Shown: positions 1-64,000 of the stretch, piece after piece
Layout of the letters: each line of letters starts with the position of its first letter
How positions within the stretch are numbered: the stretch's first letter is position 1
From: Candidatus Marinacidobacterales bacterium
GTDB taxonomy: Bacteria > Acidobacteriota > Vicinamibacteria > Marinacidobacterales > DATDRI01
Assembly: GCA_965226495.1 (NCBI GenBank)
Contig: OZ245365.1
Location: 5,529,783-5,593,782, forward strand
Direction of reading: 5' to 3'
Length of the DNA stretch: 64,000 nt
Notes under the pieces: model-generated
Seen by the model: only the letters and a program-made list of their open reading frames with translations
Told to the model about the DNA's origin: nothing
Databases searched by the model: none
Translations under genes and position numbers: made by a program

Positions 1-811
1 AACTGCCCAAGCGAACCCGAGCCGAGGTGCCGCGCGGCAAGACGCGCGGAATGTTGTCGGTGAGGCCGCCGCCTGTAATGTGGGCCATCGCCTTGACCAA
101 CCGCTTTTCGAGAAGCGGCTCTAACAAAGGAAGGTAGCACCGGTGTGGCGCGAGGAGGAGATCGGCGACCGAAGCACCTAATTCTTCCACGACGCTATCT
201 GGACTCAACGCTTCCTGGTCGAAGAGAATCTTCCGGGCCAGTGAGTATCCGTTGGTATGGAGACCGGTGGAGCCGAGTCCAATCAGCACGTCGCCGGGCA
301 CGACACTCGACCCATCGATGATGTTCTCTCGCTCCACGACACCGACGATGGTCCCCGCCAGATCGTACTCGCCATCCTGATAGAACCCGGGCATCTCGGC
401 CGTCTCGCCGCCCAGGAGCGACACCCCAAACTCCTCACAAGCCCGAGCGATTCCGGAAACCACCGCCTCTGCCACGTCGGGCACGAGCTTCCCCATCGCC
501 AAGTAGTCGAGGAAGAAGAGAGGGTGGGCCCCCTGCACAAGAATGTCGTTGATACAGTGGGAGACGAGATCGTAACCCACCGTGTCGTGACGGCCGGAGG
601 AGAAAGCGACTTTCAGCTTCGTCCCGACTCCGTCCGCGCTGGCGACCAAGACCGGCTCGCGGTACTTGCTGGTGTCCAGACGGAAGAGCCCCCCGAAGCT
701 TCCGATGTCTCCAAGGGTTCCAGGGGTGAAGGTCTTACGAGCCAGCCGGCGGATCTTCTCCATGGTTTTGGCCGCCGCATCGATATCGACTCCCGCCGAG
801 GAATAGTCCAA
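1..811 (-). CDS. purM: Phosphoribosylformylglycinamidine cyclo-ligase (AIR synthetase); C-terminus runs off the window start
   Basis: Minus-strand translation from about 811 reads LLDYSSAGVDIDAAAKTMEKIRRLARKTFTPGTLGDIGSFGGLFRLDTSKYREPVLVASADGVGTKLKVAF...CINDILVQGAHPLFFLDYLAMGKL...GGETAEMPGFYQDGEYDLAGTIVGVVE. This is colinear with E. coli PurM (SYKDAGVDIDAG, GTDGVGTKL, GGETAEMPG). An in-frame stop at 824-826 bounds the N-terminus. The start is TTG at 811 or ATG at 763. It is absent from the ORF track because no stop falls inside the window. Confidence 0.88.
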   Translation of the reverse strand, partial: MDYSSAGVDIDAAAKTMEKIRRLARKTFTPGTLGDIGSFGGLFRLDTSKYREPVLVASADGVGTKLKVAFSSGRHDTVGYDLVSHCINDILVQGAHPLFFLDYLAMGKLVPDVAEAVVSGIARACEEFGVSLLGGETAEMPGFYQDGEYDLAGTIVGVVERENIIDGSSVVPGDVLIGLGSTGLHTNGYSLARKILFDQEALSPDSVVEELGASVADLLLAPHRCYLPLLEPLLEKRLVKAMAHITGGGLTDNIPRVLPRGTSARVRLGS

Positions 812-836
812 TAGTTGCTTACCTTACCCTCACGCC

Positions 837-918
837 GACCCTCTCCCCAAGGGAGAGGGAGAAGATCAATTGCCCTCACCCCATCCCTCTCCCAGAGGGA
901 GAGGGAGAATTTTCAGGG
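837..918 (+). repeat. Two tandem GC-rich stem-loops, CTCTCCC-caa-GGGAGAG (841-857) and CCCTCTCCC-aga-GGGAGAGGG (885-905); the second is followed by AGAATTTTC
   Basis: Read directly from the sequence. Both are perfect inverted repeats with 3-nt loops in the divergent purM/996 intergenic region. On the + strand the second looks like an intrinsic terminator/attenuator (hairpin then U-run). Confidence 0.5.
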
Positions 919-995
919 CATTATGTCACCTTGACTCATCCCAAGAGAAGCTATAGGCTTCGCCTCCGTAGGGGAGCTTCATGGAGGTTGAGAAA

Positions 996-1619
996 ATGTC
1001 GAAGAGATCAATTCTGCTGAGCATGGCAGTCGCCGGCTTGGCTCTTTCCACGTCACTATTGCTAGCCCAGGACGCGAAGTTCAATGCATTCGATGGCGAA
1101 TCCGAACGCGGTAGCACCAGCATCGCCTATTTCAGCCAACCCTCGGAGGACGAATTCAATGCGGAGGGAGGGTTTGTCATCACGTACGGTCGGCCCGAGT
1201 GGAAGGCCGAGTATGACGCTCAGTTCGATGAACTGACCAAAGGAAAGCGGTGGCGCTTCGGGAGCAATTCCTGGACGACCTTGGATACGAACATCCCGCT
1301 CAAGATTGCGGGAGCCAAAGTCGGCCCGGGTTACTACTACCTCGTCCTCGAGCGCGGCCAGGGTGACGACTGGTCGCTGGTAATTCTCGACCCCAAACCG
1401 CTGCAGAAGAAAAAGATGGCTGCCTCTGGGGCGGAGGAGACTTCCGGGGGCATCAACGCTCCGTTGAAAGCGAGCATGACTGCGGAACCTGCCACAAGGC
1501 TCACGGTAAACTTAACCAAGAATGAAAACGACCTAACGAAGGCGTCGTTGGATATTCAATGGGGCAAGCGCAAGCTCTCCGCTCCGATCGACGTGGGAGT
1601 CGAAGTCCCGAGCTCCTAG
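996..1619 (+). CDS. Secreted hypothetical protein, DUF2911-like (recalled from memory)
   Basis: ATG at 996 lies 8 nt after GGAGG. Signal peptide MSKRSILLSMAVAGLALSTSLLLAQD. Conserved-looking core GRPEWKAEYDAQFDEL...RWRFGSNSWTTLDT...GPGYYYLV. High GC3 coding bias. Confidence 0.65.
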   Translation: MSKRSILLSMAVAGLALSTSLLLAQDAKFNAFDGESERGSTSIAYFSQPSEDEFNAEGGFVITYGRPEWKAEYDAQFDELTKGKRWRFGSNSWTTLDTNIPLKIAGAKVGPGYYYLVLERGQGDDWSLVILDPKPLQKKKMAASGAEETSGGINAPLKASMTAEPATRLTVNLTKNENDLTKASLDIQWGKRKLSAPIDVGVEVPSS

Positions 1620-1643
1620 ATACCGCTGTCCCCAGAGTGGCGT

Positions 1644-1682
1644 AGCCGCCCGGGTAGAGCGGCTGCGCCCTTTCTTCTTTCC
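1644..1682. terminator. Candidate bidirectional intrinsic terminator between convergent genes
   Basis: AGCCGC-ccgggtaga-GCGGCT stem-loop (1644-1664) followed by a T-rich tract (ccctttcttctttcc). It lies between the stop of the + gene (1619) and the stop of the - gene (1682). Confidence 0.4.
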
Positions 1683-2131
1683 TAGCTCTTCTTTCTCACG
1701 ATACGATCCAGCGAAAAGCGGCCCGCCCCCATCAAAACCAAGGCAACAAAGATCAGAAAATAGAGGAGCGCCTTCTCTGGATCTCGCCAGCCCTCGATGG
1801 TCTCCTCCGATGCTTGGTAGAGGCCGAGCCAGACGAGTACGTGCAGCTGAAATTGGTGACGTAAGGTCCCAGCGATCAACATGGTGAAAGCGGAAAAGGA
1901 CGCTGCCCAGCGAGTAAAGAGTCCGAACGCGACGAGAAGACCGCCCGCGAATTCCGCGAGCGCCGCCGCCCAGGCGAACACACCGGGCAGTGGAAACCCC
2001 AACCGAGCAACCCCCTCGATGAAGCCAGCAGCGTCTCCCGAAACAAGGGCCGCGATCTTTCCCCAACCATGCGCCAAAGCAAGTCCGACACCGGCCAAAC
2101 GCAACACCAACAAAGCCACGTCTTTCGTCAT
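1682..2131 (-). CDS. DoxX-family membrane protein
   Basis: 149-aa ORF with four predicted TM helices and DoxX-like hydrophobic pattern (LLRLAGVGLALAHGWGKI...GGLLVAFGLFTRWAA). Confidence 0.7.
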   Translation of the reverse strand: MTKDVALLVLRLAGVGLALAHGWGKIAALVSGDAAGFIEGVARLGFPLPGVFAWAAALAEFAGGLLVAFGLFTRWAASFSAFTMLIAGTLRHQFQLHVLVWLGLYQASEETIEGWRDPEKALLYFLIFVALVLMGAGRFSLDRIVRKKS

Positions 2132-2159
2132 CGTTTATTCCATCTCCCTAACACACCGG

Positions 2160-5100
2160 TCACCTTTGTGATGGCTTGGTTATGACTTCTTGGTGAATCT
2201 CTTGAAGGCTTCTTGGATCGAATCGACCTTGTTTCAGTGCTTCGATACCGGCGACGGTCGCGTTGGCGCCGGTGAGAGTCGTGATGCAGAGGATGCCATG
2301 CTGTATGGCCGTCATGCGAATCGCTTCTTCGTCATAGAAAGACTTTCTTCCGAGGGGCGTATTCACTATCAGGTCGACCTTGCCGCTGATCAGATGATCG
2401 ACGATATGCGGACGTCCTTCGTTTACTTTGAACACTCGCTCGGCGGATAGCCCGTTGGACTCGAGAAACGCCGCCGTCCCACGGCTGGCCACGAGGCGGA
2501 ACCCCAGTCGCGATAATCGTCGCGCCACCGACACTAGGCCCGTCTTATCATTATTGTTTACGGAGAGGAAAGCGGTTCCAGACGTCGGCACCTTGTGGCC
2601 GGCCGCTATTTGCGCCTTCGCAAAGGCGCATCCGAAATCATAGGAGATACCCATGACCTCACCGGTCGACTTCATTTCGGGTCCGAGAAGGGTATCGACC
2701 CCGGGAAATTTCACGAAGGGAAACACTGGAACTTTGATGGAGACTTGCGGGACCGGGAGCTCTGGGGGTAGCCCCAGGGAAGCCACCGATTCACCCAACA
2801 TGACCCGAATCGCCGCCTCAACGAGGGAAACACCGGTCGCCTTGCTTACGAACGGAACGGTTCGAGACGCTCTCGGGTTGGCCTCGAGCACGTAGACTGT
2901 CCCATCTTTAATCGCGTACTGGACGTTGATGAGTCCCTTCACTTGGAGCGCTCGCGCTATCTCTCGCGTATAGTTTCGGATCGTGTCGAGATGCGCCGGC
3001 TCTACCAGATAGGGAGGTAGGACGCTCGAGCTATCCCCAGAATGAATCCCCGCTTCCTCGATATGCTCCATGATCCCGCCGATCACAACGTCCACCCCAT
3101 CGGACAAAGCGTCGACATCGACCTCGAACGCATCCTCCAGAAAGCGGTCGATGTAGACCGGATGAGAAGGTGAAGCCGCAACGGCATGGCTCATATATCC
3201 CCCGAGGTATTCACGGTCGTAAGCGATAGCCATCGCACGACCGCCCAACACGTAAGACGGGCGCACCAAGATGGGGTAGCCGATGGCCGACGCCGCCTCG
3301 AGGGCCTCCGCGATCGAGCTGGCCGTGGCGCTCTCGGGTTGTGGAATTCCTAGCTTGGCTAGGAGCGACGAAAACCGCTGGCGGTCCTCTGCGATGTCGA
3401 TGCTGTCCGGCGAAGTACCAAGGATGGATACTCCCGCAGCTTCCAGCGCACGCGACAGCTTGAGCGGCGTCTGTCCCCCCAATTGCACGATGGCCGCTTC
3501 GGGCCGTTCGGCGTCCACGATGTGAAGGACATCCTCCAAAGTGAGCGGCTCGAAGTAGAGTCGATCCGAGGTGTCGTAGTCCGTCGAGACCGTCTCCGGG
3601 TTGCAGTTGACCATGATGGACTCTATTCCTCGGTCCCGAAGCGCGTAAGCCGCCTGACAGCAACAGTAGTCGAACTCGATGCCTTGCCCGATTCGATTGG
3701 GGCCACTCCCCAAGATCACTAGCTTGCGCCGATCGCTCGGCTCCACTTCGCTCTCCGATTGGTATGTGGAGTAGAGGTACGGCGTGTGGGAAGCGAACTC
3801 CGCAGCGCAGGTGTCGACCCGCTTGAAAACCGGCACGATGTGCTGCCTTGTTCTCTCTTGTCGGATCGACTCCTCGCTGGTGTTGGTCAGAACTGAAATT
3901 TGTCGGTCTGAGAAACCACAGGCCTTCGCCTCGGCGAGAAGCCCATCGAAACCCTCCGAAACAAGCCGGTCCTTGAGCTCAACGATGATACGGAGCTGTT
4001 CTAGAAACCACGGGTCGACTTTGCTGAGTCGGTGAATCTCCTCAATCGAAAACCCTTGCGACAGAGCGCCAATCAACTGCGCCAGCCGATCCGGCGTCGG
4101 TACCGGAAGGAGTTGTCGGAGCTTGCTAGGATCCACCGGCTCGGCGTTCAAGACACTGGTCCCTTCGTCGTTCCGCTCGAGCGAACGGAGCGCCTTCAAT
4201 AGCGCCTCTCGAAAGTTGGACCCGAGGGCCATGACTTCCCCGACCGATTTCATTTGCGTCCCCAGCGTCGGGTCAGCCTTGGGAAATTTCTTGAAGTTCC
4301 ACCGTGGCATCTTGACCACCACGTAATCGATGGTGGGCTCGAAGCTTGCGGGAGTGGTGCGGGTGATGTCGTTCTCGATCTCGTCCAAACGATAGCCGAT
4401 CGCAACCTTCGCGGCGATCTTGGCGATCGGGAAGCCGGTCGCCTTGGAGGCCAAGGCCGAGCTGCGAGAGACACGCGGGTTCATCTCGATGATCACCATG
4501 CGCCCCGTCGAAGGCTCGACGGCGAACTGGATGTTGCTGCCCCCCGTCTCCACGCCAACCGCATCGATGACACGACGAGCTTGATCGCGCATCTGCTGGT
4601 ATTCCACATCGGTCAACGTTTGCGCTGGCGCAACAGTGATGGAGTCCCCGGTATGAACCCCCATCGGATCGAGGTTTTCGATCGAACAGATAACGGTAAA
4701 GTTCGAAGCGCCGTCCCGCATTACTTCGAGCTCGAACTCTTTCCAGCCCAACAGGGACTCTTCAATCAGTACACGCCCTACCGGCGAGAGGAAGAGCCCG
4801 CGTCGCATCAGCTCAATGAACTCGTCCAAGTTGTAAGCAATGCCTCCGCCCGCCCCACCCAAGGTGAAGGACGGCCGTATGATCGCGGGGTAACCTATCT
4901 CTTCGACGAGCGCGACGGCTTCTTCGACGCTCCCTGCATCACCGCTCTCCGGAACGTCGAGACCCGCCTCGGTCATCGCTTGCTTGAATAGTTGTCGATC
5001 TTCGGCGAGTTTCACCGCTTCGAGATTGGCACCGATGAGGCGGACACCGTAGCGATCGAGCACACCCGAATCGGCGAGCTCCACGGCAAGATTGAGTCCG

Positions 5101-5381
5101 GTCTGCCCACCGACGGTCGGAAGGAGCGCATCGGGCCGTTCCCGTTCGATGATGGGTTCGACAAACTTGCCGTTTAGAGGCTCGATATAGGTGCGGTCGG
5201 CGAGCCCCGGATCGGTCATGATCGTCGCCGGGTTCGAGTTCACGAGGATGACCCGAACCCCTTCGCTACGCAACACCTTCACTGCCTGCGTCCCCGCGTA
5301 GTCGAACTCGGCGGCTTGACCGATGACGATCGGGCCCGAGCCCACCACCAAAACGCTTCCGATACTCTTGTCTCGGGGCAT
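2160..5381 (-). CDS. carB: Carbamoyl-phosphate synthase large subunit
   Basis: 1073 aa. Two ATP-grasp halves, N-terminal [25 protein letters not shown], and an MGS-like C-terminus. Unambiguous CarB homology by eye. Confidence 0.97.
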
Positions 5382-5383
5382 AC

Positions 5384-6472
5384 TCAGCCTCTCCGATCCT
5401 CGAGCATCTTCAAGAAGTCTTCGAAAAGATAATGCGCGTCGTGTGGGCCTGGTGAAGCTTCGGGATGATATTGAACACTCATCGTCGGGGCGTTTTTGAG
5501 GCGAAAGCCCTCCAGTGTGCCGTCATTCAAGTTGAAGTGAGTGAGTTCCACAGAAAGACCCCGTAACGAATCCTCCTCCACGGCGAATCCGTGGTTTTGC
5601 GAAGTGATCTCCACCGCACCGTCGGAAGCCCGCTTCACCGGATGGTTCGCCCCGTGATGGCCGAACGGTAGCTTGAAGGTTTTGCCGCCGACCGCAAGGC
5701 CAAGCACTTGGTGTCCGAGGCAGATTCCGAAGACCGGTAAGCGTTCCACGAGCTCTTTGGCGGCTTCGACAGCGTACGTGAGCGGCTCCGGATCGCCGGG
5801 CCCGTTGGAGAAGAAGATGCCGTCGGGCTCGAGAGATAACGCGTCGCGTGCCGGGGTCTGGGCAGGTACGACCGTGGTGCGAATGCCGCAAGCGGCGAGA
5901 CTTCGGAGAATTCCTCGCTTCATCCCCAGATCGTAGGCCACCACGTGGAATCGTTCTTGCGCAGTAGCCGGCCAAAAATATGGCTCGCGGCAGGTCACAA
6001 CCTTCACTAAATCCGCGCCGATCATCTCCGGGATACTGCGAGCCTTCTCCGCATGCTCTCGGACAGGAGCCTCGGTCGTCGTCAGGACCGCACGCATCGC
6101 CCCCTTCGAGCGAATGTGCCGCGTCAGGGCGCGGGTATCGATACCGCAAATGGCAGGAATACCGTGTTCGGTCAGGTAACTCCCCAGCGTGCCCTCGGCA
6201 CGGTGATTGCTCGCCACCGGGGAAGGCTCACGTACAACGAGGGCTGAGACTTGCGGACGGTCGGACTCGACGTCCTCGGAATTGACCCCGTAGTTGCCTA
6301 TGTGCGGATAGGTAAGGGTGACGATCTGCCCGCAGTAGGAGGGATCGGTGAGGATTTCTTGATAACCAGTCAGTGCCGTATTGAAAACGATTTCGCCCGT
6401 AGCGTCACAGGCAGCACCAAAGGACCGACCCTCGAATGAGTGCCCATCCTCCAGTACTAAGTATGCTTTCAC
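5384..6472 (-). CDS. carA: Carbamoyl-phosphate synthase small subunit (glutamine amidotransferase)
   Basis: [20 protein letters not shown]... then a GATase domain. Stop is 2 nt upstream of the carB start. I prefer the GTG at 6472 (gives the conserved MKA-LVLEDG N-terminus). The track ORF extends to the ATG at 6559 with a non-conserved MAPARIANAP... extension. Confidence 0.9.
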
Positions 6473-6670
6473 CCTAAGAGAGACCCTGGGGATTCTAGAC
6501 CATCCTGGCCGAAATGCAAAAAGCAAAATGGGCGCATTCGCGATCCTGGCTGGCGCCAAAATGTGCCGTCGCCCTACCGACTTGGCCGGGCGCCCATTAG
6601 CCAGCGTGGTAACATGACTCCCGCGAGCGCGGCGAGACCAACATCTTCATCGCCGACTGGAGCCCTTGAG

Positions 6671-7783
6671 ATGACCCGCGAAGCGCCCGATGTCGTCATC
6701 ATAGGAGGCGGCGTCATCGGTTCGGCGATCGCGCTCCGCCTGGCCCAGGAAAAACTCCGCGTCACGGTACTGGATCAATCGGAGCCTGGCCGGAAGGCCT
6801 CAGGGGTCGCGGCGGGAATTCTGTCCACGCAAGCGGAGTCCAACGGCCCGACCCCCTTCTTCCAGCTCGCGCACGCGAGTCGAGCGCTCTATCCATCCTT
6901 TGCCGAAGAGCTCCGGGAAACGACGGGCATGGACGTGGAGCTTCGACTGGACGGCGTGGTCTCGGTGGCGGAGAACGAAACCGAGGACGAGGAACTTGCC
7001 GCTCGGTTCCAGTGGCAGAGCGGGGCAGGGCTCGCGGTGGAAAGACTGTCGGCCAAAGAGCTAACCCAGCTCGAACCGTCACTTCGCCCGGGCCTACGGG
7101 GAGGCATCTTTTTTCCGAACGACGGTCATGTCGTGGGTCCACGGGTTACCGAGGCCGTGATCCGAGCCGCCGCTAGCTCCGGCGTACGTTTCGAGTCCGG
7201 AAACCCTGCTCGGCGGATTCTGCACGAAAACGGTAGAGTGACCGGTGTGGAAACGGCGAACGGCTTCGTAGCCTGCGCCCAAGCCGTTAATGCCGCGGGG
7301 GCGTGGTCGGGTTTCGATTCGACGCTGCCGTTTGCGGTTCCGATTCGCCCTGCCCGGGGGGACATCGTGGCTCTCAGGGGACAGCCGGTACCGCGGCATG
7401 TGGTCTACTCACACGAACTTTATGTCGTGCCCCGACTCGACGGTCGTATCCTATTGGGAGCAACGATGGAGTTCGCCGGCTTCGATAGCACTGTCAAGGC
7501 AGCCGGTGTCCAGAAGCTCATGACGAGGTGCTTCGGGCTTCTTCCTTATCTAGAAGGTGCGGAGTTCGATTCCGCCTGGGCGGGACTTCGACCTTGCGCG
7601 CCCGACCAATTACCCATCCTCGGCACCACTCCCATCGAGGGACTCCACGTGGCGACCGGTCATTGCCGGAACGGCATTCTGTTAGCTCCCGTTACGGCTC
7701 GAATCGCGGCCGATATCATCGCCCATGGGACGTCGGAGCTCGACGTTTCTCCGTTTTCCGTCTCTCGATTCGAAAACGCGTGA
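6671..7783 (+). CDS. thiO: FAD-dependent glycine oxidase-like oxidoreductase (ThiO/DAO family)
   Basis: MTREAPDVVIIGGGVIGSAIALRLA (GxGxxG) and DAO-family features. Start chosen at ATG 6671; the alternative ATG 6614 and the track start 6563 add a non-conserved leader. Confidence 0.72.
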   Translation: MTREAPDVVIIGGGVIGSAIALRLAQEKLRVTVLDQSEPGRKASGVAAGILSTQAESNGPTPFFQLAHASRALYPSFAEELRETTGMDVELRLDGVVSVAENETEDEELAARFQWQSGAGLAVERLSAKELTQLEPSLRPGLRGGIFFPNDGHVVGPRVTEAVIRAAASSGVRFESGNPARRILHENGRVTGVETANGFVACAQAVNAAGAWSGFDSTLPFAVPIRPARGDIVALRGQPVPRHVVYSHELYVVPRLDGRILLGATMEFAGFDSTVKAAGVQKLMTRCFGLLPYLEGAEFDSAWAGLRPCAPDQLPILGTTPIEGLHVATGHCRNGILLAPVTARIAADIIAHGTSELDVSPFSVSRFENA

Positions 7784-8466
7784 GCTCTTTCTACCCACCT
7801 CTAGAACCGACTCCCGCAACACCCACAAGAATCGTCCGGGAAACTCACCTCTCGGGAAAACCGGCGGCCGCTAGTGGTTGGATCGCGCTGGCGAGTGTCG
7901 GCGCGCTGTTCTTGGTCTCCGCGATCTATTGGACGGATTTTCTCGGGCTCACTTCACAGCTCGCCGCAACGCCGGAAATGGTCTTCGACCGCAACGAGTA
8001 CTGGCGACTCCTCACCGCCATCGGCACGCATGCGAACTTTCAGCACTTGCTGAGTAATGCCCTCGTTTTCGGAATCTTGAGCTACCTGCTCTACGGCTAT
8101 TTTGGTCCCGTCGCTTATCCGGTGCTCGCAATAGCGGGAGGTGTCGCGGTCATGGCCGTGTCCTTGTCGACGTATCCACCGATGACGATCCTGGTGGGCG
8201 CTTCGGGAGTCACGTATCTGATGGCGGGTTTTTGGCTCACGCTGTATCTTTTCGTCGAGCGACGGTTTTCGCCTGTGAAAAGACTTCTGCGCTCGATAGG
8301 ATTCAGCCTCATCGTATTGATGCCAACGGTATTCGAGCCGACGGTGAGCTACCGCACGCACTTGTTCGGTTTTGCAGTCGGTATGGTGCTCGGGCTGGGT
8401 TATTTCCAGTTCAATAAGGTAAGCCTGCGACGTGCCGAGCGCGTCGAGGTCGATCTCGACGACTAG
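7780..8466 (+). CDS. Rhomboid-family intramembrane serine protease
   Basis: EYWRLLTAIGTHANFQHLLSNALVF, GASGVTYLMAG (GxSG catalytic Ser) and HLFGFAVG (catalytic His), with six TM helices. GTG start at 7780 overlaps the thiO stop (gcGTGAgc). The track N-terminal extension overlaps thiO in another frame and is Arg/Ser-rich. Confidence 0.7.
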   Translation: MSSFYPPLEPTPATPTRIVRETHLSGKPAAASGWIALASVGALFLVSAIYWTDFLGLTSQLAATPEMVFDRNEYWRLLTAIGTHANFQHLLSNALVFGILSYLLYGYFGPVAYPVLAIAGGVAVMAVSLSTYPPMTILVGASGVTYLMAGFWLTLYLFVERRFSPVKRLLRSIGFSLIVLMPTVFEPTVSYRTHLFGFAVGMVLGLGYFQFNKVSLRRAERVEVDLDD

Positions 8467-8506
8467 TAGAGCCGTCAGCTGTCCCGCAGCCGCTCGTCGG
8501 CGAAGG

Positions 8507-8535
8507 GACAAGCCGTGGGGGTGGGGCCCCGCGGC
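8507..8535. repeat. Copy 1 of the dispersed GC-rich motif cGTGGGGGTGGGGCCCCGCGgcac
   Basis: Near-identical to the reverse complement of 49813-49845 and similar to 49899-49930 and 60448-60470. It sits in a convergent intergenic region (rhomboid stop 8466, hypothetical stop 8540). Confidence 0.6.
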
Positions 8536-8539
8536 ACTA

Positions 8540-9160
8540 CTAGAAGTAGAACCGGAGCTCGTTCTCGCGGACGCTTCGTAACGAAGTGGACAGCTGCTCC
8601 AGCAGTGCCACCGCCTGGCTGCGATACATATCGATCCTCTCCATCCGTCGCTGATCCTTCGGGTCACCACTCTCGAGGTACGACTGGCGTAACTCAGCCA
8701 ACCGCCCCTCCGCTTCTTCCAAACTCAATGCAACGGAGATGAAGACCATGAGGTCGAGCTGACGTCGACTGAAGCCTCGACTCTGCCAAACCAGATCTTC
8801 GCGTAAGAGCGCTTGCTGTACCCGCAGGCTGCGTTCGGGATCGAACCCCTCGGCCACTTTCTGTAAGTATGCGGTCGCCGATCGAGTCAGCCGAGGCACG
8901 AGGCCATGCGCCTGCTCGAGAAAGGGACACGGGTCGACTTGGCTCGCCAAAGGTTCCTGAAGGCCGCACCGCCACGCCGTGGTCGGAAGATCCGGGGTAT
9001 CTTCGCTACCCGGACTCCCTGGGGTCGAAGTACCACGCGCTCGTACAGATGTAGGCACAATCCCACACCAGATGAAGGAGACTAAGGCCAGCATCGCCGC
9101 GCCCCTGGCTATGCCGGGGACAGCTAACCTTTTGTCTTTTAATGGGTTGACCTTCATCAC
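8540..9160 (-). CDS. Hypothetical protein with N-terminal signal/TM segment
   Basis: 206-aa ORF. Strong RBS (GAGGAGG) 8 nt before the ATG. Hydrophobic segment AAMLALVSFIWCGIV. No recognisable domain. Confidence 0.45.
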   Translation of the reverse strand: MMKVNPLKDKRLAVPGIARGAAMLALVSFIWCGIVPTSVRARGTSTPGSPGSEDTPDLPTTAWRCGLQEPLASQVDPCPFLEQAHGLVPRLTRSATAYLQKVAEGFDPERSLRVQQALLREDLVWQSRGFSRRQLDLMVFISVALSLEEAEGRLAELRQSYLESGDPKDQRRMERIDMYRSQAVALLEQLSTSLRSVRENELRFYF

Positions 9161-9312
9161 CCCACCTCCTCAGGTTGTGTCGGGAACGTCCTTGTACGTC
9201 TTTACTAATGTACATAGGCAAATTGGATGCCAGGAATGGGGGAAAATGAGCCGACGGGGGGACGTCCAAACTAGGGTTGTGCCAAGGGGTCGACGTGCGC
9301 AGGACGGCGGAC

Positions 9313-10125
9313 TTAGCTTCGACGAGTTCCCTCGCCGCCATAGGCAAGGGCCATGGCGCGCTCGGTCACCTTGGCGTAAAGACGCCCGAGGGCACCGCGG
9401 ATCTCCGGGTGTGCCTTCCAAAACGGAGGAACCCCAAGCCGTTTGAGAAGCGAGACAGACACTGCCGGAGGACCCACCGACACCGCGAAGGTCTTCAGCG
9501 AGTCACCGGCCTGCCAGAATTGGTCGATGGACTCACGTAGCGAAGGCGCGTTTTCGCGCACCCCGGTACGCCCCGAAGCTTCGGCGGCGCGGCGGCCGCG
9601 GAGTGCCTTGAGGATTTTCTCTCGATCCCGGCCGCGAAGACGGAAGAGCAAGAAAGGATCTTGATCCAATTGCTCTGCTAGAGCGTAGTGCACCGCCGCG
9701 ATGTGTTTGCATGGATTCGCGGCATCCGGGCAGGAGCACTCGGTCACCAGATCGCCCTGAGAAGTGGGGAACAAGGACAGTCCCGCGCTTTGAAATGCGT
9801 CCTCGATATTCTGTGGCATCTCGCCAGCAAGGAGCTTGGCGGCGAACAAAGCTTGAGAGGTAAGAGTTTCCAGGGCTTTTTCCCATTGGGCGCGGGTAAG
9901 TGATTTCACCCGGAACGTCACTCGATAGGGATCGTAGCGAGATCCTTGGATGTCTGCTTCGATTCGCCCGGGTTCGATCTCGAGCCGCAGCACACGACCG
10001 GAAGCCGCGTAGCGCCGCCCTCTCTCTAGTCGGTTGGCCAGGCCGAGAAGCTCGAGGACGGCGATCCAACGCTGTGCCCACCATCGCTCTGCGAAATCGT
10101 CTCGTGTCCTGTGCTCGGAAGTCAT
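9313..10125 (-). CDS. SWIM zinc-finger protein (SNF2-associated)
   Basis: CSCPDAANPCKHIAAVHYAL is the CxC...CxH SWIM signature. It lies immediately downstream of, and 12 nt from, the SNF2 helicase gene on the same strand. Confidence 0.8.
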   Translation of the reverse strand: MTSEHRTRDDFAERWWAQRWIAVLELLGLANRLERGRRYAASGRVLRLEIEPGRIEADIQGSRYDPYRVTFRVKSLTRAQWEKALETLTSQALFAAKLLAGEMPQNIEDAFQSAGLSLFPTSQGDLVTECSCPDAANPCKHIAAVHYALAEQLDQDPFLLFRLRGRDREKILKALRGRRAAEASGRTGVRENAPSLRESIDQFWQAGDSLKTFAVSVGPPAVSVSLLKRLGVPPFWKAHPEIRGALGRLYAKVTERAMALAYGGEGTRRS

Positions 10126-10137
10126 CGTCTCATCCCA

Positions 10138-13100
10138 CTAGTCTTGTACCGCGTCCCGCCGCAATGCGAAGAGCTCTTTGAGATCGCCCGTGGAAAGTTC
10201 GGTCAACCATCCCTCTCCGGCACGCACCACCAAATCTGCGAGATCCTTTTTTTGCTCGATGAGCTCGTCGATTTTCTCTTCCACGGTGCCGGCACATATG
10301 AATTTATGCACCGCAACCGATCGTGTCTGGCCGATTCGGAAAACGCGATCGGTCGCTTGGTTCTCGACGGCCGGGTTCCACCAGCGATCGAAATGAAACA
10401 CGTGACGCGCACGCGTCAGGTTCAAACCGAATCCGCCCGCCTTGAGTGAAAGCACGAAGACACTTGGTCCCGGCACTTCCTCTTGGAAACGGGTAATCAT
10501 TTCGTCCCGCTGGCGCACGGGAACCGCGCCATGAAGAAAGAGCACTTCGGTCGACAGCGCTTCGCGCAAATGCCGATGCAGCATACGACCCATCTCGGCG
10601 AACTGAGTAAAGATGAGGGCTCGATCGCCCTCGGCTAACACTTCTTCCAACATTTCGGTGATTCGGGTTAGTTTGCCGGAACGGCCATCGAGCTCGCTGT
10701 CGTCCCCAAGGTAATGAGTGGGATGGTTGCACACCTGTTTCAGCCGCGTGAGCGCAACGAGAACCTCGCCCTTGCGGCCCATGCCTTCGGAGTGGTCGAT
10801 GCGAGTCAGGCTCTCGCGCACTACGGCTTCGTAGAGTGTCGCCTGCTCTCGAGTCAGGCTGCAAAAAACCTTCATTTCGTTCTTGCGTGGAAGATCCTTG
10901 ATCACCGTGGGGTCGGTCTTCACGCGGCGCAGCACGAAAGGTTGCACGAGACGGCGGAGCTCTTCGGTAGCCTCTGGATCGCGGTACCTCTCGATGGGCA
11001 CCGCGAAACGTCGCTTGAACGAGAGATGAGAGCCCAGATACGAGGGGTTCAAAAACTCCATGATCGACCACAGCTCGGAAAGGCGATTCTCGACCGGTGT
11101 GCCGGTAAGAGCCACCCGGATCGGAGCGCCTAGACGCGTCACCGACTTGGTTTGCTTGGCGGCGGGGTTTTTGATGTTTTGTGCCTCGTCTAAGACCAGA
11201 CCATCCCACTGAACTGCCGAAAGACGTTTTAGATCGCGATGAACCAAGCTGTAGCTCGAGACCACCAAATCGTGTCGTGCCGCCTGTCGGACGAAGGCGT
11301 CTCCCTCACGGCGTCCCAATCCGTGGTGAATCAATACTCGCAATGCAGGTGCGAATCGCTCCGCCTCCTTCCTCCAGTTGCTCATCACCGAAGTGGGACA
11401 AATCAGAAGGAACGGGCGTTTCAGCTCGCCCGCTTGCCGGCGATGAAGGAGGAACGCAAGCATCTGAATGGTTTTTCCGAGTCCCATATCATCTGCCAGG
11501 CACGCCCCGAGGCCCCACTTTCCGAGAAAGGTGAGCCAGGAAAGACCGCTAACCTGATAGGGCCGAAGCTGACCCTGGAAGTCACCCGGCGGGTCGAGCA
11601 TTGGCAAAGACTCCATACCCCCGAGCCTCCCCAAAAGTGTTTCGACCCAACCATCCGCCTCCAATCCACGGACCGGCAAGCCGTCTTCGCCGCGGCCGAG
11701 TCCCAACTGCAGGACTTCTCGAAGCGACATCACCGCTCGCGCCGGTTGGGAGCCGATCACTTTTAGCGCTTCCGCGACGTGCTCCTCTTTGAGCTCTACC
11801 CACCGGCCGCGCAGGCGAACCAATGGCTGCTTGAGCGAGACGAGCTGAAGAAACTCTTCACGGTCTAAGCTCTCGTCACCGATGGCGACTTGCCAATCGA
11901 ACTCTACGAGAGCATCGAGACCGAGAGCCGAGTCGACCCTTCCGGGATCCTCGGGGGCCGCCACGTGAAGCTTCAATCCGAAACCCGCTTCCTGCTTTTC
12001 CCACCAGGACGGAACGAGAACGCCGAAACCACTTTCGCGTAAGAGAAAAGCTGACTCGCGAAGAAAAAGATAGGCTTCGTCCAAGTCCAAATCGCAATAC
12101 TCGGGCCTAGATTCCTTCAAGCTTTCTTCGATCGGTGGGAAAAGCGTCGAGGCGCGGCCGAGCGCTTCGAGGGCTCGTTCCTGCGGACGGTCCATCCGAC
12201 GTTGGAGATAACGCCAACTCTGTCCCGCATGTCTCCAAATTCGACCCACGGGAATGAGGAGACTCGGGTCATCGACGGCCTGCAGAAAAAACTGGAGCCT
12301 CCATCTTTCGCCGGCCCCGGCGCCTTCTCCTTCAGGTGGATCGAGTCGGAAAGCGATCCGAAAAGGCGCTTCGGTCTCGTCCTCCAAGGACCGGCGCCAA
12401 TCGGCCAGCTCGAGCTCCAACGAGCGTCTCTCGTTTCCAGTTGCGGAAAGCGCGCCCTGGGAATCCAATAGAGCCGCCGCGAAGTGAGCACCTTGGCTAT
12501 CGATGACACGAGGTCTCAGTCTCAGGCGCGAGGCAGCCTGACGCACGAAGACATCGACGGCGGTCGCCAGGAAATCGTTCAACAAGTCGTCGGGGTCGAC
12601 ACCTTTGCGATTGGCTTGAACGAAAGCGCGGCAAACCGGAGGCATCGCCGAGGCCAAACCTTCCACTCGCTCGTCCTCCTCATCCAGCAAAGGCTCCCAA
12701 AGAGCGCGGGCCCTGGAATTCGACCCGTCCACACCGGGTAAGAATCTCTGACGCGCGAGGAGCTCGAGCGCCATACGCGCCGCAGTAGCCCAAAAGCGCA
12801 CATCCTGCCCTAGCCGTACGCGTAACGGAGTTTGACTGAGCTCGTCAAAATGACCAGGCTCACTGGGGAGGCTCGCCAACCATCCGAGTGCGGTCATGGG
12901 CGCAAGCGATAGGCCCGGGATTCGCCATTTGGCCAAACGTTTCGCGGAAGAGATCTCGCGCTCGTCGACGATCAATTCTGGGGACGCCACCGGTTCCCCG
13001 TGAAGACTCGGCAGGAAAAAATCCGATTCGCCTCGTGAAAAGCTGGCTTGATAACCGTTTTCCCCGAATGCCGCGAAGATCTCCTCTTCGATCTGCCGGC

Positions 13101-13338
13101 GAGGCGAGTGAAACGGATGAAGGGGCGCGGCATCCGCCTTGGTGCGACCGCGAGGGGGCGCGGGAGAACCGGTTTCTCCCCAGAGGAAGAACCCTCCTCC
13201 TCCAGATGACGGAATCCATGTTCCGTGGGCGACAATCACGTGATTCGTCTCAAAAAGCCGAGGCGGCGCGTTCCGTCCAGGCGATCTTTCCAGTCTAGCA
13301 CGAGGCGGCCGAGCCCAAGCCTCCGAAACAAGTGCCAC
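10138..13338 (-). CDS. SNF2-family DEAD/DEAH-box helicase with long N-terminal SNF2-associated region
   Basis: LADDMGLGKTIQ (motif I), DEAQNIKN (motif II), LTGTPVENRLSELWSIMEFLNP and helicase-C motifs (GGFGLNLTRARHVFHFDRWWNPAVENQATDRVFRIGQ). A roughly 550-aa N-terminal non-catalytic region precedes them. Confidence 0.9.
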   Translation of the reverse strand: MALVSEAWARPPRARLERSPGRNAPPRLFETNHVIVAHGTWIPSSGGGGFFLWGETGSPAPPRGRTKADAAPLHPFHSPRRQIEEEIFAAFGENGYQASFSRGESDFFLPSLHGEPVASPELIVDEREISSAKRLAKWRIPGLSLAPMTALGWLASLPSEPGHFDELSQTPLRVRLGQDVRFWATAARMALELLARQRFLPGVDGSNSRARALWEPLLDEEDERVEGLASAMPPVCRAFVQANRKGVDPDDLLNDFLATAVDVFVRQAASRLRLRPRVIDSQGAHFAAALLDSQGALSATGNERRSLELELADWRRSLEDETEAPFRIAFRLDPPEGEGAGAGERWRLQFFLQAVDDPSLLIPVGRIWRHAGQSWRYLQRRMDRPQERALEALGRASTLFPPIEESLKESRPEYCDLDLDEAYLFLRESAFLLRESGFGVLVPSWWEKQEAGFGLKLHVAAPEDPGRVDSALGLDALVEFDWQVAIGDESLDREEFLQLVSLKQPLVRLRGRWVELKEEHVAEALKVIGSQPARAVMSLREVLQLGLGRGEDGLPVRGLEADGWVETLLGRLGGMESLPMLDPPGDFQGQLRPYQVSGLSWLTFLGKWGLGACLADDMGLGKTIQMLAFLLHRRQAGELKRPFLLICPTSVMSNWRKEAERFAPALRVLIHHGLGRREGDAFVRQAARHDLVVSSYSLVHRDLKRLSAVQWDGLVLDEAQNIKNPAAKQTKSVTRLGAPIRVALTGTPVENRLSELWSIMEFLNPSYLGSHLSFKRRFAVPIERYRDPEATEELRRLVQPFVLRRVKTDPTVIKDLPRKNEMKVFCSLTREQATLYEAVVRESLTRIDHSEGMGRKGEVLVALTRLKQVCNHPTHYLGDDSELDGRSGKLTRITEMLEEVLAEGDRALIFTQFAEMGRMLHRHLREALSTEVLFLHGAVPVRQRDEMITRFQEEVPGPSVFVLSLKAGGFGLNLTRARHVFHFDRWWNPAVENQATDRVFRIGQTRSVAVHKFICAGTVEEKIDELIEQKKDLADLVVRAGEGWLTELSTGDLKELFALRRDAVQD

Positions 13339-13406
13339 CCTTTTGGTGAGAACGACCGGATAACCTTCTAACTGTTTGATTCCTGAGGGTATTCAGGCAG
13401 GGAGGT

Positions 13407-13502
13407 TGGCGGAGAGGGTGGGATTCGAACCCACGTGCCCAGTTATTAACCGGACAAGACGCTTTCGAGGCGCCCCCGTTACGACCACTTCGGTACCTCT
13501 CC
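13407..13502 (-). tRNA. tRNA-Ser (anticodon CGA), class II with long variable arm, CCA encoded
   Basis: Reverse complement folds as a cloverleaf: GGAGAGG acceptor stem; D-arm CCG...CGG; anticodon stem GGCGC/GCGTC with loop CTCGAAA (U33, anticodon CGA, A37); long variable arm; T-arm GTGGG-TTCGAAT-CCCAC; CCTCTCC-G-CCA. Confidence 0.9.
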
Positions 13503-13566
13503 GCGCGAGTGCTCGCCGATTCGACGACGTTCCTTATCGGTACGATAGCTTCTCTGGAGCTTCCTC

Positions 13567-14085
13567 CTACACGCGATCCCGCCGGTAGCGGAAAAAGTCC
13601 TGCATCAGTTTTCGGCAGTCATGCTCGAGAACACCTGAAATAACTGCCAGCCGGTGAGGCACCCGGATGCTTTCTAGATCCACAATCGATTCCACGGCCC
13701 CAAACTTGGGCTCCTTCGCTCCGTAGACCAACGTGCTGACCCGCGCGTGAACGATGGCTCCGATACACATCAGGCACGGCTCCACCGTTACATAAAGCGT
13801 CAACCCCCGGAGTCGGTAATCCCCAAGCTCCTTTGCGGCGTGGCGAATCGCAACCAGCTCTGCGTGTGCGGTGGGGTCAACCGTGTGGATGGGCTGATTG
13901 AACCCGGTCGCAACAATCACCTCATCCTTAGTCAGGATGGCGCCAATCGGCACCTCTCCCAAGTGGAGTGCTTTGTGCGCCGCCTCCAGGGCGTGTCGCA
14001 TCAACTCTTCGTGGGTCCCGATTCCTAAGTCCTCAGCGACGACGTTTCGCCTCGCATCACGCCGCGCAAGCCACTCGTCGCACAC
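13567..14085 (-). CDS. tadA: tRNA-specific adenosine deaminase
   Basis: CMP/dCMP deaminase zinc motifs HAELVAIRHA and PCLMCIGAI. N-terminus ELMRHALEAAHKALHLGEVPIGA aligns with E. coli TadA. The exact start is uncertain (ATG 14085 or ATG 14001). Confidence 0.85.
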   Translation of the reverse strand: MCDEWLARRDARRNVVAEDLGIGTHEELMRHALEAAHKALHLGEVPIGAILTKDEVIVATGFNQPIHTVDPTAHAELVAIRHAAKELGDYRLRGLTLYVTVEPCLMCIGAIVHARVSTLVYGAKEPKFGAVESIVDLESIRVPHRLAVISGVLEHDCRKLMQDFFRYRRDRV

Positions 14086-14149
14086 ACATTATAATAGGAA
14101 CCGCCCGATTTCGCGCCCGATTGCCGCTTGAAATCCCAACTATCCGAAG

Positions 14150-14228
14150 TGCTAAAAATTTAGCAAATAAACTTGACGGGACCGCGGTCTCAGTGCTAGA
14201 TTTCCAGCATGATGCTGAAATATTAGCA
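14150..14228. promoter_or_regulatory. Three TGCT-N8-AGCA dyad sites (14150-14165, 14194-14209, 14213-14228) upstream of the blaI-like gene; putative repressor operators overlapping a TTGACG(14173)...TAGATT promoter
   Basis: TGCTAAAaaTTTAGCA is a perfect palindrome. TGCTagatttccAGCA and TGCTgaaatattAGCA share the same half-sites. They lie in the tadA/blaI divergent intergenic region; GAGGAGG RBS at 14241. Confidence 0.5.
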
Positions 14229-14256
14229 TGGCAGGAAGTCGAGGAGGCGAAACCAC

Positions 14257-14664
14257 GTGACCAAGAAACATTCGATGGGCGAAAAAGCGTATCTAAGCTT
14301 GAGCACTCGGGAACGGCAGATCATGGACTTGTTGTATCGCTTTGGCCAGTCTACCGCGGCCGAAGTGCAGGCCAACCTGCCCGATCCTCCGGGTTACTCG
14401 GCGGTGCGGGCAACGCTACGCATCCTGGAGGAAAAGGGACACGTTGGCCACGACCAGGACGGTCCGCGTTACGTCTTCACTCCTACCGTGGGGCAGGACA
14501 AGGCCAAGCGCTCTGCTATCCAACACCTTCTTCACACGTTCTTTAACGGATCGACCGAGCAGGCCGTCGCTACGCTCTTGGACGATTCCACCGCCGATCT
14601 CTCGTCCGAAGAGCTGAGCCGCCTCGCGAAGCTGATCGACAAGGCGCGCACGAAAGGAGCCTAG
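14257..14664 (+). CDS. BlaI/MecI/CopY-family transcriptional repressor
   Basis: Winged-helix N-terminus (LSTRERQIMDLLYRFGQSTAAEVQANL...SAVRATLRILEEKGHV) and C-terminal dimerisation helix. GTG start with RBS. 2-nt gap to the following M56 gene. Confidence 0.8.
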   Translation: MTKKHSMGEKAYLSLSTRERQIMDLLYRFGQSTAAEVQANLPDPPGYSAVRATLRILEEKGHVGHDQDGPRYVFTPTVGQDKAKRSAIQHLLHTFFNGSTEQAVATLLDDSTADLSSEELSRLAKLIDKARTKGA

Positions 14665-14666
14665 CC

Positions 14667-16775
14667 ATGTCTTGGACCCTCTTCACTGCGAACATTCTCG
14701 TCAAAGGATTTGTTGTCCTGGGAGTGGCTTCTCTGATGACCGTCGCACTGAGACAGGCCTCGGCGGCGACGCGGCACGTCGTTTGGGCGTTGGCGCTGAT
14801 CAGTCTTCTGGCCTTGCCTTTCTTGTCTTCGGCCTTGCCCACGTGGCAGCTGCCGCTGCCGGTAATGTTCTTGCCGGCTACGCCTTCACCCGACACCCTT
14901 GTTCCTGAACGCGGCGTCGTTGCTGCGGCCCCGACCACGACCGTTCGACCCAAACGCAACGTGTCGCCCTCTACTGAAACGCGGCCGTCCCCCTCCCAGC
15001 GTCCCGCACCGGCCGGTGATCGCACCGGCTCGACTCTGGCGACCATTGGTTGGCAAACCTGGGTCCTGGCGATCTGGCTCGCCGGATTGGCGCTATTCGC
15101 TTCGCGCATCCTCGTTGGCTTGGTTCGAAGCCGCCATGCCGTGCGCTCGGCGCATGCGATCAAAGATCCCTCGTGGAAGCTTCTGTGTGAAGAAATCGCA
15201 GATAAGTTTGGGATCTCGCAAAGGGTCAGGCTGCTAGAAAGCCCTCGTGCCTCATTGCCTGTGACTTGTGGGTTCTTTCGTTCCTCGGTGCTCCTACCGG
15301 AAAACGCCAACGAATGGACGGCGGAGCGGCGGCGGAGTGTGTTGCTTCATGAGATGGCTCACGTGAAGCGTCGAGACTGCCTCGTCCAGTTGTTCGCGCA
15401 ACTCACCTGTGCTGCACACTGGTGCAACCCGGCTGTTTGGTTCGCGGCAAGAGAGTTACGGCGCGAGAGCGAGCGAGCCTGCGACGATCTGGTCTTGCAC
15501 GCGGGTACCCGCCCTTCCGATTATGCGCACGACCTTCTCGACATGGCTCGGGTATTGACCATGACCCCGACTCCTACCCTGGCCGCGGTCACGCTCGCGC
15601 ACCGTTCAAGGCTCGAGGAGCGACTCCTGGCCATTCTGAATCCCAAGCTCCCGCGGCGAGCCCTGAGTCGCCTTTCCGTCTCGTTAGCCACGCTGGCAGT
15701 CGTTCTCTTCGTTCTCCCATTGGCGACGCTCGTGCCGTCTGCAAAGGCCAGAGAGACATTGCGACCCCACTCGCCGAACCCGCTACTACTCTTAGAAGAG
15801 AGTGCGTTGGAAAATAAAATGAGCGAACGGGTCCGTTTGCAGGGGCGGGAAACGGACGGAGGGATCCAAACGCTTTCCGAAGTGGAAACAAAGGAGCAGG
15901 ACGTGGACTCGGATCGCGACCGTCAGGTGAACGTTCGCGACGTCGATGACGATGGTGACGACGACGATGAGCGAGAGCGTGTGGACGAGCGCTTGTTGAT
16001 CCCGCTAATGGAAGCACTCTCCGATCCGGAACCGGCGGTTCGAGAGCAAGCGGCGGAGGTGCTTGGCGACCTCGAAGACGAAAGAGCGGTCGAGCCCCTC
16101 ATGGCAGCCGTCACCGATGAAAATGAGGACGTGCGAGCGCAGGTCATTTGGGCGCTCGGAAACATGGAAGATCCTCGAACCTTCGAAACCCTCCGTACCG
16201 CACTTCGCGATGAGAGCGAAGAAGTCCAGGAGAGCGCGATCTGGGCTCTTGGGCAACTCGAAGACCCACGGTCGATCGACGCCTTGACCGAAGCGCTCAA
16301 ATCTGCGAATCCCGACATCCGGGAGACGGCCGCCACCTCTCTTGGAAGGATCGAGGACCCTCGCGCGATCGGTGCATTGGAGAGCGTGATCCACGACGAA
16401 AGCTCCGACGTCCGAGAGCAGACCGTCTGGGCACTCGGCATGATCGAAGATCCCGGCTCGGTGCCGGCTTTGAAGGAGGCGCTCCAGGATGAGAATCCTG
16501 ACGTCCGTGAGCAGGCCGCTTGGGCGCTCGGCAAAACGGAAGATCCGAGCGCGCTCGATGCTCTCGCGACCGCAGTAAACGATGAGAGTCCCGATGTCCG
16601 TGAACAAGCCGTCTGGGCAATGGGCATGATCCAGGATGCCCGCTCGGTAGACGCCTTGATCGTTGCGCTCAAAGATCAAGAACCCGACATCCGCGAACAG
16701 GCCGCTTGGGCGCTCGGCATGATCCAGGATTCCCGCGCCGTCGACCCTCTGATCGCCGCCGTCACCGATTCCTAA
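14667..16775 (+). CDS. BlaR1-like M56 metalloprotease signal transducer fused to acidic linker plus about 9 HEAT (PBS-lyase type) repeats
   Basis: N-terminal TM helices; M56 motif SVLLHEMAHVKRRDCLVQL (HExxH); more TM segments; acidic stretch DVDDDGDDDDERERVDE; then about 31-aa repeats (DPxVRxQAAWALGxIxDxRAVxxLxxALKDE). It ends at TAA 16773-16775. Confidence 0.8.
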   Translation: MSWTLFTANILVKGFVVLGVASLMTVALRQASAATRHVVWALALISLLALPFLSSALPTWQLPLPVMFLPATPSPDTLVPERGVVAAAPTTTVRPKRNVSPSTETRPSPSQRPAPAGDRTGSTLATIGWQTWVLAIWLAGLALFASRILVGLVRSRHAVRSAHAIKDPSWKLLCEEIADKFGISQRVRLLESPRASLPVTCGFFRSSVLLPENANEWTAERRRSVLLHEMAHVKRRDCLVQLFAQLTCAAHWCNPAVWFAARELRRESERACDDLVLHAGTRPSDYAHDLLDMARVLTMTPTPTLAAVTLAHRSRLEERLLAILNPKLPRRALSRLSVSLATLAVVLFVLPLATLVPSAKARETLRPHSPNPLLLLEESALENKMSERVRLQGRETDGGIQTLSEVETKEQDVDSDRDRQVNVRDVDDDGDDDDERERVDERLLIPLMEALSDPEPAVREQAAEVLGDLEDERAVEPLMAAVTDENEDVRAQVIWALGNMEDPRTFETLRTALRDESEEVQESAIWALGQLEDPRSIDALTEALKSANPDIRETAATSLGRIEDPRAIGALESVIHDESSDVREQTVWALGMIEDPGSVPALKEALQDENPDVREQAAWALGKTEDPSALDALATAVNDESPDVREQAVWAMGMIQDARSVDALIVALKDQEPDIREQAAWALGMIQDSRAVDPLIAAVTDS

Positions 16776-16935
16776 AGCGACGTCCGGGCCGAGGTCGTTG
16801 GCGCCCTCGGAATGCTCCAGGACCGACGAGCCCTCGACACCTTGACGCAAGCCATCAAGGACGAAGACCCGGGACGTCCGCGCACAGGCACTTTGGGCGA
16901 TCTCCATGTTGGCTCGTGGATCGGACGACGAGTGA
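16776..16935 (+). pseudogene. Decayed continuation of the HEAT-repeat array after an in-frame stop, with an extra G causing a frameshift
   Basis: After the TAA the same frame continues SDVRAEVVGALGMLQDRRALDTLTQAIKDEDPG, a further HEAT unit. Removing one G in CCGGGACGTCCG restores ...KDEDPDVRAQALWAISMLARGSDDE* ending at TGA 16933-16935. Confidence 0.55.
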
Positions 16936-17004
16936 CGACCGCGCGGCATAGCGTCCTCTGAGACACCGGCCAGCCGCCATGCCGGAAGTCGGGGCCGATG
17001 AAGC

Positions 17005-18408
17005 ATGAAGACGGCGCTTTTTTTCCTCCTCTCGTCGACGCTCGTTGCTGCCGCTGAGCAACCGCGAGTCAGCGCCTACGAGCTCGACGTCTCTTTTTTC
17101 CCGGACACGAGGTCGATGGAAGGCCTCGCTCTGATTCGCTTCGAGCCTACCGATAGCGCTCCGCCCACACTCACGTTCTACCTCCACGGCGAGCTCTCGG
17201 TAGACGCGGTTCATCTCGGCGAGGACTCGCTCGAAATAGAGCAGGACCAGGTGTTCTACGACTTCGACTACTCCCTGGTCGCAACCAGAGTCCGACTCGA
17301 GCTCGAAGGAAAGAACCTGGACCAGGGCCTCTCGATAACCTATTCGGGATTTTTCAACCCGTCGCAAGCTCGGTCACGCACCGACTACATGCGCATCGAC
17401 TCGGACGGTGTCTTTCTACGAGCCTATGGATACTCCCTCTGGTTCCCGACCTTCTTGGAAGCGCAACGAGACTCTTACCCGGTCTCCTTTTCCAAGGTCA
17501 TGCTCCGAACGCCGCCCGATTTCGAATCCGTTTTCGTGGGCCGCAAGCTCACAGAGCGCCAAGAGGACGGCCAACGAGTGACCGAATGGATCGCGGAGGG
17601 GATCAACTTGATCGACGCCCAATGTACGGCTCAGCGGTACTCCGTCACCGCTCACGGCGGCTACTTTCTTTATCATCATGATGACCAAGTGTCGCGGGCC
17701 GCGACAGAGCGCATCCTGCTTTTCGCGAAACAGCTGAACGGCTTCTACCAGAACGTATATAAGAAGGATGCGGATGCTCCCCAGTTCCATATTATGGATA
17801 TGCCCCGCTATGGCGACATCTCGAGCGGCAACGTAGTCGGGATCAACCGCGAGTTGTGGGTCGAGCTCGATGAAACCTCTTACCCCGCGCGAGTCCTCGC
17901 TCACGAGCTGGTTCATCCCTTGGTGCATGTTGATACGAATCGTGCCGACCCCTTGGCGGCTTTGGCGGTCGAAGGATTCCCTGCGTACTTCCACCTTCCG
18001 ATCATGGCGGAGTTTTTGGGCGAGGACTACTACCGGACGCACCTAAAGCGGACCGAGACGCGCTATCTAGAGAAAAAATCCTCGGGAACCGATCGTCGCG
18101 GACATCCGTTGCCCCAAGAGAAACCGCTTCTCGATATCGAGGAGGACGAGATCGGTGCCTACAAAGATCCCTTTCTTCTATCGGACCGGGCGCTCTTGTT
18201 CTTCGATTACCTCCGAAGACAAATGGGCCACGATTTGTTCTTCGCCTTCATCCGGACCCTTTTTAACCGCGAAAAGCTAGACTTGGCGACCTTCGAAGCC
18301 ACCGTACTCGATTACCTGCCCGGGACAAAAGGAGAACTCGATCTGTGGCTCAGGACGACCGATTACCCCGAACAGCTTCGACTAGATCACGGGGAAAGGA
18401 CCAGATGA
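17005..18408 (+). CDS. Secreted zinc metallopeptidase, gluzincin (HExxH-X18-E; M1-like)
   Basis: Signal peptide MKTALFFLLSSTLVAAA. HELVHPLVHVDTNRADPLAALAVEGFPAY gives HExxH plus Glu 18 residues after the second His. Stop overlaps the next gene start (ATGA). Confidence 0.65.
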   Translation: MKTALFFLLSSTLVAAAEQPRVSAYELDVSFFPDTRSMEGLALIRFEPTDSAPPTLTFYLHGELSVDAVHLGEDSLEIEQDQVFYDFDYSLVATRVRLELEGKNLDQGLSITYSGFFNPSQARSRTDYMRIDSDGVFLRAYGYSLWFPTFLEAQRDSYPVSFSKVMLRTPPDFESVFVGRKLTERQEDGQRVTEWIAEGINLIDAQCTAQRYSVTAHGGYFLYHHDDQVSRAATERILLFAKQLNGFYQNVYKKDADAPQFHIMDMPRYGDISSGNVVGINRELWVELDETSYPARVLAHELVHPLVHVDTNRADPLAALAVEGFPAYFHLPIMAEFLGEDYYRTHLKRTETRYLEKKSSGTDRRGHPLPQEKPLLDIEEDEIGAYKDPFLLSDRALLFFDYLRRQMGHDLFFAFIRTLFNREKLDLATFEATVLDYLPGTKGELDLWLRTTDYPEQLRLDHGERTR

Positions 18409-20801
18409 TGCAGACGTTCTTCCAAGACATTCGGTTCGGCTGTCGATCGCTGTGGAAACAACCCACCTTCACTGCCGTTGCGGTGATCACCATCGCCTTG
18501 GGCATTGGTGGCAACACGGCCATGTTCAGCGTGGTGAACGCGGTACTCCTCAAACCTTTCTCCTTCCAGGATCCGGAACAACTCGTTCGTGTCGAGAGCC
18601 GCAACTCCTATCCCGATGTGGCCGACTGGATCCAACAGTCTCGGACGGGAGAGAACTTCGGTGGATACGCGACGTTTTTTCTCGACCTGACCCAAGGGGA
18701 CGAGCCGGAGCGCATACCGGGTTCGGCGGTCACCGGAAGCCTCTTTCCGCTACTGGGCGTCAACCCCGCCCTAGGCCGAACACTCGAGCCCGATGACGAC
18801 GTTCCCGGCGGGGCACGTGTCATCCTTCTGAGCGACGGCTTCTGGAAAAGGCATCTGGGTAGCGATCCCGAGATCGTCGGCAAGCCTCTTTCCTTTAATG
18901 GAGATCAATACACGGTGGTGGGGGTCATGCCGATGGGGTTCCAGCTGCCTCTCAATCGTTCCGAGACTTGGGTACCGACTCGGGTGGTGATGCGGGAAGC
19001 CTCCGCGGCACGCGGGGCACACATGTTTCAAGCGGTGGGCCGTCTCAAGACAGACGTGAGCCTCGAACAGGCGCAGGCCGATATGGACAATATCGCAGCT
19101 CGTCTCGAGGAGCTCTACCCTGAGGAGAACCTCGACCGCCGTTTCATTCTCGCTCCGCTACAGGAGTACGTTGCTCGTGGAGCGAGACCCACGCTGGTGA
19201 TCCTTCTCGGCGCGGTCGGTTTTGTCTTGCTCATCGCTTGCGCGAATGTCGCCAACTTGCTGCTGGCGCGAGGGGCGGCGAGACAGCGTGAGATCGCCTT
19301 GCGCGCTGCGCTGGGCGCCGGACGCGCGCGGCTTTTCCGCCAGCTACTGACAGAGAGCGTACTTCTCTCGCTCGCCGGCGGAGCGCTCGCCGCGCCCTTA
19401 GCGTTCGCCATCGTGCGCGTCGTCGTGGCGCTCGGCTCGGAGAGCATCCCTAGACTCGACGAGATCGCACTAGACGGACACGTCTTGGGCTTCGCACTCG
19501 GGCTCTCCGTCCTCACCGGGATCGTGTTCGGACTCATTCCCGCCGCCCACGCCACAGTACCGCGCCTCTTCGATGCACTCAGGGAGGGTGGTCGAGCCTC
19601 GGGTAGCGTTTTGCCCCGCAGATTCCGCAGCGGACTCGTCGTTTCCGAGATGGCGTTGGCAGTCGTGTTGTTGATCGGGGCCGGCCTCTTGCTACGGAGT
19701 TTCTATCAACTACAGAACGTCGAGCCCGGGTTCGACCACGAAAAACTCTTAACGATGGAATTTTCTCTTCCCGCCAGCACCTATCGTGAGATACCCAAAA
19801 GAATTCTCTTCTATCAACGGCTACTCGAAGAGCTCGGCACCCTTCCTGGTGTCGAATCTGCGGCGGCGACCACCGAACTGCCGTTGGGAAGCAACTTCGT
19901 CCCTCACAACTTTGTGGTCGAGGGTAAACCCATGGATCCAGGAACCGAGCCCGAGATCTATTATCGCGGCATCAGCCCGGGCTACTTGGATACGATGGGC
20001 ATTCCGCTCCTTAAGGGTCGCCGCTTCACCGATCAAGACCGAGAGGGGGCCCCGAGCGTCGGCATCATTAATGAGGCCCTCGCTCGACAACTCTTCCCTG
20101 ATGAGGATCCCATCGGGCAAAGGTTCCGATGGGCGCGGCGGTCGGTCCTCTACTGGATCACCATCGTGGGTGTGGCAGGTGACGTGAGGCCCTTCGGGTT
20201 GGATGTCGCCGAGCAAGCGGCCGTCTACATACCATTCACGCAGGAGCGGGATTGGTGGCGAACGTGGATGCACGTTGTGCTCAGAACGACTACCGAGCCC
20301 ATGAGCTTGGCGCCGGCGATCAAGAGTCGCGTCGCGGAACTCGCCAAGACCATCCCGGTCGCCAACATCCGAGGCATGGAAGATCTCATGGCCGACTCGC
20401 TCGCCCCGCGCCGGGCACGATTTTGGTTGCTCGGAGGTTTCGCCGCGATCGCTATGCTCCTGGCCGCGGTTGGAATCTATGGCGTCCTCTCGTTCATGGT
20501 CGTGCAACGCACCAGCGAAATCGGCGTCCGCATGGCCCTGGGGGCGCGCCGGGCCGACGTCTTGAGAATGGTCATTGGCGAAGGAATGCTCTTGGCGATC
20601 GTCGGGATCGCCCTGGGAGTATTGGGAGCACTAGCTTTGACTGGAGTCATGTCGAGCCTTCTTTATGAAGTAAACGCCGCCGACCCGCTGACCTTCGTCA
20701 TCATCGCCGCCCTACTGACCGGTGTGGCTCTCGCCGCGAGCTTCGTGCCCGCCTTCCGGGCCACCCGAGTCGATCCCCTCACCGCACTCCATTACGAGTA
20801 A
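18405..20801 (+). CDS. ADOP-family duplicated ABC permease (MacB-like periplasmic domain plus two FtsX modules)
   Basis: Starts [49 protein letters not shown], the characteristic ADOP N-terminus. Two 4-TM FtsX-like blocks. The 4-bp overlap with the peptidase gene implies translational coupling. Confidence 0.85.
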   Translation: [798 protein letters not shown]

Positions 20802-20815
20802 GCTTCCCTTCCTTA

Positions 20816-20844
20816 TTGACAGCTAGAGTTCTGCCCTCTATCAT
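20816..20844 (+). promoter_or_regulatory. Near-consensus sigma70-type promoter TTGACA-N17-TATCAT
   Basis: TTGACA at 20816-20821, a 17-nt spacer, TATCAT at 20839-20844. It is followed by an unusually AT-rich tract (aatcaaatacaaaattcaaaccttttcagaattt) and a roughly 130-nt leader before the RBS/ATG at 20976. Confidence 0.5.
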
Positions 20845-20975
20845 GTAATCAAATACAAAATTCAAACCTTTTCAGAATTTCCTGCGGCGCACTGCGTATC
20901 GTTCGATGGTGATTCCGCCCTATCTTCCAAGACGGCGCACCACCGAAGTCTCATCACAACTAGAAGAGGAGTCCT

Positions 20976-21176
20976 ATGAATCAAGCGCGTGCCATTTGGG
21001 CGATGTTGACCGTCGCAGCGACTTACCTTAGTGTCACCGGAGCCTTCACGCTCCTGGCTTTTGTCGGCCTCGTCCCCTGGACCGAGGCCAGCGAGGTCGT
21101 CGAGGCCTTCTCCGCCTTGTCGAGCCTCGGCGTAGGCGGGGTTATTGGGCTCTATTTGGGCTCCGGTCCCTCTTAG
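20976..21176 (+). CDS. Small hypothetical 2-TM membrane protein (66 aa)
   Basis: AGGAG RBS 7 nt upstream of the ATG. High GC3. Two hydrophobic helices (AIWAMLTVAATYLSVTGAFTLLAFVGLV ... ALSSLGVGGVIGLYLG). The 3' end overlaps a convergent ORF. Confidence 0.35.
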   Translation: MNQARAIWAMLTVAATYLSVTGAFTLLAFVGLVPWTEASEVVEAFSALSSLGVGGVIGLYLGSGPS

Positions 21177-21507
21177 CACCCACCAGTAGCGACACGACAA
21201 AACAAAGCAAGATGAATCCGATCGTGATGATCGGTGGGTAGATGAAGTACGCGACGCTGATGGCTAGAAGAACCGTCGTGTAGCCGGCGTCCATCCAGGT
21301 CAATGTTCGAAGGAACTCATGATCGTCGCCTCGCGCTCGGACCACAACCAGGCTCAGCGATCCTGCGAAGACCAGACTTGCCGCGAAGATCAAGCTGTAC
21401 CCCTGCAGGAAATCCATCATCGAGCGCTCGATGCCGCCGAAGTCAAAGCGGTAGGTGGTCATCAGCGCGAGGGAGTGTCTCCTCGGTCTCGTTAGCGGGC
21501 TCGGCAC
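21142..21507 (-). CDS. Hypothetical membrane protein
   Basis: 121-aa ORF (possibly starting at the internal ATG 21462) with three hydrophobic helices. No recognisable domain. Convergent 35-bp overlap with the small ORF, so at most one of the two may be real. Confidence 0.3.
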   Translation of the reverse strand: MPSPLTRPRRHSLALMTTYRFDFGGIERSMMDFLQGYSLIFAASLVFAGSLSLVVVRARGDDHEFLRTLTWMDAGYTTVLLAISVAYFIYPPIITIGFILLCFVVSLLVGAKRDRSPNRAQ

Positions 21508-21605
21508 TGCTGAAGTGGCCGATCATATGAAGCCCCGCGGTTCACCAGCATCGCGTAAGCCCCCAGCTTGAACCAGAATGTGCTTTTCTTCATGTCGTAG
21601 CCCGC

Positions 21606-22397
21606 CTATTGGATCAGGTGCGTCGGCAAGGGTTCGCCGGTCTCGAGTAATGTCTTCAGGCTGTTGAGAAGGATGGGCCAACCGCCCGAGGTCTCCTTGT
21701 AGGTCCGGGACTCCCCGTCGAAATCATCATGGGTTACAGTGAGCTTCACGAGGTCGGTATCCCCGAAGCGCTCGATCTCGTACGAGGCGCGGGAAGGCTT
21801 GTCTCCGGTTTGTGGGAAGGAGAAGGTGTGAACGAGTTTCCTTCCTGGGTCGACTTCGAGAACCTTTCCCGTGACCGCCGCTACCCGCTCTCCCTTTTCG
21901 TCGTTCATAAAGTAATTCAGGGGCGAACCGGGCTCTAGGTCGGTTTCGATATCGGTGCCATAAAAGTACTGACGCGTCCGTTCGGGATTAACGAGCGCAT
22001 CCCAGACCTTATCGGGTGTCGAGCGGATGTAGAGAACATAAACCTGCTGCAGCTTGGTTTGGGTGGTCACGGTGTCCTCCTTTTCGAGCTCATCTTTCAA
22101 CGCCGTCAGCCTGGAAGCCCAGCGGGCGCTGTACTGCGACATCCACCGGTCGGAGATGGCCTGGATGGGGATCGCGTTGAGATAGAGCTCCTTGGTCTTG
22201 CCGTTCCGGCGCCGCACGATAAGCCCTGCGTCCTCCAGGACACGAAGGTGTTTGAGGACGGCGTACCGGGTGAAAAAGAAGTGAGAAGCAAGCTCGGAGA
22301 CGGTCATCCCGGGCTGATCTTTCACTAGATCGAGCATTAGCCGGCGATTGGAGTCGGCAAGTGCCCTAAACGTGCGGTCATCTGACATTTCTTTCAT
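21606..22397 (-). CDS. ArsR-family HTH regulator fused to SRPBCC (AHSA1/activator-of-Hsp90-ATPase-like) domain
   Basis: N-terminal RALADSNRRLMLDLVKDQPGMTVSELASHFFFTRYAVLKHLRVLEDAGLIVRRRNGKTKELYL is an ArsR HTH. The C-terminal roughly 150 aa has the SRPBCC fold pattern. Confidence 0.72.
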   Translation of the reverse strand: MKEMSDDRTFRALADSNRRLMLDLVKDQPGMTVSELASHFFFTRYAVLKHLRVLEDAGLIVRRRNGKTKELYLNAIPIQAISDRWMSQYSARWASRLTALKDELEKEDTVTTQTKLQQVYVLYIRSTPDKVWDALVNPERTRQYFYGTDIETDLEPGSPLNYFMNDEKGERVAAVTGKVLEVDPGRKLVHTFSFPQTGDKPSRASYEIERFGDTDLVKLTVTHDDFDGESRTYKETSGGWPILLNSLKTLLETGEPLPTHLIQ

Positions 22398-22468
22398 GTG
22401 AACAATAAGTCACTTTAAATATCAACGATCAGCAATATAGGTTCATTAGGTGCCTTTGTCAATATACT

Positions 22469-22486
22469 AGTGACTATTTAGTCACT
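22469..22486. promoter_or_regulatory. Perfect palindrome AGTGACT-attt-AGTCACT in an AT-rich divergent promoter region; further AGTCACT half-site at 22408-22414
   Basis: Read from the sequence. Located 72-90 bp upstream of the ArsR-family gene start (22397) and upstream of the TonB-receptor gene. Candidate autoregulatory operator. Confidence 0.5.
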
Positions 22487-22789
22487 TATTTGTAGTGTAG
22501 CGCCATGACTAATCGGCAACACCCAGACGCCCTCGAGATAGACGCCTACGAAACTCCAGATCGGAGATCCAAATGGTCGGATTTCGACTCCCCTTCGTCA
22601 CCGTAAACCTATGAATTCAAGCCCTCGGGCTATTGGCTCGCTTGTTGCATTATTGCAGCCGGTGTGGTTTGACAGGTCGACATCATGAGACCTATGCTTC
22701 GTCTACCAATGTCATCCCGGTCCATCTGCAATGTTCTGGAGTGGCCGGCGATTGTGCCGAATCTTCGCTTGGCGCGATAAGGAGCATTA

Positions 22790-23560
22790 ATGTCTAGAAA
22801 ACTTCCTTTGATTGCTAGCTTTCTCGCATTGTTTTCCCTGAGCGTGCCGGTGATGGCCCAGCGCACCACCGGGAACATCGTTGGAGTCGTGTCCGACGAG
22901 ACCGGCGCGATTTTGCCGGGAGTGACAGTCACGATAGCTGGTCAATACCTCATGGCTTCTCAAACCGCGACGTCCACCGCGTCCGGACGCTACCGGTTTC
23001 CCAACTTGCCGCCCGGTCCCTACACACTGACCTTCAGCCTCACCGGGTTCGCTTCCTTAACTCGCAGCGACCTGCGGTTGGAAACCGGCGCGACTCTCGA
23101 AGTGAACGTTGTGCTCAAGTTGAGCCAGGTCGCCGAGTCGGTCACCGTGACCGGAGAACAACCGGTCGTCGACGTACGTTCCTCCGAAATAAGCACCAAC
23201 TACGATCGCGAATGGGTAGAGAATGCTCCGCTTCCACGCTTCACCTTCTTCGACCTCATCAACGCGGCCCCGGGCATCAGCCAGAACGACTCACAGGACT
23301 CCCGATCCACCGCACTCGGCTCGGGAACAGACGAGAACTCCTATATGCTGGACGGCACAGATTTCACGTCCCCTTTTACCGGGGCCGCCTGGCCCTGGCC
23401 CAACACCGATGCCATCGCCGAAGTGGAGGTGCTGTCCTTAGGAGCTCCCGCCGAGTACGGCAACCTCTCCGGCGCTGTCTTCAACATCACCACTCGCCAG
23501 GGAAGTAACGACTTCCACGGGGATGTGAATTACTACTACCAATCCGAGGGCTTGACGGCT
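22790..23560 (+). pseudogene. TonB-dependent receptor, 5' fragment (signal peptide plus CarboxypepD_reg-like and plug start), interrupted by an IS
   Basis: MSRKLPLIASFLALFSLSVPVMAQRTTGNIVGVVSDETGAILPGVTVTI...FHGDVNYYYQSEGLTA, then IS sequence begins. The track ORF tail after 23560 is IS-derived. Confidence 0.75.
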
Positions 23561-24598
23561 TGTGACTTCAAGTTTGAAGCGCACCATTCGTTAGTTCCCA
23601 TGGAAACGTTCCTCCGGTGTGCGGTAACCGAGCCTCTTGCGGGGCCGTGTGTTGAGCTTCTTTGCGATACCATCGCAGTGGCGTTGCGTGAGCGCTGCTT
23701 GGCTGGTGCGCTTCGGCAGGTATTGTCGTAGCAATCCATTGAAGTTCTCGTTGCTGCCTCTCTCCCATGAGTGATAGGGAGTTGCAAAGTAGAACTTGAC
23801 GCCGGTCGCTTCCTCGACGGATTCGTAGTCGTGGAACTCCGTGCCATTGTCCGCGGTGATGGTCTTGACCTGATCCGGCACCCGCCGGAGCAACATCTTC
23901 GTTCGCTGGCTAGTGCCGAACATGCTGCGGTCGGACAGTTTGCCGATCAGCGCATAGCCCGTCTTTCGTTCCACGAGCGTGGTGACGCAGTCCGGCGCGT
24001 CTTTTCCTACCACGGTGTCAATCTCCCAGTGGCCAACGGCACGGCGCTTGTCGATACAAGACGGCCGCTCGGAGATGTGACGCTTCCCGGCCAGGCGGCC
24101 TCGGCTGTCGTAGCTGTTGTGGCGCTTGCGTCTAAGTTTGGGCGAGCATCGAAGGTGGCGGTATAGATGTCCTCCGGCCTCCTTGTCCCGCCAAACGTGG
24201 GTGTAGATCGTCTCGTGGCTGATCGAGAGCTCGCCGTGAAGGCGCAGGTGGCCGGAGATCTGCTCTGGGCTCCAGTCGGCCTTAAGCTTCTTCTCCACCA
24301 GGGCAAAGTCGGCCTTTGTGAAGTACTGGTTCCGGCGAGACCGCGAGCGTCGTCCGTTCGTTCTCTCGATGGCCTTGCTCGGCCGGTAGCATCCATCACT
24401 AGGTGAGCTGTTCCTCCTGACCTCTCTCGAGATGGTGCTCCGGTGGCGCCCCAGGCGCCGCGCGATCTCGGCCGAGCAAAATCCCTCCCGTCGCAGCGCC
24501 GCGATGGTGTAGCGTTCTTCCGAGGTGATCTGGTAATAAGTCATTAGCGAGTCCCCATTCTTGGTTGTTTGAGGAATCGTGGCACATTCCAGGTCACC
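23561..24598 (-). mobile_element. IS30-family insertion sequence (about 1.04 kb) inserted into the TonB-dependent receptor gene
   Basis: Single DDE transposase ORF flanked by imperfect terminal inverted repeats (left tGTGACttcaag...; right ...ccaGGTCACc). The host ORF resumes in frame after it. Boundaries are approximate to a few bp. Confidence 0.78.
23591..24544 (-). CDS. IS30-family transposase
   Basis: 317 aa. N-terminal HTH (YQITSEERYTIAALRREGFCSAEIARRLGRHRSTISRE) and C-terminal DDE integrase core (GHWEIDTV...ITADNGTEF...SWERGSNENFNGLLRQYLPK) typical of IS30. Confidence 0.85.
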   Translation of the reverse strand: MTYYQITSEERYTIAALRREGFCSAEIARRLGRHRSTISREVRRNSSPSDGCYRPSKAIERTNGRRSRSRRNQYFTKADFALVEKKLKADWSPEQISGHLRLHGELSISHETIYTHVWRDKEAGGHLYRHLRCSPKLRRKRHNSYDSRGRLAGKRHISERPSCIDKRRAVGHWEIDTVVGKDAPDCVTTLVERKTGYALIGKLSDRSMFGTSQRTKMLLRRVPDQVKTITADNGTEFHDYESVEEATGVKFYFATPYHSWERGSNENFNGLLRQYLPKRTSQAALTQRHCDGIAKKLNTRPRKRLGYRTPEERFHGN

Positions 24599-26621
24599 TC
24601 ATCCGGGAGCTGTGTTGCACTTACTTTATGAATTCGCGGCTAGTAACACCACTCCGGCGCAGGACGACGGCTTCCCCTTCAACCGCGACTTTTACAACGA
24701 CTTCACGGCGCAGGTCGGTGGACCGATCATAAAGGACAGGCTCTGGTTTTTCGGCTCCTACCAGCACCAAGAGGACTCCAGTACCCAGCCCGGCGTCAAT
24801 CCGGACTTCCCGACCCTGACCGAGAGCGACCGGATGTTCGTCAAGGTCAATTATCAAATTAATGACAACCACCGGCTGCTCTTCGCTCTCCATAACGACT
24901 GGTACTTTCTGCCAGGCGAACAAAATGCCAACACCGCTCCCACCACTGTGGGTGTAGAGTCCGGAAACAACCCGTCACCCAATCTGACGTACACCGGAAT
25001 ATTCTCGGCAAACACTCTCGTCGAGGCCCGCTTCTCGGGTTTCTACGGCACCGACCACGGAGACCCCATAGTGGAGGGAGAGCCCCGAGTAAAACCTCGC
25101 TTCTACAATCTCGATACGGGTCAGATTACGGGAGGGGTCTACTACTGGTACGACAGCAACGTTTTCAAGACCGGCGTTTCCGGCAAAGTCTCTCACTACG
25201 CCGATCAGTTTCTCGGAGGAAGCCACGACTTCAAGTTCGGCGCTCAGTACAGCCGGGGCGGTGTGGACAACGGCGCCTACGGTGCCAACGACTTCATCTA
25301 CACGTACGAGTACTACGGCGAGCCCTATGCCTATGGATACTCCTACGATGCCTTTGGCTACGGCGGCATCGCAGAAACCATTGGTGTCTTTGTCGATGAC
25401 AGCTGGGCGGTCAACGACCGACTCACGCTCAACCTAGGTCTTAGGTACGATCACAAAGTCGCCTCGGTCCCCGAGCTTTCCGTCCCTGACGCGGCCGGGA
25501 ACCTTACGGGTGCAACCTTCCCCGCGAGGGATCTCTACACGTGGGACACTATCTCACCCAGGCTGGGCTTCAACTTGAGACTGACCACGGATGGAAAAAC
25601 AGCCCTGAAGGGACATTGGGGTCGCTACTACCGGGGCATCGTGACCGGCGAGTTTGTCTACGAGCTCGGGTTGACACCCGCCTCGACTTTTGCCGGGTCC
25701 TATGATCTAGCCACACAGCAGTTCACAAGCCTAGAAGAGTTCGAGTCCAGTTTGAACAAGGGCGTGGATCCGGACTACTCCAACCCATACACCGATCAGT
25801 TCATTATTGGTTTCGAGAGAGAGCTCACCACCAATTGGGGGTTCTCCGCCAACTATGTTCACAAGCGGGGGAGGAACAACGCCGCCTGGAGCGCCACCGG
25901 TGAGTACGAGGAGATCACCTATATCGACGACCAAGGCACAGATGCCACCGGCAATCCCATCACGGTCTTGGCTCTGGTGAGTGATCCAGGCGACCGCTTC
26001 TTTACCATCGGCAATGACGACCGGATGTCGACCGACGTGAACGCCGTCACCATCACGCTCAGGAAACGGATGTCCGACCGCTGGCAAATGACCAACTCCC
26101 TGGTCTTCATGAAGACTAGCGGACGACTGCCTTCTAGTATCGACTCCTTCGGTCGTCAGAACGCTTCTCTCGTTTTCAGCGACTTCGGACAAAATCCCAA
26201 CGACTTCATCAATACGGACGGACGACTCGTCAACGACCGACCGGTGGAGTTCAAGACCTCGCTCGTCTACGAGTTCCCCTTCAACCTCATGCTCGCGGCC
26301 GGTTGGAGGCTTCAGAGCGGGAAGCCATGGGCGAGGACGGTTCGGCCCGAGGGAACCGGGCTCGTCACCGAGATCTTGGCAGAGCAGATTGACGGTAGTC
26401 GCCGCGTTTCCACGTGGAACCTCCTCGATCTGAGAGCGCAATATGCCATCGAGCTTGGCGGCGGAACGAATGTCGCGTTTTTCGGCGACGTTTTCAATCT
26501 GTTCAACGAAGACGCCAACGAGGAGGTCTTGAGCACGCTCGGCACGTCGGAAAGCTTTGACTTTCCTAGCTTCTTCGTGCTTCCACGCCGTTTGATGCTT
26601 GGCGCGAAGTTCCGCTTTTAG
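24599..26621 (+). pseudogene. TonB-dependent receptor, 3' fragment (beta-barrel, ends ...AKFRF)
   Basis: ...LLYEFAASNTTPAQDDGFPFNRDFYNDFTAQVGGPIIKDRLWFFGSYQHQ... through to a C-terminal aromatic residue, typical of an outer-membrane barrel. Continues the 22790 ORF in frame once the IS is removed. Confidence 0.75.
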
Positions 26622-26655
26622 AAGAAACACGACCGCACGTCGAGCTTTGCTCCTA

Positions 26656-26680
26656 CAAGGCCCCGGGGCTTTTTTTCGCC
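26656..26680 (+). terminator. Intrinsic terminator after the TonB-receptor gene
   Basis: aaGGCCCCGGGGCtttttttc: a GC palindrome followed by a T7 run, 35 nt past the stop. Confidence 0.6.
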
Positions 26681-26710
26681 CGATGGAGTGGACGGGAATC
26701 TAAGCCCATA

Positions 26711-28306
26711 ATGTCCGTTGCCATGGGTTTTACACCGAGCACCGCCTGTCTCCTTTTGCTTTTGCACGCGCCCGGTGCTTTTCCGCAAACCGTGAAGAAG
26801 TCCTTGGCTCAATTGGAACGACAAGGATTCGAAGCGCTCGGTCAAGGAAGATACGATAGCGCCCTTGACGCATTCGAGTTGCTTCTTGTCGTGAACCCCG
26901 ACCGCGCCTCTGCCCATTACGGCAAAGGGCTCGCACTCACGGGCATGCTGAACTACTCGGCTGCCGTCGACTCCCTCGAGAATGCCGCTTCGCTCGATCC
27001 GAATCGTGCCGAGACCTGGCGACGACTCGTGACGCTCTATTCCCAGCTTCAGCGCGACGAGAAGGCGAAGCGCGCTTTTGAGAACGCTCGAAGACTCGCG
27101 CCGGTGCCGGATGAGGAAAGGCTAGGCCTGGCGCGCGCCTTGAGAAAGACGGGATGGCTTAAGGAAGCCCATGCTTTGCTCCGCGAGGCAGAGCCTCTCG
27201 GTGCGGAAGAATATTTCGAGCTTGGCCTCCTCGCACTGGAGGAAGACGACTCAGGCCGGGCGGAAGCGCACTTCGAGAAAGCGACCGCGGACCCGATACG
27301 CTCCGCAGCGGAGGCGGAATACCAGTACGGACGGACGCTCGAGACTCTGGGTAAGCCTGAGCCGGCGATCCAGCACTACCGTCGGGCGCTATCCAAGGAT
27401 CAGCGCCTTTTGAGCGCTCGCTTCCGATTGGGGACTCTCTTGCTGCGTACGGGCGATGCCGAGCAAGGTCGGGCTTTGCTGCGCGGGTACGAAGAGTTGC
27501 GTCAATGGGATCGGAGGGTAAATCTCTTGCTCTCCATGGTGACATCCGGAACACTCTCCGACACTGCAGAGCGAGAAAAGAAGCTCGAGCTCGTGAATCT
27601 ATTTCTTCAAGCCGGTGCCTTCGAAGACGCAGGCGCACTCATCCACTCGGCACTGGCCAAGGACTCGAACGACCCCGCATTTCTCGTTGCCCAAGCGGAG
27701 TGGCTCCTTTCGTCGGGACAGCCGGATAAGTCACGGGTGGTTCTGGACACCTTGGTCTCAGTATCCAGCCCTCTTCCAGATGCGCTCTGGCTTTCCGGTC
27801 GGCTCCACATTATTGAAGGTGAACCGAAGCAAGCGCTCGAATCCTTCCAACGGCTCATCGCGATCGATCCCGATCCACCCGCCGCCCTCTTGAAGGAGGT
27901 CGCCACCGCCTACGCCATGAGCGGGCAAAGCAGTCAAGCCGAGACCTATTTTCACAGGGCTATTCAGAAAGATCCGCTGCTGGCGGGAGCCCAGGCGGGG
28001 CTCGGCGCGCTTCTAGAGTCCACAGGACGCCTCGAGGAAGCGGAGCAGCGCTATCGCCGCGCCCTCGAGATCAATCCCGATCTTCTTTCCGCACAACAGC
28101 TACTTGCCGAGCTTCTTCTGCGAAGAGGCGATGCAGAAGATGCGGTGACGCTATTGCGAAGGAGTGTAACCACGAACCCCGCGAACGCACTGCTCCGTCG
28201 CAACCTCGCTCGCGCTCTCGAGAGGGTCGGGAACATCGCAGAAGGGGAGGCGGAGCTGGAAAAGGCTCGAGAGATCGAAGCGCGGAAAAGCCCGCGCACG
28301 AAATGA
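26711..28306 (+). CDS. Secreted tetratricopeptide-repeat protein
   Basis: Signal peptide, then at least 10 TPR-like 34-aa units (AHYGKGLALTGMLNYSAAVDSLENAASLDPNRAETW...). Confidence 0.8.
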   Translation: MSVAMGFTPSTACLLLLLHAPGAFPQTVKKSLAQLERQGFEALGQGRYDSALDAFELLLVVNPDRASAHYGKGLALTGMLNYSAAVDSLENAASLDPNRAETWRRLVTLYSQLQRDEKAKRAFENARRLAPVPDEERLGLARALRKTGWLKEAHALLREAEPLGAEEYFELGLLALEEDDSGRAEAHFEKATADPIRSAAEAEYQYGRTLETLGKPEPAIQHYRRALSKDQRLLSARFRLGTLLLRTGDAEQGRALLRGYEELRQWDRRVNLLLSMVTSGTLSDTAEREKKLELVNLFLQAGAFEDAGALIHSALAKDSNDPAFLVAQAEWLLSSGQPDKSRVVLDTLVSVSSPLPDALWLSGRLHIIEGEPKQALESFQRLIAIDPDPPAALLKEVATAYAMSGQSSQAETYFHRAIQKDPLLAGAQAGLGALLESTGRLEEAEQRYRRALEINPDLLSAQQLLAELLLRRGDAEDAVTLLRRSVTTNPANALLRRNLARALERVGNIAEGEAELEKAREIEARKSPRTK

Positions 28307-28435
28307 AGACCGCTGTCCTAGGACTGCGTTATTCTGACCGCTTGAGAAAGGGGGTCAAAGCCTCTGAGTTACGGAGACTTAGGAGGGAGTTAGCATGCTA
28401 CACGCGGATTTTCCAAGAATCGCAGCGAACTCCGA

Positions 28436-29773
28436 GTGACGAGCTACCACGCCCCGCTCGCTTGGCTTGGCGGCCCATCGCTGGCGAGCAACGTCCTTTT
28501 CAGTGTCGAACATGGGCAAGTCACCAACATCCGAGCGGCTGCGGACCCGACCGAGGCATCCCGACTCGGCGGCATCGTCCTCCCCGGCTTGGTAAGCGCG
28601 CATTCGCATGCTTTCCACCGCGCACTTCGTGGGAAGACGCATGGTGAAGGTGGCGATTTCTGGGCCTGGCGAAACAAGATGTACGCAATGGCCAATCGGC
28701 TCAACCCGACCACTTACCGCCGCCTTGCGACCGAGGTGTTCGGCGAGATGCTGCGAGCCGGGATCACAGCAGTCGGCGAATTTCACTACCTCCACCATCA
28801 GCCCGACGGCGCTCCGTATGCTGTAAGGCATGCAATGGAACACGCTATCGTGGGAGCCGCCCGCGACAGCGGTATCCGCCTCACGTTGATCGACACGCGC
28901 TACCTGTCCTCCGACATCGACGGATCGCCCCCGTTGCCCGAGCAACGGCGCTTCTCCGATGGGACCGTGAACGACTGGGCTACGCGAGTACGAGAACTCG
29001 CCGAATCACTCGACACGCCGACAGTTCGACTCGGTGTGGCCGCCCACAGCGTGCGAGCCGTGCCGGCACCAGATCTTCCGAACGTCGCGGCCCTCGCCGA
29101 CGAGCTCGACGCGCCGGTCCATGTCCACATATCGGAGCAGCGCGCCGAGAACGCCGCGTGTCGCGCCGCGCATGGCACCAGTCCCACAGCGCTCCTTCGC
29201 GACACCGGAGTGCTGAACCAGCGTGCGACGGCCGTGCACGCAACTCACTTGGAGGAAAGCAACATCGCAATCTATGGGTCTTCCGGAGCAGGCGTCTGCT
29301 TGTGCCCGACGACCGAACGCGAGCTCGGCGACGGGATCGGCCCGGCCATCGAATTGCGTGACGCAGGCGTACGACTCAGTCTCGGGAGCGACAGCAACGC
29401 GGTCGTCGATCTGTTCGAAGAGGCACGCGCCTTGGAGTTAAACGACCGGCTCCGTCTCGAACGACGCGGGATTCATGCACCCGAGCATCTGATGACGGCC
29501 GCAACAAGCGGCGGGATGCGCGCGTTGGGATGGGGCGACTGGCGGCCGCTCTCGGTCGGCGCTCCTGCCGACTTCATCGTGCTCGACCCGAACGCTGCGG
29601 AACTTGCCGGGTTCGAAACGGCCGACGGTGTCGGCGGGCTGCTGTTCGCGGCAACGCCGAGGGCCGTCTCGGACGTGGTGGTGGCCGGAGAACAGGTCAT
29701 ACGCAATGGTGAAAACGTGGGAGGACAATCTCCAACCGGTCTGGCTGCGGCAATCTTGGCGGTGTCGTCATGA
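28436..29773 (+). CDS. hutF: Formimidoylglutamate deiminase
   Basis: GTG start. YHAPLAWLGG...NVLFSVEHGQVTNI and SAHSHAFHRALRG match HutF (amidohydrolase superfamily, about 450 aa). Confidence 0.82.
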   Translation: MTSYHAPLAWLGGPSLASNVLFSVEHGQVTNIRAAADPTEASRLGGIVLPGLVSAHSHAFHRALRGKTHGEGGDFWAWRNKMYAMANRLNPTTYRRLATEVFGEMLRAGITAVGEFHYLHHQPDGAPYAVRHAMEHAIVGAARDSGIRLTLIDTRYLSSDIDGSPPLPEQRRFSDGTVNDWATRVRELAESLDTPTVRLGVAAHSVRAVPAPDLPNVAALADELDAPVHVHISEQRAENAACRAAHGTSPTALLRDTGVLNQRATAVHATHLEESNIAIYGSSGAGVCLCPTTERELGDGIGPAIELRDAGVRLSLGSDSNAVVDLFEEARALELNDRLRLERRGIHAPEHLMTAATSGGMRALGWGDWRPLSVGAPADFIVLDPNAAELAGFETADGVGGLLFAATPRAVSDVVVAGEQVIRNGENVGGQSPTGLAAAILAVSS

Positions 29774-31002
29774 CAATCTCCGTTGACACCGTGATCGTCG
29801 ACGGGATCGTTGCAACCTTGCAATCCGGATCGGCTGGATCGGAGCCATACGGGCTGCTCAGCGACGCCGTCATAGGGATCACCGATGGCCGCATCAGCTA
29901 TCTCGGTCCGGAGGTCGGTGCCGAAACCAAGCAGCGTTGGTCCGTCGGCGGCCGGTTGATCACACCCGCCCTCATCGACTGTCACACCCACCTCGTCTTC
30001 GGAGGCGAACGCATCACCGAGTTCGAGCGACGACTCGGTGGCACCACTTACGAAGAGATTGCGAGTGCCGGCGGCGGCATCCTTTCGACAGTCACAGCCA
30101 CCAGAGCCGCGTCGAACGACGAACTTTTTGATTCCGGCGCTCGCCGCCTCCGCTGGCTACTACAGAGCGGTGTCGGCACGGTGGAGATCAAGTCGGGCTA
30201 CGGGCTGAATGCCCACCATGAGCTACGCATGCTGCGGGTGGCCCGACGTCTCGGCGACGCGTTGCCGGTGCGGATCGTGACGTCGCTCCTCGCGGCTCAC
30301 GCCATCCCTCCCGAACATCGAGCAGACCCGGACCGTTACATCTCCGAGATCTGCGAAGACATGATCCCGGCGGCGGCGGAAGAGGGATTGGCCGATTCTG
30401 TGGATGCGTATGGCGAACGGATTGCATTTACACCGGCACAGGTCCGCCGGGTCTTCGACGCGGCGCGCGACGCCAATCTAGCAGTGCGATTGCACGCCGA
30501 CCAGTTGAGCGATTCGGGCGGTGCCGCTTTGGCGGCCGAGTATGGCGCGTTGTCCGCGGATCACCTCGAACACACCTCCGATGCAGGCGTTGACGCGTTG
30601 GCGACTGCGGGCACGGTCGCGGTACTGATCCCAGGAGCGTCCGCCTTCCTGAACGAGGAAGCACGCCCACCGATCGCAAAGATGCGTCGCGCCGGCGTGC
30701 GGATCGCGGTCTCAACCGATCTCAACCCCGGGACCGCTCCATTCGGTTCCCTCCAAGAAGCGATGGCATTGGCCAGCGCTCGCTTCCGGCTGACACCTGA
30801 GGAAACGCTGGCCGGGACCACTCGACATGCGGCGGCCGCTCTCGGTTTGGGCGACACCGGGGTTATCCAGCCCGGCATGCGTGCCGACCTCACGGTTTGG
30901 GACGTGAAGTCGCCGGCGGCTTTGTCGTACTGGTCCGGGGCACCACTCTGCGCGGAGGTATGGATCAACGGAATCATCCACTATGAAAGAGACGAACCAT
31001 GA
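29770..31002 (+). CDS. hutI: Imidazolonepropionase
   Basis: LIDCHTHLVFGGERITEFERRLGGTTYEEIASAGGGI is the HutI signature. 4-bp ATGA overlap with hutF. Confidence 0.9.
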   Translation: MTISVDTVIVDGIVATLQSGSAGSEPYGLLSDAVIGITDGRISYLGPEVGAETKQRWSVGGRLITPALIDCHTHLVFGGERITEFERRLGGTTYEEIASAGGGILSTVTATRAASNDELFDSGARRLRWLLQSGVGTVEIKSGYGLNAHHELRMLRVARRLGDALPVRIVTSLLAAHAIPPEHRADPDRYISEICEDMIPAAAEEGLADSVDAYGERIAFTPAQVRRVFDAARDANLAVRLHADQLSDSGGAALAAEYGALSADHLEHTSDAGVDALATAGTVAVLIPGASAFLNEEARPPIAKMRRAGVRIAVSTDLNPGTAPFGSLQEAMALASARFRLTPEETLAGTTRHAAAALGLGDTGVIQPGMRADLTVWDVKSPAALSYWSGAPLCAEVWINGIIHYERDEP

Positions 31003-31580
31003 TCCGCCCCATTCCACAGATCGGCGACCCCATCCTGCGAACCGCCGCCACCGCCGTTACCCTCGAAGAGCTCCGTGGCGAGGAGACGCAGCAACTCATC
31101 GACGACATGATCGAAACGATGCGCCATGCCGAAGGTGCCGGAATCGCCGCCCAGCAAGTCGGCGTCCCGGTAAGAATCTGCATCCTCAGTGTGGAGCGGA
31201 ACGAGCGGTATCCCTACAAGCCACCGCTTCCCCTCACCGTGCTCGTCAACCCGGTGCTCGAGGTTCTCGAGGACGTCACCTTTCTCAACAACGAAGGCTG
31301 CTTGAGCGTGCCGCTACGTGGCGATCTCCATCGTTTCATGACCGTACGCGTCCGCTCCTTGGATCGGCATGGGGAGAAGTTCGAACAGACCTATCGCGGT
31401 TTGAGTGCCGGCAGCGTGCAACACGAGCTCGATCATCTCGACGGGCACCTCATCGTCGACCGGATCCACGACCCCACTACGTTCTCGACTTGGGACAACT
31501 TCAAGATGTACGGGTATGACGACTACATCCGGCGGATCCAGCCCGTGATCGAAAAGACCGAACCGCGATCGGAGAAGTGA
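30999..31580 (+). CDS. def: Peptide deformylase-family metallohydrolase (paralog embedded in the hut operon)
   Basis: All three PDF motifs are present: GAGIAAQQVGV, EGCLSVP, QHELDHLDG. 193 aa. 4-bp ATGA overlap with hutI. No fmt gene adjacent. Confidence 0.85.
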   Translation: MIRPIPQIGDPILRTAATAVTLEELRGEETQQLIDDMIETMRHAEGAGIAAQQVGVPVRICILSVERNERYPYKPPLPLTVLVNPVLEVLEDVTFLNNEGCLSVPLRGDLHRFMTVRVRSLDRHGEKFEQTYRGLSAGSVQHELDHLDGHLIVDRIHDPTTFSTWDNFKMYGYDDYIRRIQPVIEKTEPRSEK

Positions 31581-31615
31581 TAACCGGCATCGCCTCGCCG
31601 GCACTTTACCTAGAC

Positions 31616-32147
31616 CTACTTGCGGGCGGTCTCGGTATCCTTCTCAGCTTTTTCAGGTGCAGGATTTTCGGGCTCCGGAGGTGGACTCCAGAAGTTCGGG
31701 CTGCCTCCGGCCTTTGCGGCATGCTCACCATGGTAGAGAGCGCAGTTGAAGACGATGCGGAAGGTGCCAAACGATTGGCCTCGCCATTGCGGTCGAAAGC
31801 CAAGCAGGACGACGTGACCCTTGCCGTGGCGAACATCCAAAGCGGCAGCGAAACCGTTGATGTGCTCCTCACCTAGCAAGTAGCCCGACAGAAGGGGAGA
31901 GCCCGCCTCGCCAGGCCACCATCGCAATGAGTGTGGGTATCGATGAATCCGGGAGCGACGACCAAACTCTCAGCATCAATGATCTGGGCGGCCGTTTTCC
32001 CGGCCAGCTCCCCTATCTCGACGATGGTGTCTCCCATGATGCCGACGTCGCCTCGAAACCCGGAATCTCCGGAACCATCAACGTTCCGTTCGTTCTGATG
32101 AGGATGTCAAAATCTTCACCAGCGCTGACACAACCGAACGAGATCAA
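31616..32147 (-). pseudogene. Remnant of an N-acyl-D-amino-acid deacylase-like amidohydrolase (frameshifted, internally deleted)
   Basis: Minus-strand frames read (M)CVSAGEDFDILIRTNGT then a shift, then [53 protein letters not shown], the classic amidohydrolase N-terminus. It is followed by a stop and an unrelated about 100-aa ORF. It is far too short for the roughly 480-aa family. Confidence 0.5.
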
Positions 32148-32267
32148 AATGAGAATTAAGCTGCGTTCGGGCATGGTTCCCCTCGTGGCCCGGAACTGTA
32201 CCGACGGAAACGTAGCCCGGCAAGAGTAGAGCGCCCTGAACCACCGTGGGGAGATTCCTTTCCGAGT

Positions 32268-33140
32268 GTGTTACGCTCGCGCGAAATGCCAGTCTACAAC
32301 GGCACCGGCATGCTCAAGAAGGTCTTGCTCTGTCCGTCCACCTATTACGAGCTGGTTCCAGTCGACGACTACGCGCGAACCGCGCTCGAACGAGGCGACA
32401 AGGTCGACCACGAGAAGGCCGAGGCACAGCACAACGAACTAGTTGATATCTACCGAGATGCAGGGGTTGACGTCTTTTGGACCGAGGAGCCCGACCCCAC
32501 CCGCCACTACGCAGTCAACGCGCGGGATTTCGCCGTCAACTCTCCTGAAGGGTTCGTCATCTGTCGCTTCAAGTATTCGGAGCGCCGAGGAGAAGAGATT
32601 CCCGGCGAAAAACAATTACGGAAATTGGGCTACAACATTTTCGGACACATCGAGCGCGGTTGTTGGGAAGGCGGTGACAATAAGTACATCGACGACAAGA
32701 ATCTCGCCACCGGAACAGGGGAGCGAAGCACCTGGCCCGGTATTCACAACGCACAAGAGATATTCGCCAAACAAGGCATCAAGGTGCATGGCATTCCCTT
32801 CCCACCGAAATGGACTCATCTTGATTGTCTTTTCGCTCCCGTCGCCCCGAAGCTGGCTTTGATCGTGAAATCCGAGGTCCCCGACTGGTTCGTGGGATTT
32901 CTCGAAGGCCGAGAATGCGAGCTGGTAGACATCCCCGTAGAAAAAGCCGAAGGAGAGGTCGCCCTCAACGTATTGTGTCTTGGCAAGGATCGAGTTATCT
33001 CTTTCAAAGACAACACGTATATCAATGACATCTTGAAAGGCCTGGGGCTAACTGTCTACGCACCAGATCTAAGCGAGTACACCGAGCGCGGTCAGGGACC
33101 GCATTGCCTGACCTGCGAGCTCGATCGAGATCGGGAATAG
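32268..33140 (+). CDS. Amidinotransferase-superfamily enzyme (DDAH/arginine-deiminase-like fold)
   Basis: CWEGGDNKYIDDKNLATGTGERS (EGGD...G.SERT motif) and C-terminal GQGPHCLTCEL (GG.HC catalytic Cys). About 290 aa fits DDAH-size enzymes. Start is GTG 32268 or ATG 32286. Confidence 0.6.
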   Translation: MLRSREMPVYNGTGMLKKVLLCPSTYYELVPVDDYARTALERGDKVDHEKAEAQHNELVDIYRDAGVDVFWTEEPDPTRHYAVNARDFAVNSPEGFVICRFKYSERRGEEIPGEKQLRKLGYNIFGHIERGCWEGGDNKYIDDKNLATGTGERSTWPGIHNAQEIFAKQGIKVHGIPFPPKWTHLDCLFAPVAPKLALIVKSEVPDWFVGFLEGRECELVDIPVEKAEGEVALNVLCLGKDRVISFKDNTYINDILKGLGLTVYAPDLSEYTERGQGPHCLTCELDRDRE

Positions 33141-33215
33141 GCATGCTCGTCAGCTCGGGTCGTATCAACAATATTTATTTTGAAAAAGCCCGCTAGTGAA
33201 CGGGTAGGAGATGCC

Positions 33216-33568
33216 ATGAAGATCACTCTATTTCGACGCCTGGCTCTAACCGTTTTGTTACGGGGTGATGGGCGGCAGCATGCAACCAACAAGGCCACGT
33301 CCAGGTGCTCCTCAACATGATCGAGTTCGGGATGAATGTGCAGGAGGCGGGTGAGGCACCACGGTTCCGGCACTTCACCGGTCCAAACGTCGGCTTCGAA
33401 TCGGGGATCGACATCGAAGTGCTGCAGGAGCTCATCCGAAAGGGTCATCGGCCCATGACGCGCATGGGAGTCTATGGCGGATACCAAGCCATCCGGATTG
33501 ATTGGGAAACCGGCGTCCTCATCGGAGGCTCCGATCCCCGCAAGGACGGGGCCGCCATGGGTTATTGA
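33216..33568 (+). pseudogene. ggt: gamma-Glutamyltranspeptidase remnant: signal-peptide-like start plus only the last about 90 aa of the small subunit
   Basis: 33305-33568 encodes (Q)VLLNMIEFGMNVQEAGEAPRFRHF...GGYQAIRIDWETGVLIGGSDPRKDGAAMGY*, which matches the GGT C-terminus (…LQMVVNSIDYGMNVAEATNAPRFHHQW...GASDPRSVDDLTAGY). 33216 encodes MKITLFRRLALTVLL in another frame. The N-terminal 400+ aa are missing. Confidence 0.7.
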
Positions 33569-33628
33569 GCTGAATCAGGGGAGGTGCAGTTCAACCGCAG
33601 TTTGTGTCGGGGCCGAGTCGAAGGAGAC

Positions 33629-35638
33629 CTATTTCTTCTCTTGCTTTTCACGTTTCCACGGTTCCCAGTCCATCCCCATGACATATTTCTGCATCCACCT
33701 GATCTCTTCATTGTCGCGGGTGCGCTGGTGTCTAGCTTCCTGGAAACGATGTGGCTCGCGCGGAAATCTCACATAACGCACCGGCGCCTTGCCGATGTCT
33801 TTGAGGGCGGTAAAGAACATCATGGCCTGGTTGGCGGTACTGACCAGATCGCGATCCCCGTGGAGTAGGATCGTTGGGGTCGTCACGTTCTTGACGTACC
33901 AGAGTGACGAAACCCGGCGCCACTCCTCCGGATTGATCCAGTGGGCTCCCCCAATATAGTGAAGCCTGAGGTCAAAGCTGTTCCCGGGTCCCGTCTCTGC
34001 CGTCCAACTTCCCACCATCGCCCCGAGCGACGCGGCCTTGAAACGGTTGGTCTGAGTAATAACCCAGCTCCCAAGAATTCCTCCCCAACTCCAGCCGCGC
34101 AGCGCCAGCCGCTCTGGATCGACGTTTCGCTCTGCAATCACATAGTCGACGCCGGTCATGAGATCCTCGTACTCGCCACCGCCCACGTCGCCCATTAGTG
34201 CAGTCAGAAGATCATCGCCATAGCTGTCGCTACCGCGGATGTTCGGCCCCAGGGAGGCGTACCCCAGGCCCCCGAAAATGTGGAACTCGGTCCGGAACCG
34301 GTTCCAATAGTGATCCTCGGGGCCGCCGTGGATGTGGAGGATGAGGGGAAGCTTGGTCCCGGCCCGATGGTCCCCGGGCAGATAGAACACCCCTTCGATC
34401 TCCATCCCATCCTTGCTCTTCCAGCGGATTATCTCCGCCTTCGCCATCAGAATCTCTTTTTCGATCCAGGGGTTGGCGTTCGTTAGACGCACTGGGTTGA
34501 GCTCATCCAACGAAGACGAATACAAATCGGTCGGAGTTTTGAAATCGTTGAGCGAGTAGACCATTCTCGATCGATCTTTCGAGAAATCGAGAGCGCGGAG
34601 GGTACCGCTGACGCTCGTGACGTCGGTGACACGGTTCGTCGCGACGTCGAGGCGCTGGAGATTGCTGTTCGTCCGGCGCGTCTCGTTGAACAGCAGGCTC
34701 TTGCTGTCCGGCGCCCAAGTAAGATTGGAGATCTCGCCTTGATTCTGACCTTGAAGTTTCTTCTTCTCTTTTGTTTCCGGATTCATCACCCAGATAAAAC
34801 CGTTGGTTAGTTCGTACTCGCCGTCGGAAGGGGCGTGGTAGGCAATGGTTTCGCCATCCGGAGACCAGATAACGCTGCTTTCGGGAGCGTTGTTATTGGT
34901 GAGGCGAACGATCTCAGGCTTCCCGGTATCGACGAGGTAGAGCTCCGACAAGTAGAAGTAATCATCGAGTTCCTGCCGCTCCGCCGCAAAGACTGCTCGC
35001 TCGCCGTCCGGCGAGATGTCGAACTCACTGATGACGAGCTCTTCGTCCGTGAGGCGGATCTCTTCCATGGAAGAAAGGTCGAGCGCCCAAAGGTTGCGCC
35101 AACTTCCTTCCTCTCGCCCATGCGGGCCCTCACGGACGAAGTATGCATCCTCCCCCTTGTCATGCTCCTTTTCCTTTTCCTCGCTCAGCGCCTCGTCGGC
35201 GGTGAAGAATATCCCACGCCCGTCCGGAGACCATTTGTAAGACTCGACACCGTTCTCATGATCGGTGAGTCTCGTGGCCTCGCCACCATCGGTTCTCATC
35301 CAAAAGACCTGGTCGTCGTCATCGATGGACCTAAAAAAAGAGAGATACTTCCCGTCCGGGGAGAACTGGAACGATTCGCCCCCCGCGTCCCCAATGAACT
35401 GAGTGGCATCCCCGCCTCCGGCGGGAATCATGTAGTATTTCTTCTTCCTCTCGTTCTCGTCCCAATCGAGCTCCGATTCAGAAAAGAAGACCCATTCGCC
35501 ATCCGGGGCCATGATCACGTCTGCGATGCGGATCATGTTCAGGGCGTCGTCGACAGTCATGGGACGGCGTGCCGAACCTTGTGCGAGAAGGCTCGAACCA
35601 ATGAACACACCAGTAACGATGCTGATGCTTACGCGCAT
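33629..35638 (-). CDS. S9-family serine peptidase (N-terminal beta-propeller plus prolyl-oligopeptidase/acylaminoacyl-peptidase catalytic domain)
   Basis: Signal peptide. WD40-like propeller repeats (FSPDGKYLSF, WSPDGRGIFF, WSPDGETIAY). Catalytic GWSWGGILGS (GxSxGG) with downstream Asp/His region (LLHGDRD...PHRF). Confidence 0.85.
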   Translation of the reverse strand: MRVSISIVTGVFIGSSLLAQGSARRPMTVDDALNMIRIADVIMAPDGEWVFFSESELDWDENERKKKYYMIPAGGGDATQFIGDAGGESFQFSPDGKYLSFFRSIDDDDQVFWMRTDGGEATRLTDHENGVESYKWSPDGRGIFFTADEALSEEKEKEHDKGEDAYFVREGPHGREEGSWRNLWALDLSSMEEIRLTDEELVISEFDISPDGERAVFAAERQELDDYFYLSELYLVDTGKPEIVRLTNNNAPESSVIWSPDGETIAYHAPSDGEYELTNGFIWVMNPETKEKKKLQGQNQGEISNLTWAPDSKSLLFNETRRTNSNLQRLDVATNRVTDVTSVSGTLRALDFSKDRSRMVYSLNDFKTPTDLYSSSLDELNPVRLTNANPWIEKEILMAKAEIIRWKSKDGMEIEGVFYLPGDHRAGTKLPLILHIHGGPEDHYWNRFRTEFHIFGGLGYASLGPNIRGSDSYGDDLLTALMGDVGGGEYEDLMTGVDYVIAERNVDPERLALRGWSWGGILGSWVITQTNRFKAASLGAMVGSWTAETGPGNSFDLRLHYIGGAHWINPEEWRRVSSLWYVKNVTTPTILLHGDRDLVSTANQAMMFFTALKDIGKAPVRYVRFPREPHRFQEARHQRTRDNEEIRWMQKYVMGMDWEPWKREKQEKK

Positions 35639-35639
35639 A

Positions 35640-36130
35640 ATTGAATCACGGAGCTATTCCAACCTTCCTCTGTGTTCTGGGCACCGCGGATGCCGACCTG
35701 CACCGCCCGCTTGGGATCGAGCAACCCCTCTTCGACAGCCCGTCGGAACGGCGCGGCGTGCACCTTACGGCAGAACTCCGCAATATCTTCGAGCGCTTCT
35801 TCCACGTTGTAACCATGTGTCAGAATGACGTCACCCCAAATCGGCCACGCGGCAAAGCTCGTAGGGATCGATCTTGCTGACGTGATGGATAGCGCGCATC
35901 AGGCTCGAGCTGTTTCGCATTTCGCAAGGGCCATGCCGTGCGCCGGTCCTATTGGTGACCGCGATGTCGAACGGCACACCAATCAAGCCGATGTCTACTT
36001 CAGAGGGATCACGAACGAGCGGGGCACGCATGAAGGTAGCGATGTCCGTGTAGCGCGGCGACAGCACGGGGTTATAGTCGTCGGCCACGAGCCGTGTCCG
36101 CTCCTTTGGCTTGTTCACGATATATAGCTT
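35640..36130 (-). pseudogene. Agmatinase/arginase-family (ureohydrolase) remnant: frameshift, about 50-aa internal deletion removing the Mn-binding motifs, and 3' truncation
   Basis: Frame 1 reads DIATFMRAPLVRDPSEVDIGLIGVPFDIAVTNRTGARHGPCEMRNSS...RVADLG*, the family N-terminus. After a +1 slip at TTGGGG it continues DLGDVILTHGYNVEEALEDIAEFCRKVHAAPFRRAVEEGLLDPKRAVQVGIRGAQNTEEGW...LCA*. This skips the GGDH/DAHxD region and ends where the S9 gene starts. Confidence 0.65.
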
Positions 36131-36170
36131 CCCCGTGCTCGTTGAACCCTCTTGGACAGTGCCCGGACCG

Positions 36171-38318
36171 ATGATGATAATGATAGCCGTGACGACAAGG
36201 CAAACCGCTGCTCGGTTGGCCGCCTGCACCTGCCTCTGGGTGACAGCGCTCTTTGCCACATCGTGCAATTGGCTCTCAGATGAGCCACCACCAGCGGCAC
36301 GGCACCTCGTCCTCGTCACCATCGACACGTTGCGCGCCGATCGTCTCGGGATCTACGGCAACAAGGACGTGGCCACACCACACATGGACCGGCTGGCGGA
36401 AGAAGGAGCGATGGCACCGGACGCAACGGTCCATGTGCCTCTGACTCGTCCCTCACACGCGTCCCTGTTTTCCGGTCTCCTGCCTTCAGAGCATGGTATC
36501 CGCGATAATGTCGCACCGAGCCTCGACCCCGACATCCCGTTGCTAGCCGAGGTCCTGAAGGCAGCGCGCTTTCGCACCGCCGCCTTCGTCTCTTCGGTCG
36601 TGCTCGAAGCGCAGTCCGGCCTCGACCGAGGCTTCGAACTCTACGGCGATGAGTTCGAAGAAGAAGACGGTGACGACGCGCGTTTCCTGAACACGGTCCA
36701 GAAACGTGGTGACCTCACGATGGACGACGCCCTGGCTTGGCTCGAGTCGAATAGCGCCGGCGACAGGCTCTTCGCGTGGATCCATCTTTACGATCCGCAC
36801 GACCCCTACGAACCTCCCGAGCCCTATGCCACTCAATACGCCGACCGACCCTACGACGGCGAGGTGGCGTGGTCCGATGAGCTGCTCGGTCGCCTCGACG
36901 AGAAACTAGAACTATTGGGTCTACGGGACGACACGCTCCTCATCGTGACATCTGATCACGGCGAAGGCTTGGGAGACCACGGGGAAACCCTTCACGGTTT
37001 CTTCCTCTACCAATCGACTCTCGCCGTGCCACTCCTCTTTCGTGGGCCCGGCGTGGTTCCCGGTCAGCGCCTGTCGGTGACCGCGCGAACTATCGATCTG
37101 TTTCCAACAATGCTCGACCTGCTGGGCTTGAACATTCCGCCGGAGATCCACGTCTCCGGACGTAGCCTGGCAGGTGCGCTGCGGGGAAGGGAAGACCTCG
37201 CCGAGGAATCGTCTTATGCCGAAACCTTGGTGCCGCTTCTCCATTTCGGATGGAGCGATCTCCGATCATTCCGCAAAGGTCGTTGGAAATACATCGAGGC
37301 ACCTCGCCCGGAGCTTTACGACTTGGAGAACGATCCGGGGGAGACGAAGAATCTGGTGAGATCGAAATCGTCCGCGGCCGACTCCCTCCGGTCCAGTCTC
37401 GCTCAAGTTCTCGAGGCGGAGCGCGCGACAGCAAAGTCCGACGTGAGCGATGTCCCTCGCGATCTTCTCGAGAAGCTGGGGGCGCTCGGTTACCTCGGTG
37501 CCGGCGCGTCGGCGACGGAATCCCCGGGAGCGGATCCCAAGGACAAGATCGAAGAGTTTCGTGTCGCGAACGCCTTGATCCGGGAAGGACTCACTCTCTT
37601 CCGCGAGAAGAAATTTTCTCAAAGCATCGAGCGGTTCGAGGAATTGCTCCGTCGACGAATCGAGAGTTTCGAAGTGCACTACTATCTTGGCCGTGGGCTT
37701 TTGGCCTCGAAACGATACTCGGAGGCGGCACCTCACTTCGAAAAGGCGATCGAGCTCCAACCGAGTTACGCAGCTGCCTACGAAGCGCTTGCCGAGTGCC
37801 GCGCCAGCAACGAGGATCTGGAAGGCGCGGTGGCGGCCCTGCAGGAGGGTCAGCGGGCCGTTCCCGGCGACGCCGGGCTGTTCAAACGCGAAGCGAGGGT
37901 TTGGCGATTGCTCAAGAACGGACAGGAGGCACGCCGCGCTTATGAAGCCGCCCTTCCGCTGGCACCCGATGACGCCCTCCTTCGCGTGCAGCTCGGGGAG
38001 CTTCTCCGCGATTTGGGTCACTTAGACGATTCGGTGCGGCGCCTGAAGGAAGCGATCGAGCTCGAGCCTGACCGGGCGTCCTTCTGGAACTCCCTCGGAA
38101 TGGTGCTGGGAGGAAGGGACCAACTCGACGAAGCCGAAAACGCCTTCCGGGAGGCATGGAAGCGGGACGAGTCCAACGCCCAGTACGCCTACAACCTCGG
38201 TTTGGCGCTTCTCCGTCTAGGACGCGCTGAGGAAGCTCGGGGTTTCTTCGAAACCACCCTTCAACTAGACCCGAAGTTCGAAGCCGCCCGCGTCCGTCTC
38301 GTCCAAATGGGCTCCTGA
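36171..38318 (+). CDS. Sulfatase-like (alkaline-phosphatase superfamily) domain fused to C-terminal TPR repeats; Thr in place of the formylglycine Cys/Ser
   Basis: LVLVTIDTLRADRLGIYGN, TPHMDRLAEEGA, then VPLTRPSHASLFSG aligned to the canonical C-T-P-S-R-A-S-L-L-T-G gives T-R-P-S-H (nucleophile Thr, Arg to His). The C-terminal about 280 aa are TPR units. Lipoprotein-like signal (…ALFATSC). Start ATG 36171; the track start is 36111. Confidence 0.72.
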   Translation: MMIMIAVTTRQTAARLAACTCLWVTALFATSCNWLSDEPPPAARHLVLVTIDTLRADRLGIYGNKDVATPHMDRLAEEGAMAPDATVHVPLTRPSHASLFSGLLPSEHGIRDNVAPSLDPDIPLLAEVLKAARFRTAAFVSSVVLEAQSGLDRGFELYGDEFEEEDGDDARFLNTVQKRGDLTMDDALAWLESNSAGDRLFAWIHLYDPHDPYEPPEPYATQYADRPYDGEVAWSDELLGRLDEKLELLGLRDDTLLIVTSDHGEGLGDHGETLHGFFLYQSTLAVPLLFRGPGVVPGQRLSVTARTIDLFPTMLDLLGLNIPPEIHVSGRSLAGALRGREDLAEESSYAETLVPLLHFGWSDLRSFRKGRWKYIEAPRPELYDLENDPGETKNLVRSKSSAADSLRSSLAQVLEAERATAKSDVSDVPRDLLEKLGALGYLGAGASATESPGADPKDKIEEFRVANALIREGLTLFREKKFSQSIERFEELLRRRIESFEVHYYLGRGLLASKRYSEAAPHFEKAIELQPSYAAAYEALAECRASNEDLEGAVAALQEGQRAVPGDAGLFKREARVWRLLKNGQEARRAYEAALPLAPDDALLRVQLGELLRDLGHLDDSVRRLKEAIELEPDRASFWNSLGMVLGGRDQLDEAENAFREAWKRDESNAQYAYNLGLALLRLGRAEEARGFFETTLQLDPKFEAARVRLVQMGS

Positions 38319-38325
38319 CCTCCGG

Positions 38326-39507
38326 TTAGGTCGCTGCCTCCAACGCCTGCGTCAAATCGGCAATGAGATCTTCCGTGTCTTCGATCCCCACCGAGTAACG
38401 GACGAGCCCTTCCGGAATCCCCAATGACTCGCGCTCTTGGGGCGTGAGCTCTACGTGACTCGTCGTCGCGGGAGGGCCGGCAATGGTCTCCACCGAGCCC
38501 AAGTGCGCGGCCAAGTGTGCGTATCGGAGCCGCGGTAAGAAACCTCGAACGCTTTCGAACCCTCCCTTCAATTTGAAGCTGACAATGCCACCGAAGCCCG
38601 TCATTTGTCGACGCGCAATCTCATGGTGAGGATCCGACTCGAGCCCAGGATAATAAACCTGATCGATGGTGGGATGTTTTTCGAGGAAGCGTGCGATTTC
38701 GAGAGCGCTGGCGTTTTGTTGGCGGATACGGAGGTGCAGCGTCTTCATTCCTCGGAGCAGTAAATAGGCGGCCATCGGATGAAGCGAGGGGCCGGTGATC
38801 TCTCGATAGTGTGATATCTGCTGGACGAGATCGTGCCTTCCACAGACCACACCTCCCAACGCGTCGGCGTGTCCACCCAGGAATTTCGTCGCACTGTGAA
38901 CGACCAGATCTGCGCCGAGCTCGAGAGGTCTCTGGTTCACTGGTGTTGCAAAGGTATTGTCGACAACAACGATGGCACCTGTTTCGTGAGCCGCTTTCGA
39001 AAGATGGGCGATATCGACCAACTTCAGAGTCGGGTTGGTCGGGGTCTCGAGGTATACGATCCGGCATCCCCGAGCGATGGCGGCTTCGATCGCTTCGGGA
39101 TCGGTGGTTTCACAAAGCGTCGCTTCCATCTTGACGCGCGGAAAAAACTCGAGGAATAGCTTACTCGTCCCACCATAGGTGTCTTTGGTGGAGACGACGC
39201 GGTCTCCCGAGGAAAGCAGGCCAAAAAACGTACTGGTGACGGCCGCCATGCCGGTGGAAAAGCTGGTCGCCGCCTCGGCGCCTTCGAGCGCGCGCACTTT
39301 TTCTTCGAAGACCTGGACGGTGGGATTCGACTGGCGGCCGTAGATGTGTCCCGACTCCTCGGACTTGGCAACGCGCAGCCATTCGTCCAGATCCGGATAG
39401 CCGAACGAAACGCTGTGGACAACGGGCACCTGGGTCGCGTGCTGCCACCCCTCGCCGCCTTCGCCCGCCCAAACGGCTTGCGTCCCTATCTTGGGTTTTT
39501 TTTCCAT
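38326..39507 (-). CDS. Cys/Met-metabolism PLP-dependent enzyme (cystathionine gamma-synthase/gamma-lyase family)
   Basis: Fold-type I PLP-enzyme pattern with ...VVHSATKFLGGHADALGGVV (PLP lysine in SATK) and conserved N-terminal GTQAVWAGE. Confidence 0.8.
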   Translation of the reverse strand: MEKKPKIGTQAVWAGEGGEGWQHATQVPVVHSVSFGYPDLDEWLRVAKSEESGHIYGRQSNPTVQVFEEKVRALEGAEAATSFSTGMAAVTSTFFGLLSSGDRVVSTKDTYGGTSKLFLEFFPRVKMEATLCETTDPEAIEAAIARGCRIVYLETPTNPTLKLVDIAHLSKAAHETGAIVVVDNTFATPVNQRPLELGADLVVHSATKFLGGHADALGGVVCGRHDLVQQISHYREITGPSLHPMAAYLLLRGMKTLHLRIRQQNASALEIARFLEKHPTIDQVYYPGLESDPHHEIARRQMTGFGGIVSFKLKGGFESVRGFLPRLRYAHLAAHLGSVETIAGPPATTSHVELTPQERESLGIPEGLVRYSVGIEDTEDLIADLTQALEAAT

Positions 39508-39541
39508 GCATGCCACCTATTCCTCTCCTAATTCCTCCGAG

Positions 39542-41239
39542 CTATCGGAAGGGGAACGTACCGACGACTCCTAACCCCTCGACCACGAGAGCCAGTTCAC
39601 CCGCCCGCAGTGGTCCCAACGTCTCCTCGCCGGCGCCTGGCCAATAGATACGCGCACTCGGAACCTCGGTCTTGGATCCCAGACCAATGTGTACCACGAG
39701 CTCGTTCTGGGATGCATAGCTCGAGCCGGCGCGGACCTCGGTCGTCATAGGCTCGTCTCCTCCAATGTCCAAGACCAGGCGAGCACCGACCGCGTTGCGG
39801 TTGGCGGCCCGTCCGATTAGCAAAAGACGAAGTGCGTTCCCTGACGATGTCTCGTTTGCAAGCAAGTCCGGCCGGTCACCCGAGTTGGCAAAGAGCAGGT
39901 CTAGATCGCCGTCTCCTTCGAGGTCAGCCACCGCTAGACCGCGGCTGACCTTCACCAGCTCGAAACCCGGGCCGACCTCCAGGACCTCGTTGAATCGACC
40001 ACTACCTCGATTCCAAAAGATTTGATTCCGCTGCGGGTAGGACGAACCCTCGGTCAATTCTGAGGTGTTATCCAGAACATGCCCGTTGGCCGCGACGATG
40101 TCGAGAAATCCATCATTATTCAAATCGGCGAAGGCGGTTCCGAACCCGAGAGAGCGGAGCGAAGGACGACCAACCCCTGCATAAGAAGACACATCGGTAA
40201 AGAAACCACCCTGGTCGTTTCGATACAGCGTGTTGAGCTCACCTTGGAAGTTCGTGACGACGAGATCGAGATCACCGTCCCGATCGTAATCACCTACATC
40301 AACACCCATTCCAGCGAGGGCTCGGCCATCCCCATCGTAGGCCACACCGGATTGGAGAGCCTCTTCCGTGAAGTATAACCCTCCGTGGTTTCGAAAGAGA
40401 AAATTGGGAACGGTGTCGTTGGCCACGTACAGATCGCTGAGACCGTCCCCGTCGTAGTCGAACGCCAGGACGCCGAGACCTTTCCCCGACGGTAGTGCGA
40501 TGCCCGCTTGCTGACTCACATCTTCGAACGTGCCGTCGCCTCGATTACGGAATAGAGCATCGGGCAACCCACGAAAAGCGTCGGGCAGGCAATAGGAGCG
40601 AAGAACCTTGCCTCCTTTACGCTGTGAACAATCGGGATTGTTGTCGAAGCCGAAGTCCAGGTAGTTCGACACATAGAGGTCCAAGTTGCCGTCGCCATCG
40701 AGATCGGACCAACTCGCACCGACACTCCAAAGGTGGCTGACGACACCGGCCCACTCCGCCACCTCGGCAAAACTCCCGTCGCCGTTGTTGCGGAAGAGTC
40801 GGTTGGGACCAAACTCCGTGACGTAGAGATCTACGTCACCGTCATTGTCGTAGTCACTCGCGGCGGCACCCATTCCATAGCCTGGGAAAGTCAATCCGGA
40901 AAAAGCTGTGACGTTCGAAAAACGTCCCTGGCCATCGTTCCGGTAAAGGGCACCGGTCACAGACTCTTCCCGTTGGAAGCCGGGAAGCATACCTCCGTTT
41001 ACCAAGTAGAGGTCCGGGTCGAGATCTCCGTCGTAGTCGAAGAAGACCACGCCGGCGCCCATCGTCTCGATCATGTACTTCTCCCCCGAGGCTCCGGTGA
41101 CGTGGGTGAAATCGATTCCCGCACGTGCAGTAATGTCGACGAATTGGAAGGTCGGGGGTTCCTGTGCGGGAGACAAAGACGGTAGGGCGATTACAATCGC
41201 GATGACCGGGACGTGAGAAAGACGCTCCACGCGCGGCAT
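39542..41239 (-). CDS. CRTAC1-like secreted protein (FG-GAP/VCBS repeats plus ASPIC/UnbV C-terminal domain)
   Basis: Signal peptide. Repeated FDYDGDGxxDLYV motifs (seven-bladed integrin-like propeller). C-terminal ...RNAVGARLVLDIGGDEPMTTEVRAGSSYASQNELVVHIGLG. Confidence 0.7.
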   Translation of the reverse strand: MPRVERLSHVPVIAIVIALPSLSPAQEPPTFQFVDITARAGIDFTHVTGASGEKYMIETMGAGVVFFDYDGDLDPDLYLVNGGMLPGFQREESVTGALYRNDGQGRFSNVTAFSGLTFPGYGMGAAASDYDNDGDVDLYVTEFGPNRLFRNNGDGSFAEVAEWAGVVSHLWSVGASWSDLDGDGNLDLYVSNYLDFGFDNNPDCSQRKGGKVLRSYCLPDAFRGLPDALFRNRGDGTFEDVSQQAGIALPSGKGLGVLAFDYDGDGLSDLYVANDTVPNFLFRNHGGLYFTEEALQSGVAYDGDGRALAGMGVDVGDYDRDGDLDLVVTNFQGELNTLYRNDQGGFFTDVSSYAGVGRPSLRSLGFGTAFADLNNDGFLDIVAANGHVLDNTSELTEGSSYPQRNQIFWNRGSGRFNEVLEVGPGFELVKVSRGLAVADLEGDGDLDLLFANSGDRPDLLANETSSGNALRLLLIGRAANRNAVGARLVLDIGGDEPMTTEVRAGSSYASQNELVVHIGLGSKTEVPSARIYWPGAGEETLGPLRAGELALVVEGLGVVGTFPFR

Positions 41240-41323
41240 TATAGCGGTAGTCGGCCGGAGTGGCCGGATCCTGACACCCGTCCTATACTACCGCCACCAT
41301 TCACCGGGAACCCGGGTTTCATC

Positions 41324-42109
41324 ATGAGCCACAAGAAACCACCTTCTGGAACGCAGGCAGTATTGCGTGCAATCGCGTTACTCAAAGCCTTCACCGGAGA
41401 CAAGCCGGAGATGGACCTTCCAGATCTCGCCGATCGGGTGGGCCTTACCAGGACGACGACACACCGCTTGTTGTCCGCTCTGGAAAGTGAGGACCTCGTT
41501 GCCAAGGATCCGTTGTCCCATGGTTACCGCTTGGGGCCGGCCGCGATCGCTCTAGGGTCTCGAGCGTTGCGCACGAACGACTTGCGTAAGATTGCCCGGC
41601 CGTACCTTGAATCGCTAGCCGCTCGCACTCGGGAAACGGCAACACTCGAAGTATTGGTAGATGGCTGGATGTTGATCCTCGATGAAGTGCTGGGGGCGCA
41701 TTTGGTCGGTACGACTCCTTCGGTCGGAACGTCCTGGGCCATCCATGCGACCTCCACCGGTAAGGTGTTGCTCGCACACCTGCCGGAAACCGATCGAAAG
41801 AAGCTCTTGAAGAAACCTCTTACTCGCTATACCCCGCGCACCATTACCGACTCGCGAGAGCTGCAAAAAGAATTCGATCAGGCGCGCCAGCGGGGTTACG
41901 CGATTGCTGCGGAAGAGCTCGAGGAGGGTTACGTGGCGGTGGGCGCGACCATCACCGGTCCACTCGGGAACCCAGTCGGAAGTCTGAGCGTCGGAGGTCC
42001 CAGTGTTCGTCTCAAGCGGAACCAGCTTTCCGATCTGGGAAAGCTCGTCACCGCAGCTGCCCGCCAGGTCTCGATACGTCTAGGCTACGAGACCACCGAC
42101 TTCAAGTGA
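41324..42109 (+). CDS. IclR-family transcriptional regulator
   Basis: N-terminal HTH (VLRAIALLKAFTGDKPEMDLPDLADRVGLTRTTTHRLLSALESEDLV) and C-terminal IclR effector-binding fold. Start chosen at ATG 41324. Confidence 0.8.
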   Translation: MSHKKPPSGTQAVLRAIALLKAFTGDKPEMDLPDLADRVGLTRTTTHRLLSALESEDLVAKDPLSHGYRLGPAAIALGSRALRTNDLRKIARPYLESLAARTRETATLEVLVDGWMLILDEVLGAHLVGTTPSVGTSWAIHATSTGKVLLAHLPETDRKKLLKKPLTRYTPRTITDSRELQKEFDQARQRGYAIAAEELEEGYVAVGATITGPLGNPVGSLSVGGPSVRLKRNQLSDLGKLVTAAARQVSIRLGYETTDFK

Positions 42110-42441
42110 GACCGCAACTCGAAACGAGGAGCAGACAGGTCCTCGCGGCCCTCGATGACCGCGACATCTTCATTGTTGGCGGCGACTCCGAACAACCGAG
42201 AGGGGAATTCCCCTCCGCCAATGCTCTTCTCGCCGCGATCCGGAACTCCAAGCATCAATTCGATGAGATCGAGATGGCTGCCTATCCGGAAGGCCATCCC
42301 TTCCTCAGTGACGCAGAGTTACTCGAAGCTCTTCACGAGAAACAACCCTTCGCCTCCTATATGAGCAATGGCGGAAGAAACTGCTGGCACGGCTCGAAAC
42401 CATGTTGGCTTGAGGGTAGGATAGACCGGCCAGGAATGTAA
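42106..42441 (+). pseudogene. Methylenetetrahydrofolate reductase (MetF) internal fragment, about 80 aa
   Basis: DIFIVGGDSEQPRGEFPSANALLAAIRNSKHQFDEIEMAAYPEGHPFLSDAELLEALHEKQ aligns with E. coli MetF residues about 110-190 (IVALRGDLPP...[28 protein letters not shown]). No FAD-binding N-terminus or C-terminus is present. Confidence 0.6.
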
Positions 42442-42461
42442 ACGGACGAGGAGAACTCGGC

Positions 42462-43694
42462 ATGGAGCTCTATGACTTGGGAGATCGCCCGGCGCTGGGA
42501 GAAGTTCCATCGAAGATGCACGCATTCACCGTACGGCAAGACCGTTTCGGAGAACCGCGCGATGCCTGGAAGCGAGAGGTCATCCCGACGCCCACGATCG
42601 GTGATCAAGAGGTTCTTGTCTACGTCATGGCGACAGGGATCAACTACAACAACGTCTGGGCCGCTCTTGGCAAACCCCTGGACGTGATCGCCGAGCGACA
42701 GAAGAAAGGCGAGCCGGAAGATTTTCACGCCGGCGGGAGCGACTGTTCGGGGATCGTCTGGAAAGTGGGTGAGAAGGTCACGAACGTCAAGCCGGGAGAC
42801 GAAGTCGTCGTCCATAGCGGTTGGTGGGAACCGGACGATCCGTGGGTCCTATCGGGCAAGGATCCCATGCTCGCGGAGAGCACGCGGATCTGGGGGTATC
42901 AGACCAACTACGGTAGCTATTGCCAATTCGCACGGGCGCAATCGCATCAATGCCAACCCAAGCCCAAACATCTGACCTGGGATGCAGCCGGGTGCTACAT
43001 GCTTTGCGCCTCCACCGCTTATCGAATGCTGATGGGTTGGTCCCCCAACGTCGTGGAGTCAGGAGACGTGGTACTGGTTTGGGGCGCAGCGGGTGGACTA
43101 GGAAGCATTGCCTTACAAATCGTCAAAGCCGCGGGAGGGCGGGCCGTCGCGGTCGTCTCCGACGATGCCAAGAAAGAGTTTTGCCTCGAGCACGGAGCGG
43201 TAGGGGTCATCAATCGCAAGAACTTCGACCACTGGGGAGCCATGCCGAACACGGCCAGCCCTGAGTACGGAGCGTGGGCGAAGGGTGCGCGGTCCTTCGG
43301 CAAAGCCTTATGGGAGGCCCTCGGCGAGAGGACGAATCCACGAATCGTTTTCGAGCATCCGGGTGAGGCGACGCTTCCGACTTCGATCTTCGTCGCCGCC
43401 ACCGGCGGCATGGTCGTTATATGCGCCGGGACCACCGGATACACCGCGACCATGGACCTTCGTTATCACTGGATGCGTCAAAAGCGATTTCAAGGAAGCC
43501 ACTTGTCCAATGACGAACAGGCGGCGGCCATCAATCAGCTCGTCATCGATGGCAAAGTTGACCCCTGCCTTTCGAAGACTTTGTCTTTCGACGAGATCGG
43601 TGAGGCTCATCAATTGATGCATGAGAACCGTCATCCGTACGGAAACATGGCCTGTCTGGTGAACGCGACGGAGCCCGGGCAAGGCGCATCGTAG
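42462..43694 (+). CDS. ccr: Crotonyl-CoA carboxylase/reductase-family enoyl reductase (MDR superfamily)
   Basis: [25 protein letters not shown] is the characteristic Ccr segment. NADPH-binding [19 protein letters not shown]. Confidence 0.72.
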
Positions 43695-43713
43695 ATCCCA
43701 ACCTTGTGAAGAT

Positions 43714-44229
43714 TTGAAGCTCGATAAAGCTCTCTTCGCACTCGTGCTAGCCCTGTGCGTCTTGGTCGGCGCACTGATGCTCGTTCCCGACCGGTCGGAC
43801 TACCACGGTATCACCCACCCGGACTTCCCGAGCTTGTTGCAAGGCGGCCCCGGCGCGGAGCGGCACGCGCGCGTCATGGGGCTCGGATGGGCCTTCGGTA
43901 CTCTTCAACTCGTATTCTTCGCCTGCCTCATCGCCTTCGGAGCTAAAAAGCAGCATGGCTTACGCGGTCTCGGGAAGCCGCTTCTCTTCGGCCTAGCCTT
44001 GAATACGGCCGTTTGGACACTCTGTGTTCTTACATACCGTGTTTATTTGACGGAGCCGACTCACATGCTCCTGCTGGGACTTCCGCTATCGACCGCGATC
44101 ATGGCCTACGGAATGTGGCTCGCCCCGACCATCTACACTTTTCTCTTCGTGTTCGGCTTCAAGCGTTGGTACCTCTCGGACCAAGATCTCGCAGCTTACG
44201 ATCGTCTTATGGAAAGCAAACAGCAATGA
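43714..44229 (+). CDS. Small membrane protein, DUF4212-like putative symporter small subunit (recalled from memory)
   Basis: 171 aa, four TM helices. Its stop overlaps the start of the adjacent Na+/solute symporter (ATGA), the usual arrangement for this small-subunit family. Confidence 0.5.
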   Translation: MKLDKALFALVLALCVLVGALMLVPDRSDYHGITHPDFPSLLQGGPGAERHARVMGLGWAFGTLQLVFFACLIAFGAKKQHGLRGLGKPLLFGLALNTAVWTLCVLTYRVYLTEPTHMLLLGLPLSTAIMAYGMWLAPTIYTFLFVFGFKRWYLSDQDLAAYDRLMESKQQ

Positions 44230-45719
44230 TGGAGTCACTGCGAAACCCGATCGTCCTCGGGAGCGTCGCCCTCTACATGGCTGTGTGCGTCGGCATGGGC
44301 ATCTGGGCACTCCAACGAACGAAGTCGACGCGCGACTTCTTCATGGCCGGTCGCAACCTCGGCATGCTCGTTACCGGGGTGGCTCTTTTCTCCAGCATGA
44401 TGAGTGGATTCGGTTTCGTGGGAGGCCCTGGCCTCGTGTACCTCATGGGGATGAGCTCGGTTTGGATGATCGCAACGGTGCCCGCCGGCTGGGCAGTCAC
44501 CGATTTTCTGGTCGCCAAACGTCTACGAGTATTTGCGGGCGTCTTCGACACCATCTCCCTCCCCGACGCGGTGGCGGCCCGATACGGCAGCGAGACAAGC
44601 CGCCTTCTTACTGCGGTTGCTCTCCTCTTGGGTGTCATGGGCTACCTGGCCACACAGATACTCGCCATGGCGATCGTGTTGCAAACGATCCTCCAAAACT
44701 CGCTCGGCGAGATCGGACTGGTGACCTGCGCGGCGATCGCCTGTACGGTCCTCGTTTTCTACAGTGTCACTGGTGGGATCATCGCATCCGTCTACACCGA
44801 TATCGTGCAGGGCACGGTGATGGTCGTGGCGGGTGTGCTCATTTTTTTCACTGCCATCTCTGTATTCGAAGGTGGCGGGAACGCGGCGACGACGATGATC
44901 ATGAACGATGATCCAGAGGCGATCGGTCCCTGGGGAACGCTGGGCATGATCGGCTGTCTCTCTTGGTTCTTCATGTTCACCGTGGGCAATGCCGGACAAC
45001 CTCACATCGTGACCAAAGGCATGATGATCCGGCGGCTCCAAGACTATCAATACATTCCGCTCATTTCCGTTTTCGGATACACCCTGACCGCACTACTTTG
45101 GGTCAGCATCGGACTCGTGATGCGAGCACTGGTCCTCCAGGGGGCTCACCCCGAGCTCGCTACGGCCGACGCCGCCGCACCGGAGTTTCTCCAACACTAC
45201 GCCCATCCGATCCTTGCTGGTTTGGTTTTCGCGGCGCTGTTTGCCGCCATCATGTCGACGGCGGACGTCTTCCTCAATATCGGGGCCGCCGCCGCCGTCC
45301 ACGACATCCCGCGGGCGATCCTCCGCCGTCCCCTCGCGAACGAGCTCTTCTGGGCTCGCGCGGGCACGATTGTCATCGCGGTCGTCGCTCTACTCTTCGC
45401 GATGTACTCCTACTATGAGAACGCTCGTTTTGTCGCGTTGCTGGGCGCTTTCGGATGGGGTACTTTCGGAGCGGCGCTGGTGCCGGTGGTCGCCATCGGG
45501 TTCAATTGGAAACGGGCTACACCTTTGGCGGCTAACGTCGCCATCGTATCGAGTCTGCTCGTGAACTTTGGTATCGAAGTCTTCGACGTCAGCATCCCTC
45601 ATAACATTCACGGCGGCACGATTTCGTTGCTGGTTTCCTTATTCCTGTTTTTCACAATCTCTTTTGCTTCGACCCCGCCGAAATTGAGTGCCGACGTCGA
45701 AGCTGCGATGGACATCTGA
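44226..45719 (+). CDS. Sodium:solute symporter (SSS family)
   Basis: Starts MMESLRNPIVLGSVALYMAVCVGMGIWALQRTKSTRDFFMAGRNLG, the SSS N-terminus, with about 13 TM helices. The track ORF start at 44013 is an out-of-context extension. Confidence 0.85.
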   Translation: MMESLRNPIVLGSVALYMAVCVGMGIWALQRTKSTRDFFMAGRNLGMLVTGVALFSSMMSGFGFVGGPGLVYLMGMSSVWMIATVPAGWAVTDFLVAKRLRVFAGVFDTISLPDAVAARYGSETSRLLTAVALLLGVMGYLATQILAMAIVLQTILQNSLGEIGLVTCAAIACTVLVFYSVTGGIIASVYTDIVQGTVMVVAGVLIFFTAISVFEGGGNAATTMIMNDDPEAIGPWGTLGMIGCLSWFFMFTVGNAGQPHIVTKGMMIRRLQDYQYIPLISVFGYTLTALLWVSIGLVMRALVLQGAHPELATADAAAPEFLQHYAHPILAGLVFAALFAAIMSTADVFLNIGAAAAVHDIPRAILRRPLANELFWARAGTIVIAVVALLFAMYSYYENARFVALLGAFGWGTFGAALVPVVAIGFNWKRATPLAANVAIVSSLLVNFGIEVFDVSIPHNIHGGTISLLVSLFLFFTISFASTPPKLSADVEAAMDI

Positions 45720-46994
45720 TGCCGACGAAACTCCTCAACTTCCTTTTGTTGATTCTCCTCGCGGTGCCGTCCTTCCCACAGGGGTTGCCTAGCGCAAAGC
45801 CCGAGGATGTCGGCATGTCGACGGCGCGACTGGAGCGCATCCGCCCGGTCATGCAGGCCTATGTCGATGAGGGAAAGGTGCCCGGCATGATCACCGCCGT
45901 GGCACGGCGGGGGAAGCTGGTCCATGTCGATCAGCTGGGAATGATGGACCTCGAGCCAGGGAAGAAGATGAGATCCGACACCATCTTCCGCATCTACTCC
46001 ATGACCAAGCCGGTTACCGCCGTGGCGATGATGATCCTCTATGAGGAGGGGCGGCATCGCTTGAACGAACCGGTCTCGAAGTACCTCCCCGAATTGCAGA
46101 ACTTGACGGTCTAGCTGGGGGGGGCTGGGCAAGAATCTGCGCACGGAGCCGGCGAGGCCGATGACGATCAAGCACCTCCTCCTTCACACCTCAGGTTTGA
46201 TCTATGGAGCCGATGAGCCCGGAGTCCCCCAACTCTACCGGGACGCCGAGATCTGGGAAGCGGTCAGCCTTGAGGACTTCGTCGACAAGCTTGCGGGGCT
46301 TCCGCTTCTCGCCCAACCGGGAACGGAGTGGAATTATGGCGTATCGACGGACGTTCTCGGTCGATTGGTAGAAGTCCTTTCCGGAGAACGTTTCGAAGAA
46401 TTCCTGGAAGAGCGCATTTTTCTGCCCCTCGGGATGGTGGACACGGCCTTCTACGTTCCGGACGAAAAGCTCGACCGCTTCGCAGCCAACTACCAAGCCA
46501 CACCAGAGGGTGGCTTGAAGCTCATCGACTCGCCCAAAAACAGCGAGTTCCGAAATCCGAATCCAGTGCCCTACGGCGGTCAAGGCCTGGTCTGCACCGT
46601 CGGCGACTTCGTACGTTTCGCCCAGATGCTCGCCAACGGTGGAGAGCTCGACGGGGTTCGGATCCTCGGACGCAAGACCGTAGACTTCATGATGCTCGAC
46701 CATTTGGGACCCGAGCTGGGGCCCGCGCCGCTCGGCGAGGCCGCGGGTTGGTACGGGATGAGCCCCGAAGGCTTGGGCTTCGGACTTGGCGGCTCCGTCG
46801 TGCGCAACGTCGCTCAGAACTCCTTGATCGGCTCGACCGGCGACTTTTCCTGGGGCGGGGTAGCGAGTACCTACTTCTGGATCGATCGGAGCGAAGCGCT
46901 CATCGCCGTGCAGTTCACCCAACTCATGCCCTCCGACAAGTATCCGATCCGTGCCGAGATGAAAATCCTCACCAATCAAGCCATCATCGACTGA
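45719..46994 (+). pseudogene. Beta-lactamase-family serine hydrolase interrupted by an in-frame TAG plus a frameshift at a G8 homopolymer (46117-46124)
   Basis: Part 1 (45719-46114) carries the signal peptide and SMTK (SxxK) motif and ends ...LPELQNLTV*. Part 2 continues in another frame: GGLGKNLRTEPARPMTIKHLLLHTSGL...WNYGVSTDVLG... Removing one G alone does not remove the TAG. The stop of the SSS gene overlaps the ATG (TGATG). Confidence 0.7.
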
Positions 46995-47012
46995 ACGCAA
47001 AAAGCGCAGAAT

Positions 47013-48152
47013 ATGACACAAGACGTTTTCGCTCCCCAACTGAGCATCGGACCTCGCGTCCGCAAGTCACCCTACTTCGACGCCACGTTGCGGTGGGGGG
47101 TCAAAGCCTTCACGATTTACAACCATATGTACATGCCGACCGTCTTTACCGATCCGGTGGACGAGTACTGGAAGCTCGTGAAGAACGTCACGTTATGGGA
47201 CGTGGCCTGCGAGCGACAGGTCGAGATCACCGGTCCCGACGCAGCCAGGTTCGTCCAGCTCTTGACACCGCGGAATCTCGCGAAATGCGCGGTAGGTCAG
47301 TGCAGGTACGTGATCTTCACGACAGAGGACGGCGGGATTCTGAACGACGCGGTCCTGCTACGCCTCGGCGAGAACCAGTTCTGGCTCTCCCCGGGGGACG
47401 GCGACGTGCTCCTATGGGCGCAAGGCGTCGCGGTGAACTCCGGGATGGACGTCACTATCGACGAGCCCGATGCGTCACCACTCCAGCTTCAAGGGCCGAA
47501 GGCGCCTCTGGTGGCCCAAGCCCTTTTCGGTGACCGGGCACTCGACCTCTCCTACTACCACTTACGGGAGACTGAGCTCGACGGGATTCCACTTGTCTTA
47601 TCTCGCACCGGCTGGAGCGGCGAGCTCGGCTACGAGCTCTTCTTGAGAGATCGCCGCCAGGGCGATGCCCTTTGGGAAAAAGTCATGACGGCAGGCAAAC
47701 CATACGGCATCGCCCCCATCGCGCCGAATCTCATTCGGAGCGTCGAGGGTGCCATCTTTTCTTACGTCTCCGACATCACGCGCGAAGACAATCCATTCAC
47801 CATCGGTTTCGATCGCATGGTCGATCTCGACCATGACTTCATCGGCCGCCAGGCGCTCACAAAGATCAAAGCAGATGGCGTCAAGCGCCGCTTGGTAGGT
47901 GTCGAGATCTCCGGCGATCCGTTACCCGGGAACGATCAATTCTGGTATGTAACGGTCGGCGGAAAGAGGGTCGGACGTGTGACTCGATGCGTTCACTCGC
48001 CTCGATTGAAGAAGAACATCGGCTTCGTCAACGTGCCGACCGAATATTCCGAAGCCGGTTCGAAGCTCACCATCGCCGTGCCTTCAGGCGACGCCGAGGC
48101 CACGGTGGTACCGACGCCGTTCGTCGCGTCTCAGAAGAAGATCCCACGGTAA
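47013..48152 (+). CDS. Aminomethyltransferase-family (GcvT-like) folate-binding protein
   Basis: GcvT fold pattern (…LWDVACERQVEITGPDAARFVQLLTPRNL..., GWSGELGYELF...). 379 aa. Confidence 0.72.
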   Translation: MTQDVFAPQLSIGPRVRKSPYFDATLRWGVKAFTIYNHMYMPTVFTDPVDEYWKLVKNVTLWDVACERQVEITGPDAARFVQLLTPRNLAKCAVGQCRYVIFTTEDGGILNDAVLLRLGENQFWLSPGDGDVLLWAQGVAVNSGMDVTIDEPDASPLQLQGPKAPLVAQALFGDRALDLSYYHLRETELDGIPLVLSRTGWSGELGYELFLRDRRQGDALWEKVMTAGKPYGIAPIAPNLIRSVEGAIFSYVSDITREDNPFTIGFDRMVDLDHDFIGRQALTKIKADGVKRRLVGVEISGDPLPGNDQFWYVTVGGKRVGRVTRCVHSPRLKKNIGFVNVPTEYSEAGSKLTIAVPSGDAEATVVPTPFVASQKKIPR

Positions 48153-48159
48153 CCCGCGC

Positions 48160-49776
48160 TCATTTACCGTCCGCGAACTGCTCTCTGAGCTTCGTTTTCA
48201 AGAATTTTCCTGTCGATGTACGGGGGATCGCTTCCACGAACTCGTAGGCATCGGGGATCCACCACTTGGCGAATTTGGGCGCGAGAAAAGCGCGGAGCTC
48301 TTCGGCCGTGGCCTTCGCTCCTTCTTTGAGAACCACAACGGCGAGAGGGCGTTCTTGCCATTTGGGATCGGGGATCGCGATGACCGCCGCCTCCTGAACC
48401 GCTTGGTGACCCATGAGCGCTCCCTCAAGATCCACGGAGCTGATCCACTCGCCCCCCGATTTGATAAGGTCCTTCGTGCGATCGGTGATCTTGACGTAGC
48501 CTTCGGGATCGATCGTCGCTACGTCTCCCGTACAGAACCACCCGTCTTCGGTCCATCGGTCTCGCTCGGACACCTTGAAGTAGCTTGACGCGACCCAGGG
48601 TCCGCGAACCTGAATTTCTCCCATCGTCTTTCCGTCCCACGGAACTTCACCGTCTTCGGAGACGGCGCGCAGATCCACCAGCGGAGAAGGTATACCTTGC
48701 TTCGCGCGGTAGGCGTATCGCTCGTCCTCTGAGAGATCCCTCATGCTGGCCTTTACCTTGCTCAACGTCCCCAGGGGTGTCGTCTCGGTCATGCCCCACG
48801 CCTGGATGACCTCGATACCGTGACGATCGAACGCTCGGATCAATGTTTCTGGGACGGCGGATCCTCCGACCAAGGCCCGCATTCCTGGAGAGAGGGTCCA
48901 ACGGTCCGGAGTCTTATCCAGCTCTTGCACCATCCCGAGCCAGATGGTGGGAACGCCCGCGGTGACCGTGACCTTCTCTTTTTCGTATAGATCCAGGAGA
49001 CTTGGTGGGTCCAAGTGCGGACCGGGGAACACCAGCTTACAACCGACGAGAGTCACGGTGAATGGAAGCCCCCAGCAATTGACGTGGAACATCGGCACCA
49101 CCGGCAAGACGACGTCCCGCTGGGAAAGTCCCATCATGTCTTCGAGTGCACAGGCAAAGGAATGCAGCACGAGAGCGCGATGGGAGTACACGACGCCCTT
49201 GGGACGGCCCGTGGTGCCGGAGGTGTAGCAGAGGCCGGCCGCATCGTTCTCCTCGATCTCCGGTTCCTCGAAATCTCCAGTGGCACGATCCAGTAGCTTT
49301 TCGTAGCTTTCACAACCTTCGGGGATCGCGTCCTCCGAATGAGAGACCACGAAGATACGCTTGAATTTAACGCGGTCGGCGAACTTCTCGAAGAGTGGCA
49401 GCAAGACATCATCGACGATCAGGAACCGATCTTCGGCGTGCTCGACGATGTAGACCAAGTCGTCGGGGTGAAGGCGGAGATTCAGCGTGTGGACGACCCC
49501 ACCGGCAGCCGGAATCCCAAAGTAGGCCTCCAGGTGTGCGTGATGATTCCACATGAACGTCGCCACGCGGTCGCCGCGATTGAGACCCGCTTTGAGCAAC
49601 CCCTCGCTCAGAGCTCGAGACCGGCGTTCGATGTCCGCATACGTGTGCCGCCGGAGCGACTTGTCGGGTTCCTGCGAAACGATCTCGACTCGAGCGAAGA
49701 GCTTCGCAGCCCGCCGGAGGAGGTGGGTCAACGTGAGAGGGTAGTTCATCATGTTCCCTTGCATGCATCCCTCCAT
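48160..49776 (-). CDS. AMP-dependent acyl-CoA synthetase (fatty-acid--CoA ligase family)
   Basis: LCYTSGTTGRPKGVVYSHR (AMP-binding motif I), and Gly-rich/DxxR/K motifs further on. Probable start MMNYPLTL (about 49752). Confidence 0.85.
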   Translation of the reverse strand: MEGCMQGNMMNYPLTLTHLLRRAAKLFARVEIVSQEPDKSLRRHTYADIERRSRALSEGLLKAGLNRGDRVATFMWNHHAHLEAYFGIPAAGGVVHTLNLRLHPDDLVYIVEHAEDRFLIVDDVLLPLFEKFADRVKFKRIFVVSHSEDAIPEGCESYEKLLDRATGDFEEPEIEENDAAGLCYTSGTTGRPKGVVYSHRALVLHSFACALEDMMGLSQRDVVLPVVPMFHVNCWGLPFTVTLVGCKLVFPGPHLDPPSLLDLYEKEKVTVTAGVPTIWLGMVQELDKTPDRWTLSPGMRALVGGSAVPETLIRAFDRHGIEVIQAWGMTETTPLGTLSKVKASMRDLSEDERYAYRAKQGIPSPLVDLRAVSEDGEVPWDGKTMGEIQVRGPWVASSYFKVSERDRWTEDGWFCTGDVATIDPEGYVKITDRTKDLIKSGGEWISSVDLEGALMGHQAVQEAAVIAIPDPKWQERPLAVVVLKEGAKATAEELRAFLAPKFAKWWIPDAYEFVEAIPRTSTGKFLKTKLREQFADGK

Positions 49777-49812
49777 CGGTGAATCAGTGCGCGCTCACTC
49801 TTCCATTCGTGG

Positions 49813-49930
49813 CGCGGGGCCCCACCCCCACGCCTCTCGCTTCGCTGGCGCTGCGCTCGGGCTGAGGGCTCCGCTCGGGCCGGGCTCGCTCCTTCATCAA
49901 CGCGGCGGGGCCCCACCCCGGCCGCCGTCG
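49813..49930. repeat. Two tandem divergent copies (49813-49851 and 49899-49940) of the GGCGAAGCGA...GTGGGGGTGGGGCCCCGCG motif, in reverse orientation
   Basis: + strand GCGCGGGGCCCCACCCCCACGCCTCTCGCTTCGCTGGCG and GCGGCGGGGCCCCACCCCGGCCGCCGTCGCTTCGCCGGCA. The reverse complement of copy 1 is nearly identical to 8507-8535. Lies between the MFS stop and the acyl-CoA synthetase start. Confidence 0.6.
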
Positions 49931-49975
49931 CTTCGCCGGCAAGCGGCTTCGCGACAGCTGACGGCTCCTCGCAGA

Positions 49976-50008
49976 GGGTGCAGTGAATCCGTAGGCACCC
50001 TCTGGTGA
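49976..50008. other. Perfect 10-bp inverted repeat CAGAGGGTGC-N13-GCACCCTCTG
   Basis: Read from the sequence. 47 nt downstream of the MFS stop on the minus strand. Not followed by a U-run in either orientation. Confidence 0.5.
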
Positions 50009-50054
50009 CTCAATGGTGCTTCTACTACTACTTTGACTTGCTGGCAAGTCGACA

Positions 50055-51336
50055 TCACCGGTCTTGAAACGTTTCGTCGGAGCGGATCCCGAGCCAGAGA
50101 AGAGCGGCGATCCAACTCACCACAGCGGCGCTTCCCAAGGCGAAAGACCAGCCGAACCAACTAACCAGCAAAGGGACCAAGGGTGTACAGATGACGCCAC
50201 CCAAGTTGGTCCACATGTTCATCACTCCGCTTGCCGAGCCCGCATGGCGCCCCGAGACGTCCACGATGGACGACCAGTAGGCGCCCTCGGTGAGCTCACC
50301 GAATCCGAAACACGACGAAAGCGCGAGGACCGCGTGCCCGGTATTGGCACCGATCACGAGTGTAATGCCGGATAGCGTCATCCCGATGAGGCCCACCCAC
50401 CTTCTACCCCAACGTCGTCCGATGCGAATCGACAAGCGGTCGGTAATGTGTCCCCCGACCGGCGCCGCGATCCCGCCCACGATGAAGGGCATGCTCGCGA
50501 AGAAACCGCTTTCCAGTATCGTGAACCCTCGCACGTCGATCAGATACAAGAAAACCAGAATACGAAATATAGAAGACGTAGCCGTAGCAGAAGTAGCTTA
50601 TCGAAAGGAGGAAAACGTTCTTGTTCCTGAACAATAGCCACGGATTCGCTGCGGTGGGCGTCGAAACGGTGGTTTCTTCTCCACCTTGGGAAATGATCGC
50701 TAGCTCTCCGCGCGTCACGGCGCGGTGATCCTCCGGTCGCTCGGTGGCGTACCAGCGGTACAACACGGCGATCAAGAAGGCGAAACCGGCGGCCACGTAG
50801 AACGCGTTACGCCACCCTACTGTCACCATCAACGACGAAATCACGGGCGGCGTAAAGGCGGAACCGATCGATAGCCCGCCGATCAAAAGAGCGAGCGGGA
50901 AAGCTCGCCCGTTCGAAGGAAACCAGTTTGCTACCGCCCGGGCCGCTACCGGATAAGTGGGTGCTTCCACGACGACCCCCAGGAGGAAGCGCAACACGAG
51001 CAAAGAAACTAGCGCGGCGAACCCGCCGGGAACGAGCAGACCGGGAACCAACCCGCTCAAGACGGTGAAGATTCCCCAGAAGAAGGCCGCTCCCCATAGA
51101 ACCCGCCACGCCCCGAAACGGTCCCCAATCCAACCGGCCGGAATCTGGCAGATGGTATAGCCGATCATGAAGCTGCTGAAGACCCAACCCATCTGCTGTT
51201 CAGACAGGTCGAGCTCGGGCATCATGAACGCCGAGGCAACGGAGATGTTCATCCGCTGCAGATAGCTGACGAAGCTAAACCCGACCAAGAGGGCCAGGAT
51301 CTTCCACCGAACTCTGGAAGCCCTGGAAGGGGACAT
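50055..51336 (-). pseudogene. MFS transporter with an apparent +1 frameshift around 50575 (or sequencing error)
   Basis: N-half ORF (51336-50404) has TM1-6 and ends ...YFCYGYVFYI then nonsense. C-half ORF (50549-50055) resumes ...IFRILVFLYLIDVRGFTILESGFFASMPF... in the +1 frame (TTG/ATA region). Together they make one 12-TM MFS. Confidence 0.65.
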
Positions 51337-51376
51337 TGTGGAGGATAGGCGGCGGGAAGACGGTCGATCCGTCTTG

Positions 51377-52000
51377 CTACGGACCGACCCATTCGACGTG
51401 TGCGTACTCGCCGCTCTTGCCGGACAGGTCCCAGTTCCGCCCCCAGTCGCGAAAGCGGCTCTTGGTCCCGGTGCACACGACGACGTCCGGAGACATCCAG
51501 TAGCTCGTGTTCTTTATCTCGGTGACGCCTAGGCCACCGGCTCCGACGATGGGCTCGATTAAGCCGTCGATCGTCTTCGGGATGGTCACTTGCCATCCTC
51601 TGCCCTTTTTCTCGAAGCTGATGGGCACTTGCTTGCTGCCGAGAAAGTTGGCGATCATGATCCGGAACCAACCGACCGGGCCACCAGCCTGACCGGAAAG
51701 GATGTCGGTCATGGCCTTGGCGGCGGCGGGACTCGCCTGGTCGTCGATGTAGAGAGCGAAGGTCCAGCCACCTTCGGCGAGAGGACCGGGCACCTCCATC
51801 AGCACCGCCGCCTTCAGGCCGTCCAGCTTCTCGTCACCCGCATGCCCCTTGTGGATGTTGAGCCCCCACCAAGTCTGACAAACACCGTGGCTGGGCTTCG
51901 CCTTACCGAGGGAAACAACGCAGGGACAAAAAACCTCGCAGTTGCAACTGAGTGCCAGCTCTCCTTTGATCTTCCAAGGTGCCACTTCTTCCTTCTTCAC
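51377..52000 (-). CDS. DUF1326-like protein (CNCxxxCPC N-terminal motif; recalled from memory)
   Basis: ELALSCNCEVFCPCVVSLGKAKPSHGVCQTW. 207 aa, soluble. 28 bp downstream of the DUF2182-like membrane-protein gene. Confidence 0.6.
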   Translation of the reverse strand: MKKEEVAPWKIKGELALSCNCEVFCPCVVSLGKAKPSHGVCQTWWGLNIHKGHAGDEKLDGLKAAVLMEVPGPLAEGGWTFALYIDDQASPAAAKAMTDILSGQAGGPVGWFRIMIANFLGSKQVPISFEKKGRGWQVTIPKTIDGLIEPIVGAGGLGVTEIKNTSYWMSPDVVVCTGTKSRFRDWGRNWDLSGKSGEYAHVEWVGP

Positions 52001-52028
52001 GTTCGTTCCTTTCGCCGTTACGTTGTCG

Positions 52029-52844
52029 CTAGTTCATCAGGCCCAACCTCAACAAGTACAGCCCCCAAACTACGAACAACACGCCCGCCCCGCGTCCGAT
52101 CTGGTGCCCCGATGGGGCCAGTTTCTCAACCAGAACCAAGCCAGCGATCGCCGCCAGCCATAGAAGGTTCATGACCCCGGCGACGAACATCAGAGCCATC
52201 AACGCCCAGCAGCAACCTACGCAGAACGCCCCATGCTCGAGCCCCATCACCAGTGCCCCCGACCTACCAGGCCGCCAAGACGTCATGAAGAAGGCGAGAG
52301 GAGACCGACAGTGAGTCAGACATGCGTTCTTCAGTCGACTCCATTGAAAGAGGCCGGCCACCACCAAGACGAGTCCGCCGAAGATCACATTGGTGCTCAC
52401 GCCCGCCGCCGAAACGAGTGCCGCATGGTGAAGGCCCCATTGAGCCACCGCGCCAAGCGCGCTGAAACCGGTCCACACGACGATGTAGCCGAGCAAGAAC
52501 GCCGCCGTGGGGGAGAAGGGTTCACGATCGGGATCTGTTTGTTGTTTCCGGTTGATCTTCGCAAAAGTCAAAATCATCTGAGAGGCCGAAGGAACCATCA
52601 TCGCGATCATCATGACCGTCCACATCACGAACAGAAACAGGAAGTCCCGGACGCTCCACGCCTCGATGTGCGGATGGGTGATGCTCGTGCCAACAAATGT
52701 ATGCGCGGGGTTTGTCGCCAGGTAGGCAGTGTAGGTCCAGGCGAGGAGCGACACACCGATGAGGCCACTCATCACGACCGCGCGGTCGCGACTCAATACC
52801 GACTCCAGGGCGGTAACTCCTTCATGCGTATGATGCGTCACCAT
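52029..52844 (-). CDS. DUF2182-like integral membrane protein (predicted metal-binding; recalled from memory)
   Basis: Six TM helices, His/Cys-containing loops (HAFCVGCCWALMALMFVAGVMN, THCRSP). Paired with the DUF1326-like gene. Confidence 0.6.
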   Translation of the reverse strand: MVTHHTHEGVTALESVLSRDRAVVMSGLIGVSLLAWTYTAYLATNPAHTFVGTSITHPHIEAWSVRDFLFLFVMWTVMMIAMMVPSASQMILTFAKINRKQQTDPDREPFSPTAAFLLGYIVVWTGFSALGAVAQWGLHHAALVSAAGVSTNVIFGGLVLVVAGLFQWSRLKNACLTHCRSPLAFFMTSWRPGRSGALVMGLEHGAFCVGCCWALMALMFVAGVMNLLWLAAIAGLVLVEKLAPSGHQIGRGAGVLFVVWGLYLLRLGLMN

Positions 52845-52900
52845 TTGCTTTTCGATGAGTACTCTTTCCCAGTTTGTGTGTCAACTTGCAGGCTAAGTGA

Positions 52901-54192
52901 CTAATCGCCGTCTTTCTCGAAACGGGACAGCGAAAAGAATGGGTCGGGGGTCCGCTTTTCTAGCACGAGCTCGGCAACCTGTTCGCCAACCGCGGGGCCG
53001 TGTTTAAACCCGTGTCCGGAGCCTCCACCAACCAGCCACACGTTCTCTAAACGTGGATGGCGATCGAGTATGAAGTGTGAGTCGGGACTGTTCTCGTACT
53101 GACACACGCGCGCCTCGAGAAGGGGAGCCCCCTTGAGGCCGGGGAATCGGAACTCGACATAGTCACGTGCCGCCGATAGTGCGGTCGGCGAGTAGGTTCT
53201 TTCACCGTCAGTAGGATCGAACGGCTCGCCTCGACCATCGTCTGCGATTTTGAATCCCCGCCACTCGCTTCCTGGAATGCCATAGAAGAGACGCTCGCCG
53301 TTATCGATCCATACCGGAAGGGTGTGGCCCGAGTAGCGAGAGTCTCCAGGCGGCGTGCCAAAGTAAAAGATTTCCTGTCGCGTCGGGCGGATGCGATCTC
53401 CTAGGACATCGGGGAAAAGCCTGCCGAGCCAAGGACCGCAGGCGAAAACGAACTGGTCGCCGGAAACGAGGGACCCATCCGGGAGCAGGACCCCTCCCAA
53501 CTTTCCGTTCTCATCGGGTCTCGGTTTAGCCGCACTCTGAAGGTACTGACCTCCTTCGGCGAGGAAGCCTTCGAGAACAGCGGCGCAAGCCCGACGCGCC
53601 AGCAAGTAGCCCGCGTCTTGTTCCTGGATCGCCCAACGGACGCCCTCGAAATGGATCTGGGGAAACCGTCGTCGCGCCTCTGCCACATCGAGCTCCTCGA
53701 ACCGGAGTCCGACGTCGCGCAATATGGGTAGAGATGCTTTTTCGTAGCCGTCGTTCTCCCCAACCATCCATAAGGCGCCGGTCGGTCGGTAAAGCGGACG
53801 GTTCCAGAGTTTCTCGTTCTCTTTCCAGAGCGCGAGCGAACGGGCCACCATCTCGGCGTAGATCCGATCCGGACCGTAGGTTCCCCGAATGACCCGCGAC
53901 TCGCCCCCCGAGCTTGCCCGGGAGTTCCCGGTCCCCAGGTGTCGAGGAGAGTCACCTTGGCACCGCTCCTCGAGAGATGAAGCGCAGTCCAACCCCCGAA
54001 GGCTCCGGCGCCTACCACAACCACTCGCGGTCCTTGGCGCGTCGCGACCTTAGCCGGCTTCCCCTGCGAGCCGAATCCCGGAATCATTGCCACTGCGGCA
54101 CTCGCCTTCAAAAGCGAGCGGCGTGAAACGCCGCCTTCCTTTCGGCTAGGACCACCCCCCTTTTTCGCCATCAGACCTCCTCGGTCCCGCAA
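52901..54192 (-). pseudogene. Sarcosine-oxidase-like FAD oxidoreductase (DAO family) with twin-arginine signal; 1-nt deletion frameshift near 53940 (or sequencing error)
   Basis: Upstream ORF has SRRSLLKASAAVAMIPGFG (a Tat motif) and RVVVVGAGAFGGWTALHLSRSGAKVTLLDTWGPG. Downstream ORF continues NSRASSGGESRVIRGTYGPDRIY... through a C-terminal HGFKHGP. The junction sits in the CCGGGAACTCCCGGG run. Confidence 0.65.
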
Positions 54193-54246
54193 AGCCTCTG
54201 CACGGTTGAACTTGTCGTCCAGCCCCCCGCCGCGAGGCCTAACGGT

Positions 54247-54267
54247 TTGACCATAATATGGTAAAAT
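54247..54267. promoter_or_regulatory. Palindrome ACCATA-a-TATGGT (54252-54264, overlapping a TTGACC hexamer at 54247-54252) with a second ATATGGT 17 bp downstream, immediately upstream of the Rieske oxygenase gene
   Basis: Read from the sequence. Sits in the divergent region between the FAD-oxidoreductase and Rieske genes. TAAAAT at 54262-54267. Confidence 0.4.
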
Positions 54268-54277
54268 CCATCACGAT

Positions 54278-55420
54278 ATGGTCAAGACCCGTGCTCCGGT
54301 TGTGGGCTCACTCGGCGCCAAGGGGACGCGCCGGCCATTCGAGCAAGCCTCTCCGCTTCCAGGCGATTTCTTCCATTCTTCAGAGGTCCTTTCCGCAGAG
54401 CTCGACCGAATCTTCGCAAGAACGTGGATCGTCGTCGGCCGCGAGGAAGACATTTCCGAGCCCGGGAGCTATTTCACTCGTGAGATCGGTAAGGAGTCCA
54501 TCGTATTGCTCCGTGGTACCGGCGGTGAACCCAGAGCGTTCTTCAACGTCTGCCGCCACCGAGGTGCCAAGCTCTTAGAGAGCTGTGACGGAGCCAAGCT
54601 CAAGAAGATCCAATGCCCTTATCATGCCTGGACCTACGATCTCGACGGGCGACTCGCCGCCGCTCCGCTCATGGAGTCGACGCCCGGCTTCTCGAGGGAG
54701 GATTATCCACTAGTTCCTGTAAGGGTCGAAACATGGGAAGGTTTCCTTTTCGTGAACTTGGATGACGATGTTGAGCCTCTCGAGCCGCAACTCGCAGGCT
54801 TCCCCAACGTCTCGCGCTTCCAGCTTCCCAACCTGCGCCGGGGCGGGCGCGTCGCCTACGATGTGGCCGCCAACTGGAAGCTCATCGGCGAGAACTACAA
54901 CGAGTGCTACCACTGCGCTCTCGTTCATCCTCAACTTCATCGCATCAGCCACTATCAAAGTGGCGGGAGAATAGAATCGGGGATGAATTTCACCGGAGGT
55001 CCCATGACCCTCAACGAGGGGTTTACGACCATGACCATGAGCGGGAGGAGCACACGCCCTCCCATTCCTGATCTCGTTCCAGAGGATCATCGGACCGTTC
55101 ACTATTTCCACCTCTACCCAGGCTTTCTGCTCAGCCTCCATCCTGACTACGTCTTGACGCACACCGTTTGGCCGGTCGACACATCCCACAGCCGCGTGAT
55201 TTGTGAATGGCTCTTTACGCAAGATGCCATGGCCCGGGAAGACTTCGACCCCAGCGATGCTATTGAGTTTTGGGACGTCACCAACCGGCAAGACTGGGAA
55301 CTTTGCGAGATCGCTCAGAAAGGAGTCCGATCTCGAGGCTACCGGCCCGGCCGCTATCAAGCGGGCGAGAGCTCGGTCCACGCCTTCGACAACTGGTGCC
55401 TCGATCAACTGGAGAGCTAA
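54278..55420 (+). CDS. Rieske [2Fe-2S] non-haem-iron oxygenase alpha subunit (GbcA/CntA/VanA-like demethylase/monooxygenase family)
   Basis: CRHRGAKLLESCDGAKLKKIQCPYHAWTY (CxH-X17-CxxH) and the catalytic NYNECYHCALVHPQLH (Fe ligands). 380 aa. Confidence 0.8.
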   Translation: MVKTRAPVVGSLGAKGTRRPFEQASPLPGDFFHSSEVLSAELDRIFARTWIVVGREEDISEPGSYFTREIGKESIVLLRGTGGEPRAFFNVCRHRGAKLLESCDGAKLKKIQCPYHAWTYDLDGRLAAAPLMESTPGFSREDYPLVPVRVETWEGFLFVNLDDDVEPLEPQLAGFPNVSRFQLPNLRRGGRVAYDVAANWKLIGENYNECYHCALVHPQLHRISHYQSGGRIESGMNFTGGPMTLNEGFTTMTMSGRSTRPPIPDLVPEDHRTVHYFHLYPGFLLSLHPDYVLTHTVWPVDTSHSRVICEWLFTQDAMAREDFDPSDAIEFWDVTNRQDWELCEIAQKGVRSRGYRPGRYQAGESSVHAFDNWCLDQLES

Positions 55421-55576
55421 CTAACCGACCGCTCTCGGTGCTGGCATCGAAGCTCCTACCTGTGGTACTCAACTCCGCCGGGGGCGATCGTTCAGAGGTC
55501 AGCCACGATCGTGCCCACGCGCTTAAATCGTAATCATCCAAACCCACTGTGCTGCTAGCCGAGGAGATCCAAACCC

Positions 55577-57253
55577 ATGCCCAAGTCTGCCATCCCTCCC
55601 GACATAGAGATCGCGCAATCGGCCAAGATCCGACCCATCGTGGACGTAGCCTCTGAGCTAGGACTGGCGCCCGAAGACATCGAACCTTACGGCCACTACA
55701 AGGCCAAGGTGCGTCTCGAGGTGTTGGATCGAGCCAAGAAGAAAGCTCGTTTGGTCTTGGTGACCGCTACCAGCCCCACTACAGCGGGGGAGGGGAAAAC
55801 CACCATGACCGTCGGGCTGGCTCAAGCGCTCAGGCGGCTGGGTCACAAGGCGGCGCCGTGCATCCGTGAGCCGAGTCTCGGTCCGCTCTTTGGTATGAAG
55901 GGCGGGGCGGCAGGAGGCGGTTACTCTCAAGTCATCCCGATGGAAGACATCAATCTGCATTTCACCGGTGACTTTCATGCCATTACTTCTGCGCACATGC
56001 TCCTTTCCGCCACCATCGACAACCATCTTCACCAAGGGAACACACTGGGACTGGACCCCCGCCGGATCCCATGGACTCGATGCTTGGACATGAACGACCG
56101 AGCCCTGAGACAGGTCGTGGTTGGGTTGGGCGGCCCGACCGGAGGTGTTCCACGGCAAGAAGAGTATGTCATCACCGCCGCGAGCGAGATCATGGCGATC
56201 CTTTGTTTGTCGACGGACCTTGCCGATCTAGAAAAGAGGCTCGGGAACATCCTCGTGGGCTACAACCAGGAGCGAAAGCCGGTCCGGGCGCGCGAGCTCG
56301 AGGTCCAAGGCGCGATGACGATCCTTCTCAAAGATGCCTTGAAGCCCAACCTGGTACAAACGCTCGAAGGAGGACCCGCCTTTATTCACGGCGGACCCTT
56401 CGGGAATATCGCGCATGGATGTAACTCTATCCTGGGAACTCGAATGGCCATGGCTTTGTCCGACATCGTCGTCACCGAGGCCGGTTTCGGAAGTGATCTG
56501 GGAGCCGAGAAGTTCTGCGATATCAAGTGTCGCGCGGCGGGTCTCACTCCCGACGCTGCGGTCATCGTGACTACGGTAAGAGCACTCAGGTACAACGGTG
56601 GTCAACCGAAGGGTGAGACCGGGGAGAATTCAAAAGCGCTCGAGGCTGGCTTCGCCAACTTGGATAAGCATATCGAAAACGTCGCTACGTTCGGCTTGCC
56701 TGCTATCGTCGCGGTGAATCGCTTCCCCACGGACACCGACGCCGAAATTGAACAAGTGATTACCCACTGCGAGAAGGTCGGCGCCGCCGCGGCAGATGCC
56801 GATATCTTCTCGAGAGGGGGAGAAGGGGGAGAAGCCTTGGCCGAGGCGGTGGTCGAGGTGCTGGAAACTAAGAAGTCCGAATTCCGGTTCGCCTACGAAG
56901 TCGACGAGCCGATCAAAGACAAGGTCCACGCGGTGGCCACCAAGATGTACGGTGCCGACGGTGTCGACTACACCGCCAAAGCGGAGAAAGCGATCGCCGC
57001 TTTAGAGCGAAACAGTCTTTCCAATCTTCCCGTCTGTATCGCCAAGACGCAGTATTCACTCAGCGACGAGCCGACCAGGCTCGGGCGCCCACGAGGTTTC
57101 CGGATCCAAGTGCAAGACGTGATCGCCTCCGCCGGAGCAGGATTCCTAGTCGTGTTGGCAGGGTCGGTGATGAGAATGCCGGGGCTTCCTCGCGTTCCGG
57201 CCGCTACTCAGATGCACATCGGCCCCGATGGAAAAACGGTGGGACTCTCGTAA
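55577..57253 (+). CDS. fhs: Formate--tetrahydrofolate ligase
   Basis: TPTTAGEGKTTMTVGLAQAL (the PxGEGKxT signature). 558 aa. Colinear with FTHFS. Confidence 0.95.
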   Translation: MPKSAIPPDIEIAQSAKIRPIVDVASELGLAPEDIEPYGHYKAKVRLEVLDRAKKKARLVLVTATSPTTAGEGKTTMTVGLAQALRRLGHKAAPCIREPSLGPLFGMKGGAAGGGYSQVIPMEDINLHFTGDFHAITSAHMLLSATIDNHLHQGNTLGLDPRRIPWTRCLDMNDRALRQVVVGLGGPTGGVPRQEEYVITAASEIMAILCLSTDLADLEKRLGNILVGYNQERKPVRARELEVQGAMTILLKDALKPNLVQTLEGGPAFIHGGPFGNIAHGCNSILGTRMAMALSDIVVTEAGFGSDLGAEKFCDIKCRAAGLTPDAAVIVTTVRALRYNGGQPKGETGENSKALEAGFANLDKHIENVATFGLPAIVAVNRFPTDTDAEIEQVITHCEKVGAAAADADIFSRGGEGGEALAEAVVEVLETKKSEFRFAYEVDEPIKDKVHAVATKMYGADGVDYTAKAEKAIAALERNSLSNLPVCIAKTQYSLSDEPTRLGRPRGFRIQVQDVIASAGAGFLVVLAGSVMRMPGLPRVPAATQMHIGPDGKTVGLS

Positions 57254-57279
57254 GAATGAAAGTAGCCTGGGGTCCCGTA

Positions 57280-58488
57280 TCACACACTAGGTCTCTTCAG
57301 AACGCTCCGCTTTCTTTCCGGATCGAAAAAGGGAAGCGGTGCGACTTTGGCAGCCACACGCTTGCGCGCGTACTCAATGGTCATCTCGAGTTCGACGCGC
57401 GTGCCCGGCTTAGCGTGCTCGGACCTGACGCTCGCAAGCGCGATGAACTTCTTCAGAAGCTTTGACCAACAGCTACTGGTTGCCCGACCGACCTGCCGAT
57501 CGTCGACGTAAACGGGAACCGGTTCCCGCGAAGCAACGTTCGACAGTTGCGGGAGCAAACCCACTTCCTCGTGGAGCTTCTCTAGCTCCTCCCACTTGAT
57601 TTCAAGCCCCACGAAGGCGTATGTCGAGCCCTTCTCCTTCTCTTTCTCGAGCGCCTCGCGACCGATGAAGTAGGGCTTGTTGAAATTCACCGCCCATCCC
57701 AGTCCTATTTCGTAAGGAGAAGACTTTTGCGACTCGATGAGAGCCTTCTCGGCGCTAATGAAGTCCACCTCGATGAGCGGATACCCGGCTTCGATGCGAG
57801 CCAGATCCAACGCAAGCATGCCGGCCGGAGTGATACCCCGACCCTTCCCGGCTTCCATCAAGAGATCCCATACCTGCTCGGCGTGATCCCGCGAAACCCA
57901 AACCTCGTACCCCAAATCGCCCGTGAAGCCGGTTCGGCTTACCCAGGTTGGAATGTTTCCCAAATTGGTGCGCGTGATCCAGAAGTACTTTAGATCGGAC
58001 AAATCGGAGCTCGAGAGCTCCATTAAGATCTCTCGCGAGCGCGGCCCTTGAAGAGCGAGCGCGCCCACTTGCTCGGAGAGATCTTCTATCTCCACTTCCA
58101 TTCCTTCGGCGTTCAGCTCGAACCACCGAAGCGTGGGGTCGGCAGCGGTGGCTCGAAAGGTGGTCTCGCCGAGACGCTGAAACGTGCCGTCTTGGATGAC
58201 TTTGCCTTCTCGATCACACCAAGGCACATAAAGGACCTGCCCTACTTTAGCCTTCGCCGCGTTCCTCGTGACGACACGGTTGACAAGCTTTGCCGCATCC
58301 CGGCCACGGATTTCGTATTTGAAGAGCGGAGAGACATCGATGAGGCCCGCGCCGTTCCGCATTGCGTGGTACTCCGGGTCATGAAAATCGTCGTAAGAGC
58401 TGGGAGCGAAGTACCCGGACCAATGACGCCAGTTCATACTGGTGCAGAGCACGGAAGTCCGAGAATGAAAGGGCGTTCCTACGGCCAT
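57280..58488 (-). CDS. Aminomethyltransferase-family (GcvT-like) protein
   Basis: GcvT-family fold (…YHAMRNGAGLIDVSPLFKYEIRGRDAAKLVNRVVT...GFTGDLGYEVWV...). 402 aa. Convergent with fhs. Confidence 0.78.
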   Translation of the reverse strand: MAVGTPFHSRTSVLCTSMNWRHWSGYFAPSSYDDFHDPEYHAMRNGAGLIDVSPLFKYEIRGRDAAKLVNRVVTRNAAKAKVGQVLYVPWCDREGKVIQDGTFQRLGETTFRATAADPTLRWFELNAEGMEVEIEDLSEQVGALALQGPRSREILMELSSSDLSDLKYFWITRTNLGNIPTWVSRTGFTGDLGYEVWVSRDHAEQVWDLLMEAGKGRGITPAGMLALDLARIEAGYPLIEVDFISAEKALIESQKSSPYEIGLGWAVNFNKPYFIGREALEKEKEKGSTYAFVGLEIKWEELEKLHEEVGLLPQLSNVASREPVPVYVDDRQVGRATSSCWSKLLKKFIALASVRSEHAKPGTRVELEMTIEYARKRVAAKVAPLPFFDPERKRSVLKRPSV

Positions 58489-58659
58489 GATGCCCTGGCT
58501 TGGAAGGTGGTCATAGAAAACTCCTCGTGGTCGGCAGTCTAGGTAGCCGCTTTTTTCGCGTCAACTCTACTACCTTATTACTATTGCCCATGCTATTCTC
58601 TTGGACCGCGTACCACAATGCAACCAGCGGTTCCATAATGTGGTTCGGATCGACCGGGT

Positions 58660-60246
58660 ATGGCAAAAAGCTACGACGTCATCGTCATCGGTGCGGGACA
58701 CAACGGCTTGGTGCACGCGGCCTATCTCGCAAAAGCCGGCAAGAAAGTTCTGGTGTTGGAACGTCGGCATCTCGTCGGCGGCGCCACCGTCACCGAGGAG
58801 ATCTACCCCGGTTTCAAGTACTCGGTTTGCTCCTACGTCGTGAGCCTTCTCCGACCGGAAATCATCGAAGACCTGGACCTTGCTAGCCACGGACTTCAGC
58901 TTCTTTCTCTCGACGGCACCTTCACTCCTCTTCCTAACGGCGACTACCTCGCCCGTTGGGGTGATCATGATAAGACGCGCCAAGAGCTGATCCGTCACTC
59001 CCGAAAGGACGCCGAGGCTTACGACCAGTTCGGAACGTTGATGTACCACCTTTCGCGGGCAGTTCGGTCCATGCTTTCCACGGTGCCTCCCGATCCCACC
59101 TCTTTCAAACCGTCCGATCTCGCCGGACTTGCACGAATCGGACATCAATTTCACGGCCTGGGAGAGGAGCGTCTCTACGATCTCACCAAGCTCATGACGA
59201 TGAGCTCCGTCGATTTCCTCGACGAATGGTTCGAGTACGAGCCGTTGAAGGCGACTATGGCTGCGAGCGGTATCATCGGTACGTTTCTCGGTCCCCGCTC
59301 GCCGGGAACGGCCTACGTCCTCCTCCATCACTACATGGGGGAGATCGACGGTGTCTTTCGTTCTTGGGGATTTCCGCGGGGGGGCATGGGTTCGGTCGCC
59401 GAGTCCATCGCTTCGTCGGCGAGAAGCCTCGGCGCTGAAGTTCGCACCGAAGCTCCCATCGCTCGTCTCCTCGTCAAGAATGGCAAGGCAGAAGGCGTGG
59501 TGCTCGAAAGCGGTGAGGAGATCCGTGCGCGAGCCGTCGCCTCGAGCCTGGATCCCAAGCGGACCTTCTTGAAACTGATCGAACCGAGCGATCTTGACTC
59601 CGATTTCGCGGAATCCGTACGTCGCTTCAAGATTCGTGGCTCTTCTGGAAAAGTGAACCTGGCGCTCGACGAGCTTCCCAACTTCACCTGTTTGCCTGGC
59701 GACGGCCCGCATCTCCGCGGATCGATCTCCATCAGTCCGAGCATCGACTACTTAGAGGAAGCCTACGACGACGCCAAGTACGGAGATTTTTCGAGAAAAC
59801 CGTACATGGACATCCTCATTCCCTCTGTAATCGATCCATCGATGGCCCCACCGGGAAAGCATGTGATGTCGATCTTCGTGCAATACGCCCCCTACCATTT
59901 GAAGGAAGGTACTTGGGAGGAAAAACGCGAAGCGTTCGGTGACGCCGTCGTGAATACGCTCAGTGAGTACGCGCCTAATCTAAAGAACTCCATTCTTCAT
60001 CGACAAGTGCTCACGCCTTGGGATCTCGAGCAGAAGATCGGGCTCACCGAAGGGAATATCTTTCATGGCGAGTTGACTATGGATCAACTCTTTTTCCTCC
60101 GACCCGTCCCCGGTTGGGCGAAGTATCGCACCCCTATTCGCAACTTCTATCTCTGCGGATCGGGAGCTCACCCAGGTGGGGGCGTGATGGGCTCACCGGG
60201 TAAGCTCGCCGCCCAAGAATTGCTAAAGGATTGGGAAAGCCTGTAG
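58660..60246 (+). CDS. FAD-dependent oxidoreductase, phytoene-desaturase (CrtI) family, paralog 1
   Basis: MAKSYDVIVIGAGHNGLVHAAYLAKAGKKVLVLERRHLVGGATVTEE (Rossmann GxGxxG) and the CrtI-family C-terminus ...GSGAHPGGGVMGSPG. Confidence 0.8.
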   Translation: MAKSYDVIVIGAGHNGLVHAAYLAKAGKKVLVLERRHLVGGATVTEEIYPGFKYSVCSYVVSLLRPEIIEDLDLASHGLQLLSLDGTFTPLPNGDYLARWGDHDKTRQELIRHSRKDAEAYDQFGTLMYHLSRAVRSMLSTVPPDPTSFKPSDLAGLARIGHQFHGLGEERLYDLTKLMTMSSVDFLDEWFEYEPLKATMAASGIIGTFLGPRSPGTAYVLLHHYMGEIDGVFRSWGFPRGGMGSVAESIASSARSLGAEVRTEAPIARLLVKNGKAEGVVLESGEEIRARAVASSLDPKRTFLKLIEPSDLDSDFAESVRRFKIRGSSGKVNLALDELPNFTCLPGDGPHLRGSISISPSIDYLEEAYDDAKYGDFSRKPYMDILIPSVIDPSMAPPGKHVMSIFVQYAPYHLKEGTWEEKREAFGDAVVNTLSEYAPNLKNSILHRQVLTPWDLEQKIGLTEGNIFHGELTMDQLFFLRPVPGWAKYRTPIRNFYLCGSGAHPGGGVMGSPGKLAAQELLKDWESL

Positions 60247-60447
60247 CAACTATGTGTGTTGATCGCCCCAGGGTCCCAGTGAACTACCGTCCCCGCCGGA
60301 GGGCAACGTGGCCAAGACGGCCCGGCAGGGCCGCCGGCCGGGAGGAATTGACTCATGAATTACACGGTCAAGGGAACCGGCCGGGTTTTTCGCCCGAGCG
60401 AAGCCTTGAAACGATGTCGTAGTCGCGAAGTCGACGGAGCATCAAGG

Positions 60448-60470
60448 CTTGGGGGTGGGGCCCCACTCGC
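60448..60470. repeat. Copy 4 of the GTGGGGGTGGGGCCCC motif (cttGGGGGTGGGGCCCCactcgc), preceded by gcgaagtcgacgg
   Basis: Shares the palindromic core GTGGGGCCCCAC and the upstream GCGAAG..CGACGG flank with the other three copies. Confidence 0.55.
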
Positions 60471-60500
60471 ATTAATCAAAGATTGGGAAGGCCTGTAGCC

Positions 60501-62108
60501 GTGAGCACGAACCACGATGTCATTATTATCGGCGCAGGACACAACGGCCTCGTCACCGCGGCCTACCTAGCCAAGGCCGGCAAGAAGGTCCTGGTCCTCG
60601 AGCGACGAGACATTGTCGGCGGTTCGGTGGTCACCGAGAAGTTCGCGCCCGGCTTCAAGGCCTCCCCGACGACGGACCTGTGTGGTCTTCTTCTTCCCCA
60701 GGTTGTCCGTGAGTTGGATCTAAAGAGTCACGGTCTCGAGCTTCTTCCCGTGAACCCCGCAGTTTTTCTACCTCTTGAAGACGGTAGTCATCTCACGATC
60801 TGGCGCGAACGAGAGAAGACGCTCCGCGAGATCGAGCGTCACTCGTCTGCCGATGCGAAGGCGTATCCGCGTTTCGCCAAGCTCGTTCAGAGCCTCACGT
60901 CGTTCATGCGACCCCAGCTTTCGCGCCCCGCGCCGAAACCCGGCAGCGGGAGCCCAGGTGACCTCTTGGAGTTATTGAGGCTCGGATGGGGTATGCGAAG
61001 TCTGGGTGCCAACGACATGCATCAACTTCTCCGCGTCCTGCCGATGTCGGTAGCGGACTGGGTCAATGAGTGGTTCGAAGGAGATGGCTTGAAGGCAGCG
61101 TTGGTAGCACGCGGCATCGGCGGCGTGTTTCTGAGCCCCCGAGACGCGGGCAGCGCCGCCGTCTTCCTCTACCACCATCTGGGACGACCGGATTGGCCTC
61201 TCGTGTCTTGGGGATTTCCTCGTGGCGGCATGGGCGGCGTGACCCAGGCGCTTGCAAGGGCTGCTAAAGCGGCGGGCGTCGAGGTTCGCACCGGCACCTC
61301 TGTCGCCCACGTCATCTTGAAGAACGGTCGAGCCACCGGCGTCGCCCTCGATAACGGAGATGAGCTCACGTCTAGACTCGTCGTTTCCAATGCCGATCCG
61401 CACACCACGTTCCTGAAACTCGTCGAGCCCCATGAGCTCGAAACCGAGTTCATCGGTCGTGTCAAGGCCATTCGTTACCGAGGCGTCGTCGCCAAGATCA
61501 ACATGGCCGTTTCCGAGCTCCCTAATTTCTCTTGTCTTCCGGGCAAGGAGCCTGCCGCTCATCATCAAGGCCTGATCCAGATCGGAGCCGAGATCGATTA
61601 CTTGGAGCGCGCTTTCGACGACGCGAAGTACGGTCGCTTCTCGTCCAAGCCCTTCCTTCAGGCAACGATACCGTCATTGACTGATCCCAATCTAGCCCCT
61701 TCCGGACAGCACGTCGTGTCGGTTCTCATGCAGTACGCTCCCTACCATCTCCGTGAAGGGACCTGGGACAATCGAAGAGAAGAGCTAGGTGACGTGGTGG
61801 TCGACACACTGAACGCGTACGCTCCGAACTTGAGGCAATCGATTCTCCATCGTGAGGTACTGACGCCGCTGGACTTCGAAACAAGGTTTGGATTGACAGA
61901 AGGTAATCTCCATCAAGGAGATCTCGCTCTCGACCAATTTCTTTTCATGAGGCCGGTGCCCGGCTGGGCACGCTACCGGACTCCCGTTCCCAACCTCTAC
62001 CTCTGCGGTGCTGCAACTCACCCCGGCGGTGGCGTCAGCGGTGCCCCCGGCTACAATGCTAGCCGTCAGATCTTGAAAGACTGGGGAACGATCGAAGCGA
62101 ACCGCTGA
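60501..62108 (+). CDS. FAD-dependent oxidoreductase, CrtI family, paralog 2 (tandem duplicate)
   Basis: VSTNHDVIIIGAGHNGLVTAAYLAKAGKKVLVLERRDIVGGSVVTEK. Roughly 55-60% identical by eye to paralog 1 along its full length. GTG 60501 is preferred over the track TTG 60483. Confidence 0.8.
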   Translation: MSTNHDVIIIGAGHNGLVTAAYLAKAGKKVLVLERRDIVGGSVVTEKFAPGFKASPTTDLCGLLLPQVVRELDLKSHGLELLPVNPAVFLPLEDGSHLTIWREREKTLREIERHSSADAKAYPRFAKLVQSLTSFMRPQLSRPAPKPGSGSPGDLLELLRLGWGMRSLGANDMHQLLRVLPMSVADWVNEWFEGDGLKAALVARGIGGVFLSPRDAGSAAVFLYHHLGRPDWPLVSWGFPRGGMGGVTQALARAAKAAGVEVRTGTSVAHVILKNGRATGVALDNGDELTSRLVVSNADPHTTFLKLVEPHELETEFIGRVKAIRYRGVVAKINMAVSELPNFSCLPGKEPAAHHQGLIQIGAEIDYLERAFDDAKYGRFSSKPFLQATIPSLTDPNLAPSGQHVVSVLMQYAPYHLREGTWDNRREELGDVVVDTLNAYAPNLRQSILHREVLTPLDFETRFGLTEGNLHQGDLALDQFLFMRPVPGWARYRTPVPNLYLCGAATHPGGGVSGAPGYNASRQILKDWGTIEANR

Positions 62109-62118
62109 GGTCCTGAAC

Positions 62119-62830
62119 ATGCGTAAGCTTCTACTCGCCTTTCTCTTTCGGCGATGGTCGCGTACGCTCAGGAATACGATTCGAGCCTTCCTACTCCCGA
62201 GTCGGTGCTTGGATCTCGGCTCGGTGCCCAGGTCACCGACCACGCCGGCATGGAGCGGTACCTGGCCGCGCTCGCCCAAGCCTCACCGCGTATCGTCTAC
62301 GGCGCCTACGGATCGGATTACGAAAACCGAGAGCTTCGCTACCTCGTCGTCTCGAGCGAAGAGAACATAGGACGCCTGGACGACATCAAATCTGCGAACA
62401 ACCGCCTGACCGACCCCAGAACACTTTCCGTCGGAGATGCTTCGTCTCTCATCGAGAAGACACCGGTAACGGTGTGGCTCAACTGCAGCACGGATGGAAA
62501 CGAGACCGCAGGTTTGGAATCGGCGCTCATGATGGCCTACTACCTCGCATCGGCGACGGACATCGAGACGAAGAACCTGCTCGAAGGGGCGGTGGTCGTT
62601 CTCACTCCCCTCATGAACCCGAGCTCCCGCGGGCCCCACCGGTAATCCCGATGCACAATCCTCCGTGGGGCATCCTGACCAACAATAACCATTACCTCGT
62701 CGACCTCAATCGAGAATCGATCCGGGCAACACAGAAAGAATCGGCAGCGCTCCGCGACTTTTACTACGAATGGAACCCGATGGTCTTCATCGACCTCCAC
62801 GGGCTCCTCCATGGGTCGTCGACCGCCTTC
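62119..62830 (+). pseudogene. M14-family carboxypeptidase remnant (signal-peptide frameshift, internal frameshift near 62640, truncated after the IDLHG region)
   Basis: MRKLLLAFLF(shift)AMVAYAQEYDSS...GMERYLAALAQASPRIVYGAYGSDYENRELRYLVV...VWLNCSTDGNETAGLESALMMAYYLAS...VVLTPLMNP then (shift) ...HYLVDLNRE...WNPMVFIDLHG. This matches the M14 order (W.D...H..EW, NPDG, DLNRN, His196). It ends abruptly and abuts S9 sequence. Confidence 0.5.
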
Positions 62831-64000
62831 AATTCAAGCAAGACTACATCGGCTACCTGGATCGTCGCCGTACGCATCTCTACGTTTTGAACGTCGACAC
62901 CGGAAAGCAAACGCAGCTTACCTTCGGCGACTACGACGACTCGCAGCCTGCCTGGTCGCCCGACGGCCAGCGGATCGCGTTTGTGAGCAACCGCACCGAA
63001 GAACCCGACATCAACTACAACACCGACATATGGGTCGTGGATGTCGACCGCCCGGCCGAGCCTGCCAAGCCTGCTAAAGAAGGCAAGCTCACCCAGATCA
63101 CAACCAACCCCGGACCCGATCGCTCGCCGGCTTGGAGCCCCGATGGCCAGTCCATCTATTTTCTTCTCGAGGATAGTGGCGAATTGAACCTGGCGAGCAT
63201 TTCGGCCGGTGGAGGTTCGGTGGCGCGTATCGTCCAATGACCTCGCGTCGTCAACACGTACTCTCTAGGGGCGAGGCGGGGCAGTCGTCGCGCTCGTCAG
63301 CGAGACTCATTTCACACCAGAGGTGTTCACACTCAAGGACGGGAAACTCGAGCAGATCACCCACGCCAACCGCGACCTTTTGGCCGAAGTTCGCCTTGGC
63401 GAAACCGAGAACATCCACTTCAAGAGCAAAGACGGTACCCACATCGAGGGCTTTATTACCAAACCTCCCGACTTTCAGCAGGGCACGCGTTATCCCACAC
63501 TTCTTCGCATCCACGGGGGGCCGATTTCGCAATACGATTTTGGATTCAGTTTCGACGCACAGCTCTTCGCGGCCAACGGCTATGTCGTGGTCCGAACCAA
63601 TCCGCGAGGGATCCTCGGGCTATGGTCAGACCTTCTCGCTCGGAATCTGGCAGAGCTGGGGGGAGAAAGATTCTGAGGATGTGCTAGCAGGTGTTGACTA
63701 CGCGATCGAGCAGGGCTACGCCGATCCTGAACGGCTCGGTGTCGGGGGTTGGTCGTACGGCGGCATTCTGACCAACCACGTCATTACCCGAACCGATCGG
63801 TGCAAGACGGCGATCACCGGAGCCAGCGAGACCCTTTACATCGTCAACTACGGGCACGACATTTATCAGCGGTGGTGGGAGCGCGAGCTAGGACTTCCTT
63901 GAAAGAACCGGGAACTGTGGGAGAAGATGTCTCCGTTCAACAACGTCGAGAAAATCGTCACCCCCACCCTCATCATGGGCGGCGAGAAGGACTGGAACGT
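62770..64000 (+). pseudogene. S9-family peptidase paralog, 5'-truncated, with at least 3 frameshifts; runs off the window end
   Basis: Frame a: ...YVLNVDTGKQTQLTFGDYDDSQPAWSPDGQRIAFVSNR...SPAWSPDGQSIYF...IVQ*. Frame b: ETHFTPEVFTLKDGKLEQITHANRDL...LLRIHGGPISQYDFGFSFDAQLFAANGYVVVRTNPRG. Frame c: SSGYGQTFSLGIWQSWGEKDSEDVLAGVDYAIEQGYADPERLGVGGWSYGGILTNHVI...ELGLP*. Then KNRELWEKMSPFNNVEKIVTPTLIMGGEKD. Same architecture as the intact S9 at 33629-35638. Confidence 0.6.

Follow-up and report, generated by a model that had tools for sequence, protein, structure and literature searches.

The window analysed here, a stretch of 64,000 nucleotides, carries on its minus strand a compact gene pair, in which a gene for a polytopic membrane protein of the PpoB2 family is followed by one for a soluble DUF1326 protein. 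The pair and its neighbouring genes are located as follows.

52029 to 52844, minus strand: PpoB2-family (PF09948, ex-DUF2182) polytopic membrane protein, DmdE-like, 271 aa (Pfam, alignments, AF2, hydropathy).
52001 to 52028, minus strand: 28-nt spacer between the PF09948 and PF07040 genes (direct sequence reading).
51377 to 52000, minus strand: DUF1326 (PF07040) soluble protein, DmdF-like, 207 aa.
52901 to 54192, minus strand: FAD oxidoreductase of the monomeric-sarcosine-oxidase type, bearing a twin-arginine motif (ORFs in two frames, matching the N- and C-parts of the DAO profile).
50055 to 51336, minus strand: MFS transporter, split into two frames, 40 nt downstream of DUF1326.
48160 to 49776, minus strand: acyl-CoA ligase, DmdB-like (NF005426, 665.8 bits against a cut-off of 822).
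47013 to 48152, plus strand: GcvT-family demethylase, DmdA-like (NF009133, 359.7 bits against a cut-off of 410).
42462 to 43694, plus strand: crotonyl-CoA carboxylase/reductase (CCR)-family enoyl-CoA reductase (TIGR01751, 549.6 bits against a cut-off of 378.6).
41213 to 42109: IclR-family gene.

For this two-gene cassette, which lies on the minus strand, the coordinates and the 28-bp gap given by an earlier note proved exact, as did its placement of the Tat FAD oxidoreductase, whose ORF stops 56 nt before the PF09948 start on the same strand; of the two peptides it quoted, ELALSCNCEVFCPC is exact, while the other actually reads EHGAFCVGCCWALMALMF, a G having been lost. The start of the 271-aa membrane protein is supported by E14, which is invariant across homologues, and the spacer contains an AAAGGAA Shine-Dalgarno-like stretch ahead of the GTG start of the DUF1326 gene, for which two GTG codons (at 52000 or 51985) are possible. 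Both genes are intact and under purifying selection, with dN/dS values against L005 of 0.16 for the PF09948 gene and 0.07 for the PF07040 gene. A terminator scan placed no terminator-like site within the short gaps separating the four genes, and the region contains nine such sites against 6.3 expected from shuffles; the promoter and terminator scan yielded nothing beyond shuffle expectation except a single promoter-like site, which precedes the FAD-oxidoreductase gene. Judging from sequence, co-transcription of the pair with that gene is possible. No match was returned by an Rfam scan of the 40-64 kb portion of the window.

The DUF2182 and DUF1326 assignments of the earlier note stand, with Pfam scores (225 and 153 bits) far above chance. 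The membrane protein matches PF09948, the former DUF2182, whose present Pfam name is "PpoB2, copper chaperone", over profile positions 1-187 of 188 (225.1 bits against a cut-off of 28.7, E 9e-67), and both hydropathy and the AF2 model (pLDDT 82) indicate about seven hydrophobic helices instead of the six transmembrane segments previously claimed. Five cysteines are invariant family-wide: C175 and C179 lie in a K-x2-C-x3-C-RSP loop, predicted to be cytoplasmic by the positive-inside rule, and C208-x2-C211-C212 sits in a transmembrane helix. The MWxxMMxAMMxP helix, which contains M78, M82 and M83, is likewise invariant, and all of these residues are retained from bacteria to archaea in eight distant members; the outer loops are rich in histidine. 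Solved structures gave no meaningful sequence match to this protein, and its membrane fold has no solved relative.

The soluble partner matches PF07040 with 153 bits (cut-off 25, E 1e-44), the alignment spanning profile positions 2-176 of 177. Its cysteines form a CxCxxxCPC pattern with a distal fifth (C19-x-C21-x3-C25-P-C27 ... C41), each being present in 73 of 75 deep representatives, and beyond these and one aspartate (D86) almost no polar residue is conserved. The C-terminal region carries the sequence SRFRDWGRNW, a subfamily signature (SRxRD[WF]GRNW) found in 118 of 120 close homologues and in the Roseobacter Marinovum copy, and in just 1 of 74 deep representatives. A search of solved structures by sequence again gave no meaningful match; the fold is a beta-rich, acetoacetate-decarboxylase-like barrel. 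Compared with acetoacetate decarboxylase-like enzymes (PDB 4zbo, 3bh2 and 4jm3), the protein shows 7-12% identity, is shorter (207 versus about 250 aa), and places between strands 1 and 2 a cysteine knuckle with no verifiable counterpart in them. A closely spaced CxCx3CxC motif with a fifth cysteine is what polynuclear Cu(I) or Zn sites typically show, and CopY and Mac1 bind Cu(I) as a thiolate through Cys-rich motifs, for example CxCx4CxC; the likeness of DUF1326 to CopY and Mac1 lies in the spacing pattern, the folds being different. An Fe-S cluster, zinc or a role as redox thiols would account for the five cysteines just as well. Given five invariant cysteines in each protein and the invariant Met-rich helix of the membrane protein, a Cys-based metal or redox unit, as suggested at the outset, is the most reasonable reading. 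Fusions of DUF1326 with secretin, aldehyde-oxidase hammerhead or DinB domains were considered as functional clues and set aside, since they occur only in single metagenomic representatives and are probably merged adjoining genes. DinB is a known neighbour of the pair.

Across other genomes, a filter on codon-position GC was combined with direct tblastn to delineate locus genes, replacing greedy longest-ORF calling and its antisense shadow ORFs. In 63 of 80 related genome loci a DUF1326 gene follows a PpoB2 gene at a gap of -13 to +103 nt, and ten further loci hold both genes within 1.6 kb, so that the two families are co-conserved in 73 of 80, in keeping with the earlier description of a conserved cassette. 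Distant pairs are found in Bacillus, Ralstonia, Microvirga, Natrinema and Rhodococcus, thus including one haloarchaeon, and the replicon-level counts of the two families agree (129 and 130 in Ralstonia, 20 and 20 in Bacillus).

Conservation of the neighbours varies. The Tat flavoprotein, put forward as a linked neighbour, stands beside these two genes in just 1 of 80 genome loci, within the window's own lineage. In the window an apparent 1-nt deletion near 53925 cuts its Tat signal and FAD-binding N-terminus from the rest; the gene is intact in L005. As a functional partner it was rejected because it is lineage-specific and broken here. The remaining neighbourhood resembles a catabolic island of the dimethylsulfoniopropionate (DMSP) type. 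The DmdA-like demethylase, 3.2 kb from the pair on the opposite strand, has the DMSP demethylase DmdA as its best NCBIfam match, 3tfh as its top solved relative (256 bits versus 147 for the next GcvT) and 39% identity to the annotated Marinovum DmdA; the best NCBIfam match of the acyl-CoA ligase is 3-(methylthio)propionyl-CoA ligase (DmdB). Since both fall below their NCBIfam cut-offs, the substrate may not be DMSP. The island also includes SSS transporter genes and, 7.7 kb from the pair, the CCR-family reductase. In other genomes this kind of enzyme is the pair's commonest neighbour, and 23 of 80 loci have an MDR reductase no more than 2 kb away. At least one pathway marker of the DmdA-like, DmdB-like, CCR or SSS type is present in 39 of 80 loci, about half having none, and soil bacteria and archaea also carry the pair without DMSP context. 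DMSP-type genes adjoin it in varied arrangements in Acidobacteriota, Chloroflexota, Proteobacteria and unbinned lineages, and three methyl-transfer systems (DmdA-like, PF02574 and a corrinoid set) are found beside it in various loci.

The description of both families as uncharacterised is outdated, as PpoB2 (PMC2855505) and DmdE/DmdF (PMC12992908) have already been described. The DUF2182 and DUF1326 pair is DmdE/DmdF, which is essential for DMSP demethylation in Roseobacter (Fu et al., EMBO J 2026, PMC12992908): dmdE and dmdF mutants do not grow on DMSP, deletion of dmdA partly rescues the dmdE mutant, and the biochemistry of DmdF so far consists of H2O2 consumption. Homologues outside Rhodobacterales were reported there without linkage to DMSP or acrylate genes, and copper, cysteines, PpoB2 and methanethiol oxidase as a client are all unmentioned (PMC12992908). 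PpoB2 of Marinomonas mediterranea hands copper specifically to the tyrosinase PpoB1 (2007; PMC2855505).

Several genomic associations point towards copper. A solo DUF2182 gene in Sulfitobacter lies in a copper island with a P-type ATPase, CueR and, directly upstream, DsbB; the Bacillus pair is near genes for a four-helix-bundle copper-binding protein, TlpA and thioredoxin-family proteins; and the Microvirga pair adjoins a MerR regulator, with CusA nearby. SBP56, a periplasmic methanethiol oxidase, depends on Cu and undergoes maturation together with SCO1/SenC and MauG (Eyice et al. 2018, PMC5739008). In L094/L095, SBP56 is followed on one strand by a SCO1/SenC-MauG fusion, PpoB2 and DUF1326; L097/L098 hold the same gene set in a convergent arrangement, and the Marinovum dmdE-dmdF-ligase-dmdA-reductase cluster includes SBP56. 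The pair thus lies beside this copper enzyme in three lineages, which supports the copper reading, and two of them also have the SCO1/MauG maturation protein there. SBP56 is absent from the 64-kb window and, within 10 kb, from all 80 genome loci, so the methanethiol oxidase link rests on those three lineages, two of which are related. Counted against copper supply is that loci with SBP56 already encode a SCO1 chaperone.

From the family membership, intactness, pairing, conserved ligands and genomic associations observed, we tentatively propose that the pair acts in methylated-sulfur catabolism by relaying a thiophilic metal, probably Cu(I), between membrane and cytosol, a reading that is plausible while falling somewhat short of probable. 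The PpoB2-family protein would carry the metal, most likely Cu(I), along its invariant ligands, from the cytoplasmic CxxxC loop through the CxxCC helix and the Met-rich helix in the membrane to the outer His-rich loops, and would exchange it on the cytoplasmic side with the five-cysteine knuckle of DUF1326. In the subfamily with the DmdF signature, the module may have been recruited to uptake and demethylation islands for methylated sulfur or onium compounds of the DMSP type, where its role would be to provide or buffer copper at the thiol-oxidising end, namely methanethiol oxidase and its SCO1/MauG maturation, and might extend to curbing the peroxide stress that copper and thiols drive. In this proposal we infer which metal is carried, which way it moves, that the two proteins touch and which enzyme they serve. 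A narrower version, which we consider doubtful, holds that DmdE is a PpoB2-type copper carrier and that DmdE/DmdF are essential to DMSP demethylation because they route cytosolic copper, DUF1326 being a Cu(I)-thiolate donor or buffer that feeds SCO1/MauG and thereby SBP56.

Among the alternatives is the peroxide defence put forward by Fu et al. (2026), in which DmdF would itself be a peroxidase- or catalase-like protein that removes the H2O2 of demethylation, with the membrane partner unrelated or supporting. Purified R. lacuscaerulensis DmdF did consume H2O2 and release O2, and a dmdF mutant showed raised ROS on DMSP (PMC12992908); an H2O2-producing oxidase also adjoins the pair, DAO-like in the window and SBP56 in L094/L097. 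However, the assay was qualitative, with 10 mg/ml protein, 1.76 M H2O2 and no cofactor identified (PMC12992908), and such activity would be expected from any bound redox metal. The acetoacetate-decarboxylase-like fold is unlike any known peroxidase, the near absence of conserved polar residues besides the five cysteines and one aspartate does not suggest such an enzyme, and this explanation leaves both the obligate membrane partner with its Met/Cys ligands and the copper phenotype of PpoB2 unaccounted for; we therefore regard it as unlikely.

A thiol-disulfide or electron relay of the DsbD/CcdA type, running from cytosolic DUF1326 (dithiols or Fe-S) through the membrane Cys pairs to periplasmic targets, would suit the invariant Cys pairs of the cytoplasmic loop and transmembrane helix, the DsbB gene directly upstream of the solo DUF2182, and the thioredoxin-family and TlpA genes near the Bacillus pair. 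Yet neither sequence nor fold resembles DsbD or CcdA, the invariant Met-rich helix is better suited to metal binding than to electron transfer, and PpoB2 mutants have a copper-delivery phenotype (PMC2855505), which leaves this relay rather improbable.

Two further explanations appear still less probable, to about the same degree. DUF1326 might be a small-molecule enzyme (hydratase-, lyase- or decarboxylase-like) acting on an intermediate of the acryloyl- or methylthio-acyl-CoA type, with the membrane protein as its dedicated metal inserter, comparable to PpoB2 and tyrosinase; the acetoacetate-decarboxylase-like barrel notwithstanding, apart from the Cys cluster and D86 no catalytic residue is conserved, the catalytic Lys of acetoacetate decarboxylase appears to be missing, and the pair also occurs without such pathway genes. 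Alternatively, the pair could serve heavy-metal tolerance (Cu, Hg or Cd) in general and owe its place in a catabolic island to coincidence, as the metal-resistance islands of distant relatives and the roughly half of related loci without pathway markers would allow; against this, DMSP-type adjacency recurs in varied arrangements across several phyla, the subfamily has its own signature, and the phenotype of the Roseobacter mutants is DMSP-specific (PMC12992908). That the pair is a decaying remnant, as the split DAO-like, MFS and beta-lactamase-like genes near it might hint, is highly implausible, as both genes are full length against their profiles, keep all invariant residues and show the low dN/dS values given above. 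The putative frameshifts behind the three split genes lie at 53925, 50540 and 46114-46161.

DMSP demethylation ranks among the major routes by which sulfur and carbon move through the sea; DmdE/DmdF are its newest and least understood components, and the sole earlier proposal for DmdF is a qualitative "peroxidase" activity. The pair type is already known, having been named in 2026; its Acidobacteriota member is new, and the locus extends the presence of the pair in DMSP-type catabolic islands beyond Proteobacteria. For annotation, "DUF2182 + DUF1326" should no longer count as an uncharacterised cassette. Copper-chaperone homology together with recurrent methanethiol oxidase adjacency offers a concrete, testable mechanism of copper supply or buffering. 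Should the proposed copper routing be correct, the organosulfur cycle of the sea would be linked to copper homeostasis, marine Acidobacteriota, Chloroflexota, Myxococcota and Entotheonella would run DMSP-type demethylation, and three interchangeable methyl-acceptor systems (THF/DmdA-like, homocysteine/PF02574 and corrinoid) would be in use.

By sequence, the window pair can be placed with DmdE/DmdF, as a representative from Acidobacteriota (Marinacidobacterales-type). It shares with R. lacuscaerulensis DmdE/DmdF the same two Pfam families, the membrane gene in first position and tight spacing (28 nt here), and its proximity to a DmdA-like demethylase and an acyl-CoA-level reductase may correspond to the dmdA and acuI linkage there; compared through the Marinovum sequences, it is 47% identical to DmdF, including the C-terminal signature, and 40% to DmdE. 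In contrast to that system, its host belongs to Acidobacteriota, a CCR-family reductase takes the place of AcuI, and the DmdA-like gene, below its NCBIfam cut-off, lies on the opposite strand. No DmdR is present: the Marinovum regulator is unmatched in the window, where an IclR-family gene is found instead (41213-42109). For the Roseobacter DinB-like ORF, matches are confined to L081, L083 and L084, with none in the window. PpoB2 offers a likeness through family membership: PF09948, a polytopic architecture, metal-type His/Met/Cys motifs and a gene beside that of a presumed partner. Here, unlike PpoB2, the partner is DUF1326, and no tyrosinase or other copper oxidase was found among the window ORFs scanned. 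Unlike the mtoX-SCO1/SenC-mauG operon, the window contains no SBP56, SCO1 or MauG gene, and no sequence or fold similarity was detected between the pair and the mtoX, SCO1 or MauG proteins; in L094/L095 and L097/L098, however, the pair stands directly beside exactly those genes, and the operon is tied, as the pair would be, to copper and to the methanethiol end of DMSP demethylation.

The PF09948 membrane gene and the PF07040 (DUF1326) gene make up a genuine two-gene unit that is intact and conserved, and their two ORFs occupy positions 51377-52844 of the minus strand, where the earlier note had placed a DUF2182/DUF1326 cassette:

52844..52029, minus strand, PF09948 membrane protein gene, 271 aa ORF
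52000..51377, minus strand, PF07040/DUF1326 gene, 207 aa ORF

The 28-nt intergenic spacer contains a Shine-Dalgarno-like AAAGGAA. Both family assignments were confirmed by Pfam, with the upstream ORF matching the entire PF09948 profile (225 bits, E 8.7e-67) and the downstream ORF matching PF07040/DUF1326 (153 bits, E 1.2e-44); NCBIfam holds a model for neither protein. The peptides quoted from the two proteins are present, one of them with a one-residue transcription error (correctly HGAFCVGCC). Neither gene is broken, and dN/dS values of 0.16 (membrane gene) and 0.07 (DUF1326 gene) against the orthologues in L005, the closest genome, indicate that both are under purifying selection. Several independent public assemblies (L001-L004) encode an identical DUF1326 protein and share this gene order, and the nearest relative in the species-level genome collection is a MAG of Candidatus Marinacidobacterales (DUF1326 identity 92%), a lineage assigned by NCBI taxonomy to Acidobacteriota, Vicinamibacteria. 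Further close homologues were found in MAGs of marine Acidobacteriota, Myxococcota, Entotheonella, Chloroflexota, and Methylomirabilota.

The proposed co-conservation of the two families is borne out by gene neighborhoods. Among 80 genome loci collected with DUF1326 motifs, in which the PF09948 gene was sought by tblastn, it directly precedes DUF1326 on the same strand in 63 (gap -13 to +103 nt) and lies 259-1153 nt upstream in five more, and in the Chloroflexota loci L035, L038, L042, L043, and L045 the DUF1326 gene, a CCR-family enoyl-CoA reductase gene, and the PF09948 gene are consecutive. The tblastn search gave no match in 7 of the 80 loci, four of which (L033, L041, L048, and L050) carry two tandem DUF1326 paralogues each; these four belong to Methylomirabilota/Rokubacteria, one Chloroflexota MAG, and one unclassified MAG. 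Reciprocally, a lookup that started from three PF09948 homologues found DUF1326 adjoining every one of them. In the plasmid collection, matches to the two families fall on nearly the same replicons (Ralstonia 129 and 130, Bacillus 20 and 20, Rhodococcus 6 and 6), except in Sinorhizobium megaplasmids (58 vs 5), where DUF1326 is mostly partnerless. The plasmid pairs are adjacent as well, but in the opposite order. In a comparison of L085-L092 and L104 with the window, gene order differs by subfamily, the membrane gene preceding DUF1326 in the DmdEF subfamily and following it in Bacillus, Ralstonia, Microvirga, Natrinema, Rhodococcus, and L104.

The description of both families as uncharacterised has been overtaken by the literature. 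PpoB2 of Marinomonas mediterranea, the first COG5486 member to be assigned a role, is needed to deliver copper specifically to the tyrosinase PpoB1 (PMC2855505), and PF09948, formerly DUF2182, is now named 'PpoB2, copper chaperone' in Pfam. In Roseobacters, the DUF2182 and DUF1326 genes were named dmdE and dmdF by Fu et al. in February 2026; they are invariably adjacent, share an operon under DmdR control with dmdA, acuI, and a DinB-family gene, and are both needed for growth on DMSP, and a dmdE mutant is partly rescued by deletion of dmdA (PMC12992908). That study is silent on copper, cysteines, PpoB2, and methanethiol oxidase as a client (PMC12992908). An older annotation of the Marinovum algicola plasmid pMaD9 labels both genes 'involved in DMSP breakdown'.

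In the window, the pair is surrounded by the following genes:

52901-54192, minus strand, monomeric-sarcosine-oxidase-like FAD enzyme with twin-arginine motif, split; first in minus-strand order, before the pair
50055-51336, minus strand, MFS transporter split into two frames; next after the pair
278 nt past the MFS gene, minus strand, DmdB-like acyl-CoA ligase; best NCBIfam model 3-(methylthio)propionyl-CoA ligase, 666 bits, cut-off 822
first of the convergent set, plus strand, IclR regulator
after the IclR gene, plus strand, crotonyl-CoA carboxylase/reductase (CCR); score above its cut-off
after the CCR gene, plus strand, sodium-solute symporter
45719-46994, plus strand, beta-lactamase-like hydrolase split into two frames
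after the split hydrolase, plus strand, DmdA-like GcvT-family protein; best NCBIfam model DMSP demethylase DmdA, 360 bits, cut-off 410

The best solved relative of the DmdA-like protein is 3tfh, Pelagibacter DmdA (256 bits vs 147 for ordinary GcvT). Beyond the pair, positions 54278-62108 contain a gene cluster with links to C1 or methylamine metabolism, comprising a GbcA-like Rieske oxygenase, formate-THF ligase, two CrtO/amine-oxidase-like FAD enzymes, and a second GcvT-like gene similar to TMAO demethylase in its C-terminal half; the cluster suggests that several onium compounds are demethylated, and not DMSP alone. Genes for a copper oxidase, SBP56, SCO1, and tyrosinase were sought in the window and none was found. 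A Cys/Met-metabolism PLP enzyme (PF01053, 448 bits) is encoded a few kb from the island (38326-39516, minus strand), and the same family occurs near the pair of L096; any part played in methanethiol assimilation is purely speculative.

The association with the Tat-exported FAD oxidoreductase is confined to the lineage of the window (L001-L003 and L005). Its gene is broken by a 1-nt deletion near 53925 (AA where the unbroken L005 gene has AAA), which parts the Tat signal and GxGxxG motif from the catalytic portion and also occurs in the independent assemblies L001-L003; given its low dN/dS against L005 (0.12-0.17), the break is either recent, strain-specific, or an assembly error common to the database assemblies. 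In an island that is otherwise intact, three genes within 9 kb are broken (FAD enzyme, MFS, and beta-lactamase-like), the MFS gene possibly by two small indels at about 50540-50570. Elsewhere in the window, a minus-strand transposase (HTH_38 + rve integrase, 24544-23591) is flanked by a CarboxypepD_reg ORF (22790-23731) and an outer-membrane beta-barrel ORF (24579-26621), an arrangement that resembles a TonB-dependent-receptor-like gene interrupted by an insertion sequence.

An MDR enoyl-CoA reductase gene lies no more than 10 kb from the pair in 24 of the 80 loci (in 23 of them no more than 2 kb), of the CCR type in Acidobacteriota and Chloroflexota and of the AcuI type in Proteobacteria. Over the same 10-kb range, an acyl-CoA ligase (14/80), a BCCT transporter (9/80), a DmdA-like gene (8/80), and a PF02574 homocysteine S-methyltransferase (7/80) were found. 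At least one pathway marker, sodium-solute symporters counted too, is present in 39 of the 80. In related Acidobacteriota, such as L008, the pair is directly flanked by a CCR gene and by DmdA-like and hydrolase genes. A role of the pair in the catabolism of DMSP-type methylated compounds is likely on indirect evidence, namely the window's neighbors, at scores below curated cut-offs, and recurring, differently arranged associations in several phyla.

Other features of these neighborhoods vary by lineage. The CCR-family reductase is upstream of the pair and divergent in Acidobacteriota, and between the two genes of the pair in five Chloroflexota loci. The PF02574 gene immediately adjoins DUF1326 in L006, L010, L018, L019, L023, L027, L031, and L099-L102; most of these loci have no DmdA-like gene, and the PF02574 product may demethylate the same substrate in an alternative, homocysteine-dependent way. 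The gene directly upstream of the pair in Entotheonella and a related lineage (L034, L036, L037, and L099) encodes a molybdopterin oxidoreductase (Molybdop_Fe4S4 + Molybdopterin), with EgtB/EgtD-like ergothioneine genes nearby in L099.

Both proteins are rich in conserved thiols. Hydropathy revealed no hydrophobic segment in the DUF1326 protein, which is therefore predicted to be cytosolic. Across 75 representatives (to ~28% identity), its strongly conserved polar positions are one Asp and five cysteines, C19-x-C21-x3-C25-P-C27 and C41, each present in 73/75 and also kept in the Bacillus, Ralstonia, Rhodococcus, and Sinorhizobium copies; a confident AlphaFold model (pLDDT 94, pTM 0.90) locates the cysteines in the loop joining strands 1 and 2. 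A sequence search of solved structures returned no relative of DUF1326, and neither sequence nor fold searches returned one for the PF09948 protein. The latter has about seven hydrophobic helices and, in eight members from bacteria and one archaeon (one partner-less copy included), an invariant helix MWxxMMxAMMxP and invariant K172-x2-C175-x3-C179-x2-P, C208-x2-C211-C212, and E240. By the positive-inside rule, the CxxxC loop is predicted to be cytoplasmic and two His-rich loops outside.

We tentatively propose that a thiophilic metal, most likely Cu(I), would be relayed between the five-Cys site in the cytosol and the membrane protein with its Met/Cys lining, and that this relay would serve or buffer that end of the pathway which depends on copper and thiols. 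Classical soft-metal ligands, ordered from cytoplasm to outside, make up the invariant residues, and the only genetically defined member of the PF09948 family delivers copper. SBP56 is a periplasmic, copper-dependent methanethiol oxidase whose gene is typically accompanied by SCO1/SenC and MauG (PMC5739008). In two related metagenomic lineages, SBP56 and a SCO1/SenC-MauG fusion, the genes for the oxidase and its copper chaperone, directly adjoin the pair in differing arrangements (L094 4678-9612 and L097 8199-13137), upstream on the same strand in one lineage and downstream and convergent in the other, and the Marinovum dmdE-dmdF-ligase-dmdA-reductase cluster ends with SBP56. Distant relatives also sit in metal-related contexts, namely a copper island with P-type ATPase, CueR, and DsbB in Sulfitobacter, MerR and CusA in Microvirga, TlpA and a four-helix-bundle protein that binds copper in Bacillus, and a metal-chelate ABC transporter in Rhodococcus. 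Furthermore, the Roseobacter toxicity relieved by DmdA removal fits a failure downstream of demethylation. (L094 additionally has a corrinoid methyltransferase set, B12-binding, URO-D, and DUF169, just downstream.)

Purified DmdF consumes H2O2 in a qualitative peroxidase assay (PMC12992908), but any bound redox metal could account for such activity, which leaves the membrane partner unexplained. DUF1326 is unlikely to be a true peroxidase. The cysteines of the two proteins might instead form a DsbD-like thiol relay, which we consider rather improbable. A small-molecule enzyme in DUF1326 and a generic metal tolerance module are both very doubtful.

Relative to known systems, the window genes are securely a DmdEF-type PF09948 + PF07040 pair. 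The window DUF1326 shares with Marinovum DmdF the C-terminal signature SRxRD[WF]GRNW, which occurs in 118/120 close homologues but in only 1/74 deep family representatives and is absent from the Bacillus, Ralstonia, Microvirga, and Rhodococcus copies; the membrane-protein gene comes first in this signature-bearing subfamily, as in dmdE/dmdF, and identity to Marinovum is 47% (DmdF) and 40% (DmdE). Unlike the Roseobacter operon, the window has neither a DmdR-type regulator nor a DinB-family gene. The interest of the pair lies in its mechanism and in the copper/methanethiol lead from comparative data; its phylum and island architecture are new for DmdE/DmdF (PpoB2 + DUF1326).
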